A stretch of DNA of 44,971 nt, taken from a virus. Its lineage: Duplodnaviria > Caudoviricetes. The stretch covers positions 1-44,971 of the IMG/VR virus record IMGVR_UViG_3300037439_000094. One strand, given 5' to 3'. The translations under genes and the position numbers were made by a program. Below, piece by piece: positions 1-44,971 of the stretch (position 1 is its first letter; each line of letters begins with the position of its first letter). The notes under the pieces are model-generated. The model did not search any database. It saw nothing but the letters and a program-made list of their open reading frames with translations, and was not told where the DNA came from.

Positions 1-135
1 GAGGTAGACGTGGTGGACGTCGTCCTCCAGCACGAGGATGTCGCCTAACTCGGTGGCGAGACGTCGTCCTCGTCGGATTCTCGCCTGAACATCGGTCAGA
101 TAGTGACCCGGGTCTGACTGGTCGTGGTCACCCAC
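1..135 (-). CDS. hypothetical protein (3' part runs off the window)
   Basis: GTG at 135 with GAAGGAG 8 nt upstream; open frame VGDHDQSDPGHYLTDVQARIRRGRRLATELGDILVLEDDVHHVYL to the window edge; not in the ORF track. Confidence 0.5.
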   Translation of the reverse strand, partial: MGDHDQSDPGHYLTDVQARIRRGRRLATELGDILVLEDDVHHVYL

Positions 136-139
136 GTTG

Positions 140-505
140 TCATCTCCTTCTCTGTTGGCGGCCCAACGCCTGGTCGACGAGAGGCTTGGTGTCCTCTGTC
201 GGTGGAACCGGGGGTGAATACCCCTCGGCGTCCATGGCGTGCGGGTCGGTCACGTCCTCCTCGAAGTCGTACTCCCGGTCCAGCTCAGTGGCGAAGTAGG
301 TCTCGCCCCTGGGCCAGACTCCGAGGATCCAGTCGCCGTTCGGCAACTGGAACCAGAGCCAACCCGAGCGGCCGTCGTCGTCCTCGGGTGCGTTCATCAC
401 GTAGGCGGCCATCTCGGGATCGGCCGGAATCTCGACGGCAAGCAGCTTGTCGGTGAGGTCTCCTCTCTCGTCGTGGTCGTAGATGAGTCGTGCGGTCTTG
501 GTCAC
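140..505 (-). CDS. hypothetical protein
   Basis: Start moved to GTG at 505 (GTGA overlap with the upstream stop, RBS GAAGGAG); acidic, protein-like sequence. Confidence 0.7.
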   Translation of the reverse strand: MTKTARLIYDHDERGDLTDKLLAVEIPADPEMAAYVMNAPEDDDGRSGWLWFQLPNGDWILGVWPRGETYFATELDREYDFEEDVTDPHAMDAEGYSPPVPPTEDTKPLVDQALGRQQRRR

Positions 506-1158
506 TGTCCGTTCTCCTTCTCTTGTCGTATGTCGGCTACGGTCTCGCCCTTCTTGAGACGCTCGAGAACCTCGGCCGTCTGCTCGTCGGAGAGGCTCTG
601 AAGCCACTCGAGATCGACCGGATCAGGGCGGTGAAACGTCGTGGCCGAGCGGGCATAACGCTCCTCGGCATCGGGCGGGCTCGCCGTCTCAGAACGGTCA
701 GACCGTGCTAGGCGGTTGAACTCCCTCGCCATCGGATCGAGGTTGGGTGTCGGGTCGTCCTCCGGTTTCAACCCCGGCGTTCTCGGGCGAGATCCCGTCA
801 ACACGCCCGGCGTCACCCCGGTATACCCGCGCAGACCTCGGATCCTCACCTGGAGGTAGACCTCGATCGGGGGCTTGACCGGACCGAGCTTCGTCGTGCC
901 TACGTCGAGCTCGAGCGATCTCGGCAACCGGCACTGGAGCATCACCGGGTACGCGTCGTGTCTCTCGAGGTCGCGGTGAACGACGGCTGCCTCGGTGGTG
1001 CTCGGTTCGAAACGGTAGATCTCGATGTCGACCGACCGGTACTGACCACCCTTCGGAGGGTAGTGCCAGAAGGCGTTGACGACCCTTCCCTGTACCGCGA
1101 CCCGCTGGTCCACGAGGGGCCGGAGGAGGTGGTAGCGCTGCTGCTCAGTGAGGGACAT
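502..1158 (-). CDS. hypothetical protein
   Basis: 218 aa ORF, RBS AAGGAG, coupled to the downstream gene. Confidence 0.75.
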   Translation of the reverse strand: MSLTEQQRYHLLRPLVDQRVAVQGRVVNAFWHYPPKGGQYRSVDIEIYRFEPSTTEAAVVHRDLERHDAYPVMLQCRLPRSLELDVGTTKLGPVKPPIEVYLQVRIRGLRGYTGVTPGVLTGSRPRTPGLKPEDDPTPNLDPMAREFNRLARSDRSETASPPDAEERYARSATTFHRPDPVDLEWLQSLSDEQTAEVLERLKKGETVADIRQEKENGQ

Positions 1159-1252
1159 AGTAGGGCGGTCTCCTTCCGCCCCACTAGCGATCCTGGCCGC
1201 GAACTGGCTACGGCCCTTGACCTGGTGCGATCCGGATCATAGTGGGGCTATC

Positions 1253-1350
1253 GTTGGGTGCGAGTGGTAATCCTAGAACGGGTTCGAAGTGAAACTTAAG
1301 ACTTAACGGAGCCCTCAGAGGGCTTTCTAGATTTACCACTCGCACCAAAC
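1253..1350. repeat. 26-bp imperfect inverted repeat enclosing three small palindromes
   Basis: 1253-1278 GTTGGGTGCGAGTGGTAATCCTAGAA matches the reverse complement of 1325-1350 at 23 of 26 positions. Confidence 0.9.
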
Positions 1351-1574
1351 TACCACCTAGGTATGCGGGTGACCAGGGTGCCGTCCCGTGAGGCAGTCGT
1401 TCGTCCAGACGAGATCTCGTGGTGAACGGTTACAGCGAAACAGCTGCTGTGCCGCGTCCATACGGTGCCGTATGGAAACCGTGACAGGACGACGGAGGGG
1501 AGCAGCAAGGAGAATCGATCGTCGCCGTCCGTCTCCGTTTAGCTCCGTCCGCTGCCTGGTTCACCTGCGAGATC

Positions 1575-1613
1575 CGTTCGTTCGTTCGTTCGTTCGTTCG
1601 TTCGTTCGTTCGT
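1575..1613. repeat. tetranucleotide microsatellite (CGTT)9CGT
   Basis: Perfect tandem array read directly from the sequence. Confidence 0.97.
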
Positions 1614-1630
1614 CTGGCGATCTCCGTCTC

Positions 1631-1840
1631 TCAGTGTACGACCCGCGGGAAGATGTCCCGCACGTGCAGGTCGGTCCAGTCGGCGTGTCCGAAGGACACC
1701 CCGAAGGTTCGCCCGTGGGATCCGGAGTCCCGGAACCCGACGAAGTAGTTGCGTCGCTCGCGGTTGTACGCCAGCTGGAGCCGCACCCACGACTGGAGTG
1801 CAGCCTGGCTGCGGAACAGCAGAATGCCGTTCGTGGTCAC
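1631..1840 (-). CDS. hypothetical protein
   Basis: GTG at 1840 overlaps the stop of the upstream gene (GTGA), RBS GGAGG; MTTNGILLFRSQAALQSWVRL... Confidence 0.65.
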   Translation of the reverse strand: MTTNGILLFRSQAALQSWVRLQLAYNRERRNYFVGFRDSGSHGRTFGVSFGHADWTDLHVRDIFPRVVH

Positions 1841-2034
1841 CCTGGCCACCTCCCGGTACCGATCGGCTCGTCGGCCTGGTCGATCACGGCCATGACCGAG
1901 TTGTGGGTCACGGCTGAGGCCGTCGCCGGCCCCGTGTCCATGTACCCACCGTCCGCGTACCCGCACCGGCACTGGACGGTCAGTCGACCGTCGTTCTGCA
2001 GGACGGGCGCGGCGTCGTGTCGCTCGTACGCCAT
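1837..2034 (-). CDS. small hypothetical protein with CxC/His residues
   Basis: 65 aa ORF preceded by the conserved GAGAGGAAGCGAC motif. Confidence 0.7.
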   Translation of the reverse strand: MAYERHDAAPVLQNDGRLTVQCRCGYADGGYMDTGPATASAVTHNSVMAVIDQADEPIGTGRWPG

Positions 2035-2121
2035 CTCGTCGCTTCCTCTCGTCTGTCCGGCCGTTCGTTCGCCGGATCGTGGCGCGGGCGGGGTTCGACC
2101 CCCGCTCCGGCCGTTCGCATG

Positions 2122-2301
2122 TCAGCTCAACCGGGGTGCGGTGACCCAGGACCAGCACTCGCCGTTCCAGACCAGTTGTCGGACGTCGTCCTTGGTCACC
2201 TCGATCAGGTGTCCGGTGGTCAGTCGCCGTAGCTGGTGCCCGGCGCCGATCGCGGTCGCGATCTCCACGTGCTTGCTCGGGTGGCAGTCGATCGCGTTCA
2301 T
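2122..2301 (-). CDS. hypothetical protein
   Basis: ATG overlaps the upstream stop; MNAIDCHPSKHVEIATAIG... Confidence 0.6.
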   Translation of the reverse strand: MNAIDCHPSKHVEIATAIGAGHQLRRLTTGHLIEVTKDDVRQLVWNGECWSWVTAPRLS

Positions 2302-2579
2302 CACTGCACCTTCAGGACATGCCAGCCGTCGCCCTCGGTGTGCAGGCACACCGTGACGCCGTTGCCGTAGTCGACTGGCTGCTCGTCGCCGGCACACCTG
2401 GTGTCGTCCACCGGTGGCCGCACGATCTGCTCGGTCGTGGTCGTCGTCGGCTTGACCGTCGTGGTCGTCTGGACACGTGGAGCCTCGTCCTCGTCACCGG
2501 GGACGCTTCCACTGCACCAGCCCACGCCGAAGGCCACGATCACGGCGGTCGCCGCGATCGCCTGCTCTGCTCGTCGCAT
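2301..2579 (-). CDS. membrane-anchored or secreted protein with Thr-rich linker
   Basis: N-terminal hydrophobic segment, TTTTVKPTTTTT linker, small Cys-containing C-terminal domain; conserved RBS motif. Confidence 0.7.
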   Translation of the reverse strand: MRRAEQAIAATAVIVAFGVGWCSGSVPGDEDEAPRVQTTTTVKPTTTTTEQIVRPPVDDTRCAGDEQPVDYGNGVTVCLHTEGDGWHVLKVQ

Positions 2580-2698
2580 GGCTCGTCGCTTCCTCTCTCA
2601 CGGACAGCCTGGTTGCCGCCCTCTGCCCCCACCTAGGCACGCCGTTGTGCCCAGGTGGGAGGAGAGGACTGGCGGGACGCCGTTGTCCCGCCTGTCGC

Positions 2699-3058
2699 TC
2701 AGCTTGCCTTCGCCGGAGCCTTGCGGGCCCGGGGCTTGCGGGTGGGGACCAGGGCGTACCGCACGGTCCGGCCCTCGCCGACCCGCTGGATCCGCTTCTC
2801 GTCGGGCTTGCGCAGCTCGCCGATCTTGGTCTTGTCCCGCACCTCGGGGCTGCCCTCGAGGCGCCAGGTGACGTTGTGCAGGATGCGGTAGTCGACCTTG
2901 GTGGCCGCCACCATCTCCTGGAGGGTCATCCCGTCCTTCTTGCCCTTCAGGGCCTCGAGGACTGCCGGGAAGTGGACCTCGGCCCTCACCGTGGTGCGGG
3001 TCTTGGCCTCGGCCTTCGAGGCGGCCTTCTTGGCCGTGCTGGGCTTCGTGGTGGGCAT
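2699..3058 (-). CDS. winged-helix DNA-binding protein with Lys/Ala/Pro-rich tails
   Basis: Start at ATG 3058 after GAGAGGAAGCGAC; VLEALK..GMTLQEMVAATKVDYRILHNVTWRL..IQRVGEGRTVRY fits a wHTH. Confidence 0.7.
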   Translation of the reverse strand: MPTTKPSTAKKAASKAEAKTRTTVRAEVHFPAVLEALKGKKDGMTLQEMVAATKVDYRILHNVTWRLEGSPEVRDKTKIGELRKPDEKRIQRVGEGRTVRYALVPTRKPRARKAPAKAS

Positions 3059-3154
3059 GTGTCGCTTCCTCTCTCTGTGTGCCCGGTGCTTACCTAGCCC
3101 GGGGGAGGTACCGCCCCATGGGGGTGGCCCTCCTCTCGGCCTAGCTCTCACCCC

Positions 3155-3382
3155 TCAAGGGGTGAACACGGTCTTGTGCACATGGTGGGTGTGTGCGGTG
3201 GAGGTGTGACCATGGGAGTGGTGCCTACAGGCACACCTAATCATGGCCTTCTTGCGGAGGTAGAGGGGGAACTCCTCATCATCATGCGGCTTGTTCCTTG
3301 CATCCTCACCCCTTCTCATGGTGGAGAGAGCTTGGAGGTAGGGAGAGCCATGAGTGAGGTTCTCACTCCTTCTTCTTGTCAT
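3155..3382 (-). CDS. His-rich hypothetical protein, first gene after the leftward promoter
   Basis: 75 aa ORF with AAGGGG RBS and GC3-rich codons; 8 of 9 Arg codons are AGR. Confidence 0.55.
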   Translation of the reverse strand: MTRRRSENLTHGSPYLQALSTMRRGEDARNKPHDDEEFPLYLRKKAMIRCACRHHSHGHTSTAHTHHVHKTVFTP

Positions 3383-3426
3383 GAGCTTGACCCCTTGGGT
3401 GGTGGGTGCTTCTTGCTTCTAGGTCC

Positions 3427-3455
3427 ACTATGAGCCTTGGGGCAAGAGATGTCTA
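3427..3455 (-). promoter_or_regulatory. sigma70/SigA-type leftward promoter
   Basis: TAGACA-N17-CATAGT on the minus strand, upstream of the leftward operon. Confidence 0.6.
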
Positions 3456-3465
3456 GTCCCAATGT

Positions 3466-3481
3466 TGTGACATATGTCACA
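3466..3481. promoter_or_regulatory. perfect palindrome matching the CRP/GlxR consensus TGTGA-N6-TCACA
   Basis: TGTGACATATGTCACA, 10 nt upstream of the -35 box. Confidence 0.65.
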
Positions 3482-3844
3482 TCCTCACATGAAAGAGAGA
3501 GAGGTGTAGGGGGAGGGGGGAGGGGGAGCGGTAAACAGGACATAGTCCCAGGTCACAGGGGGTGCCGACGATTTGCGGCCGGAAAGCCGCCGTACCACCC
3601 ATATCTACACCCACCTCGCTCCCCCGTTTCCCAGACTAAACCGCCTACACAAGCTGTCCGTTCCCTCTCAGATTGCCGGTGAGTACCGCCCTCGCTGCTG
3701 CCTCGATCTCCCGGACCTCCTGAACCCGGAGCGCGACCGCGGGACGCCCCCCACCAACTGGTATCCGCAGCGGAGGTGTCCCCACGGCGGCTCCAGGGCT
3801 GGTAGTCTGGGAGTTTCCAGACACCTACCACACAGGAGACACTC

Positions 3845-3985
3845 GTGAGACTGGTTGCCGTGTTGTTTATCGGCCTGTTGGCACTGGCCGAACACCTCCG
3901 GTTTCGGAGGTTGATGACCGAGGCTGACAGGACCGATCGAGAGATCCGACGACTGCAGAAGACGACCGGCGGCGGGGGGTTCTGA
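3845..3985 (+). CDS. small membrane protein
   Basis: RBS AGGAG; MRLVAVLFIGLLALAEHLRFRR...; below the ORF-track cutoff. Confidence 0.55.
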   Translation: MRLVAVLFIGLLALAEHLRFRRLMTEADRTDREIRRLQKTTGGGGF

Positions 3986-3987
3986 CC

Positions 3988-4191
3988 GTGCCTGGCTTCA
4001 TCTTCACCGAGAACGAGGACGAGGAGCAGCTGACGCTGCGTAACGTGGTCTTTCAGGCTCTCGGCGCCGCCAGCGTGTGTTGGAGCGAGGTTCCCTCGGG
4101 CATCTTCGAGAGCACCCGGGCGCAGGAGGTCGGCCACGCTCTGCTGGCCTGGATCGAGGAGTACTACGTTCCGAAGGAGGAACCCCGGTGA
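3988..4191 (+). CDS. hypothetical protein
   Basis: 67 aa ORF (VFQALGAASVCW..GIFES), coupled to the next gene. Confidence 0.7.
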   Translation: MPGFIFTENEDEEQLTLRNVVFQALGAASVCWSEVPSGIFESTRAQEVGHALLAWIEEYYVPKEEPR

Positions 4192-5186
4192 CGACCACCC
4201 ACACCGACCCCCGCAACGGCACCGACCAGGACCACCAGCGCAAAGCAAACCCCAGACCAAATCCCACCCCATCGGACGGCAAGCCGAGCAGCGACCTCTC
4301 GAAGCAGGTGGTGGTCACGCACCACCACGTGAAGCTCGAGGAGTTCTTCGAGAACCTCGGTCTGCCCTACGACCCGCGACGGACCGTGCACGTTCGGACG
4401 TGCGCCGTCTGCAACATGGGCGGACACGACCTCGACCAGCTGCGGGGACTGCGGCTCCAGCCCAGCCAGGTTCACTTCGCCCCCTTCTGGGGGACGGGCT
4501 TCCACGCCCGCCGCGCCTGGCTAAACCTGACCGCCTGTCTCGGGCCTAGCCTGAATGACCCAGGGATCACCGAACCCGACCAGGGCCACGGACCGCTGGT
4601 GGACCAGGAGATCCAGGCCGACGACGTGGACGTGGACGCCTACGGACGTCCGCTACCGCATCCCGAGGTCCAGAGCAGGAACAGCGTCCTCAGGGATAGT
4701 GTCCTCAGGAGCTTCGAGGAGGAGGAGCCGGCCAAGCTCGGTCTCGCCACCACCCGGGATCTGCTCGAGGAGGTGGCGTGCCGCATGGAGATCACCCATC
4801 GCACCTGGCGGGGCCGGAGGCTTGCGCTCGCCTGCCGGGAGGCCCTGGCCAACCTCGAGAGGCGGGTGTTGGACTACAGCACGGTCAAGCCCGACGGCCC
4901 TGACGATAGGTCCGACGCCTCCTCGGACTACGACAAACCCGACGAACCAGTCCTCGCGACCGAGTTCGACACTGACCCAGGCCTGGCAGCTCCCGCGGGC
5001 GTGTTCGACGTCGAGAAGCTGGACCTCAGTCGCCAGGGCTGGCAACAGTGTCAGCTCGGTTTCCACGCCTGGGTGTCCTGGTTGCCTGTCCACCGGGCCA
5101 ACGATCCGAAGATGCCGATCAACTACTACACGACCTGGTGTGCCCGCGAGGGCTGCGACGCCACTGAGCAGTGGGACTGCCCCTGA
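4188..5186 (+). CDS. hypothetical protein with Cys/His clusters
   Basis: GTGA overlap and AAGGAGG RBS; CAVC, CQLGFHAW and CAREGC motifs suggest Zn binding. Confidence 0.7.
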   Translation: MTTTHTDPRNGTDQDHQRKANPRPNPTPSDGKPSSDLSKQVVVTHHHVKLEEFFENLGLPYDPRRTVHVRTCAVCNMGGHDLDQLRGLRLQPSQVHFAPFWGTGFHARRAWLNLTACLGPSLNDPGITEPDQGHGPLVDQEIQADDVDVDAYGRPLPHPEVQSRNSVLRDSVLRSFEEEEPAKLGLATTRDLLEEVACRMEITHRTWRGRRLALACREALANLERRVLDYSTVKPDGPDDRSDASSDYDKPDEPVLATEFDTDPGLAAPAGVFDVEKLDLSRQGWQQCQLGFHAWVSWLPVHRANDPKMPINYYTTWCAREGCDATEQWDCP

Positions 5187-5383
5187 TGGGCCTGACTAAC
5201 TTCGGACACCACTACCCCTCGAGGGTCCTGGCCCGGCTGCTCAGGCGGTGCCGTCATCACTCGGCCTTTGACCGACCCTGCTGGCATCCCCGGGGTCACA
5301 TCGGGTACCACCACTTCCGACTGGCCGAGCATCTCAGGTACCTGCGTCTACGAAAGCAACTGCGAGAGAGGTGGTTCAGATGA
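5186..5383 (+). CDS. small basic His-rich hypothetical protein
   Basis: TGATG coupling upstream and ATGA coupling downstream. Confidence 0.5.
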   Translation: MGLTNFGHHYPSRVLARLLRRCRHHSAFDRPCWHPRGHIGYHHFRLAEHLRYLRLRKQLRERWFR

Positions 5384-5829
5384 GTGACCAGAAACTGTGC
5401 GGGAAGGTCGTAGAAGGGTTGTCGCCCTGTGTACGACGTCGTGGACACCTGGGTGGAGTACATACCTGGGATACTGCTCGCGCGAGGGAGATGGACCGGG
5501 AGGACGACCAGATGTCCACCGAGTTCAGTACCGCGAACGAACTGCGAGACAGGGGAGAGACCCGCGGATACATGTGGGCGACCGAGTTCGCCAAGAAGTT
5601 CCGGATCGGAACTCTCCACGAAGACGAGTCGATCTCCTGGTGGACCGGACCGTCCACCACGCTCGAGATCATGGGTGTCTGGTTCGCCAACGCGGTGGAG
5701 ACCGGCCGGGAGGAGGGCCGGAAGGAGGCTCTCACCGTCAGGTCGACCGACGGCTTCATCACTCCTGAGGAAGCCCGCGTAGCAGCCGAGAAGCTGCTCG
5801 GGTACCTGATCGAGACGGCAGGGCCATGA
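5380..5829 (+). CDS. hypothetical protein
   Basis: ATGA overlap; N-terminal C..C.R..GH.G.H motif. Confidence 0.7.
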   Translation: MSDQKLCGKVVEGLSPCVRRRGHLGGVHTWDTARAREMDREDDQMSTEFSTANELRDRGETRGYMWATEFAKKFRIGTLHEDESISWWTGPSTTLEIMGVWFANAVETGREEGRKEALTVRSTDGFITPEEARVAAEKLLGYLIETAGP

Positions 5830-5996
5830 CCCCGCTCGCCGTCCGAACGGATCACTGCCTCAACGCCTGGCCGTCGCCGAAGCCGTGCAACTGGACGGGC
5901 GGCTGCTACTGCGACCGTTCCAGAGACCACAGGGGCCGCTGCCGATGCGTGTGCGGCTCGACCCACACGCCGCTCACAGGAGACGACCAGCCATGA
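5826..5996 (+). CDS. 56-aa Cys-rich protein (7 Cys, 3 His)
   Basis: ATGA overlaps at both ends; MTPLAVRTDHCLNAWPSPKPCNWTGGCYCDRSRDHRGRCRCVCGSTH...; not in the ORF track. Confidence 0.6.
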   Translation: MTPLAVRTDHCLNAWPSPKPCNWTGGCYCDRSRDHRGRCRCVCGSTHTPLTGDDQP

Positions 5997-6505
5997 CCGA
6001 CCACACCGATCTACTCGCCCGCGCCGACGACTGGGACGTCACCCAGGACGAGCGTGGTCTCATCGAAGATTTGGCTGCGGCCTTGCGGGCCACTCTCGCC
6101 CAACGAGACGCTGCACGTGACGAACTGCTGGAGAAGTGGGAGTTGTACCGGGCCTGCAACGGCGCCGAGGTCTACGACGAGGTCATCCCGAAGATCCGCA
6201 AGCTCTACATGCAACTCAACGCCAAGGCTCGCGGTGACGAGTCCGACGTGGAAGGTGACCCGATCGAGCAGTGGAACCGGTTGATCGACCTGACCGTCAC
6301 GGCCGTCCTCCGCTGGATCGTGGCGAATCGGTGGTCAGTCAACGAGCACCAGCGGTGCGAGAAGGTCGACGCCCGGGTAGCCGAACTCGAAGCTGCCATC
6401 CACCGAGCGAGCGACCATGTGCCCGCCTATCTGCGTGCCCTGGTGTCGCCGCCCACAGCCAGCACCGCCGTGATCGGCCACGTACACCAACAGGAGGAGA
6501 TCTGA
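5993..6505 (+). CDS. hypothetical protein (coiled-coil)
   Basis: ATG 5993 with AGGAG RBS. Confidence 0.7.
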   Translation: MTDHTDLLARADDWDVTQDERGLIEDLAAALRATLAQRDAARDELLEKWELYRACNGAEVYDEVIPKIRKLYMQLNAKARGDESDVEGDPIEQWNRLIDLTVTAVLRWIVANRWSVNEHQRCEKVDARVAELEAAIHRASDHVPAYLRALVSPPTASTAVIGHVHQQEEI

Positions 6506-6627
6506 TGGGAACTGGACATACTCCCTGGAACCGTCGAGGTGAGAACTGGGACGCCCTGACCTACACCCTCGGGGCCATTGCGGCCATCGTGATCCTGGTG
6601 GCCTTTGTCGTGGACTGGTGGTTCTGA
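6505..6627 (+). CDS. small membrane protein
   Basis: AGGAGG RBS, single TM segment LGAIAAIVILVAFVV. Confidence 0.6.
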   Translation: MGTGHTPWNRRGENWDALTYTLGAIAAIVILVAFVVDWWF

Positions 6628-6878
6628 TGCCCTGGGTCGGAAGCACCGAGATGCACGGTCCGTTCGAACAGGTGACCAAGCGTCGCCGCTGGAAGATCAT
6701 CCATCATTGGGGAACCCAGCTGGGAGATACCCGTGAGTACGAGGTCAGTACGGTGGGAGACTCTCCCGGGGTTGTCTACCTCAAGTCGTCCGGTAGCCCG
6801 TCTCTTCAGCTGAACATCGAGGTGGTGCGGAAGCTGCACGAGGTGTTCGGTAACATCCTGGAGAGAGTCGACAAGTGA
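6627..6878 (+). CDS. hypothetical protein
   Basis: TGATG coupling. Confidence 0.6.
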   Translation: MPWVGSTEMHGPFEQVTKRRRWKIIHHWGTQLGDTREYEVSTVGDSPGVVYLKSSGSPSLQLNIEVVRKLHEVFGNILERVDK

Positions 6879-7105
6879 CCAGGTTCTACGACGAGGGCAG
6901 GACCAGGATCTACTTCGTTCCTACGGTCTACGATCGTTGGAGATACGTGGACAACTGGACCTGGCAGGTGGACTGGGACAAGCTCGTGGCGCCTGGGATC
7001 ACTGAGTACGAGAGACGGTCCCAGCTCGTCTACCAGCACCTGCGTCAGTCAGTCCGAACCTTGTGGCGGCTGATCAGAACGGGCAGTGAACCGGAGGACT
7101 GGTGA
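6875..7105 (+). CDS. hypothetical protein
   Basis: GTGA coupling, Trp-rich 76 aa. Confidence 0.6.
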   Translation: MTRFYDEGRTRIYFVPTVYDRWRYVDNWTWQVDWDKLVAPGITEYERRSQLVYQHLRQSVRTLWRLIRTGSEPEDW

Positions 7106-7470
7106 TTCTGATGCGAACCGGTAGAACTATTCCAACTAACTCTGACATTCCCATGCACGGTTGGCGACCGTACCACGAGATTCACCGTGAGCGGATGCGA
7201 GCACACGCAAAGCACGACCAGGGACATCCCGAGAAGTATGGGGAGGACGGCGGTACCTCGATGGAGCGGATGGACTTCGACCACCCGTTGTGGCTCGCAG
7301 TCCTGGCCGAGGAGTTTGGTGAGGGGGTCGGCCGGGCCATCATCGAAGGTCGGATCTTCGTCCCTGAACATCGAACTCCCGAGGGTATCAACAATCTGCG
7401 TAAAGAGCTAATTCAGTTGGCAGCTATGACCGTGGCCTGGATAGAGGCCATCGACGACACAGTGTGCTGA
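7102..7470 (+). CDS. MazG-like all-alpha nucleotide pyrophosphohydrolase
   Basis: AVLAEEFGE ... LRKELIQLAAMTVAWIEAID pattern typical of phage MazG-like proteins. Confidence 0.65.
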   Translation: MILMRTGRTIPTNSDIPMHGWRPYHEIHRERMRAHAKHDQGHPEKYGEDGGTSMERMDFDHPLWLAVLAEEFGEGVGRAIIEGRIFVPEHRTPEGINNLRKELIQLAAMTVAWIEAIDDTVC

Positions 7471-7736
7471 TGGCTCGTTACGTGTTCAACAGTCGCCGTT
7501 CTCCGTATCGTCTCGAGATTCAACAGAACTACTATGACCGTGGCATGGGTCCGTTCATCGAGCGTGAACTCTCCAGTTGGTCGGCCACCCTTGAGGGAAC
7601 CCGGATCACGGACGAGATGCAGGTCACCGTGGCACTGGAGGGTGAGCTGGACATCGACTTCGTGGACCTCTTCGGAGAGTACGCGGTCCAGTACCTGCTC
7701 GAGAACCGAATCGCACTCCTTACTACTCCTGCGTAG
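7470..7736 (+). CDS. hypothetical protein
   Basis: TGATG coupling, 88 aa. Confidence 0.65.
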   Translation: MARYVFNSRRSPYRLEIQQNYYDRGMGPFIERELSSWSATLEGTRITDEMQVTVALEGELDIDFVDLFGEYAVQYLLENRIALLTTPA

Positions 7737-7754
7737 GTGGTACCCTCTTCCGCT

Positions 7755-8336
7755 ATGGAGGACGCAGAGCAGCAGCTTCGCGGGAAGCCGAAGGTCGTGC
7801 CGATCGACGGCTGGACCCTGCCTCCGCCACCCGACTGGCGGTTGACGGAGGAGACCAAGCACCTGCAGAGGATGGCGATGGGAGCTGTCGCTCCTGAGGA
7901 CCTGACCGTCAGGGGGAAGCCCCGCTGCGTGGCCAAGGCCAGCGTCACCGGGATCAGGTGCGGGAACGAGGCAGTTCTCGGTACCACCGTGTGCAGGTTC
8001 CACGGAGCAGCCACTCCTACGCCTGACAGTCCGGGGGAGGAGAGGTCCATCGGGGCCTCGGCTAAGCGGGCTCGTATCGAGGCAGCCCGGCAGCACCTCG
8101 AGTTCGCCGCGGCTGCAGCTGTCACCGCGGTCATGAGCATCGTCGAGGACGAGATGGCTCGTCCTCAGGACCGGCTCAAGGCAGCCGAGATCATCCTGGA
8201 CCGGACCGTGGGCAAGACGATCACTCTCGACAAGGAGGAGGCCGCGGACCGAGATCTCGACAAGGAGATCCTGGCCATCGCGGAGTCTGTTGCTCCCACT
8301 GGCACGGAGGACTCCTCACCCGCGTCTCCCAGCTGA
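7755..8336 (+). CDS. terS: putative terminase small subunit (HGG-type Zn finger plus helical C-terminus)
   Basis: RCVAK..TG.RC......TVCRFHGA motif, then DRLKAAEIILDRTVGK helix; lies upstream of TerL. Confidence 0.55.
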   Translation: MEDAEQQLRGKPKVVPIDGWTLPPPPDWRLTEETKHLQRMAMGAVAPEDLTVRGKPRCVAKASVTGIRCGNEAVLGTTVCRFHGAATPTPDSPGEERSIGASAKRARIEAARQHLEFAAAAAVTAVMSIVEDEMARPQDRLKAAEIILDRTVGKTITLDKEEAADRDLDKEILAIAESVAPTGTEDSSPASPS

Positions 8337-8348
8337 TACCCTGGGGTC

Positions 8349-8705
8349 ATGGCAGATACACCAGACAACCCACAGGACGACGACCACACGGACGACGACC
8401 AGCGTTGGCGTCCGGTCTCTAGTCGCGAGTGGCAGATACTCGACGAGACGTTCCCGTCTCCGTCGACAGCCGAGCTGCATCACGAATTCCCCTTGACCTC
8501 TGGGCAGGAGATCAGGATGGAGACCCTGGCGTCCGCGTCCAGGATCGTGGCAGCTCGGGTTCCGCAGATGTGGTGGAACCAGGACCAGCTGATCCGGATG
8601 ACGATCGACGTAGCGACAGAGTTCGAGGACTACGTTCGTGGAGAATCAAGTTCCCGAACTGTCGTAGACGAGATACAGGGGTTTCATCGAGATGCCGGAA
8701 CCTGA
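8349..8705 (+). CDS. hypothetical protein
   Basis: 118 aa ORF, apparently leaderless. Confidence 0.65.
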   Translation: MADTPDNPQDDDHTDDDQRWRPVSSREWQILDETFPSPSTAELHHEFPLTSGQEIRMETLASASRIVAARVPQMWWNQDQLIRMTIDVATEFEDYVRGESSSRTVVDEIQGFHRDAGT

Positions 8706-8973
8706 TCTGAAACTGTGCAGCCTGTTGCGGATCCAGAACACGGCCCAGCGCAGCTTCTACTTTATCTGCAAGACACACGGGTGGACGAGTCCTCGGTGTT
8801 ACGACGAGGAGGACCGCCAGACGTTCCTCAACCGGCACGCCATCAACGTGCGTCCTCCTCCGCCGGAGAGCAGCCAGTTGCGTGTTTGGAGGCGGACCCG
8901 CGAGAGGATGGAGGCCCGCGACCGTGAACGTCGGTTGGAGCAGGAACGTGAGCGACTGATGGGAGCCTTGTGA
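8692..8973 (+). CDS. hypothetical protein
   Basis: 93 aa ORF with CKTHG motif. Confidence 0.6.
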   Translation: MPEPDLKLCSLLRIQNTAQRSFYFICKTHGWTSPRCYDEEDRQTFLNRHAINVRPPPPESSQLRVWRRTRERMEARDRERRLEQERERLMGAL

Positions 8974-8992
8974 TTAGTGGTAGGGTCCTCTC

Positions 8993-9181
8993 GTGAACCG
9001 TGACCTTGCTACAGCCGCGATCGCTCTCGTGGTGGGCACACTTCTGTTCTTGTCCGCTCTGGCCTGGAGCGTCGACGAGGAGACCTGGGCACAGTCAGCG
9101 TTGTGTTACGTAGGTTCGTACGTGGCGGGTTTCACGGCTCTGGTCTACTTCTTGCGAGGATTCTTCATCCGTCGGACATAA
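8993..9181 (+). CDS. membrane protein (2 TM)
   Basis: Two hydrophobic segments. Confidence 0.65.
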   Translation: MNRDLATAAIALVVGTLLFLSALAWSVDEETWAQSALCYVGSYVAGFTALVYFLRGFFIRRT

Positions 9182-9192
9182 CGGAGGTAGTG

Positions 9193-9366
9193 ATGGCCAG
9201 CTCGCGTATCGGAGGACGGGGCACGACCCGGGGTCGGGGTGTGAACCGTCGGAGGAACACCCGTCTGCGCAGGAACCAGCGCAAGCAGGCCCAGGCCCGC
9301 GCCGGGCTTCGTCGTCACGAGACCGTGCAGCGCTTTCCTGTCCGAGGAGGTGTGGCTCGTGGGTAA
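9193..9366 (+). CDS. Arg-rich basic protein
   Basis: GGAGG RBS; MASSRIGGRGTTRGRGVNRRRNTRLRRNQRK... Confidence 0.6.
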   Translation: MASSRIGGRGTTRGRGVNRRRNTRLRRNQRKQAQARAGLRRHETVQRFPVRGGVARG

Positions 9367-9472
9367 GAAGTTCGCTCTCGCCGCCCTGGGGTGCGCCGCG
9401 GTGGGCGCTGGCCTCGGGTACTGGTTGTACCGGTCGTTCGACGGAGCACTGGACCACCTCAACTCAGGCTGA
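9359..9472 (+). CDS. small membrane peptide
   Basis: GAGGAGG RBS; MGKKFALAALGCAAVGAGLGYWLY... Confidence 0.5.
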   Translation: MGKKFALAALGCAAVGAGLGYWLYRSFDGALDHLNSG

Positions 9473-9582
9473 TGCCGTTCAAGTCGCCTAGGCAGCGCCG
9501 GTGGATGTTCAAGAACAAACCGAGGATGGCCCGGCGTTGGGCCAGACACGGACGGACAAGACGGAGGAGACGCAGGCGATGA
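9472..9582 (+). CDS. Arg-rich peptide of the MPFKSxxQRRWM type
   Basis: TGATG/ATGA coupling; MPFKSPRQRRWMFKNKPRMARRWARHGRTRRRRRRR. Confidence 0.65.
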   Translation: MPFKSPRQRRWMFKNKPRMARRWARHGRTRRRRRRR

Positions 9583-9911
9583 CTGATCAACAGCCTGCCT
9601 TCATGACCCCGCGAGGAATCGTCAGGTGTGCTCTCTGTAGGACTGACGCCTACGGCCTGCCCGACCACAAGCTGGAGGGCGTCGAGCACGTCAGTGCCCG
9701 CTGGGGTGACGGTGGTAAGGTCCAGGTCATCTTCGAGGGTGAGGACGTCACCACGGACGCCTACGAGGCCGTCGCAGGCCGAAACGGGTCCGTCTACCTG
9801 TTCGACAAGAACACGGCTGGACATAGATATGCCTGTCCCGTCGACGGCACCCACGCGGTGGTCGTGAAGCACTCCGGGAGGGTGAGTGTCCTCCGCCGCC
9901 CAGATAGCTGA
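9579..9911 (+). CDS. hypothetical protein, possible Zn ribbon
   Basis: GGAGGAG RBS; CALC and CPVDGTH motifs. Confidence 0.65.
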   Translation: MTDQQPAFMTPRGIVRCALCRTDAYGLPDHKLEGVEHVSARWGDGGKVQVIFEGEDVTTDAYEAVAGRNGSVYLFDKNTAGHRYACPVDGTHAVVVKHSGRVSVLRRPDS

Positions 9912-11487
9912 GCGGATCAAGCAGCTTCCACCCGAACTACGCATAAAGCTGCTCTCCAAGCTCGACATCGCCGCCAAGGTACGGGTTCGCTGGCTACTGC
10001 AGGTCCGAGCCAAGCAGATCACGCCCGATGACCACTACCTCTGCGATGATCCTGCACACTGCCGGGAGGTAGAGGAGGAGGCCAGGGCAAAGTTCCCTGG
10101 TAAGCATCGTCGGCAGGCTAAGAAGCGTCTCGAGTACGCGGTCAAGCGAGGACACCTTCCGTGGATGGTCTGGATGATCCTGGCAGGCCGCGGGTGGGGC
10201 AAGACCAGGACCGGTGCCGAGGACGTCGCCGAGTTCATGCTCGAGCACCCGGGTGCTCGTGTCGCACTGGTCGCGGCCACTTTCCAGGACGGCCGCGACA
10301 CCATGGTCGAGGGCGAGTCAGGACTTCGGGCCATCATCCCCGAGGCTCTCGAGCTTGCCTGGAACCGGTCGCTGGGCGAACTGGTACTGACCAACGGTAG
10401 TCGGGCCAAGATCTTCTCGGCAGAGGAGCCGGAGCGTCTCCGTGGCCCCCAGCATCACCGCGCCTGGTGCGATGAGGTCGCGACGTGGAAGTACAGGCAG
10501 AAGACGTGGGACATGCTGCTGTTCGGTCTCCGTCTCGGTGTCAATCCCCAGGCGATCATCACGACGACCCCGAAGCCGTACAAGTTCATCAAGAAGATGC
10601 TGGAGGAGTCGAAGGATCCGAAGAACGGCATCATCCTGACCAGTGGACACACCGACGAGAACGTGGCCAACCTCCCGGGGGTGGTGCTGAAGAAGCTGCA
10701 CGACGCCTATGCGAACACCCGTATCGGGCGTCAGGAGTTGGCGGCAGAGGTGCTGGAGGATCTCGAAGGCGGTCTGATCAAGGCCGAGTTCATCGAGGAC
10801 TGTCGGCTCGAGCCGTGGAACATCACGGCTACCGGAGGGACCTCGGACTCTCTCGGTGAGCTGCTGCAGAGGATCGTGATCGCGATCGATCCAGCAGTGT
10901 CAGACGACCCAGCCAGTGCCGAGACAGGTATCGTGGTGGTAGGAAAGACGCGGGCACCCTGCCCGTTCTGCTCCAAGGCCGAGAACCCGCGTAAACGGGC
11001 TCATGCCGTGGTGTTCGAGGATCACTCAGGACGACACTCCTCAGAGGAGTGGCCCAGCATCGTGGCTCGGGTCTACAAGCGGGTCGAGGCTGACCGGGTG
11101 ATCGCGGAGAAGAACAACGGTGGAGATCTGGTAGCTTCCGTCATGCACGCCGTCGAGCCCGGTCTACCGGTAAAGCTGGTGTGGGCCTCCAGGGGTAAGG
11201 TGAAGCGGGCTGAGCCGGTGGCGGCGTGCTACGAGAGGCGCGAGGTACATCACCTGCAGAGCACCTACGGCAAGTCCCTCGTCGAACTCGAGGACCAGTT
11301 GATGCGGTTCGGGATCGAGGACGAAGAGGAGGACGAGCCGACCGTCGTGGACGCGGATAACGAGGACACCCCCCTCATGGACCGCGGTGATGCCTGCGTG
11401 TGGGGATTGACGGAGCTGATGGTCCCGGAGGGCGAGATCCTCACGATCAAGCAGGTCGTGGACAGGAGAGCCGTCGGTACTCGGTGA
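9886..11487 (+). CDS. terL: terminase large subunit
   Basis: Walker A AGRGWGKT, Walker B RAWCDE, TTTP coupling motif, nuclease IAIDPA, EKNNGG and DRGDA motifs. Confidence 0.95.
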   Translation: MSSAAQIAERIKQLPPELRIKLLSKLDIAAKVRVRWLLQVRAKQITPDDHYLCDDPAHCREVEEEARAKFPGKHRRQAKKRLEYAVKRGHLPWMVWMILAGRGWGKTRTGAEDVAEFMLEHPGARVALVAATFQDGRDTMVEGESGLRAIIPEALELAWNRSLGELVLTNGSRAKIFSAEEPERLRGPQHHRAWCDEVATWKYRQKTWDMLLFGLRLGVNPQAIITTTPKPYKFIKKMLEESKDPKNGIILTSGHTDENVANLPGVVLKKLHDAYANTRIGRQELAAEVLEDLEGGLIKAEFIEDCRLEPWNITATGGTSDSLGELLQRIVIAIDPAVSDDPASAETGIVVVGKTRAPCPFCSKAENPRKRAHAVVFEDHSGRHSSEEWPSIVARVYKRVEADRVIAEKNNGGDLVASVMHAVEPGLPVKLVWASRGKVKRAEPVAACYERREVHHLQSTYGKSLVELEDQLMRFGIEDEEEDEPTVVDADNEDTPLMDRGDACVWGLTELMVPEGEILTIKQVVDRRAVGTR

Positions 11488-11527
11488 TACCATCGCTCAG
11501 CGCTACTCGTCGCGAAGGAGCGGGGCT

Positions 11528-12892
11528 GTGATCGATCCGGTGTTGATGTTTCATCCTGACTTCCCCAACGAGCCGAAGGCAAGGGTCGAGCGGTCCGCCT
11601 ACCGGTTCGAGTGGTATCCCAAGGGCTGGAGGTCCGACGACGATCCTGACTGGTCAGGTCTGCCGTCCAACGCGCCGGTTCCGGACTTTCTCAGGGAGTC
11701 TAAGGATCTGCACCTCGAGGGCTACGGAGCGCGGGTTCTCCAGACGTTCCCGCAGGACTACCACGCCAAGCACCTCGAGGCGATCCGGAAGGGCGGTACC
11801 CAGGACGCCGGTGGGGGCGGTGTTATCTGGAAGAACCTCGGGGGTGACTACACCGACGTGGTCGAGCTGGGGGCGGCCACCAAGATCTGGAACGGCCTGG
11901 ACGGGTGGATCAGTGGCGACAACTCCATCGACGGCGACGACACGTTCGCCAACGGGGCGGTCCTACTTCCGGCGAGAACGTTTGCGATCCAGGAGGAACC
12001 GGTCGGGACGCTGGCTGGTCAGCTCAAGGACGGTGCCTCAGACCTGTTCCTCAACCCCCAGGCACACGGAGAGGCAGCGGGTGTCGTGTGGTGGATCACC
12101 AGCGGGGTGCGTCCCAACCTCGCCGGCAACGCGTTCATGGTCGGGCACTACCTGCCATCGGACGTCCCTGGGCCGGACTTCGGGGTGACCGACAGCGTCA
12201 TTGTCGAGATGAGCCTGTTCTTCACGTATGTCGACCACGTTCGAACCGAGCCCGCGGGTTGGGGCGAAGCGTCGGACTTCTACCTGTCGTACGTCAGAGA
12301 CGACCTCGCCAACAGTGGGTTCATCTACGGGCAGGCCCAGACGGTCGACGAGAATGCCCCCACCCTCGACGCGACAGACTTCGACGCCTGGCGCAACTTC
12401 AGAGGTACCGGTGTTAAGTTCTGCAGGACGGCCAACACTAACCTGCAGACGCTCAATGCCTACCAGTTCTGGGCGGGTGACGGCTGGTCGTCTGACGTCC
12501 TCGATGCTGAGGTGGTGGTGGACGACGAGGGCCGGATCGCGTTCGTGACGGGGAACCCTCTGCGGGTCAAGGCCAACCACTGGGTAAACGTCGGGCGAAC
12601 CCACGTGTTGGATCCGTATGTGGACGTCTACCGGGCAGATCAGCCCTGGGGACCGTGGGAGAAGTTCGCCCGGGTTCCTGTACCCACGATCAACTCGGTG
12701 TTCGCTCCAAACTTCAGACAGGCCTCTCACCACGCCTTCATTCTCCCGCACAGTCTGCACTCGACCAGTGTGGGAGAGGTGGATCGGGCGGTCGCCTGCT
12801 GCACGGGGGTCGGTCTCGGTACACACCCCGGTTGGGACCTGGTCAACATCCGACGGTGGGCACCGAAGTTCGTGGTCGTTCCTCTGTACTGA
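11528..12892 (+). CDS. beta-propeller protein resembling DUF4185/DUF5005 glycoside hydrolase-like families
   Basis: GGD start motif, YQFWAGDGWS, YRADQPWGPW and C-terminal W.PKF motifs; AAGGAG RBS. Confidence 0.5.
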   Translation: MIDPVLMFHPDFPNEPKARVERSAYRFEWYPKGWRSDDDPDWSGLPSNAPVPDFLRESKDLHLEGYGARVLQTFPQDYHAKHLEAIRKGGTQDAGGGGVIWKNLGGDYTDVVELGAATKIWNGLDGWISGDNSIDGDDTFANGAVLLPARTFAIQEEPVGTLAGQLKDGASDLFLNPQAHGEAAGVVWWITSGVRPNLAGNAFMVGHYLPSDVPGPDFGVTDSVIVEMSLFFTYVDHVRTEPAGWGEASDFYLSYVRDDLANSGFIYGQAQTVDENAPTLDATDFDAWRNFRGTGVKFCRTANTNLQTLNAYQFWAGDGWSSDVLDAEVVVDDEGRIAFVTGNPLRVKANHWVNVGRTHVLDPYVDVYRADQPWGPWEKFARVPVPTINSVFAPNFRQASHHAFILPHSLHSTSVGEVDRAVACCTGVGLGTHPGWDLVNIRRWAPKFVVVPLY

Positions 12893-12913
12893 TCTCGTGC
12901 TATCCTTGCCGCC

Positions 12914-14662
12914 GTGACGCAGGATCTCACCATCGACCAGTACTCGGCCTACGAGTACAAGCCGGCATTCGCCGAGAATCTCGTCGGTCACGTCAAGTCC
13001 TGGGTACCTGACGAGCACAAGCGTCGGCTCCAGGCGTACATGTTGCTGTCTGCCTACCTCGAGAACTCAGCTCGGGTGTACCTTCCCAACGACGACGACC
13101 CTGATTCTCGTCGGGAGTACGGGGACCCCGCCCTGATCGTACAGACCCTGGTGGACGCCATCGTCGGTGAGGACACAAGGGTCATGGTCCAGGGTGCCAG
13201 GGCGAAGAAGGAACCTGACGAGTACGCGGACACGTTGCAGGACTTCTTCGACAAGTGGGTGGACGACGAGAAGCTGCTCATGACGGTGATGGAGGCCGAG
13301 GAGGACGCCACAGGTCTCGGGGACGGCGTGTTCGAGGTGGCCTGGGACTCGACTAAGGGGCGAGCCACGGTCACCTGCTACGACCCAGGCTTCTACTTCC
13401 CCGTGCTGGATCCGTCCGAGGCCCGTGAGCAGTTCCCCGACAAGGTCCACTTTGCCTGGGAGTACGAGAAGTACGAGGGGCGAACCCGAAACAGGCAGAG
13501 GTTTGTTCGTCGGATCACCTACGAGCTGGTGGACTACGGGGAGGGAGCAACCTTCCAGTTCCCGTGGAACAAGGACCCCTCAACCAGAACCTGCCTCAAG
13601 AGCGACGGAACGTGGAGTTACGAGAGGCTCGGGTCCAGTAACTGGCTCGACCTCGATGAGTCCAAGGCCACCTGGGCGGTGAACGCGGAGGGTGAGGTGG
13701 TTCACAACCTCGACATCGGGATTGACTTCATTCCGGTTGTTCACCTTCCGAACACCATCTCGCGTAAGGAGCACTTCGGGCGGTCCGTGCTCCAGAAGGT
13801 TCTCCAGATCATCGATGACATCCAGAGCACGGACACCGATCTCCTCAAGACGAGTCGCACAACGGGTTCTCCTCCCCTGGGTTCCAAGGGTCCCGTGGAG
13901 ACCAACGAGGAGGGCAAGGTCACGACGTACGGGCCGGGACAGGTCATCTCGGGAGAGGTGACGGTCATCGACACCAGTCGCAACCTCGACGCGCTCCTGA
14001 AGTACATCACGGAGCTGCTCAAGCGGTTGTCGACCAACATCAGGATGCCCGAGTCCGTGCTGGGCAAGCTGCGACCCTCCGAGGTCCCCTCCGGTATCGC
14101 CCTGGCTCTCTCGTTTGGTCCTCTTCGGTCTCTGGTACGACGGATGCGCCTAGCCAGGTCGGAGAAGTATCCTCTCCTGCTCAAGTTTGTGCATCGGTTC
14201 ACGATGTTGGACGATGCTCACAGCGACCTGGTTCCTTCTCGAGAGAAGATCGATACTGTCCCGGCAATCGAGATGGCCTTTGGTCAGTTCCTGCCGTCGG
14301 ACCGCGCGGTCATCATCACTGACATCGGGACGTTGTTCCGTGAGAAGCTCATCAGCCGAGCCACGGCGATCAAGCTGCTCATCGAGGAGACCGGTATGGA
14401 CATCAGAGAGGCCAGCGAGGAGGTTGACTCGATCCAGGCGGAGGACTTCGAGGGCGCAGGCCTGCTGAGCACGGCCCTGGAGTCTCCCGAGGCGGCAGCT
14501 GAGTACCTGGGTCGCGAGATCCCGGCGATGAGTGAGGCTCGGAAGAAGGCGATCGAGGTTGAGGCGGCCGCGCAGCCTGCGCCCTTCGGCGGTGGTGGTG
14601 GCGGTGACAACCCTCCGGGGAACGGACAGAGACCCAGATCACAACAAGGAGCTGAGACATGA
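12914..14662 (+). CDS. portal protein
   Basis: 582 aa after TerL; LGDGVF, YDPGFYFP, FIPVVHLPN, FGRSVL and SGIALAL motifs of actinophage portals. Confidence 0.9.
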   Translation: MTQDLTIDQYSAYEYKPAFAENLVGHVKSWVPDEHKRRLQAYMLLSAYLENSARVYLPNDDDPDSRREYGDPALIVQTLVDAIVGEDTRVMVQGARAKKEPDEYADTLQDFFDKWVDDEKLLMTVMEAEEDATGLGDGVFEVAWDSTKGRATVTCYDPGFYFPVLDPSEAREQFPDKVHFAWEYEKYEGRTRNRQRFVRRITYELVDYGEGATFQFPWNKDPSTRTCLKSDGTWSYERLGSSNWLDLDESKATWAVNAEGEVVHNLDIGIDFIPVVHLPNTISRKEHFGRSVLQKVLQIIDDIQSTDTDLLKTSRTTGSPPLGSKGPVETNEEGKVTTYGPGQVISGEVTVIDTSRNLDALLKYITELLKRLSTNIRMPESVLGKLRPSEVPSGIALALSFGPLRSLVRRMRLARSEKYPLLLKFVHRFTMLDDAHSDLVPSREKIDTVPAIEMAFGQFLPSDRAVIITDIGTLFREKLISRATAIKLLIEETGMDIREASEEVDSIQAEDFEGAGLLSTALESPEAAAEYLGREIPAMSEARKKAIEVEAAAQPAPFGGGGGGDNPPGNGQRPRSQQGAET

Positions 14663-14970
14663 CGTTCGTTCTCGAACGAGGTGTGTCGGTGGCAGTCGAT
14701 CCCAAGCGGGAGGACTACACCCCGAACAAGATGGAGGTCCTGCCGGCTGGGACCAGGATGTCGGAGATCGACGCGTACGCCCAGAAGCAGCTCTGCCCCG
14801 AGCACTTCGTGGATGGCGACGGGACGCTCGACGAGGAGGGTCACGCCGTGGCCTCCTCCGACAAGCTCCCCAAGGACTGGCGGCCGGCGGACAGGCAGGC
14901 CAAGGACGATCAGCAGAAGGCGTTCATCGAGGAACACCTCAGGACGCACACCCACTACCCGGAGGCCTGA
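14659..14970 (+). CDS. hypothetical protein
   Basis: ATGA coupling to the portal gene, AAGGAG RBS. Confidence 0.7.
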   Translation: MTFVLERGVSVAVDPKREDYTPNKMEVLPAGTRMSEIDAYAQKQLCPEHFVDGDGTLDEEGHAVASSDKLPKDWRPADRQAKDDQQKAFIEEHLRTHTHYPEA

Positions 14971-14971
14971 G

Positions 14972-15397
14972 ATGCCGTACGTTGACTCCATCGAGCAGGC
15001 ACTCCTGAACCACTTCCACAACGATCCGGCGTACACCCCAGATACTGCGATGTTCCTGGCTCTGTCGTCGACCACACCGACCGGCGCGGGTGGGAACTTC
15101 CTCGAGCCGACCACCGGCGGCTATACCAGGATCGCGAGTCCCTCGATGGGAGCCGCCACCGGCACCGCGCCAGCGACTAAGGCCAACGACGCGATCGCCG
15201 CGTATGCTACAGCCTCAGCGGACTGGGACAACTCCCCGGTCACGCACGTCGGATGGTGCAGCGCGGACGTGGAGGGAGTAGCCGACGTGCTTGCCTGGGC
15301 TGCTCTCACGGTCTCCAAGGACGTGAACAACGGGGACACCCCGTCCTTCGCGGTCGGCGCGCTCGTGTTCCGTCACGGGACTGGCACTCCGGGCTAG
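14972..15397 (+). CDS. minor virion protein (fibre-associated family)
   Basis: FLALSSTTP..G...EPTTGGYTR..VTHVG..VNNGDTPSFAVGAL pattern; start ATG 14972 with GGAGG. Confidence 0.7.
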   Translation: MPYVDSIEQALLNHFHNDPAYTPDTAMFLALSSTTPTGAGGNFLEPTTGGYTRIASPSMGAATGTAPATKANDAIAAYATASADWDNSPVTHVGWCSADVEGVADVLAWAALTVSKDVNNGDTPSFAVGALVFRHGTGTPG

Positions 15398-15406
15398 TAG
15401 GCCCGG

Positions 15407-15724
15407 ATGGCCTTCTCTCAGGTGACGGTGCGTTACGTGGACGGCACCCAGGTCACCTGTGCCCTAGACAGATGGACTGACCTGCGAGCTGCCGGTGTTG
15501 ACTACGTGGACCTGCAGTCCGCTGACGGCGTCTACCGGGTGCAAGGCCGATCGATCTACTGGTTGTACCAGGACGGTGACCGCTGGGTGTTGGGTGGTGG
15601 CATCGTTGGTAACAGTGAACCGATCGAGGAGGTCATCGCTACCGCTATCGGGTTCGAGATCCGGCATCCCGAGTATATGCCTGATCTCGAGCATGACCGA
15701 GTGAAGCTGGGGTGGTGGGACTAG
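15407..15724 (+). CDS. hypothetical protein
   Basis: 105 aa ORF within the operon. Confidence 0.65.
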   Translation: MAFSQVTVRYVDGTQVTCALDRWTDLRAAGVDYVDLQSADGVYRVQGRSIYWLYQDGDRWVLGGGIVGNSEPIEEVIATAIGFEIRHPEYMPDLEHDRVKLGWWD

Positions 15725-17776
15725 ATGACCGTCACCTACTTCCAGCGCAGCACCACGTCAGATTTGACCGGCCCAGCAGGGACGGGCGGCACCACCCGTC
15801 ATCTGGTGGCTTCCCGAACCGCCGGCGGAGCTTCAGCAGATCTGATCACCGGCAACATGAATGCCGGGCTGTTCTGTAACCAGAACTTCTTTACGCCGGC
15901 TGACGACCCCGGGCTAAACGGCGCAATAGGCAACTTCACGGTCCCGGTCCGGATCACTGTCCAGAACGCCAACATCGCCATTCGCGTCTTCCTCGGCCGG
16001 GTCCTCGCTGGTGGCACCCTCCAGGGGACGGAGATCGAGGCCACCGAGGGCGCCCAGACCGCCGGAGCAGCGACCCGTACGTTCACGTGGACCGGGCTCA
16101 ACCAGGAGTCCTGGGCGTCGACTGACCGGTTGCGCATCCGGGTGCAGTTGACGAACACGTCGGGGTTGATGAACCAGTCGGCTACCATCGCGGTCGACAC
16201 TTCCGCCGACACGATTGACACCCCGTTCTCGTCCGGTGCCTTCACTGTCGGCGGATTCACCGGGTTCTACCGCAAGTCGCGGACAGCCGTGGATGGCACG
16301 AACCACACGGTGCTGCTTCCGGACGGCTCGAACGTGTCCGGCCGACTCGTGCTTGTCGTGTTCTCGGTGGACGGTAGCACGATCACCTGGCCGTCCTCGC
16401 CTGAGTTCCTACAGGTCGGCAACGTGGGCGTGACCGGCGCGGTGATCGCCGCCGCTTACCGGTTCATCGACGGCACCGAGAGCGGCTTCGACGGCACCGA
16501 CGACTCGATCGTCGTCGCTATGAGCGGCAGCGAGCAGTCAAACGCTCACGTCTTCACGTTCACGGACGGCCACCACGCCTCGACTCCCCCCGAGGCGGCC
16601 ACCGCCACGGGCTCGGGCGCCAATGCCGACCCGCCGTCGCTCAACCCGGCGGGCTGGGATGTCGAGGCGGCCCTGTGGGTCGCTGCCGCGGCCACCCGGT
16701 TCAACGCTCTCTTCAGTGTAGCGCCGGTTAGTTACACCGAGCTACTGCACTCGGGTGGCGGCCCAGCGAACGGCGACGATAACGCTTCGCTTGGCACGGC
16801 CCTCCGCGAGTTGTCCGCCGCCTCCGAGGACCCGGGCACGTTCACCTCCGGGGACGGTGGCCTGTGGGTGTCGATGACCGTCGCAGTCCGGCCCGCTGGT
16901 ACCGGAGGGGCGGTAGCGTTGGCGGCCACCCTCGACACCGTGTCAGACATGCAGGCTAGCCTCGGTCTCGCACTCTCTCTAGCTGCCACACTGGACTCGG
17001 TATCGGACAACCAGGCGTCACTGGGCCTAGCGGTGCCACTGGCAGCTACGCTCGACGCGGTCTCAGACCAACAGGCTTTCCTCCGACTAGCGTTGCCACT
17101 AGCTGCCTCGATGGATCTGGTGTCCAACCAGTCAGCTGATCTCAGCGTCACACTGGCCGGCACGAACCTCGAGGCCGTGATGAACGCGGTAAGTGATATC
17201 CAGGCGTCCCTCGGCATAGCCCTGCCTCTGGCAGCCACGGTGGACTCGGTATCCTCCCAGACAGGGTTCCTGGGTCTCGCTCTCCCCCTCGCGGCGAATC
17301 TGGATGCGGTATCAGACCAGACTGCGTTCCTCCGCCTGGCTCTGCCTCTGGTGGCTACCCTGGACGCCGTCTCTGCCATGACCGCTGATCTTGCGGTCCA
17401 GGGGGAGACACTTACGGCGTTCATGGACGCGGTGAGCGACATTCAGGCCTCTCTGGGCCTCCAGCTTCCTCTCGAAGCTACCGTGAACACCGTCTCGGAT
17501 CAGCAGGCCTCACTCCGTCTTGCTCTGGGTCTAGCGGCCAACATGGACAGTGTCACGGATCAGCAGGCTATCCTAGGTCTGCAGATCACGTTGGCAGCCC
17601 AGCTGGATTCGGTCTCGGACATGCTCGCCGACCTCGACGTGTTCCTGCCGGGACTTCTGCAGGTCAAGTTCGGAGTGCTGCGAAGAAGGTACGGGGTAAG
17701 GGTGGTGACGAGGAGGTACGCTGCGGGGGTGGTCACGAGACGATACGGGGCCGGTGAACTGAGGAGAGAGCCGTGA
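15725..17776 (+). CDS. putative head fibre or appendage protein with 20-aa repeats
   Basis: Two beta-rich N-terminal domains, then 12 LAAxxDxVSDxQAxLxLxLP repeats; sits between portal and scaffold. Confidence 0.65.
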   Translation: MTVTYFQRSTTSDLTGPAGTGGTTRHLVASRTAGGASADLITGNMNAGLFCNQNFFTPADDPGLNGAIGNFTVPVRITVQNANIAIRVFLGRVLAGGTLQGTEIEATEGAQTAGAATRTFTWTGLNQESWASTDRLRIRVQLTNTSGLMNQSATIAVDTSADTIDTPFSSGAFTVGGFTGFYRKSRTAVDGTNHTVLLPDGSNVSGRLVLVVFSVDGSTITWPSSPEFLQVGNVGVTGAVIAAAYRFIDGTESGFDGTDDSIVVAMSGSEQSNAHVFTFTDGHHASTPPEAATATGSGANADPPSLNPAGWDVEAALWVAAAATRFNALFSVAPVSYTELLHSGGGPANGDDNASLGTALRELSAASEDPGTFTSGDGGLWVSMTVAVRPAGTGGAVALAATLDTVSDMQASLGLALSLAATLDSVSDNQASLGLAVPLAATLDAVSDQQAFLRLALPLAASMDLVSNQSADLSVTLAGTNLEAVMNAVSDIQASLGIALPLAATVDSVSSQTGFLGLALPLAANLDAVSDQTAFLRLALPLVATLDAVSAMTADLAVQGETLTAFMDAVSDIQASLGLQLPLEATVNTVSDQQASLRLALGLAANMDSVTDQQAILGLQITLAAQLDSVSDMLADLDVFLPGLLQVKFGVLRRRYGVRVVTRRYAAGVVTRRYGAGELRREP

Positions 17777-18096
17777 GCGGAACAGTGAACCTGGAACGCG
17801 AGACCGATGAGAAGTTGGAGATCCCTCTCGATACGTCCGAGGACCCGGACGCGTACTCGATCGAGTTCGCGATCACCACTTACACGAACAAGGAGGACCG
17901 CCCCGACACCTGGGTCGCGGGAACCTGGGACGGGGTAGCTGCGCCCTCGTCCAAGGGGTTCACCCGGGTAGCGGTCACCCCCTCGTTCGGGTCCACGTGG
18001 CCCATCGCCTCGGGAGACGACTTCGCCCTTTGGTCCCAGCTCGGGGCTGGGGCTGAGACGGTGGTGGAGAGGGTGGGGCGGGTGCGGGTGAAGTGA
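17773..18096 (+). CDS. small virion protein (probable fibre adaptor)
   Basis: GTGA coupling; beta-rich W..G.W..ETVV pattern. Confidence 0.6.
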   Translation: MSGTVNLERETDEKLEIPLDTSEDPDAYSIEFAITTYTNKEDRPDTWVAGTWDGVAAPSSKGFTRVAVTPSFGSTWPIASGDDFALWSQLGAGAETVVERVGRVRVK

Positions 18097-18145
18097 GGTG
18101 CTACACTCCGCCTCAACTTGACGGACCTCTCTTGGAGGATCAGAC

Positions 18146-18859
18146 ATGAGTGACGCAGGGAACACAGGTACGCCGCCGGCGGGTACACCACCTCCTCCTC
18201 CTCCGCCGCCTCCCGGAGACAAGCCTGGAGCGACCAAGGACCAGCTCGACAACCTGAACACCTGGGCGCAGTCCTTCGCAGCTCGAGAGAAGGCAGAGGG
18301 CAAGGCGGCCGTCGAACGGGACATCGCCGAGAAGCTGGGGATGACCCTGGACGAGGCTGCGACCCTGCTGGAGAGCGCCAAGGAGACCGAGCGGGCCAAG
18401 ATGACCGAGGCTGAGCGGAAGCTCGCCGAGGCTGGTGACAAGGAGACCAAGGTCTCGGCGGTCCAACAGTCCGCGAACCAGATCATCTACGACGGTCTGT
18501 GTCAGGATGCCCTGATGAGTCTGGGCATGGACCGGGACCAGGCCAAGGCGGCGACCGGCTTGATGAAGGTCAAGGGACAGCCCACCGTCGAGGCGTTCGT
18601 TGCAGCCGCTGAGGCTGTCAGGGTAGGGTTCCCCCAGCTCTTCGCTTCCAGTGGAGGCAACGGTGGTCCGGGTGCCACCGACGGACAACGGCGTGGACCA
18701 GTCGACTCGGCCACACCTGGTGGTCCTCCTGCCGGAGGTAGCGGCGGGGAGACGGCCAAGGACCGAGCACTGGCGAGGCTCCGCAAGGAGAAGGGAGGCC
18801 GTCTCAAGATGGACCTCCTACCGCGTCAAGATGAGATCGACCAACGAAGGGGCACCTGA
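18146..18859 (+). CDS. capsid scaffolding protein
   Basis: Pro-rich N-terminus, charged coiled coil (KMTEAERK), FPQLF motif, directly upstream of the capsid genes. Confidence 0.85.
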   Translation: MSDAGNTGTPPAGTPPPPPPPPPGDKPGATKDQLDNLNTWAQSFAAREKAEGKAAVERDIAEKLGMTLDEAATLLESAKETERAKMTEAERKLAEAGDKETKVSAVQQSANQIIYDGLCQDALMSLGMDRDQAKAATGLMKVKGQPTVEAFVAAAEAVRVGFPQLFASSGGNGGPGATDGQRRGPVDSATPGGPPAGGSGGETAKDRALARLRKEKGGRLKMDLLPRQDEIDQRRGT

Positions 18860-19311
18860 TGGACCTCAAGTTCGAAACCGAGGGGACGTTCCTCAACGAC
18901 GACAAGTCGTGGCTCGCCGCTCGGGAGGGGATCGACGATGCACGGAGCATCACGCTCGATCTCTCAACATTCACCGCGGTGGGGTTCTACCCGAACGGGT
19001 TCATCCCGTCGGGCACAGTCCTCGCGCGGATCACTGCGACGGGCCTGTACGTGCCCTTCGCGGACGGAGCCGTTGGGACCGGTGCCGAGATCCCGAGGGG
19101 CTTGCTCCTCTCGGCGGTCGAGGTGCGAGCCACCAACGTCACAGGCAAGGCCGCGGGCGCGCTCTTCTGGCGTGGCTCGGTCAAGCTGTCCCGGCTCCCT
19201 GTCCTGCCGTTCGGCGGCGGTGGCACCCCGGGTGGGCTGCAGACCAACGGCCAGGCAGAGCTGGCGACCGCCACCGCCACCGGCGGTGGCCAGATCCGGT
19301 TCGACGCGTAG
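18859..19311 (+). CDS. head decoration protein
   Basis: SITLD, GFIPSGTVLA..TATGLYVPF motifs; between scaffold and major capsid genes. Confidence 0.8.
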   Translation: MDLKFETEGTFLNDDKSWLAAREGIDDARSITLDLSTFTAVGFYPNGFIPSGTVLARITATGLYVPFADGAVGTGAEIPRGLLLSAVEVRATNVTGKAAGALFWRGSVKLSRLPVLPFGGGGTPGGLQTNGQAELATATATGGGQIRFDA

Positions 19312-19321
19312 GAGCTGACCG

Positions 19322-20401
19322 ATGGCAAACATGATCTTCGACCTGGTGGACCCGGTCGAACTGACCGAGTACGTCAGGGCGTACAACGACGAGACCCTGC
19401 GAGCACGTTTCGTGCTCGAGCAGATCCTTCCCAACCGGGAACTCCCCGACCTGGAGTACCGACTGCGCACCGGCGGCCTCACGGACGTCGACGTTGCCGA
19501 GTTCCGGGCCTGGGATACGCCTCCGCCCATGACCGGTCGTCCCGGCATCACGCGGAAGCGTGGCGAGCTGCCTCCGGTGTCCCGACAGATCCCACTGCTC
19601 GAGGAGGAGGGCCTCCGACTCCGTGCACTGGAGACGGGGTCCGACAACCCGATCGTCGACGCGATCTTCGACGACGCGGCCCGCATGATGCGAGCCGTGC
19701 AGGGCAGGATCGAGCTGGCCCGAGGTGACGTGCTCACCGACGGGATCGTCACCATCAACGAGAACGGGGTTAACCTCACGGTCGACTACGGGGTGGCCGC
19801 CGGTCATCTTCCCGTGCTCGCCGGTGCCGCGCAGTGGACGACGGCCAACGCGGCCACTGCCACCCCGATCACCAACCTGCTGGCCTGGCTGGAGACGTAC
19901 AAGACGGACACGGGCACGCTGCCCCGAGGCATCATGATGCCTCGATCGCGACTGGCGGCCCTGGCCGTCAACCTCGAGGTCCGCCAGTACGCCCAGGCGG
20001 GAGCGGCCACCACCACGGCCCGCGTCAACATGGCCACCATCGGCGAGATCTTTGCCGAGTTCGGCATCCCTCCCCTCATGGGACTGGGCGCCGATCCCAC
20101 AGGTGACCCCTTCTACGACGTGAGCGTGCGGGTGAACGGCACCTTGACCCGGGTCATCCCCGAGGACAAGGTCGTGTTCGTGCCTCCCGCCGACGAGCCG
20201 CTCGGCAACACCTTCTACGGCCTGACCGCCGAGGCGGTGCGGCTCATCGAGCGGAACAAGATCACGGCGCAGGACGCGGCAGGTGTGGTCGCCCTGGTGC
20301 TCCAGAACGACAACCCCGTCCAGACCTTCACGCTCGCCACGGCGATCGCCCTCCCGGCCATCGCCAACCCCGAGCTGATCTTCACGGCCGACGTGGCCTG
20401 A
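19322..20401 (+). CDS. major capsid protein (lambda E-like actinophage family)
   Basis: AEFRAWDT, GELPPVSRQIPL.EE and R.ELARGDVL motifs; 359 aa. Confidence 0.92.
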   Translation: MANMIFDLVDPVELTEYVRAYNDETLRARFVLEQILPNRELPDLEYRLRTGGLTDVDVAEFRAWDTPPPMTGRPGITRKRGELPPVSRQIPLLEEEGLRLRALETGSDNPIVDAIFDDAARMMRAVQGRIELARGDVLTDGIVTINENGVNLTVDYGVAAGHLPVLAGAAQWTTANAATATPITNLLAWLETYKTDTGTLPRGIMMPRSRLAALAVNLEVRQYAQAGAATTTARVNMATIGEIFAEFGIPPLMGLGADPTGDPFYDVSVRVNGTLTRVIPEDKVVFVPPADEPLGNTFYGLTAEAVRLIERNKITAQDAAGVVALVLQNDNPVQTFTLATAIALPAIANPELIFTADVA

Positions 20402-20412
20402 TCGGAGGAGAC

Positions 20413-20907
20413 ATGACAGTCACAGCGAAGTACCCGATCCAGGTCGGTGACAAGGACCACGACACCGTCGACCTACAGCCGGGGGACGATGTCCCCTCGT
20501 GGGCGGAGGAGTACCTGAAGCCCGAGGTCGTGGTCGAGGGACACCCCGAGGCCGCCGGTTCGGACCTGTACTCGGATCAGATCTACGACGCCGTGTGTAT
20601 GGCGGCCAAGGCGGTCGGTCTCGAGGACAGCGACATCGAGGGCCTCAGTTCCGAGCAGATCGCCGCGCTCGTCCGGTCCGTCAACAAGGACCAGGAGATG
20701 GTCGAGGAGTTCGGCGAGGACGCTCTCGACGAGGAGGACGCTGACCCCGGCAACGTCGATCCGATGGTGAAGCTGTTCGGCACACAGAACGCCGACGGCA
20801 ACGTCAACGCTCCGGACCAGGCCGAGAAGAAGTCCAGGTCCAAGTCCACCGGGTCCAGCGGGTCCACCGGGAGCCAGGGCGGTTCCACCGGTGGCTCTGA
20901 CACCTGA
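20413..20907 (+). CDS. capsid-adjacent hypothetical protein
   Basis: PGDDVPSWA motif, acidic, GGAGGAG RBS. Confidence 0.7.
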   Translation: MTVTAKYPIQVGDKDHDTVDLQPGDDVPSWAEEYLKPEVVVEGHPEAAGSDLYSDQIYDAVCMAAKAVGLEDSDIEGLSSEQIAALVRSVNKDQEMVEEFGEDALDEEDADPGNVDPMVKLFGTQNADGNVNAPDQAEKKSRSKSTGSSGSTGSQGGSTGGSDT

Positions 20908-21232
20908 TCAACTCAGCATCGTCCGCGCCGAGATCGGTGACGCGGTACCACCAGAGGACGGCGATCTCGACGATCTCCACGAGCAGTACGGTGGACTCGT
21001 CGGGATTGTCCGTCACATCTGGAAGCATCGGCTAGCTGACCTCCTGGCTGACCCGGCATCCTTCACGGTGCCTGGTGAGTACGGACAGAACACAACCGAG
21101 AACATCAAGGCGATCCAGAAGCGGTTGTTCGAGCTGGCCTCGTACGCAGATGACGGCGATCTTCTGCCGCCAGGAGGTGTCGCAGTTGTGACACGGTTCT
21201 TCCAGCTCGTTCGTCAAGGCCAGGACCGGTAG
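20891..21232 (+). CDS. head-to-tail adaptor
   Basis: Synteny; R.EIGD..PP, PASFTVPGEYGQ motifs. Confidence 0.65.
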   Translation: MALTPDQLSIVRAEIGDAVPPEDGDLDDLHEQYGGLVGIVRHIWKHRLADLLADPASFTVPGEYGQNTTENIKAIQKRLFELASYADDGDLLPPGGVAVVTRFFQLVRQGQDR

Positions 21233-21240
21233 GAGGCATC

Positions 21241-21570
21241 ATGGCCGTACTCTCCATCCAGCCCGTGCAGTTTCCTCCGGTGGCCACCAGCGTCCAGGCA
21301 CCGTCGGGGACTGCTCTCGGGTCCGACTCCGTGCCGGCGGCACCGAACCTGATGCTCTACGTGGGGAACACGTCGGGCGCCAGCAGGACCGTGACCGTCA
21401 AGACGCCCCACGTCGTCCACGGGCAGGCGGTTCCTGACGTGGACATCGTGCTGGCGGTCAACGGGTTCCGGCTCGTCGCGTTGCCCATGGACCTGCAGGA
21501 AGCCGACGGTCTCATCAAGCTGGGGTGCAACAACGTGGCCGGCGTCGAGCTGGCAGCGTTGGCCCGGTGA
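21241..21570 (+). CDS. virion-associated hypothetical protein
   Basis: AGGAGG RBS; LYVGNTSGASRTVTV pattern. Confidence 0.65.
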   Translation: MAVLSIQPVQFPPVATSVQAPSGTALGSDSVPAAPNLMLYVGNTSGASRTVTVKTPHVVHGQAVPDVDIVLAVNGFRLVALPMDLQEADGLIKLGCNNVAGVELAALAR

Positions 21571-21869
21571 TGTTCGGTTCACGGCAGCAGCTGCTCAGAC
21601 TCACTTGGGATGAGATCAACGAGCAGCTGGACAAGGGTGCCCGGGTGGTCTGGATGCAGCGGACCATCCCGTCAGGCGACAAGGAGCTGTTCGACGCGGT
21701 CCTCGACACCGAGATCCAGACGGACGTCTCGCCCGTCGACGTGATCCGGGGCTTTCTGGGGTCGGTGTCACCGTCCAAGCTCGAGAAGGGGATGCTCGAG
21801 GACGACTGCATCCAGCTCACCCCCGGCGAGGCAGCCCTCAAGGTCCTGGGCGGGATGGTCAAGGAGTAG
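21570..21869 (+). CDS. hypothetical protein
   Basis: TGATG coupling. Confidence 0.6.
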   Translation: MFGSRQQLLRLTWDEINEQLDKGARVVWMQRTIPSGDKELFDAVLDTEIQTDVSPVDVIRGFLGSVSPSKLEKGMLEDDCIQLTPGEAALKVLGGMVKE

Positions 21870-21872
21870 CGG

Positions 21873-22295
21873 GTGCCCCTGGATCTCACCAGGCTTCGGC
21901 CTCGTCTAGACAACCTGCTCCTCGTTGACTCGTGCGAGATCTGGCGAGACGTCGAGGGCAGTCTAGACGACGTCACGGATCCGGTCACCGGGTCCGTGAC
22001 TGGACCTGCTCCTGACGCTACCCTGGTCTACAACGGACAGGCGGGCCTGAGGCACGTGCTTCACGGCATGATGTTGACGGAGTCCGGTGCCGGAGTGGTA
22101 GTCGGAGAGTACGAGGTCAAGGTACCCGCGGGTACCTCGGTCAGGCCCGGTGATCTGCTCAAGTTCACTGCCACGTCTCACGACGCACTTCTACTGGGAA
22201 AGTGGATGCGGATACGTGAACTGCTGCACTCGTCTCTGACCATCTTCACGAAGTTCAGAGCGGAGCTGAGGGAACGGGCCAGTGATCGTCCCTAG
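21873..22295 (+). CDS. head-to-tail stopper (DUF6093-like)
   Basis: DSCEIWR, DPVTG, VYNG motifs; synteny. Confidence 0.75.
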   Translation: MPLDLTRLRPRLDNLLLVDSCEIWRDVEGSLDDVTDPVTGSVTGPAPDATLVYNGQAGLRHVLHGMMLTESGAGVVVGEYEVKVPAGTSVRPGDLLKFTATSHDALLLGKWMRIRELLHSSLTIFTKFRAELRERASDRP

Positions 22296-22677
22296 GTTCA
22301 TCGTGGTGGGTGCCCGTGACATCAGGGGTCGGTTCATCCGCAAGGCTCTGGTGCTCGACAAGGAGATCATCGAGGCCACGGACATCAACGCAAGGCGACT
22401 GGTGGAGGAGATCCGGATACGAGCCAGTGGGCGTCCAGGTCCCAACGTGCAGACCGGTGCCTACCGAGACTCCTGGTACGTGGTGGCAGACGGTAACCAG
22501 AGGATCGTGACCACCGACGCTCCGCAAGCACGCCGCCTCGAGCTGGGATTCTCGGGGGTGGACTCGCTGGGGCGGGTGTACGACCAACCGCCGTTCCCTC
22601 ACGTCAGGCCCGCCGCAGATGCGATCGAGACCACGTACGTCAGAGATATGATCGTCGTCGCGAACAGGGGGATCTAG
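22282..22677 (+). CDS. HK97 gp10-like tail completion protein
   Basis: ASGRPGPNVQTGAYR.SW, ARRLELGF.G.DSLGR.Y.QPPFPH.RPA. Confidence 0.8.
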   Translation: MIVPRFIVVGARDIRGRFIRKALVLDKEIIEATDINARRLVEEIRIRASGRPGPNVQTGAYRDSWYVVADGNQRIVTTDAPQARRLELGFSGVDSLGRVYDQPPFPHVRPAADAIETTYVRDMIVVANRGI

Positions 22678-23153
22678 TGACCCAGTTCGTGATAGAGCGG
22701 CACCCGGTCACGATCGGGCTGCGTGACATGCTCCGCACCTTCCTGCTCGGTAAGGGTAGCTCGGCACGTGATCTACGCATCGAGTCGGGGGAGTCGCCCA
22801 GGGATCTGCTCTACGACGATAAGAACAGGTTGGTGGACCCGTACGCCATCATCTATCCGGTGCAGAGCCTCAACCTGTACGGCGATTACGCCAACCCTCA
22901 ATCCAGTGCTACATTGTCCTACCAGATCACCTCCGTCGGGAGGACAGACGACAGTGCCGGTATCATGTCAGACCTCGTTCGCCGCGGTGTGACAGAGAGA
23001 GCCGCGAGTAGCACGTTCGTACGAAGCATCTCTGCGGGAGCATCGATGACGGTCACGGACAGGCGCATCCGCGAGTTGGGGATGATGTTCCCTGACGCCG
23101 GCCTGTACAACGTCCACGATATCTTTGACCTGGAGGTACAGGCTCATGCCTGA
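22677..23153 (+). CDS. tail terminator
   Basis: PYAIIYP and YQITSVG motifs; position before the tail tube gene. Confidence 0.7.
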   Translation: MTQFVIERHPVTIGLRDMLRTFLLGKGSSARDLRIESGESPRDLLYDDKNRLVDPYAIIYPVQSLNLYGDYANPQSSATLSYQITSVGRTDDSAGIMSDLVRRGVTERAASSTFVRSISAGASMTVTDRRIRELGMMFPDAGLYNVHDIFDLEVQAHA

Positions 23154-23535
23154 CGAAGGTTGGGTGAGGATCTACCACCCCGATCAGTACCCCGAACCGC
23201 CCGATCCGGATGAGCCGGAGGACGAGACGAAGTTCGCCACCGTGACCGCGGAGTCGTTCCACCAGGTGTGGGACCGTCGCGGCTGGCTCAACCTCGACGA
23301 GGTACGGGCTGCCGTCGACCCCGAGGACATGCCGGACTCGGCAGCGGGACGGATCAAGTGGATCGACTCGGACCCGGACATGCGGGTTGCTCGAGCACGC
23401 GCGGTGCTCGAGGACGAGGAGAGCCGAGACAGTCCGCGCAGCACGGTGGTCGAGCACGCCGAGACCATCGTCATCGATCACACCACCTCGAACGAGGACC
23501 AGACCACTCCTGACAACGAAGGCTCCAAGGAGTAA
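23146..23535 (+). CDS. hypothetical protein (YHP...W...GW module)
   Basis: ATG 23146 with GGAGG RBS. Confidence 0.7.
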   Translation: MPDEGWVRIYHPDQYPEPPDPDEPEDETKFATVTAESFHQVWDRRGWLNLDEVRAAVDPEDMPDSAAGRIKWIDSDPDMRVARARAVLEDEESRDSPRSTVVEHAETIVIDHTTSNEDQTTPDNEGSKE

Positions 23536-23537
23536 CC

Positions 23538-24014
23538 ATGTCACGGTTCTTCCGCCGAGGTACCACGAAGACGTACTGGGTCCCGACCCTGGGGTCACTG
23601 ACCGCTCCGTCGGCTGCCCAGGTCAACGCCGGCGTCAACATGACCCAGCAGGTGGCGGACATCAGCGGGTTCGAGTTCGCGAACTCGCCCATCCCCACCC
23701 CCGACCTGTCGACGACCTTCACGACCACCATCCCGGGCGAGGACACAGCCCAGGAGCCACAGCTGGTGTTCTACGAGGACAACGTCGCGAACACCCTGCA
23801 GACGACCCTGGCGAAGGGAACCACGGGACACGTGGTGATCTTCTACAAGGGCACCGCGGGAGCGTCGCCCGCCACGGGAGACAAGGCCGAGGTGTGGGCG
23901 ACCATCTCGACCGGTCCCTACCGCGAGTACAGCATGGGCAATGACCCGGCACGGTGGGGCGCGAGGTTCACGCCCACAGCCCCACCGTCCTTCGACGCGA
24001 CCCTGGTCGCGTAG
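23538..24014 (+). CDS. major tail (tube) protein
   Basis: YWVPT..APSAAQVNAG, PTPDL..F..TIPG, GDKAEVW motifs of actinophage tail tube proteins. Confidence 0.88.
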   Translation: MSRFFRRGTTKTYWVPTLGSLTAPSAAQVNAGVNMTQQVADISGFEFANSPIPTPDLSTTFTTTIPGEDTAQEPQLVFYEDNVANTLQTTLAKGTTGHVVIFYKGTAGASPATGDKAEVWATISTGPYREYSMGNDPARWGARFTPTAPPSFDATLVA

Positions 24015-24056
24015 CTCAGTTCAACCAGACAACCCGACTAGACAAGGGGTACACAG

Positions 24057-24770
24057 ATGGCTACGAAGTCGAGCGGTCGAACCACCGCTCCCAAGAGGCA
24101 GAGGCGATCAGCCCCCGTGGACAACGGGGGCGATCACCTCGAGGACGACGACTCGACAGTCACCAAGCTGCCGAGAACTCCTCTCGACCATCTCAAGAGC
24201 CGCAAGAAGCGGGTCACCCGGCGAGTGCCCATCGCGATGGACAACCAGCTGCTCGTCGCCCGTGACGAGGCCAAGTCACGGTTCATGCAGGCAGATCTGC
24301 AGGCCAAGATGGGCGGTACTCGTGGTATCCGGACCCAGGAGGACCAGGAGCGCATCGCCGAGCTTCGTGAGGAGCTGGAGGAGGCCGAGCAGGCGCTCGC
24401 AGGCAACGTGGAGTGGTTCGAGGCACGTAGCCTGGGCCAGAAGGCCTGGGACGAACTCGTGTCGAAACACCCTCCCACGGATGAGCAGCGCAAGCAGGCC
24501 AAGAAGGACGGCATCGGTGCTCTCCTGTACAACCAGGACACCTTCCTTCCTGCCGTGGTGGCGGCGTGCTGCTACTGGGTCCACACGGACGACGACGGGG
24601 AGGAGGTCCTGGAGCCTCTCACGGTCAAGTTCGTCGACTACATGCAGAACGATCCCGAGACACCCTGGACCCAGGGTGAGATCCTCGAGCTGGCTGAGGT
24701 CTCGACCGAGGTCAACCAGAACACGCGACGAGTCGGTGATCTGGGAAACGCATCAAGGCGGACCCGCTAA
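24057..24770 (+). CDS. tail assembly chaperone (G)
   Basis: Between major tail and tape measure genes; WDELVSKHPPT, YNQDTFLPA. Confidence 0.85.
   Translation: MATKSSGRTTAPKRQRRSAPVDNGGDHLEDDDSTVTKLPRTPLDHLKSRKKRVTRRVPIAMDNQLLVARDEAKSRFMQADLQAKMGGTRGIRTQEDQERIAELREELEEAEQALAGNVEWFEARSLGQKAWDELVSKHPPTDEQRKQAKKDGIGALLYNQDTFLPAVVAACCYWVHTDDDGEEVLEPLTVKFVDYMQNDPETPWTQGEILELAEVSTEVNQNTRRVGDLGNASRRTR
24743..24749 (+). other. programmed -1 ribosomal frameshift site G GGA AAC
   Basis: Canonical X XXY YYZ heptamer; the -1 frame reads KRIKADPLTREELLVCRKYG into ORF 24782-25153. Confidence 0.85.
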
Positions 24771-25153
24771 CACGGGAGGAGTTGCTGGTCTGCCGTAAGT
24801 ACGGCATCTCCCACTCGCACTTCATGGGTGGGCCGAGAAGGTGGAACCAACTTGATCGAGACAAGGCGATCGCACTTGAGAGGCTTCTGCGTGAGCAGTG
24901 CCCTCGCTGCGGTACCTTATCTGAGGACTGGGTGGACTCCGAGACAGGCATTCCACTCGAGAGACCAACACTGGCAGCGGTGTCGAGGCACTGCTACGGA
25001 TGCGACAACATTGAGGCCGTAGAGAGTCAGATCCCGAAGAAGGTGCGGGGCGCGTACGTGGCCCTCATCCCATTTGATGATCTGGAATATGAGAACCCGG
25101 CAGTTCTCACTCCTACTGATCTTCTGGAGAACGAGATCAAGGTCGCACCGTGA
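24743..25153 (+). CDS. tail assembly chaperone frameshift extension (GT)
   Basis: Open -1 frame; GISHSHF.G, W...DR.KA, CPRCG and CYGC motifs. Confidence 0.8.
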   Translation, partial: GKRIKADPLTREELLVCRKYGISHSHFMGGPRRWNQLDRDKAIALERLLREQCPRCGTLSEDWVDSETGIPLERPTLAAVSRHCYGCDNIEAVESQIPKKVRGAYVALIPFDDLEYENPAVLTPTDLLENEIKVAP

Positions 25154-28100
25154 ACAGAAACATCGCAGTCATCCTCTCCGGTAGGGACGCGGGCCTGGCC
25201 CGTACTCTGGGTGCTGCGTCGGGTGCCATCGACCGGTTTACCTCGAACATCGCGAACGCCAACACGCGGGCAGCCAAGGCAGCTGCCGCGATCAAGTTTG
25301 CGCTCACTGCCCTGGGAGTGGTGGCAGTCGTCGCACTCGGAGCCGCGCTAGCGTCGGCTGTCAAGTTCGAGATGCAGATGGCAAACGTGGAGACGGTCGC
25401 CCACGCGGGAGCTGCCGGAATCAAGCAGATGGGGAACGCCGTTCTCAATCTGTCGACCAACGTTCCACAGACTACTGCTACGTTGACCAAGGGCCTGTAC
25501 GACATCGCGTCGTCGGGCTTCTACGGTGCAGATGCACTGCATGTCCTCGAGGTCAGTGCCATGGCGGCCTCGGCGGGCATCACGGAAACGGGGATCTCAG
25601 CCAAGGCCATCACGGCAGTCCTGAACGCCTATGGGTTGTCTGCCCGTGAAGCCAGTGATGTCTCGGACATCATGTTCCAGACGGTGGAACTTGGTGTCAT
25701 TACGTTCGAGGAACTGTCTTCACAGCTCGGTGACGTGATCGGTGCCTCAGCCGCGGCAGGGATCGAGTTTGACGAGGTGGGGGCGGCCATCGCGGCCATG
25801 ACCCTGTCGGGACTGGGTGCATCTGAGGCTGTCACCTCGTTGAACCGTCTCATCGGCAAGATCATCAAGCCCTCCGAGAACCTCGCGACCGCCTTCCGCA
25901 AGATGGGGTTCGAGTCAGGTGCGGCAGCCCTCGAGCAGGAGGGTCTGTTCGGGGTCATGGAGAAGATCCGCCTCGTGACTGGCGGACAGATCCAAGAGAT
26001 CGTCAAACTGTTCCCGGAGATCAGGGCAGCTCGAGGTGCCTACGCCCTTCTGGCAGCTGATGGGGCAAACTATGCTCGAGTCCAGAACATCATCACGAAC
26101 GAGCAGTCACGGGCCGGTGCTACGCAAGAGGCGTTCAACATCCAGATGGAAGCGGCTGGTAACCAGCTCAGGCTGCTGACCAACCGGGTGCAGGTGTTCG
26201 GTATCCGGGTGGGTACGGCTCTCCTCCCCGTCCTCGTGGATACGATCGCCTTCCTGGGGCAGATGGGTACGCGCCTGGGAGAGGGATTCCGCGCCCTGGC
26301 TTCGGCCGCAGGACCTACCCTCGATTCGATCGGAAACGCCATCTCCGAGGTAGCTCGCCTTCTCGAGGTCCTGGGGTCTGTCGTCTCACCGGTGGCTCGA
26401 GGACTGGCTGCGTTGGCGGTCGGTTCACTTCTGGTGTTCCTGCAGAGTCTGGCTGTGGGTCTAGAACTTGTGGCGGGGTTCCTGGCGGATCACCCGGGTC
26501 TAGTACGGGCCGTGGCCATCGCGTACGGTGGCCTACTTGCGGGTCACGTGTTGACAGCCGCTGCGGCGTTCATCAAGCTGCACGCCGGTCTACTCCTGAT
26601 CCGGGCCGGTCTGGCCGGCTTGGCTGCGCAAGCAATCCTGGCCAACGTCGTCACGAGAATCTCGGCCCTGTCCTCTGCTCTTTACGCACTCGTGTCGATC
26701 GGTAACCTCCGTAACCTCGCAAACCTGAAGGTGGCGTTCGCTGGTCTCGGTGGAGTCCTCACCTCACCCGCCCTGGCTGGTGCGGCCGTGATCGGGTTCC
26801 TGTACGCTTTCCAGACTGGTGCGGACAACGCACGGAAGGCGGCCCAGAAGTGGCGGGAGGAGATCGAGGAGGACATCGACTTCACCAGCATCAAGTCCAT
26901 CGAGTCTGGTCTTGCAAAGGCCAGGGCCGAACTACAGCGGACCTCGGAAGCAGCCGAAGAGTACCGTAACGTCGGAGGGTTCTTCCAGTTCGTGGCGGAG
27001 ACGATCACTCCTCTCGAGAACAATCTGCAGAACCTGAAGGCAGCCAACGAGGAAGCGGCAGCGGCTACCAGAGAGTGGGAACAGGCGGGTCTGAACCAGA
27101 TATCAGCACTCGAACAGATAGCGGGTGCCCTGGGTATCACTCGAGAGGAGGCGCAACGCTTCCTGGACGCACTGGACTTTGATCCCACAGCTGAACTCAC
27201 CGCCGAGCGCCTGGGTGACCTTCAGATCCAGGCTGAGCGACTCGCGGTGTCGAACCGGCAGGGCACGGGAAGTACAGATACCTTCGTGAGTGCACTGGAG
27301 ACGATCGCGGATCCGGCAGCCACGGCTGAGGACCGCATCAACGCGTTGACCGACGCGATCAACTCGTTTGTGGAGACTGCTCTCGGAGTCTCCAACGCCG
27401 CGATCGCGTGGGAACAGGCACTGGACGACTTTACCGCGGCAGCCAAGGAGAACGCGGGAGCACTGACCGACAACGGTGAGGCGTTCGACATCAACACCCA
27501 GAAGGGCCGAGACGTCGCCAGTGCATTCAACGAGATGACCGAGGCAGCTATCGGACACGCCAACGCGGTGGTAGAGGATACCGGGTCTATCTCAGCCGGT
27601 GTCGACATCCTCGAGAAGCACCGTCAGCAGCTGATTAACCAGCTCGAGGCATACGGCATGTCCGAGGAAGCTGCGACCAACTACGTCAACGCGCTCGGTC
27701 TTACCCCGGACAACATCTCTACCCTCATCGAGCTGGAGAACGCTGAGGGAGCCATGCTCAGCCTCAACGAGTTCGAGTACATGCTGAAGCTGGTAGACGA
27801 GGCTGAGTCCAGCCCTACCGTGGACATCGACAGTGAGAAGTTCAACGAGAACTTCATCAAGATCGGTGATGCTCTGTTCCAGATTGATCAGGCTAACCCC
27901 GAGGCTGATGTCACGTTGAACGGTGAGAAGTTCACTCCTACCGCGGAGATGGTGACGGCGTGGGCGGACCACTGGAACGACTCCTCACCACAGGCGCAGG
28001 CGCTACTGTCCATCATCGATCCACAGGGTAAGTTCACCACCCTGAGCGAGGCGGCGGCGAACTGGGACGCGGCTAGCCCAGAGGCATCAGCTCGCGTCAA

Positions 28101-28791
28101 CAGCTCGGACGCACTCATCAAGTTCAGGAACCTGGAGGCACGAGCCGACAGCTGGGACTCGTCGAAGCCGGAAGCCTCGGCAATGGTGAACCACGCGAAC
28201 GCCATGAACAGGTTCCGTGAGGTGGAGGCCCGACGCAACGCGTGGGACCGCAGCTCGGGCGACGCCACCATGTCGGTGACTGACCACGCCAGTGCCACCC
28301 TAGCCAACATCAAGGCCCGTCTGGACGCCATCAGGTCCAAGACGATCACCGTGGTTACGCAGGACGTGAGGATCAGCTCGGGCCCGGGTGGAAGCGGTGG
28401 CGTTCCCAACCGCATGGGTGGTCTCTGGGACAACACCTTCGCGGCCCAGGCTGGTCTCGCGTGGCAGGCCAGGGTTCTGAACGCTCCCACCATCTTCGCG
28501 GGTGAGCGTGAGACTGGTGGTGAAGCGTTCATCCCGAAGCGGGGCAACCCCAACCGAAGCCTGGGCATTCTCGGCGAGGCTGCCGGGTGGTACGGTATGG
28601 AGCTGCGCCCTGCAGGCAGCAGTGGCGGTGGAAACGTCACCATGGACAACAGGACCTTCGTGACCGTAGAGGTCAGAGCGAAGGGGTCCATCACAGACAA
28701 GAAGGGCCTGGTCGGTGAGATCAAGCGAGTGGTACAGGGCGAGCTGGACGATCACGACCGCAAGCTGGCACGAGGGTTGGTGAGTCGCTGA
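25150..28791 (+). CDS. tape measure protein
   Basis: 1213 aa, Ala-rich helical; TP901-type core (LYDIASSG, FQTVELG..TFEEL); C-terminal AGERETGGEAFIP. Confidence 0.95.
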   Translation: MNRNIAVILSGRDAGLARTLGAASGAIDRFTSNIANANTRAAKAAAAIKFALTALGVVAVVALGAALASAVKFEMQMANVETVAHAGAAGIKQMGNAVLNLSTNVPQTTATLTKGLYDIASSGFYGADALHVLEVSAMAASAGITETGISAKAITAVLNAYGLSAREASDVSDIMFQTVELGVITFEELSSQLGDVIGASAAAGIEFDEVGAAIAAMTLSGLGASEAVTSLNRLIGKIIKPSENLATAFRKMGFESGAAALEQEGLFGVMEKIRLVTGGQIQEIVKLFPEIRAARGAYALLAADGANYARVQNIITNEQSRAGATQEAFNIQMEAAGNQLRLLTNRVQVFGIRVGTALLPVLVDTIAFLGQMGTRLGEGFRALASAAGPTLDSIGNAISEVARLLEVLGSVVSPVARGLAALAVGSLLVFLQSLAVGLELVAGFLADHPGLVRAVAIAYGGLLAGHVLTAAAAFIKLHAGLLLIRAGLAGLAAQAILANVVTRISALSSALYALVSIGNLRNLANLKVAFAGLGGVLTSPALAGAAVIGFLYAFQTGADNARKAAQKWREEIEEDIDFTSIKSIESGLAKARAELQRTSEAAEEYRNVGGFFQFVAETITPLENNLQNLKAANEEAAAATREWEQAGLNQISALEQIAGALGITREEAQRFLDALDFDPTAELTAERLGDLQIQAERLAVSNRQGTGSTDTFVSALETIADPAATAEDRINALTDAINSFVETALGVSNAAIAWEQALDDFTAAAKENAGALTDNGEAFDINTQKGRDVASAFNEMTEAAIGHANAVVEDTGSISAGVDILEKHRQQLINQLEAYGMSEEAATNYVNALGLTPDNISTLIELENAEGAMLSLNEFEYMLKLVDEAESSPTVDIDSEKFNENFIKIGDALFQIDQANPEADVTLNGEKFTPTAEMVTAWADHWNDSSPQAQALLSIIDPQGKFTTLSEAAANWDAASPEASARVNSSDALIKFRNLEARADSWDSSKPEASAMVNHANAMNRFREVEARRNAWDRSSGDATMSVTDHASATLANIKARLDAIRSKTITVVTQDVRISSGPGGSGGVPNRMGGLWDNTFAAQAGLAWQARVLNAPTIFAGERETGGEAFIPKRGNPNRSLGILGEAAGWYGMELRPAGSSGGGNVTMDNRTFVTVEVRAKGSITDKKGLVGEIKRVVQGELDDHDRKLARGLVSR

Positions 28792-31469
28792 TGGGTACCG
28801 TCGAGATCCTCCCGGACCTTACCGTCGTAGACACAGGGTCTCGTACCATCGTGGGTGGGGCCGGGTCGGTTCTGGCTTCGATCAACGACGCCTCCGATGC
28901 TACATACGTTCAGGCGGCGGGAACCATCGCCGGAAGCTGGGACGCGTACTTCAGGATGGCGGCTCCGGTGGGTATTCCGGCGGGAGCAGCCATCCGCAGT
29001 GTCCAGGTGAAGATGCGGCACTCCCACCCCACGTACATCGTGGGAACCGGGGCCGAGTTCATGCAGCCGATCGCGGTTCTGGTGGGTCGCACCTCGGGCG
29101 GTAAGCACGTCTACGACGCCTACGACACGGCCGGGGCTGCTCTGCACCTACTGGGTACCGGAAGCAGTGCCACCGACGTGACCCTGCCTCGACGGAGCAA
29201 GGACTGGTCGGGTAAGTACTACCTCGGTGAGCGGGCCCAGGTGTTGGCGAACCGCCGTTTCTACGTCAGTGTCAGTGTGACCCGGGGACCCACCGCGCTC
29301 AACCTGGTGCGGCTCTACCGACTCAGTCTGCTCGTCCACTACGACGAGAGACCGGTGGTGGACCTGATCAACCCCGCCGGAGTTGAGGTGGTAGCTCGCC
29401 CTCCGTTTGACTGGACGTTCACGGACGCTGAGGGATACATCCAGAGGGCGTTCGACGTTCGGATCTATACTCTCGCCATGGCGACCGCGGCCGGGTTCAA
29501 CATCGAGGATACCGCGGCGTGGCCTCCGGTGTACCGGCGCCAGGGCAACAGCCCACTCACCCACCACGACCTGGTTTCTGGGTTCGGGCAGAACGGTGAG
29601 TCGTACCGGGCCTTCGTGCGGGCCTCTCACGCTGACGTATGGAACCCCGGCTACATCCAGGCATATGTGCTCAGTGGTGCTCCCCCCTTCTCACCTCTGG
29701 CGGTGTGGGACAGCTCCGACTTCTCCCTCGCCATCGCCGCTCCTCGACCTCCGACTGTGACCGCGGTCTACAACTCGGCCAAGCACGGTATCGAGATCAG
29801 TGTCGATGGACTCGACAACATGCTCGGATACAACGATTCGACCTTCGAGGACGGTGTGGGTGCGTGGCTGGCTGGTAACGCCAACACCACCCTGGCCCAG
29901 ACCAGCGCCCAGGCGTTCCACGGGAACGACTCTCTCCAGCTGACCAGGACGGCCACTACCGGTGACGCGGTCGCCAACGGTCCTGCGGTCGAGGTGATGG
30001 CTGGTGAGGTGTACTCGATCACGGCCATGTTCCGGACGGCCGTGACCTCCAGAACCGTGAAGATGTCAGGCGTGTGGTTCTCGGCCAGTGGTGGGCTGCT
30101 GGGTGTCACGTCAGATTCGGTGGATACGCAGGACGTCACCACTGGCTGGAGGATGGCGGTAGCCTGGGGCACGGCTCCGGCCAACGCCGCGTTCCTGGTT
30201 CCTGTGGCGACCGTGGTGGGTGCGGTAGCATCCGAGGTTCACTACCTGGACGCGGTCGGGGTCTTTCCCGGGATGCACACCAACTATCTGACTGAGAACC
30301 AGGCCACCATCGAGGTCAACACGACCGGGTGGGCTGCTGGGGCGAGCAGCGTCATCGCCAGAACCCTCGTGGAGAAGCACCAGGGCCTCGCGTCACTGAG
30401 CCTCACTCGATCAGGTACCACCGGCACAGCCTCGGCCAACACCCCCACCGGCACGAGCGGGATCAAGGTGAACGCCAGCACGGCGTACGGGGCGGGGTTC
30501 TACCTGAAGTCCTCGGTGTCGAGGACCGCTCGGGTGGTCATCGACTGGTACACGGCCGCGGGTGCCCTCATCAGCTCGTCCAACGGGTCCTCGGTGGCCA
30601 GTACCACCACCGGCTGGACCTTGTACTCGGTGTTTGCCACATCTCCCGGTACGGCTGCCTTTGCCACAGTCAAGGTCGAGGTACTGACCAGCGTGGCGGT
30701 GGGTGAGCTGCACTTCGTGGACTCCATCGGGTTCTGGGCCGGCACGACGGTCCAGACGTTCTTCCCCTGGGCACAGGGTGGGTTCCTGAGCGACGATCCT
30801 GCTCAACACGTCATCATCCTGGAGCGGTACCTCGAGCTGGACGAGTATGGGATGCCGATGTGGGAGGTGGTACCTGAACCTCGAGTGGTGCACGATCCTC
30901 GACACCAGAGCCTCGACTACGTGGACTACGAGGTGCCTGCTCTGGCCACAGGGACCTACCGGGCCATGATCGAGGCACTGAACCAGGACGGTGACCCCAT
31001 CAACTCCGGCTGGTCCGTCGAGACCTCCGAGGACATGGTGGCGTTCGACTCGTGGTGGCTACGTGATCCTCTGGACGCCGGTAACCTCACGATGAAGATC
31101 CGGGTCAACAAGGCGACGATCACAGTTCCGAAGCCCAACACCACGGACTACCCGGTGGGATCTGACTCCGGGGTCATGACCCACGACGGGGTCAAGGAAC
31201 CGGTCATCAACTGCGAGATTCAGCTACTGGACGAGGCCCAGTACGAGATGTTCCGGGCCATGGTGGACTCGGGCGCTACGCTGCTTCTGCAGGACGTGCT
31301 GGGTAGGCAGTGGTACGTCCAGCCAGATGACGGGACGGAGTACGACATCCTCAGGGCCGCCAAGACGCCTCTAGAGTCGTGGCCGGTGCGCCACGCTCAC
31401 AAGGTGAGCATCGACTTCGTGTCCGTGGAGCGACCTCGGGCCCTGGCGACAGCGTCTACCCATGGGTAG
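28791..31469 (+). CDS. minor tail protein (Dit-like with two CBM-like insertions)
   Basis: Directly after the tape measure gene; two repeats N.L....TFE....W...AFHG..SL.LTR; C-terminal LLLQD..GRQWYV. Confidence 0.75.
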   Translation: MGTVEILPDLTVVDTGSRTIVGGAGSVLASINDASDATYVQAAGTIAGSWDAYFRMAAPVGIPAGAAIRSVQVKMRHSHPTYIVGTGAEFMQPIAVLVGRTSGGKHVYDAYDTAGAALHLLGTGSSATDVTLPRRSKDWSGKYYLGERAQVLANRRFYVSVSVTRGPTALNLVRLYRLSLLVHYDERPVVDLINPAGVEVVARPPFDWTFTDAEGYIQRAFDVRIYTLAMATAAGFNIEDTAAWPPVYRRQGNSPLTHHDLVSGFGQNGESYRAFVRASHADVWNPGYIQAYVLSGAPPFSPLAVWDSSDFSLAIAAPRPPTVTAVYNSAKHGIEISVDGLDNMLGYNDSTFEDGVGAWLAGNANTTLAQTSAQAFHGNDSLQLTRTATTGDAVANGPAVEVMAGEVYSITAMFRTAVTSRTVKMSGVWFSASGGLLGVTSDSVDTQDVTTGWRMAVAWGTAPANAAFLVPVATVVGAVASEVHYLDAVGVFPGMHTNYLTENQATIEVNTTGWAAGASSVIARTLVEKHQGLASLSLTRSGTTGTASANTPTGTSGIKVNASTAYGAGFYLKSSVSRTARVVIDWYTAAGALISSSNGSSVASTTTGWTLYSVFATSPGTAAFATVKVEVLTSVAVGELHFVDSIGFWAGTTVQTFFPWAQGGFLSDDPAQHVIILERYLELDEYGMPMWEVVPEPRVVHDPRHQSLDYVDYEVPALATGTYRAMIEALNQDGDPINSGWSVETSEDMVAFDSWWLRDPLDAGNLTMKIRVNKATITVPKPNTTDYPVGSDSGVMTHDGVKEPVINCEIQLLDEAQYEMFRAMVDSGATLLLQDVLGRQWYVQPDDGTEYDILRAAKTPLESWPVRHAHKVSIDFVSVERPRALATASTHG

Positions 31470-32640
31470 GTTCGTCCCGTCTGACATGACTCATCTGGTC
31501 ATCGAGTCAGGACAGATCGTTCCTGTCATCGAGATCTACGATGCTCGTCACGGGGAACTGCTGCTCTCCTCAGATCCCTCCAACGCAGGCGATGCTCGGA
31601 TGAAGATCGTCGACGGGTCTGTCACTACCGATACGACCAGGGCTGTGGTGGGTACTGCTGACGCCCGGATCGTGGTAGACGAGGAGACGGCCGGGGCGGT
31701 GGTCCCCCTCGTCCAAGACGCAGGTCTGTCCCCCACCGCTCCTGCTCGAGTTCACGTTAAGTTCAAGGCTCCCGGGTCGTCCCAGCACTCCGACTACGGG
31801 GTGTACGAACTCGATACTTTGAGCATCGACGAGACCGAAGCAGGTATCCTGTTGAACGCGGAGGTCTCAGACAACTCCAGGCGGGTGGAGCGGGCCCGGT
31901 TCTTCCGTCCCAGAACCATCGCCAACAGGACCCCGTATGCCGACGCGTTCCTCAACCTCCTCGAGAGCGTGCTTCCTGAGTCCGAGATCACCATCGCGCA
32001 GACCAAGGCCAAGACGGGAGTTCTGTCGTTTGACATCCAGGACGACCGGCTTGCTGCGGTCAACTCGATGGCCACGGCGATCGGATACCGGATCGACTGG
32101 AACCACGAGGGCAGAGGTAACACGGACATCTCTCCCGACACTGACTCGGACTCCGAGCCGATGTGGGAGTTCATCGACGGAGGTAACGCGAGGATCACCG
32201 CGGCTACCCGGGTACTGACCGACGAGCGGTCGTATAACGGGGTCATTGCCATGGGTGAGGCAGCCGGGAGCGACACGCCCCCGGTACGGGCAGAGTGGTG
32301 GGACACGAACCCCGAGTCACCCACCTACTTCGACCCGACCCAGCCGCAGGAGTCAACGTACGGTCCTGTTCCGTTCTTCTATGTATCTGAGTTCATCACC
32401 ACGAAGACGCAGGCTCTCAACGCTGCCAAGTCGCGTCTACCGAAGGTATTGGGTCTGGTAGAGGAGTTGACGATCAAGGCGGTGCGTCACCCAGGCATCG
32501 TTCCGGGTGATCCGATCTTTGTCAGTCGTCCTTCTATCGGAGTCAACGGGATCTACATAGTTCAGAGTGTCAACCTGCCGCTGCTCGGGTCAGGTGGTAG
32601 AATGACGATCGTGTGCCGCGAGCGACGGGTGTTCATCTGA
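31462..32640 (+). CDS. minor tail protein or baseplate hub (DUF5047-like)
   Basis: GSVT.D, YNGVIA.GE, D..P.SPTY, YG.VP.FY.S motifs. Confidence 0.8.
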   Translation: MGRFVPSDMTHLVIESGQIVPVIEIYDARHGELLLSSDPSNAGDARMKIVDGSVTTDTTRAVVGTADARIVVDEETAGAVVPLVQDAGLSPTAPARVHVKFKAPGSSQHSDYGVYELDTLSIDETEAGILLNAEVSDNSRRVERARFFRPRTIANRTPYADAFLNLLESVLPESEITIAQTKAKTGVLSFDIQDDRLAAVNSMATAIGYRIDWNHEGRGNTDISPDTDSDSEPMWEFIDGGNARITAATRVLTDERSYNGVIAMGEAAGSDTPPVRAEWWDTNPESPTYFDPTQPQESTYGPVPFFYVSEFITTKTQALNAAKSRLPKVLGLVEELTIKAVRHPGIVPGDPIFVSRPSIGVNGIYIVQSVNLPLLGSGGRMTIVCRERRVFI

Positions 32641-33980
32641 TGCCGGCTGACAACCTCACCGCACTGCAGGAAGTGCTCAAGCCTCGTCTGGGTGGCGTAG
32701 CACAGGTAGACGCCATGATCCGACTGGGTCAGGTGATTGACACCGCCGGTTTGGCTGACGTCCCTCCCACCCTTCTGATCGGCAACGCTGAGATAAACGT
32801 TCAGATGCGAGTAGCTGGAGACGTCTGGTCTTACCACCCAGGAGACACCGTGGTGTGGACACAGAGGGCTGACGTCCCTCTGGTCCTCGGGGTGCTCCCG
32901 TCCATCGGGACAGAGTCGGACTTCGAACATGAGGACTTCACTCCCTGGCACGAGATCGGAGATGCCGGGGAACCCGCCTTCCAGAATAGCTGGGTCAACT
33001 TCGGGTCAGGATTCGAGACCGCGGGATACTGGAAGCAGTCCGACGGCTGGGTGCGGCTAAAGGGCGTGATAAAGAACGGGACCACCGGATCTCTGGTGAT
33101 CGTGTTCTCACTCCCTACAGGATACCGACCACCCCGTTCCATGTACTTTACGACACAGTCGACCGACGGCACGGCAGCCATCCGGGTAGACCAGGCGGGT
33201 GAGGTCCGGATCATCACCACCCCCGGTAACACCTACGTCTCACTGTGCGGGATCACGTTTCCCAGCTCGATGAACTTCACCTCCGACGCGGGTACGATAC
33301 ATCACCGGGGTCGGTGGAACGCACCGAGCCTGGGTAGCGGGTGGGCGAGAGCTAACGTCGGATCCTCTGAGACCACGTTCTTCACGAGGTCTGACGGGTG
33401 GGTGTGGGTGACCGGTGCCATCGACGCGTCCAGTGCTCCTCCAGGTAACGCCTTCTCCATGCCTGACGACGCAGCAGCCGGCTGGCGGTGCCACATGTGC
33501 TGTGGTCTAGGACTGGGTCTGTCCCGCTCGAGTATCGGAGGAGGTGACCCGGGAACCGGTCGGGGACCCCGCATCTGGCGGGTCGAGACGGGTTCTACGG
33601 GAGTCATCTACATCGGAGGGATCAACTACTTCGGGCAACGTTCCTGTACCACCAGTGACCACGCTCCAGGTACGGGCGTCTCGTTCGAGAACAGCTGGGT
33701 GAACTGGGGCGCAGATTTCCAGGACGTGAAGTACAAGAAGGACGCTCATGGGATCGTCCACGTCTGGGGACTTGCTGACGGTTCCGCAGCCTCCGCGACC
33801 ACGATCTTCACGCTCCCGGTAGGATACCGCCCCCTGGGTCGACATATCTTCAACTCGGTCCGTACCGGCAACGGGCAGGGCAGGATCGACGTTCTTGCAG
33901 ATGGTCAGGTGGTAGCTCAGGGTTTCGCCCTGAACGGATTCACCTCGCTGACCGGAGTCACCTTCCGCGCGATGCAGTGA
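32640..33980 (+). CDS. tail receptor-binding or fibre protein with three related domains
   Basis: Repeated NSWVN..Y.K...G.V...G....F.LP.GYRP modules. Confidence 0.75.
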   Translation: MPADNLTALQEVLKPRLGGVAQVDAMIRLGQVIDTAGLADVPPTLLIGNAEINVQMRVAGDVWSYHPGDTVVWTQRADVPLVLGVLPSIGTESDFEHEDFTPWHEIGDAGEPAFQNSWVNFGSGFETAGYWKQSDGWVRLKGVIKNGTTGSLVIVFSLPTGYRPPRSMYFTTQSTDGTAAIRVDQAGEVRIITTPGNTYVSLCGITFPSSMNFTSDAGTIHHRGRWNAPSLGSGWARANVGSSETTFFTRSDGWVWVTGAIDASSAPPGNAFSMPDDAAAGWRCHMCCGLGLGLSRSSIGGGDPGTGRGPRIWRVETGSTGVIYIGGINYFGQRSCTTSDHAPGTGVSFENSWVNWGADFQDVKYKKDAHGIVHVWGLADGSAASATTIFTLPVGYRPLGRHIFNSVRTGNGQGRIDVLADGQVVAQGFALNGFTSLTGVTFRAMQ

Positions 33981-34015
33981 GTATCCTCTAGTCAACGAAA
34001 CGAAGGAGACACTTC

Positions 34016-34222
34016 ATGACAGACGTTAACGTAGAGGATGACGGTCAGCTCGACGGTTGCGCGATCGAGTTTGACGATCCTGAGTACAACACGGAGGACG
34101 GTGAGCAACAGGACGCGGTCGTGATGTTCGCGGACTGCTTCGACGACCCGGAGGCCGTGGAACAGCGGCGGGCCGAGTTGGTGGAGTGGGCAGCTGCCGT
34201 GGAGGAGGAGCCCGATGCGTGA
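34016..34222 (+). CDS. small acidic protein overlapping the endolysin start
   Basis: GAAGGAG RBS; very Asp/Glu-rich. Confidence 0.65.
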   Translation: MTDVNVEDDGQLDGCAIEFDDPEYNTEDGEQQDAVVMFADCFDDPEAVEQRRAELVEWAAAVEEEPDA

Positions 34223-35093
34223 CACCGGACTCGCCGACAGGATCCGTGCCAAGGGGGTCACGGTCGTCGAGGTAGCAGGCTGGACGACCCGAGGCAACGA
34301 CGGCAACGGGTTCTCCGTCTTTCGTCCTCGAGGATCCGGCAACCACCACACTGCCGGCTCGAGCAGTGGGACGACCCCCAGCCTCTCCACCTGCATCTAC
34401 GGTCGCCCGGACGTGGGTGGCCCACTGTGTCAGGTGCTTCAGTCACGCGAAGCTGATCCTTCCAAGGACAAGGCATACGTCATCGCGGCAGGCAAGGCCA
34501 ACCACGGTGGCGTGGGTACCTGGACCGGTGACTCCGGGACGATGGACTCCAACTACGAGTCCGAGGGTCTCGAGATCGAGCACATCGGCACCACCACGGT
34601 GCCGGCAGCCCGCCTCGAGATCGCTGCCAGGATCCAGGCTGCGATGTTGGAGGCCCCTGGCAGCTCTCGAGATGCCTCGATGTGCTGGCAGCACTTCGAG
34701 TACGCCAAGCCTGACGGTCGCAAGATCGACTTCGCCAAGCTGTATCCGCTCAACGCGGATTCGTTCAGAGAACGTGTGGCCTTCTGGATAGGCCGCACCC
34801 AGACACAGGGAGAGTGGCTCGACATGGTGAGCAAGACAGAGTTCGACAACGCGTTCGAGGGTGTGGCACCCGCAGGCATCCGCATCGCGGAGAAGGGTGT
34901 GGCCTCGCCGGCGAAGGTCTACTACTCGGACCTCCAGTCGTACATCTTCGAGTGCAAGAACGGCGGCCGGTACGACGCGCTTCGGAAGGCCCTGCTCACG
35001 ATGCAGGGCAGGAGCACCACGGCCCAGCGGTTCGAGAAGGCTCTCCTCGACGAGATGATGGCAGTGTTCCCGGACGCCAAGCGTCTCCCCTGA
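34215..35093 (+). CDS. endolysin, N-acetylmuramoyl-L-alanine amidase (Amidase_2)
   Basis: GWTTRG, HHTAG, GPLCQ, AAGKANHGG, GLEIE and H.EY...RKID Zn-amidase motifs. Confidence 0.9.
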   Translation: MRDTGLADRIRAKGVTVVEVAGWTTRGNDGNGFSVFRPRGSGNHHTAGSSSGTTPSLSTCIYGRPDVGGPLCQVLQSREADPSKDKAYVIAAGKANHGGVGTWTGDSGTMDSNYESEGLEIEHIGTTTVPAARLEIAARIQAAMLEAPGSSRDASMCWQHFEYAKPDGRKIDFAKLYPLNADSFRERVAFWIGRTQTQGEWLDMVSKTEFDNAFEGVAPAGIRIAEKGVASPAKVYYSDLQSYIFECKNGGRYDALRKALLTMQGRSTTAQRFEKALLDEMMAVFPDAKRLP

Positions 35094-35094
35094 G

Positions 35095-35424
35095 GTGACC
35101 AAGATGGCCGAACACGAGCAGCTCACCGAACTCAAGACGATCAACGCTTCTCTGGTCGTGTTGATCGGTGAGCTGCGTCGGTCCGTTGTCATCGAGGACA
35201 CGGTCGCCGAGATGGCCGGCATTATCCAGGAGATCCACCTCCTCGTGAACAGTGAAAAGACGGCAGGGTTCGAGCGTGAACTCAGCGCGACGAAACGCGA
35301 GCTACTTCTACTCGAGGAACTGGGTCGTCCTGCCTCTGTCATCCAGGAGACCAAGACCCGGATCCAGAAGATCGAGGAGACGCTCTCCGAACGTGCTTCC
35401 GCTCAGGCGAAGATTGACTCGTGA
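35095..35424 (+). CDS. hypothetical protein (lysis region)
   Basis: IHLLVNS motif, coiled coil. Confidence 0.65.
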   Translation: MTKMAEHEQLTELKTINASLVVLIGELRRSVVIEDTVAEMAGIIQEIHLLVNSEKTAGFERELSATKRELLLLEELGRPASVIQETKTRIQKIEETLSERASAQAKIDS

Positions 35425-35427
35425 GCT

Positions 35428-35721
35428 ATGACCAATCTTCCGGTGTTCGCCCTTATTCTCGGGTCCTTGGGTGCGATCCTCAGCGTCATCGCGACGATCA
35501 GAGGCCAACTGACAGGGTCCAAGGAGAGCCAGCTCGCCCTCGCCTGGAAGATGCAGGAGAAGCAGCTGGACATGCTCGTCGAGGAGAACAAGGATCTGCG
35601 GACACGCGTTCGTCACAGTGAGCAGGAGCAGATCAAACTCCGAGACGATCACAAGCAGTGCATGGAGATCAAACGACTGCTCGAGATCCAGATCGAGGTT
35701 CTCAAGCAGAGAGGGATCTGA
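35428..35721 (+). CDS. membrane protein with coiled coil
   Basis: N-terminal TM segment followed by a heptad pattern. Confidence 0.7.
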   Translation: MTNLPVFALILGSLGAILSVIATIRGQLTGSKESQLALAWKMQEKQLDMLVEENKDLRTRVRHSEQEQIKLRDDHKQCMEIKRLLEIQIEVLKQRGI

Positions 35722-36074
35722 TGGCTCTGATACCGACTCCTACCAGCCGGAGCATCCAGGCTGTCGCCGTCATCAAGGCGATAGGGTCGATCGTGAGTGC
35801 CGTAGCCGTCCTCGTGCTAGCTGTAGCTGTCGGGTTCCTGGTACGCGAGAACGAACATCTACGTCGAGAACAGGAGTGCAGGTTCGACCTCTCCACGGAT
35901 GTAGCCACGATCAGTGACAGGATCGACGCGATCACGGCTGAGATCTTCGTAGCTGCTATCGAAGAGGACGAGCAGGAGCTGGACCGTCTAGGAGCGTCGC
36001 TCGACACTCACCTCCAGGAACTCAACCCAGCTATCGATCGTAGAACAGAAGCGATCAGGATCTGCGAAGAGTAG
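35721..36074 (+). CDS. membrane protein
   Basis: TGATG coupling, one TM segment, two Cys. Confidence 0.7.
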   Translation: MALIPTPTSRSIQAVAVIKAIGSIVSAVAVLVLAVAVGFLVRENEHLRREQECRFDLSTDVATISDRIDAITAEIFVAAIEEDEQELDRLGASLDTHLQELNPAIDRRTEAIRICEE

Positions 36075-36096
36075 TCAACCACAGAAGGAGATCCGA

Positions 36097-36390
36097 ATGT
36101 CCAACGTAGTCAAGGCAGCACTCAACACGTTCTTCCAGTCGTTCGTGCCGCTGTTCATCCTCTCGGTCTCGGGATGGCTGGTCGATCTTCTCGACTGGGT
36201 CAACAACCTCGGGAGCGAGGGAGCAGTGGTCGCGTTCCCGGATCCGAGCGTGCTGATCAAGGTGGTTGCGGCAGCTCTCATCAGCGGCATCATCGGTTCC
36301 ATCGCGGCTGTGCACACGGAGCTGAGGAACCGCGGCTACCTCGGTGAGACCCCCACGTACACCGACGCCACCTCGAGGCCGGTGACGTGA
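36097..36390 (+). CDS. putative holin
   Basis: Two TM segments, KAALNTFFQSF N-terminus, lysis-cassette position, GAAGGAG RBS. Confidence 0.65.
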   Translation: MSNVVKAALNTFFQSFVPLFILSVSGWLVDLLDWVNNLGSEGAVVAFPDPSVLIKVVAAALISGIIGSIAAVHTELRNRGYLGETPTYTDATSRPVT

Positions 36391-36566
36391 TCGAGGTCAT
36401 CCTCGTCCTGATCCTCCTCGTTCAGCTCTGGGCCAACTGGAAGTTCAGTCAGCACAGGCAGAGGATCAAGATGCTCGAGAACAAGGTGGCTGATCTCGAG
36501 ATGGGCCGGCCAGTACAGCTGGAGGACGGACCCCGGCGACTAGCCGGCAACAGACAGGACCGATGA
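36387..36566 (+). CDS. small membrane protein
   Basis: GTGA coupling; MIEVILVLILLVQLWANW...; not in the ORF track. Confidence 0.55.
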   Translation: MIEVILVLILLVQLWANWKFSQHRQRIKMLENKVADLEMGRPVQLEDGPRRLAGNRQDR

Positions 36567-36567
36567 C

Positions 36568-36975
36568 GTGCGGATGACGGTGAGTACGGATCTGGGGAAT
36601 GTACTGGTGCAGGGTACCCTCCTTGCCCAGACCTCGTCGAGGCAGTTCAGTCACCGTCATCCGGAGACACACGCCAAGCCTGGCGACCGGTGCAGTGCTT
36701 GTCGCTGGACCAGGATCACCATCGTTCGAGACGAGAACCCCGAGGTGGCCCGCAACTACGCGGTAGTCTCCGAGGGGTTCTCCCTCGTTCCGGGTGAGCG
36801 GGTCATCAGCAAGGTGGAGCGGACCTCCTCGCCTCTGTGGGTGATCGAGTGCCTCTACCGCAGGAACAAGGAACGTGAGAAGTACCTCAGCATCGTGGCT
36901 CGCAACGCTCTTCTGATGTCCTGTGAGTACGACCAGAAGCTGGCCGACGAGTGTGAGAAGCGGGGCATCAGCTAG
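36568..36975 (+). CDS. hypothetical protein (H-H-CxxC)
   Basis: HRHP...RCSACRW, S.VPGE motifs. Confidence 0.7.
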   Translation: MRMTVSTDLGNVLVQGTLLAQTSSRQFSHRHPETHAKPGDRCSACRWTRITIVRDENPEVARNYAVVSEGFSLVPGERVISKVERTSSPLWVIECLYRRNKEREKYLSIVARNALLMSCEYDQKLADECEKRGIS

Positions 36976-37085
36976 GCAGGACCAGCCTCTTGGGGGTGAG
37001 GGGGTTCTAGGGTCCACTACTAGCTGCCCACCAGTCCTCACCAGTGCCCCCCAGAGCCATTTCCGAGGCATGTGCTGGGTCATGA

Positions 37086-37117
37086 TCAGTCTAAGGCAGA
37101 TCTAGCCTTAGAACTGA
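37086..37117. terminator. hairpin between convergent operons, possible bidirectional terminator
   Basis: TCAGT-CTAAGGC/GCCTTAG-A-ACTGA stem; no U-tract. Confidence 0.4.
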
Positions 37118-37135
37118 ACGGTCCCTGAAGCCGCC

Positions 37136-39394
37136 TTACACTGTATAGGTGGTACCCACAGACCGCCGCTTCAGGCCCCACCAGAACAGTTCGTTGTTGG
37201 CCCCTAGAGTCTTACGGAATCCTCGCTCCTCGAGTGCTCGCTCGAAGGCCCGCCTTGTGAACGGCTTGTCTCCCGAGGCCAGGGTGTACGTCTGGTACCA
37301 GTTCCAGCAGATCTCAACGGAGATGGACTCCTCAGGTGAACAGGAGTCCATGTTATCGATGAGGAACGCCTCGACCGGGTCCGAATCGATCCGGTACTTC
37401 TGCATATGTTCCTCGAGCCAGGGCATCTTGCCGAGACCGTTGGTGCTCCAGTCAACGTACCCTCGTACCATCCAGGCGGCTACCGCCATGAGGGCCTGGG
37501 TGTTGTTCTCGAGGTACGACTTGACCCCCTCGTCCCGCTCGACGAAGACGTGCTGGAAGGGAAGCAGCTTGAGTCGGTTCTGGAGTGCCTTGTCGGGGGA
37601 GCGAGGCACGTAGTTCGTGTGCATGACCAGCTTGGCCTGAGGACGGTAGTCGTAGGTCGACTTGTACAGCGCTCGAGCACTAACGGTGTCACCACCCGAG
37701 AACCTCTTGAGGAACCCGTCGTTGAACCGACTACCTCGAGTCAGCTCGCCTATCACGATGAGGCGGGCACCTCGCGCCTGGTTCTTCTTCTCGTCGTGGT
37801 TGACCGGTCGACTTCGCTCTACCACCTCCGCCTCCCACGTGGAGGCATATCCTCCGTCTGATACCGATCCCAGGACGTTGAAACACGGCTCGACCGCCGT
37901 CGTCTTGCCGGTGTCGGTGGGGCCGTTGGGGATCAGGATCGCCTTGTCCTTGCACAGACCCGTAAGGCAGCTACCCATGAAGTTCTGGAAGGTACGGCGA
38001 ACCTCGACGTCGGGTAGGGCTGTCTCGATGAAGTTCTCCCACGTACTGTCCACAGCTGCTGGATCGTAGTTGACCGCACAGATCCTGGTGATCAGGTCGG
38101 TGGGGTCGTGGGGCTGCATCGTCATGGTGCGGAGGTTGAGGGTGCAGTTCTGGAAGTTGACGAGAAGTGGGTCAGTATCGAAGTCCGTGATGTGCCTGGC
38201 CATGGTGGACTGGGCGAACTTGAGACACCCTGCGCATCCACCCGCAGACTCGAGACGGGTGATCCGCTTCATCAGAACCTCCGCCTCCTGGGTGGTCACC
38301 GCGGAGACCTGGTATCGCAGGAACCCGATGAGACGACCGATCATCTTCTCGTGGATCAGGAGATCGTCCGGCTTCCACCGGTTACCGGCCCACACCAGCC
38401 AGCCCATCTCGGGAGTCCAGATCAGTTCACCGGTGGTGAGCCTTGCAAACTCGAGAGCGTTGTACCGGTCAGTGTTCCTGGGGTCGGTACTCTCCAGTTC
38501 CTCATCAACCTCGGCGAGAGCTGGTGGGGAAGGAGGCAGGTCATCTGTAGAGGCATTCTTCGGAGGCCAGTCGGGGAGATCCTGTCCTGGGTCGTACTTG
38601 GCGGCGCTGTCCGCGATCTCCTCCAGTTCCTCGAGCGAGAGAGGAGGCTGGCACCGGTTCTGGTTGACGTCGGCGAGGTGGCCCAGGATGCCCATGCGCG
38701 AGATGCCCTTGTTCCGTAGCTTGCAGGCGATCTTGAACAGGGTGTCGTTGCGCTCGTGTTCAGGGATGGGGTCACCCTGGGCAGCGGCGTCGATCCCTCC
38801 CGAGGCTCGGTGAGAAGTGGTGTCGCTTCTGTGGACCGCGCCGGCCAGGTCGAGGAGCCACTGGGGTGACTCAGCGATCGAGCACTGTGGCTCTCTCCAC
38901 GTGTACACGACCCCTGACGGGTGTATGGAGGGAGGAGCGACCACCTGGCCTCCGTCGCCTCTCACGTCCAAGCCAGGAAGCACCCCGACCCGGTTAGGTA
39001 CCCGCGTCTCCCCGCTCGTGTAGAAGAACATCTGGCGACCACCGCCCCCGGTGTTCTGCACGAGGGTGGGGGGCAGCTCGACCTGCCTTGCCATCATGTG
39101 CTGGAGAAGTTCCTCGACACCGTCCTTGCCCTCGCTGTCGATGTCGAGATCCACCACAAAGTACGTCAACCCGTTGTACGGCTGAAACCCCAGCACGATC
39201 CCGATATTGTGCGAGGGGTAGTGCTCGATCCACTGTGCCCCGACCGTGGGATCGTCCGTCGCTAGATCAACCCATCCTGGCAGTATCGGCTTCTTTCCAC
39301 GTTGTTCGAGGGGATGAACTCGGAAATGGGCTGCCTGAAGCAATGGCAGTCCGTCCCTGAGGGGAGCCGACCCGTTGGGACTGGTGAACGTCAC
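37136..39394 (-). CDS. bifunctional primase-polymerase fused to PriCT, D5-N and SF3 helicase (P4/D5 family)
   Basis: NIGI, VVDLD, TGGGGRQ, DVRGDGGQVVAPPSIH, RNDTLF, Walker A GPTDTGKT, GGDTVSARALY; start GTG 39394 with GGAGG. Confidence 0.93.
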   Translation of the reverse strand: MTFTSPNGSAPLRDGLPLLQAAHFRVHPLEQRGKKPILPGWVDLATDDPTVGAQWIEHYPSHNIGIVLGFQPYNGLTYFVVDLDIDSEGKDGVEELLQHMMARQVELPPTLVQNTGGGGRQMFFYTSGETRVPNRVGVLPGLDVRGDGGQVVAPPSIHPSGVVYTWREPQCSIAESPQWLLDLAGAVHRSDTTSHRASGGIDAAAQGDPIPEHERNDTLFKIACKLRNKGISRMGILGHLADVNQNRCQPPLSLEELEEIADSAAKYDPGQDLPDWPPKNASTDDLPPSPPALAEVDEELESTDPRNTDRYNALEFARLTTGELIWTPEMGWLVWAGNRWKPDDLLIHEKMIGRLIGFLRYQVSAVTTQEAEVLMKRITRLESAGGCAGCLKFAQSTMARHITDFDTDPLLVNFQNCTLNLRTMTMQPHDPTDLITRICAVNYDPAAVDSTWENFIETALPDVEVRRTFQNFMGSCLTGLCKDKAILIPNGPTDTGKTTAVEPCFNVLGSVSDGGYASTWEAEVVERSRPVNHDEKKNQARGARLIVIGELTRGSRFNDGFLKRFSGGDTVSARALYKSTYDYRPQAKLVMHTNYVPRSPDKALQNRLKLLPFQHVFVERDEGVKSYLENNTQALMAVAAWMVRGYVDWSTNGLGKMPWLEEHMQKYRIDSDPVEAFLIDNMDSCSPEESISVEICWNWYQTYTLASGDKPFTRRAFERALEERGFRKTLGANNELFWWGLKRRSVGTTYTV

Positions 39395-39541
39395 GTCACC
39401 TCCCTGTCTGTCGTGTACCAGGGACGACGACCGACGACGCGCCTGGTAAGACCGCAAATGTGGCAACACTCTAGCTCCCGCGGGTGTATCGGTGTTAGGG
39501 TGAGTACACCGACGACGTAGACCGCTGAGCGAGTGGAGCAG

Positions 39542-39571
39542 GCGCCCCCTCTTGTGGCAGGGAGGGGGCGC
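39542..39571. terminator. GC-rich 10-bp hairpin, putative terminator
   Basis: GCGCCCCCTC/GAGGGGGCGC downstream of the wHTH gene. Confidence 0.5.
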
Positions 39572-39659
39572 TGTGCTGTCTACCCAGAAAGTGCGAGGGG
39601 CCGGGACCGCTCGTGAACAGCCCCGACCCCTCTACCCGCTCCCCCTGAGCGACCTGCTG

Positions 39660-40079
39660 TCAGCCGGCGACCCACACTGCCGACCGAGTCGAACCCTCGC
39701 GGTGGATCTCTCCGGCCTCGCGGAGACGCCAGATGCTCTCGTAGGTGAGCCGCTCGGTGACACCGAGTTCCTCGGCCACTGCCTTGAGGGCCTTGCCGGA
39801 CTTGCCTCCGGCCTTGATGGCCTTGAGGACGGACGCGTCCCGGTCCACGACCTCGGTCGACCGTCGACCCTGGCGAGCAACCGGGAACAGCTTCTGCTTG
39901 TCCCGCTTGACGCTGCCCTTCTCGATCAGCTCCTTCACGGCCTTGCGGACCGAGTCCACGGTGACGCCGGCCTTGGTGGCGACGTCCTTGACGGTGATCC
40001 CGTCCTCGCCTGCCTCGCGGACGATGGAGCTGACGTTCTCCAGGGTGTTCGCTGACTTCGTTGCTGTCTTGGCTGGCAT
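39660..40079 (-). CDS. tandem winged-helix DNA-binding protein
   Basis: GITVKDVATKAGVTVDSVRKAVKELIEKG and AVAEELGVTERLTYESIWRLREAGEI. Confidence 0.8.
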   Translation of the reverse strand: MPAKTATKSANTLENVSSIVREAGEDGITVKDVATKAGVTVDSVRKAVKELIEKGSVKRDKQKLFPVARQGRRSTEVVDRDASVLKAIKAGGKSGKALKAVAEELGVTERLTYESIWRLREAGEIHREGSTRSAVWVAG

Positions 40080-40117
40080 GTCGTTCCCTTCTTCGGGTGT
40101 TTGACTGTGTACCGTCT

Positions 40118-40146
40118 ACACTAGCACAGTCTCACAGTCCTGTCAT
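40118..40146 (-). promoter_or_regulatory. SigA-type promoter for the wHTH gene
   Basis: ATGACA-N17-TAGTGT with extended TG. Confidence 0.6.
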
Positions 40147-41363
40147 GCAACTTCCGCAAGTTTGTAGCTGTGCGTGACGTCGATCAGAAACTCGTGATCT
40201 CCGCCCACTGGCTCGCCCTGGTCTGATCCCGGGTTGCCCAGGATCGCCTGGCGGGCCCAGCCACTGATCCACCGGCCACAGTCCACGGGAATACCCTTGC
40301 CCCAGGTCTGTCGGATCACGCTCTTGGCGTCCTCGAAGGTACGGCAGTACCAGGTGTCAGGGAATCCCATGATCCTGGCAACTTCACGGTGGGTCAGAGG
40401 ACGGTCCACCACGGGGTGCAGAACACTCTCGAGTCCTGCCCCCGTGATGACCCTCGCCGGTTCCTTCCACCGCCACCTCGTGAGCTGGGAGGCACCGCAC
40501 CAGAAGTCGGACCGGATGAGGTTCTTCTTGCGGGTCTCCCACGAGTCGGGGAGGTCCCCGTACTTCTCGTAGTACATCTGCATCCGCTGCTGGAGCCTCT
40601 GGCCCTCCTCCCACGGTCCCGTCTGATCCGTGATCAGCTCGAGAGACTTCCGATAGTAGGACCCGTCGTGATACTGGTGGCCGTCCACCAGGCCGTCGGG
40701 AGAGATCCGCGGTTGTGCCCACCACGACGGCTGTGCTCGGTAGGGCTGGGGGTCGAAGGTGAACTCGAGGGGGAGCAGATCACCTATCGCGCTCTGCAGG
40801 GACGGGATGCGGGTTAGGCCTGGGGGTTCGATCCCGAACGGCACCTGGCTGATCACCCAGAAGTACCGCTTCCTCTGGGCGCATCCTCCGACACTTACCG
40901 CGTTGTGCAGGACGTGGTACAGGTTCCACCGGCGGTGGGTGAGTGCCTCGACCCTCTCGCGAAGAGCCTGCATGAGCGACTGGCCCTTCTTGAACGCTGC
41001 CTGAACGCTCTCGAAGATGGCGACCTGGGGGTAGCATGAGGCCGCGAAGTGAGCGAACGCCCACATGCAGTCGTTGATCTTGGAGTCCATACCCCGAAAC
41101 GCCTTGGGCGACAGGGTGGAGAATCCCGAGCACGGTGGGTTCCCGAACACAAAGTCGACCTTGTACGGTACCCACTCGGCGGGGTCAGCTACCTGAGCCT
41201 CCCAGTGCTCACCGAGTAGGTGTCGGTTGGCCTCGCAGTTGAACACCCCGAAGCCACCCCTCATCTCGCGCTTCCCCACGAGACGGAAGCCTGACTGGAC
41301 AGTGCCGAGGGTAAATCCTCCGGCAAAGCCCTGACAGTCGATGGCGGTCAGATCATGCAGCAT
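40143..41363 (-). CDS. C5-cytosine DNA methyltransferase family enzyme with atypical cofactor motifs
   Basis: Motif IV GNPPCSGFS, VI FESV, VIII QRKRYF, IX REVARIMGFP, X WGKGIPV; start ATG 41363. Confidence 0.9.
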   Translation of the reverse strand: MLHDLTAIDCQGFAGGFTLGTVQSGFRLVGKREMRGGFGVFNCEANRHLLGEHWEAQVADPAEWVPYKVDFVFGNPPCSGFSTLSPKAFRGMDSKINDCMWAFAHFAASCYPQVAIFESVQAAFKKGQSLMQALRERVEALTHRRWNLYHVLHNAVSVGGCAQRKRYFWVISQVPFGIEPPGLTRIPSLQSAIGDLLPLEFTFDPQPYRAQPSWWAQPRISPDGLVDGHQYHDGSYYRKSLELITDQTGPWEEGQRLQQRMQMYYEKYGDLPDSWETRKKNLIRSDFWCGASQLTRWRWKEPARVITGAGLESVLHPVVDRPLTHREVARIMGFPDTWYCRTFEDAKSVIRQTWGKGIPVDCGRWISGWARQAILGNPGSDQGEPVGGDHEFLIDVTHSYKLAEVA

Positions 41364-41919
41364 CCGGGTGCCACCTACCACACGGGCAGATCCTTCCCCG
41401 TTCTGCCCCAGCATCCCCGGGACGCACCAGCTCGCCCCGAGGCAGGTCACCTACGTCTCGACCACAAGAGCACTTCGTCGACACTCCGTCGTACCCCTCT
41501 TCCTGTCGCTTGGCGTTGACCGCGGCCTTGTCGAAGTACCGGGAGTAGATCTCACTGGCAAGATCCGAGATTGACCCAGTGCCCACCTCGTTGACGTGAA
41601 CCGCGATCAGCAGGAGGTTCATCAAGAAGTGCAGGGCGTCGACCAGCTCCTTGACGTACTGCTCACGGTTGAGGTAGTCGTTGTCCTCCCAGTCCTTCCA
41701 GTGAATCTCGTCGAGCGCCTCTCCCAGTTCCTTGATCAGAGCTGTGTGGTTGATCGTGACGTACGCAGCTCTCTCGGCGCCGATCATGGTGATAGGGTCA
41801 CGTTTGAACGACCCGACCTGAAGCCGCCACTGGCGGGTGAGCATGGCCGTCAGGCGGTCATACCCTTCTCGTCGCGAGATGTCGGGAACCCGAGGCTCTC
41901 CCCGATCATGGTCAGACAC
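41353..41919 (-). CDS. dimeric all-alpha dUTPase/dCTPase-like pyrophosphatase with C-terminal Cys pairs
   Basis: ELGEALDE..WKDW, KELVDALHF, Y..K..VN..RQ..GY; start uncertain (GTG 41919 has GAGGAG RBS). Confidence 0.8.
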   Translation of the reverse strand: MSDHDRGEPRVPDISRREGYDRLTAMLTRQWRLQVGSFKRDPITMIGAERAAYVTINHTALIKELGEALDEIHWKDWEDNDYLNREQYVKELVDALHFLMNLLLIAVHVNEVGTGSISDLASEIYSRYFDKAAVNAKRQEEGYDGVSTKCSCGRDVGDLPRGELVRPGDAGAERGRICPCGRWHPDAA

Positions 41920-43214
41920 AGGTTCTCCTCTCTCGCGACGTTGAACACTGCTCTCTGCGCTCTCACGATCCACTCCCAGTCCTCCTGGTTGGCGTGCAGG
42001 TGATCGATCCGTTTCCGAAGCTGGCTCACTGATTCTACTCGAAGCCAGCGGGCTAGATGTGTCTGGGTGGACGGACCGCCGTACTCCTCGTCCATCTCGT
42101 CACACTGGTTGAGCGTGGGAACGATGTGTCCCTGGGTGTCGTACTTCGGGTGCATGAAGCAGACCGTCCCTGCCGCGAACAGCTCCCACGCTTTCGGGGT
42201 AGCCCACGAGGCGGACAGTTTGATGGGCACCGCGAAGGAGCAGTGCACGGTCTGTAGTAGTTGGGGGACCGCGTGCCAGGGATACGGCTCGATGGCAAGG
42301 CCCTGCTTCCGATCGTCGTCCCAGGACCCCACGATCCAGTCAGGCCACATCGGCTTGATCCAGTCCCTGAGCACCTCGTCTCGTCCACTTGCCTCACGGG
42401 ACTGGTTCACCATCACCCCGAAGCGACGTCGGCCCTCCCACTGGTCGTTGAACTGGATCGAGTCAGGAACGCAGGACCCCAGCTCGAGTCCGGAGTAGAC
42501 GTACTCCTGCTTCCATGCCCAGCATCCCTCGTGCTTCGGGTGCCACCTAGCTACGTCTCCAAACCCGTACTCCTCAGGAGACTTGGGATCACCGTATCGG
42601 TACGAGGACGGGTTGGTCTGGAAGTCGTACTGACACAGGATCGGTCGCCTCTGCGGCCACTTCAGGTCTCGGGCCTTGAGCTGATTCCAGATGTCCGAGC
42701 ACAGCCACACCGGTTCGTGGTGCCACGGATCCTTGTTGCGCCAGTGGTTGATCCACGACATGATGTAACTGACATTCCGTATGTAGATCATCCGCGAGCT
42801 TCCGAGTCCCGTGGTGCCGTCTACCTTCGGGATCGGCTGGTTGATGGTGTCGTTCTGTCCGATCCAGGAGATGATCCCGTCGCACTCGTCGAGGACGGGG
42901 TCCCAGATCTCCCGCATGTACCTGATGTACGTTGCTGAGTTCTCAGGAGGTGGGGTGCCCTTGACGTTGATGACGATCTCAGCTCGCCGCACGTCACCCC
43001 GGAGGTCGATGTTCGGGTTGCTCACGTTGGAAGGAAGTCCAACCTTCTGGGGATCAGCACAGTCGTTGTGACCCACCAGTACGAATTCCACCTCGGGGTA
43101 CTGCCTTGCCAGTCGGTTCAGGAGAAGGGGGGCCTCCCAGTCTCCTCCTGCCACGCCCCAGTTGGCCGGATCGTAGGCCTGGGTACGCCCGATCTTCGTG
43201 TACGCGATCCTCAA
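41850..43214 (-). CDS. DNA glycosyltransferase, T4 beta-glucosyltransferase-like (GT-B fold)
   Basis: By-eye match to T4 BGT as recalled: MRIAY..IG, LCSDIW (BGT LFTDIR), TPKAWELFAAGTV...YDTQGHI (BGT TLRVWETMASDAV...FDTKHRI). Confidence 0.75.
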   Translation of the reverse strand: MRIAYTKIGRTQAYDPANWGVAGGDWEAPLLLNRLARQYPEVEFVLVGHNDCADPQKVGLPSNVSNPNIDLRGDVRRAEIVINVKGTPPPENSATYIRYMREIWDPVLDECDGIISWIGQNDTINQPIPKVDGTTGLGSSRMIYIRNVSYIMSWINHWRNKDPWHHEPVWLCSDIWNQLKARDLKWPQRRPILCQYDFQTNPSSYRYGDPKSPEEYGFGDVARWHPKHEGCWAWKQEYVYSGLELGSCVPDSIQFNDQWEGRRRFGVMVNQSREASGRDEVLRDWIKPMWPDWIVGSWDDDRKQGLAIEPYPWHAVPQLLQTVHCSFAVPIKLSASWATPKAWELFAAGTVCFMHPKYDTQGHIVPTLNQCDEMDEEYGGPSTQTHLARWLRVESVSQLRKRIDHLHANQEDWEWIVRAQRAVFNVAREENLCLTMIGESLGFPTSRDEKGMTA

Positions 43215-43324
43215 GGTCGCTCCTCTCTCAGGGGGTTCGCGGTGGGGGTGGCTTCCGTTGTCGCGCGGATTCGAGTCAACGGGTATGTGAGCTGTGCGCC
43301 ACCCCCACCACGATCAGGCGGTGG

Positions 43325-44278
43325 TCAGGTGGGGACCACCGGCGGGGGTGTGCCCGGCACGGGGAGCGGTTGCTGGGGCGGCTGCTGCAGGTTGAGCGGT
43401 TGACCCGGCAGCTGATCCGTGGGCTGGGCCTGGGGCTGAGCCTGACCCGGCTGCGGGAACCCAGGAGGCACCGGAAGCTGCTGCGCCTGGTTGGGATCGG
43501 GCTGCTGCGGCATCTGGGGCTGCTGAGCCTGCTGCGGCTGCGGGTATCCCGGGGGCGTGGGCATCTGCGGCTGGACCGGAGGTGCCACCCCTCCCTGCGG
43601 GGGAGGTGGTGCCTGGGGAGGTGCCTGTGGCATCGGGGGTGCCTGCGGTTGCATCTGCGGCTGCATGGGCTGCGGCTGTGGCTGCATCGGAGGCTGGGGT
43701 TGCATGGGCGGTGGCCCCACGTTGGGCTGGGGCATCTGCTGGAATCCCGTCTGACCCTGCATCACCGGCTGTCCAGGCTGCATGGGCTGCTGGAACTGCG
43801 GTGCTGGCATCCCGGGTTGCATCCCGTAACCCGGCTGGGGGGCCTGCGGCTGGGGCACGCCCTGAACCTGCTGTGCGAGCATGGCCCAGGAGTCGACGTT
43901 CTGTCGCCCTGACGCCGTCTTGAGGGTGACGTGAGCCTGCCGACCCTGGATGGCCTGGGCCACCTGCGGGAGGGCCTGCTCGACCGGGACGTTGAGCTGA
44001 CCCCAGTAGTTCGCGTCGAGGCCGAGGATGGCGAAGTTCCGGAACCAGTGGTACATCGCCCCGTCGTTGTCGGGAGTGAGGACGAAGTTGTGGACCGAGA
44101 CACGATTGGCGTAGGGACCCTGGAGGATCCGGAGCCTTGCCTCGACCATCCACTTCGGAGGCTGGGTACGGCTCGACTTCACCGCTGCCCCACTGACCTC
44201 GATGTCGTACTCACCGTCGGGCACTGGCTCGCTTCCCCCGAACTGTCGAACGAGGTCTGCGAAGTTGACACCTGTCAT
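43325..44278 (-). CDS. DUF669-like ssDNA-binding protein with long Pro/Gln tail
   Basis: PVPDGEYDIEV..A..K.S, M....RILQGPYANR...NFVL; follows a Sak4-like ATPase. Confidence 0.75.
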   Translation of the reverse strand: MTGVNFADLVRQFGGSEPVPDGEYDIEVSGAAVKSSRTQPPKWMVEARLRILQGPYANRVSVHNFVLTPDNDGAMYHWFRNFAILGLDANYWGQLNVPVEQALPQVAQAIQGRQAHVTLKTASGRQNVDSWAMLAQQVQGVPQPQAPQPGYGMQPGMPAPQFQQPMQPGQPVMQGQTGFQQMPQPNVGPPPMQPQPPMQPQPQPMQPQMQPQAPPMPQAPPQAPPPPQGGVAPPVQPQMPTPPGYPQPQQAQQPQMPQQPDPNQAQQLPVPPGFPQPGQAQPQAQPTDQLPGQPLNLQQPPQQPLPVPGTPPPVVPT

Positions 44279-44296
44279 CTGTCGTATCCCTTCTGC

Positions 44297-44971
44297 TTAT
44301 TGGGTCGCCTGGGGAGCAAGGTGCGGGTACACCTTCCACAGGACATCTCGTGTGAGGTTGGGGGTCGCATCCCACATGGTCGGAGGAGCGGTACTTGACG
44401 GAGTGCCGTATAGAACCGCGGGGACTCGGGCCTGAACCCTCTGCCCTGCATAGTAGAGGGGATTTGTTGGTCGGGTGAGTAACCACCGCGATTCATACGG
44501 CTCCCCGTACTGGTCGAACGCGAAGGACCCGTCCGCGTTCCTGTACTGCTCCATCTCGAGATAACCGATGATGTCAAACCAGTACGGGAGAGCAGCTCTG
44601 ATACCACCCTCGAGGTTCGGCTCGAACATACCCGAACTCTGCAGCCGAGTCTCAGCTACGAACACGGCCATCTGCATCGGGTTGATGGGGTGCAAGGTGA
44701 GGTCTCGGTAACCACGGAGGACGATGTCCATCCGTCGAAGCAGCTCACCCCACTGATCCTGCTTCCACTTGTCGCCGGCCGGGCTGATCTTGTCCTTGAG
44801 CTTGCGCTGGATCTCCGAGATCGAGTCAAGGATGATCGATCTGAAATGGTGCTGACCGGTCTCGAGCCACACGAGGCCCTGCACCAGTACCTCGAAGTCG
44901 GTGACGATCACCATACACGCGTCCCAGGAACCGTCCCATGCCGGGGGCGGACCCATCTTCGGGTTCCAGGG
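44297..44971 (-). CDS. AAA_24/Sak4-like ATPase (5' end outside the window)
   Basis: Walker B IILDSISE, QWGEL, P.LEG, FDIIGYL; frame open to the window edge. Confidence 0.8.
   Translation of the reverse strand, partial: PWNPKMGPPPAWDGSWDACMVIVTDFEVLVQGLVWLETGQHHFRSIILDSISEIQRKLKDKISPAGDKWKQDQWGELLRRMDIVLRGYRDLTLHPINPMQMAVFVAETRLQSSGMFEPNLEGGIRAALPYWFDIIGYLEMEQYRNADGSFAFDQYGEPYESRWLLTRPTNPLYYAGQRVQARVPAVLYGTPSSTAPPTMWDATPNLTRDVLWKVYPHLAPQATQ

Follow-up and report, generated by a model that had tools for sequence, protein, structure and literature searches.

A predicted DNA glycosylation cassette with a T4 beta-glucosyltransferase-fold enzyme and a remodelled cytosine-C5 methyltransferase homologue in an actinophage-like virus

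Three overlapping genes in a viral record (Duplodnaviria; Caudoviricetes; IMGVR_UViG_3300037439_000094), analyzed here as a window of 44,971 nucleotides, are best explained as the final portion of a T4-type pathway, carried by an actinophage-like virus, and we consider it probable that the hydroxymethylase of this pathway lies in the unassembled part of the genome. A dCMP hydroxymethylase and a kinase, both predicted in the unassembled third, would make hm-dCTP, a gp56-like enzyme would remove dCTP, and a transferase with the fold of T4 beta-glucosyltransferase (BGT) would add a sugar to 5hmC in DNA. The cytosine-C5 methyltransferase (MTase) homologue of the cassette belongs to the 5hmC core and probably does not make the acceptor of the transferase.

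The initial annotation placed a BGT-like transferase, a dUTPase/dCTPase and an atypical MTase here and regarded them as a DNA hypermodification cassette. The genes were confirmed as minus-strand open reading frames (ORFs) at 41850-43214, 41353-41973 and 40143-41450, their identities were borne out by a fold match, PF08761 and PF00145, respectively, and hypermodification is supported as the general reading of the three genes. The cassette and its neighbors are as follows:

39660..40079, minus strand: winged-helix DNA-binding protein (HTH Pfam matches)
40143..41363, minus strand: C5 cytosine methyltransferase homologue, 406 aa (PF00145, E 4.1e-17; model pLDDT 93.5)
41353..41919, minus strand: T4 gp56-type (dCTPase/dUTPase) dNTP pyrophosphatase, all-alpha, approximately 188 aa (PF08761, E 1.4e-12; start inferred)
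41850..43214, minus strand: predicted DNA glycosyltransferase with the T4 BGT (GT-B) fold, 454 aa (model pLDDT 94.8; best Foldseek match T4 BGT)
43325..44278, minus strand: SSB-like protein (DUF669) with a Pro/Gln-rich tail, a conserved upstream neighbor of the cassette
44297..44971, minus strand: Sak4-like AAA_24 annealing protein, incomplete at the end of the contig

The likely starts, as read from the sequence, are TTG at 43214 for the transferase, GTG at 41919 for the dCTPase-type enzyme and ATG at 41363 for the MTase. AGGAG is located 5 nt upstream of the GTG, while the ORF finder extends this frame to 41973. With the inferred GTG start, the transferase and dCTPase genes overlap by 70 nt, and the dCTPase and MTase genes overlap by 11 nt.

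Regarding the transferase, the six best Foldseek matches of the model were all T4 BGT (E 1.5e-10), and the comparison with T4 BGT gave a VIA Z of 23.4 and an rmsd of 3.4 with 304 residues aligned, against a Z of 17.9 for the next-best fold. K341, W343 and E344 align with R269, W271 and E272 of BGT. The likeness in sequence is, however, weak (hhalign probability 29%, 77 columns): the protein is approximately 10-12% identical to T4 BGT and 100 aa longer. It had no family match in Pfam, PHROG or NCBIfam, a PDB sequence search returned nothing, and scans of viral contigs revealed no close relatives; 69 homologues were found. The papers searched contained no description of the transferase family or the MTase clade. 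The transferase is predicted to glycosylate 5hmC in DNA, and a host NDP-sugar is the likely donor because the compact lineage to which the cassette belongs has no epimerase gene beside the transferase.

The middle gene shares the invariant residues of T4 gp56 in a 15-sequence alignment and matches it pairwise with an E of 6e-07 over 53 aa; family and residues together point to a gp56-type dNTPase, an assignment from which specificity for dCTP or dUTP is not readable. Linkage of the cassette genes is real and far beyond chance: among 60 transferase loci whose downstream sequence spans 4 kb or more, 58 have the MTase and 56 a dNTPase.

Since neither a hydroxymethylase nor a TET was seen in the window, the initial annotation inferred that the altered MTase itself makes the acceptor or that two independent modifications are layered. 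This inference is undermined by the state of the record, which is linear, approximately 64% complete (CheckV) and cut at the Sak4 gene; at this completeness, the window contains no PF00303 match and no DNA polymerase (no PolA). A public contig reaches approximately 2.08 kb beyond its right end. In relatives, the region beyond Sak4 carries genes for an exonuclease, SNF2, RuvC, PolA, a dCMP deaminase, a TS-like protein and a dNMP kinase, in the conserved order kinase-TS-deaminase-PolA-RuvC-SNF2-exo-Sak4-SSB-GT-(epimerases)-dNTPase-MTase. The TS gene was present within 40 of the 47 loci having at least 9.5 kb upstream, and PF00303 (TS family) was found in all 39 related records (28/28 of those at least 90% complete) and in 18 of 28 further MTase-centered records (8/8 near-complete ones), counts that are not independent, as the relatives have common ancestry and some of their records are near duplicates. 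Asp occupies ThyA positions 143, 169 and 177 in 40 of 43 TS-family ORFs and in 16 of 18 in the further MTase-centered set, a signature that is correlative only, since TS homologues of the RB69 type can behave unexpectedly. The diagnostic positions align with T4 gp42, and these residues are given as diagnostics of dCMP hydroxymethylases in PMC13326640.

Of the near-complete records searched, none had the MTase and the transferase without a hydroxymethylase-signature gene. The case that the initial annotation named as refuting its inference, a hydroxymethylase elsewhere in the genome that fully explains the product, applies in relatives, with the gene itself unseen in the present genome. In the closest fetched relative (L081; transferase 66%, 70 kb), deaminase-PolA-RuvC-SNF2-exo stand ahead of a cassette of the same compact type; no hydroxymethylase is seen in its locus, which stops upstream of the deaminase gene at an HNH-like ORF. 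A scan with the L081 deaminase retrieved only 48%-identical relatives, among them L220, in which a kinase and an Asp-signature TS gene are located upstream. When the upstream region of L081 was compared with three sequencing runs, a single 1.4-kb contig was obtained, from one of the runs, that matches PolA and RuvC in order at approximately 80% identity, with a depth of 14.6 that is similar to those of the contigs of the window (12.4-15.3); this is suggestive only.

In comparisons with known systems, the cassette resembles the glucosyl-5hmC pathway of T4 (gp42 dCMP hydroxymethylase, gp1 kinase, gp56 dCTPase, Cd and beta-gt) in its BGT fold and gp56 residues, and relatives share the hydroxymethylase-signature TS, kinase and deaminase genes. 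It differs in its PolA-type actinophage-like context, in the epimerase, SIS or NTP-transferase genes of most relatives, and in the constant C5-MTase homologue, which has no counterpart in the T4 pathway. Phage clusters of C5-MT, TET (5mYOX) and GT genes (PMC8256090; 10.1101/2023.12.21.572611) similarly place a C5-MTase beside a GT-B transferase, often with an epimerase, whereas the present relatives have a TS-family gene, a kinase and a dCTPase instead. Tet_JBP (PF12851) was found in 0 of 39 related records, in a search for which no positive control gave a match, and 2OG-FeII_Oxy_3 (PF13640) in 0 of 38, with a positive control. The arabinosyl-5-hydroxycytosine pathway of RB69 and DLP3 (PMC13326640) also employs a TS homologue on dCMP, and the epimerase and SIS sugar-donor genes beside the transferase in relatives are a further similarity; however, the D169N hydroxylase signature is absent from the resolved relatives, which have Asp169. 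Because relatives carry the hydroxymethylase signature and yielded no TET (no positive control), CmoA or CmoY-like ligase, the transferase, like that of T4, most likely acts on 5hmC made before replication.

The MTase homologue adopts the C5-MTase fold in its model (Z 28.8; pLDDT 93.5) and keeps catalytic C78, E118, R164 and R166, covering motifs IV (PC), VI (Glu) and VIII (RxR), while the canonical cofactor-binding elements are altered, the first Gly of motif I FxGxG being replaced by Phe (F13) and the Asn of motif X by Lys (K356). In an ungapped alignment to M.HaeIII, the changes are F7 to Q/M/L, G9 to F and N306 to K. Phe is found at the first Gly in 116 of 120 homologues and NPPC, not SPPC, in 120 of 120; the "GK" character noted in the initial annotation is real, with K356 facing N306 of M.HaeIII and being invariant, as is ESV, in 83 aligned homologues. 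All 83 close homologues have the motif-II Glu (E33), which the MTases of Kurnik, Sixama and DSL-LC01 have lost while retaining the catalytic residues, and divergent L072-type or distant relatives have Gln at motif X in the alignment. This virus-specific clade comprises 1,277 proteins at an E of 1e-30 or better and is represented in isolates by Micrococcus phage Kurnik and Gordonia phages Sixama, GMA2, Forza and GodonK. Since a homologue of the 39660..40079 protein is fused as an HTH domain to the MTase C terminus in 23 of 57 MTase ORFs, the winged-helix protein may be a functional partner of the MTase. Two distant MTase homologues, gp301 of Bacillus phage G, which is encoded near the gp306 alpha-glucosyltransferase, and gp080 of cyanophage S-TIM5, likewise have a bulky residue in place of the motif-I Gly, and phage G also has a TS homologue with the Asp143/169/177 pattern; these MTases differ in having Gln, not Lys, at motif X and in the type of transferase, and no function was found for them in the papers searched. 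Even where other tailoring genes replace the transferase, the MTase is found together with the hydroxymethylase, kinase, deaminase and dCTPase; it is retained where the GT slot holds HMUDK and an amino acid:DNA transferase or other genes, and also in two phages of 32-36 kb in which PolA gave no match. Its role is puzzling because 5hmC occupies the C5 position to be methylated.

Other accounts of the acceptor were weighed against pre-replicative 5hmC. It is improbable that the transferase glycosylates 5hmU in a base-J-like manner, the uracil form arising through action of the deaminase on hm-dCMP or hm-dCTP, and that the pyrophosphatase removes dTTP or dUTP. A dCMP deaminase gene does adjoin the TS-like gene in relatives, and certain such deaminases use 5hmC nucleotides according to 10.1101/2024.12.05.627091. 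Some relatives also carry HMUDK and an amino acid:DNA transferase, which are hmU-pathway families; however, the pyrophosphatase aligns with gp56, and in relatives G056 and DSL-LC01 the strongest avoidance is of TTAA and ATAT, palindromes that contain no C, as would be expected if C is protected and T is not. T4 likewise has a dCMP deaminase, yet its product is glucosyl-hmC. The least probable account is the carboxymethyl route entertained in the initial annotation, in which the Lys-type MTase would carry out CmoX-like carboxymethyl transfer from Cx-SAM and its product would be the substrate of the transferase. The CmoA/CmoX/CmoY system of Synechococcus phage S-B43 (PMC12783734; PDB 8YF3) shares the C5-MTase fold and has a basic residue where motif X normally has Asn; the Lys corresponds in position to R350 of CmoX and to the engineered carboxymethyltransferase change M.MpeI N374K described there, so that Cx-SAM use is structurally conceivable, and CmoX (8yf3) was among the fold matches of the MTase (Z 23.9). 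On the other hand, the hallmarks of CmoX in that source are SPPC and Arg at the HhaI N304 position, whereas the MTase has NPPC and Lys. CmoA was found in 0 of 39 related records (E. coli control positive) and a CmoY-type Asn-synthase ligase in 0 of 38 (control positive); in sequence, the MTase is closer to ordinary MTases (E 1e-15) than to CmoX (E 0.0014), distant relatives have Gln at motif X, the MTase gene is linked here to a sugar transferase and, in relatives, to a dCMP hydroxymethylase, and 5hmC would block C5. Also unlikely, if less so than either of these, is the post-replicative addition of hydroxymethyl to DNA cytosines by the altered MTase, from formaldehyde or a one-carbon carrier, to give backup acceptor sites. 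C5-MTases add aldehydes in vitro without SAM, the cofactor pocket is remodelled around an intact catalytic core, and the enzyme is linked to 5hmC core genes. The reverse reaction, the loss of hydroxymethyl from 5hmC by C5-MTases, is described in PMC11347137. A gene with the dCMP-hydroxymethylase signature would, however, already provide 5hmC in every near-complete relative searched.

A different possibility, raised as the second option in the initial annotation, agrees with the T4-type pathway on the transferase and differs on the MTase only: two layers are independent, 5hmC replacement being partial and a SAM-dependent MTase marking leftover cytosines, possibly at GpC. We rank this second among the roles of the MTase, as less likely than not. 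The catalytic motifs and full C5-MTase fold are kept, with E33 invariant in close homologues, GpC is depleted in the window and L081 (O/E 0.75; at the codon junction 0.73 and 0.82), whereas four control actinophages gave 0.90-1.28, and the genome of cyanophage S-TIM5, which encodes a distant homologue, is reportedly purine-C methylated. Nevertheless, GpC depletion is not general (median of relatives 1.04, 67 loci), Phe replaces the first FxGxG Gly in nearly all homologues, the motif-II Glu is gone in the three phages named above, and a plain methylase is not expected to follow a hydroxymethylase so closely. GAGCTC is almost absent from the window (1 site, O/E 0.06) and GCATGC is absent (0 sites), a scarcity that would be unexpected with a sugar on all cytosines and points to incomplete modification or to selection in the past. 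CC depletion was considered as a modification signature in relatives and rejected because it also occurs in four control actinophages (0.72-0.87). Since the cofactor motifs are altered and the catalytic residues kept, we tentatively rank first the prediction that the MTase performs SAM-independent chemistry on 5hmC, in which the catalytic Cys would swap the hydroxyl for a small nucleophile or strip the hydroxymethyl group at chosen sites. The broader proposal, that the entire virus-specific clade gave up SAM methyl transfer and became a dedicated 5hmC editor beside a new BGT-fold transferase family, is more speculative; if true, nature would employ a reaction known to date only from in vitro work, and a new DNA base might result.

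Taken together, the system is likely a T4-style combination of 5hmC and a sugar, and the piece not explained by it is an MTase-like enzyme whose cofactor pocket is remodelled and which may perform non-methyl chemistry on 5hmC. The previously unannotated transferase family may extend sugar-capped 5hmC DNA to many actinophage-like viruses with varied sugar donors, which would benefit 5hmC labelling tools and the study of restriction escape. A sharper question is raised by the MTase homologue: why a cytosine-C5 enzyme is kept in genomes in which C5 is predicted to be already occupied.

The cassette is real and strongly conserved. ORF finding placed its three genes at 40143-43214 on the minus strand. 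They overlap, as the initial annotation had described; the overlaps measure 70 nt (with an inferred start) and 11 nt:

Start TTG 43214 (likely start), minus strand: transferase resembling T4 beta-glucosyltransferase (BGT), no family match
Start GTG 41919 (inferred), minus strand: dNTPase, PF08761, E 1.4e-12
Start ATG 41363 (likely start), minus strand: C5-methyltransferase (MTase) homologue, PF00145, E 4.1e-17

Family searches placed the cassette downstream of SSB-like and Sak4-like genes and upstream of genes for a winged-helix protein and a prim-pol/D5 helicase; a tailed-phage virion module, with 63% GC, takes up the remainder of the window. Actinobacterial hosts are suggested by the GC content, by the WhiB genes that relatives carry, and by the hosts known for isolates. 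The SSB-like protein (43325-44278) has a Pro/Gln-rich tail of ~190 aa, as in L081, a relative on a 70-kb contig with a transferase 66% identical to that of the window. The left end (1-9000) contains numerous short ORFs without assignment and intergenic repeats, e.g., (GAAC/GTTC)n near 1700; among the longer ORFs tested there, only the terminase small subunit had a family match.

The neighbourhood survey of homologues proposed in the initial annotation covered 80 loci, the best among 123 at which a viral contig matched the transferase, and the linkage held: the MTase was present at 66 of 80 loci and at 58 of the 60 whose downstream sequence spans 4 kb or more, where a dNTPase (56/60) and an epimerase (54/60) also recurred. 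The two of these 60 loci without a nearby MTase come from records in which PF00145 was matched at another place. The common gene order is kinase, TS-like, dCMP deaminase, PolA, RuvC, SNF2, exonuclease, Sak4, and SSB, followed by the transferase, one or two epimerases (sometimes SIS), dNTPase, MTase, and HTH; the window has a compact arrangement without epimerases, common to the loci L081, L001, and L017. At L107:1824-3371 and L111:3094-6069, a fused nucleotidyltransferase-phosphotransferase and a GatZ-like gene lie directly upstream of a longer transferase (~480 aa), a candidate for another sugar-donor route.

Regarding the lack of a hydroxymethylase in the window, the observation stands, and neither TS nor PolA was found in the window's own record, G000; as a basis for an unusual route it does not, because this linear record is 64% complete and PF00303 (TS family) occurred in all 39 whole records searched (28/28 near-complete). 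These records, 36 from the 80 loci (picked for long contigs) and three named MTase-clade phages, are mutually related and include near-duplicates. The absence is, therefore, likely a truncation artefact. The right end of G000 falls inside the Sak4 gene, and the genome is extendable, since a public 4,528-nt contig (sequencing run X1, record 8) covers 42526-44971 and continues ~2.08 kb beyond; X1 may derive from the sample in which G000 was assembled. According to the available part of PMC13326640, Asp177 in TS homologues is diagnostic of dCMP, Asp/Glu143 of hydroxymethylation, and Asn169 of a hydroxylase. Asp143/169/177, aligning with T4 gp42, was present in 40 of 43 TS-like ORFs of relatives, the other three, one truncated, not being readable. 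A gene with the signature of the hydroxymethylase that the initial annotation named as refuting its proposal was thus found in relatives, but was seen neither in G000 nor at L081. No TET route of the kind known from TET-based clusters was seen in relatives (Tet_JBP 0/39, with no positive control matching; 2OG-FeII_Oxy_3 0/38 in an overlapping set).

The transferase had no match in Pfam, PHROG, or NCBIfam. With a model built from 67 sequences (pLDDT 94.8; 69 homologues in total), the top six Foldseek matches were all T4 BGT (E 1.5e-10; first different protein 1.6e-7), and a wide VIA structure search gave BGT at Z 23.4 (rmsd 3.4, 304 aligned), the next GT-B at 17.9, and T4 alpha-GT at 16.4. The hhalign likeness to BGT was weak (77 C-terminal columns only, probability 29%) and placed K341, W343, and E344 on BGT R269, W271, and E272. 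Based on this fold and residue match, the transferase likely acts as BGT does; the invariant D174 may serve as the catalytic base, in the role of BGT D100. The dNTPase has invariant Q, E, WK.W, E..D, and K..N..R..Y residues in common with T4 gp56 in a 15-sequence alignment (pairwise E 6e-07 over 53 aa); the GenBank annotation of gp56 is for the removal of both dCTP and dUTP, and we infer the specificity of the window enzyme from genomic context.

The MTase search returned 1,277 proteins at E 1e-30 or better, of which the best 120 were examined and 83 aligned. C78, E118, R164, and R166 are invariant in the 83, and the model is a complete C5-MTase fold (Z 28.8 to 3g7u, 25.3 to HaeIII, 23.9 to CmoX, 22.3 to HhaI). 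In an ungapped alignment with M.HaeIII, F7 is replaced by Q/M/L, G9 by F, and motif-X N306 by K; among the 120, pattern searches found Phe at the motif-I Gly in 116 sequences and a motif-X KG in 118, the others not being readable by pattern. The sequences indicate an altered cofactor side and an intact Cys/Glu/Arg core. The motif-II Glu is present in close homologues and missing in Kurnik, Sixama, and DSL-LC01, and distant homologues (S-TIM5 gp080, phage G gp301, L072, L076, L078, L080) have a bulky motif-I residue and Gln at motif X. Among 21 cellular-genome loci with a match, the only close member (41%; others weak) was binned with Coriobacteriia, on a 17.5-kb contig whose genes are ordered as in phages. 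Of 57 MTase ORFs, 23 include as a fusion the winged-helix domain that is a downstream gene here.

The MTase is independent of the window-type transferase and travels as part of the 5hmC module, since it is kept where the transferase is replaced or missing. Among 79 MTase-centred loci, 28 belonged to records that the survey had not yet included; TS was present in 18 of these (8/8 near-complete), 16 with the Asp signature, and the ten without TS are 8-55% complete. No transferase of the window's family was found near the MTase at L139, L143, L151, L153, L155, L158, and L160; an amino acid:DNA transferase, DSP phosphatase, and HMUDK kinase (all but L139) are in its slot or a few genes upstream. 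HAD and inositol-1-phosphate synthase genes also replace the sugar transferase at L139 (4943-9587), L151, L153, L155, L158, and L160; these six are candidates for amino-acid or amine hypermodification of 5hmC, and the L139 record has a dCMP-type TS (Asp177). In Kurnik, Sixama, and DSL-LC01, this place is taken by genes annotated as other glycosyltransferases. Two 32-36 kb phages, G056 (L199-L200) and G063 (L201-L202), encode the kinase, hydroxymethylase-type TS, deaminase, dNTPase, and Lys-type MTase, with no PolA match and glycosyltransferases only among virion genes; G056 almost wholly avoids ATAT, TTAA, and GTAC. In cyanophage S-TIM5, gp076 (L209:4757-5593), the sole TS-family gene found, lies close to the remodelled-pocket MTase homologue. 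Its residues at ThyA positions 177 (Asp) and 143 (Cys) suggest a dCMP methylase, which bears on the origin of the purine-C methylation reportedly present in this phage. In Bacillus phage G (L210:3742-9035, L213), the MTase homologue gp301, in which motifs I and X are altered, has alpha-glucosyltransferase gp306 and a TS with the hydroxymethylase signature in its vicinity.

By likeness to the T4 pathway, with a hydroxymethylase-signature gene in relatives, a T4-type route is probable: hm-dCMP would be made and converted to hm-dCTP, dCTP removed from the pool before replication, and the replicated DNA glycosylated by the transferase. Hydroxymethylase-signature TS across relatives makes it unlikely that, as initially proposed, the MTase produces the transferase's acceptor in a two-enzyme route. 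Post-replicative addition of hydroxymethyl by the MTase is improbable for a similar reason, a gene predicted to supply 5hmC being already in relatives, and carboxymethylation is more improbable still: CmoA matched 0/39 records (positive control matched) and Asn synthase 0/38, and the MTase departs from the CmoX criteria in the available part of PMC12783734.

Since 5hmC would already fill the carbon to be methylated and the core is intact while the SAM motifs are altered, we tentatively rank SAM-independent chemistry on 5hmC first, by nucleophile coupling or formaldehyde loss. Nucleophile coupling to 5hmC has precedent in vitro. Formaldehyde loss is described in the available part of PMC11347137. 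Methylation of leftover C, ranked second and rather doubtful, would fit a GpC O/E of 0.75 in the window and L081 (0.73 at window codon junctions) against 0.90-1.16 overall in four control actinophages; however, most relatives do not show this depletion. GAGCTC (one site in the window, O/E 0.06) and GCATGC (none) are nearly absent, which counts against full replacement of C; together with the GpC depletion, this may reflect context-specific modification or host restriction.

The available part of the Pyle preprint makes bulk mention of GT-B enzymes next to ThyS and methyltransferases, and our literature search found no study of the window's transferase family or MTase clade. It is conceivable, albeit somewhat unlikely, that this MTase-fold clade comprises 5hmC-editing enzymes that would act without SAM methyl transfer.
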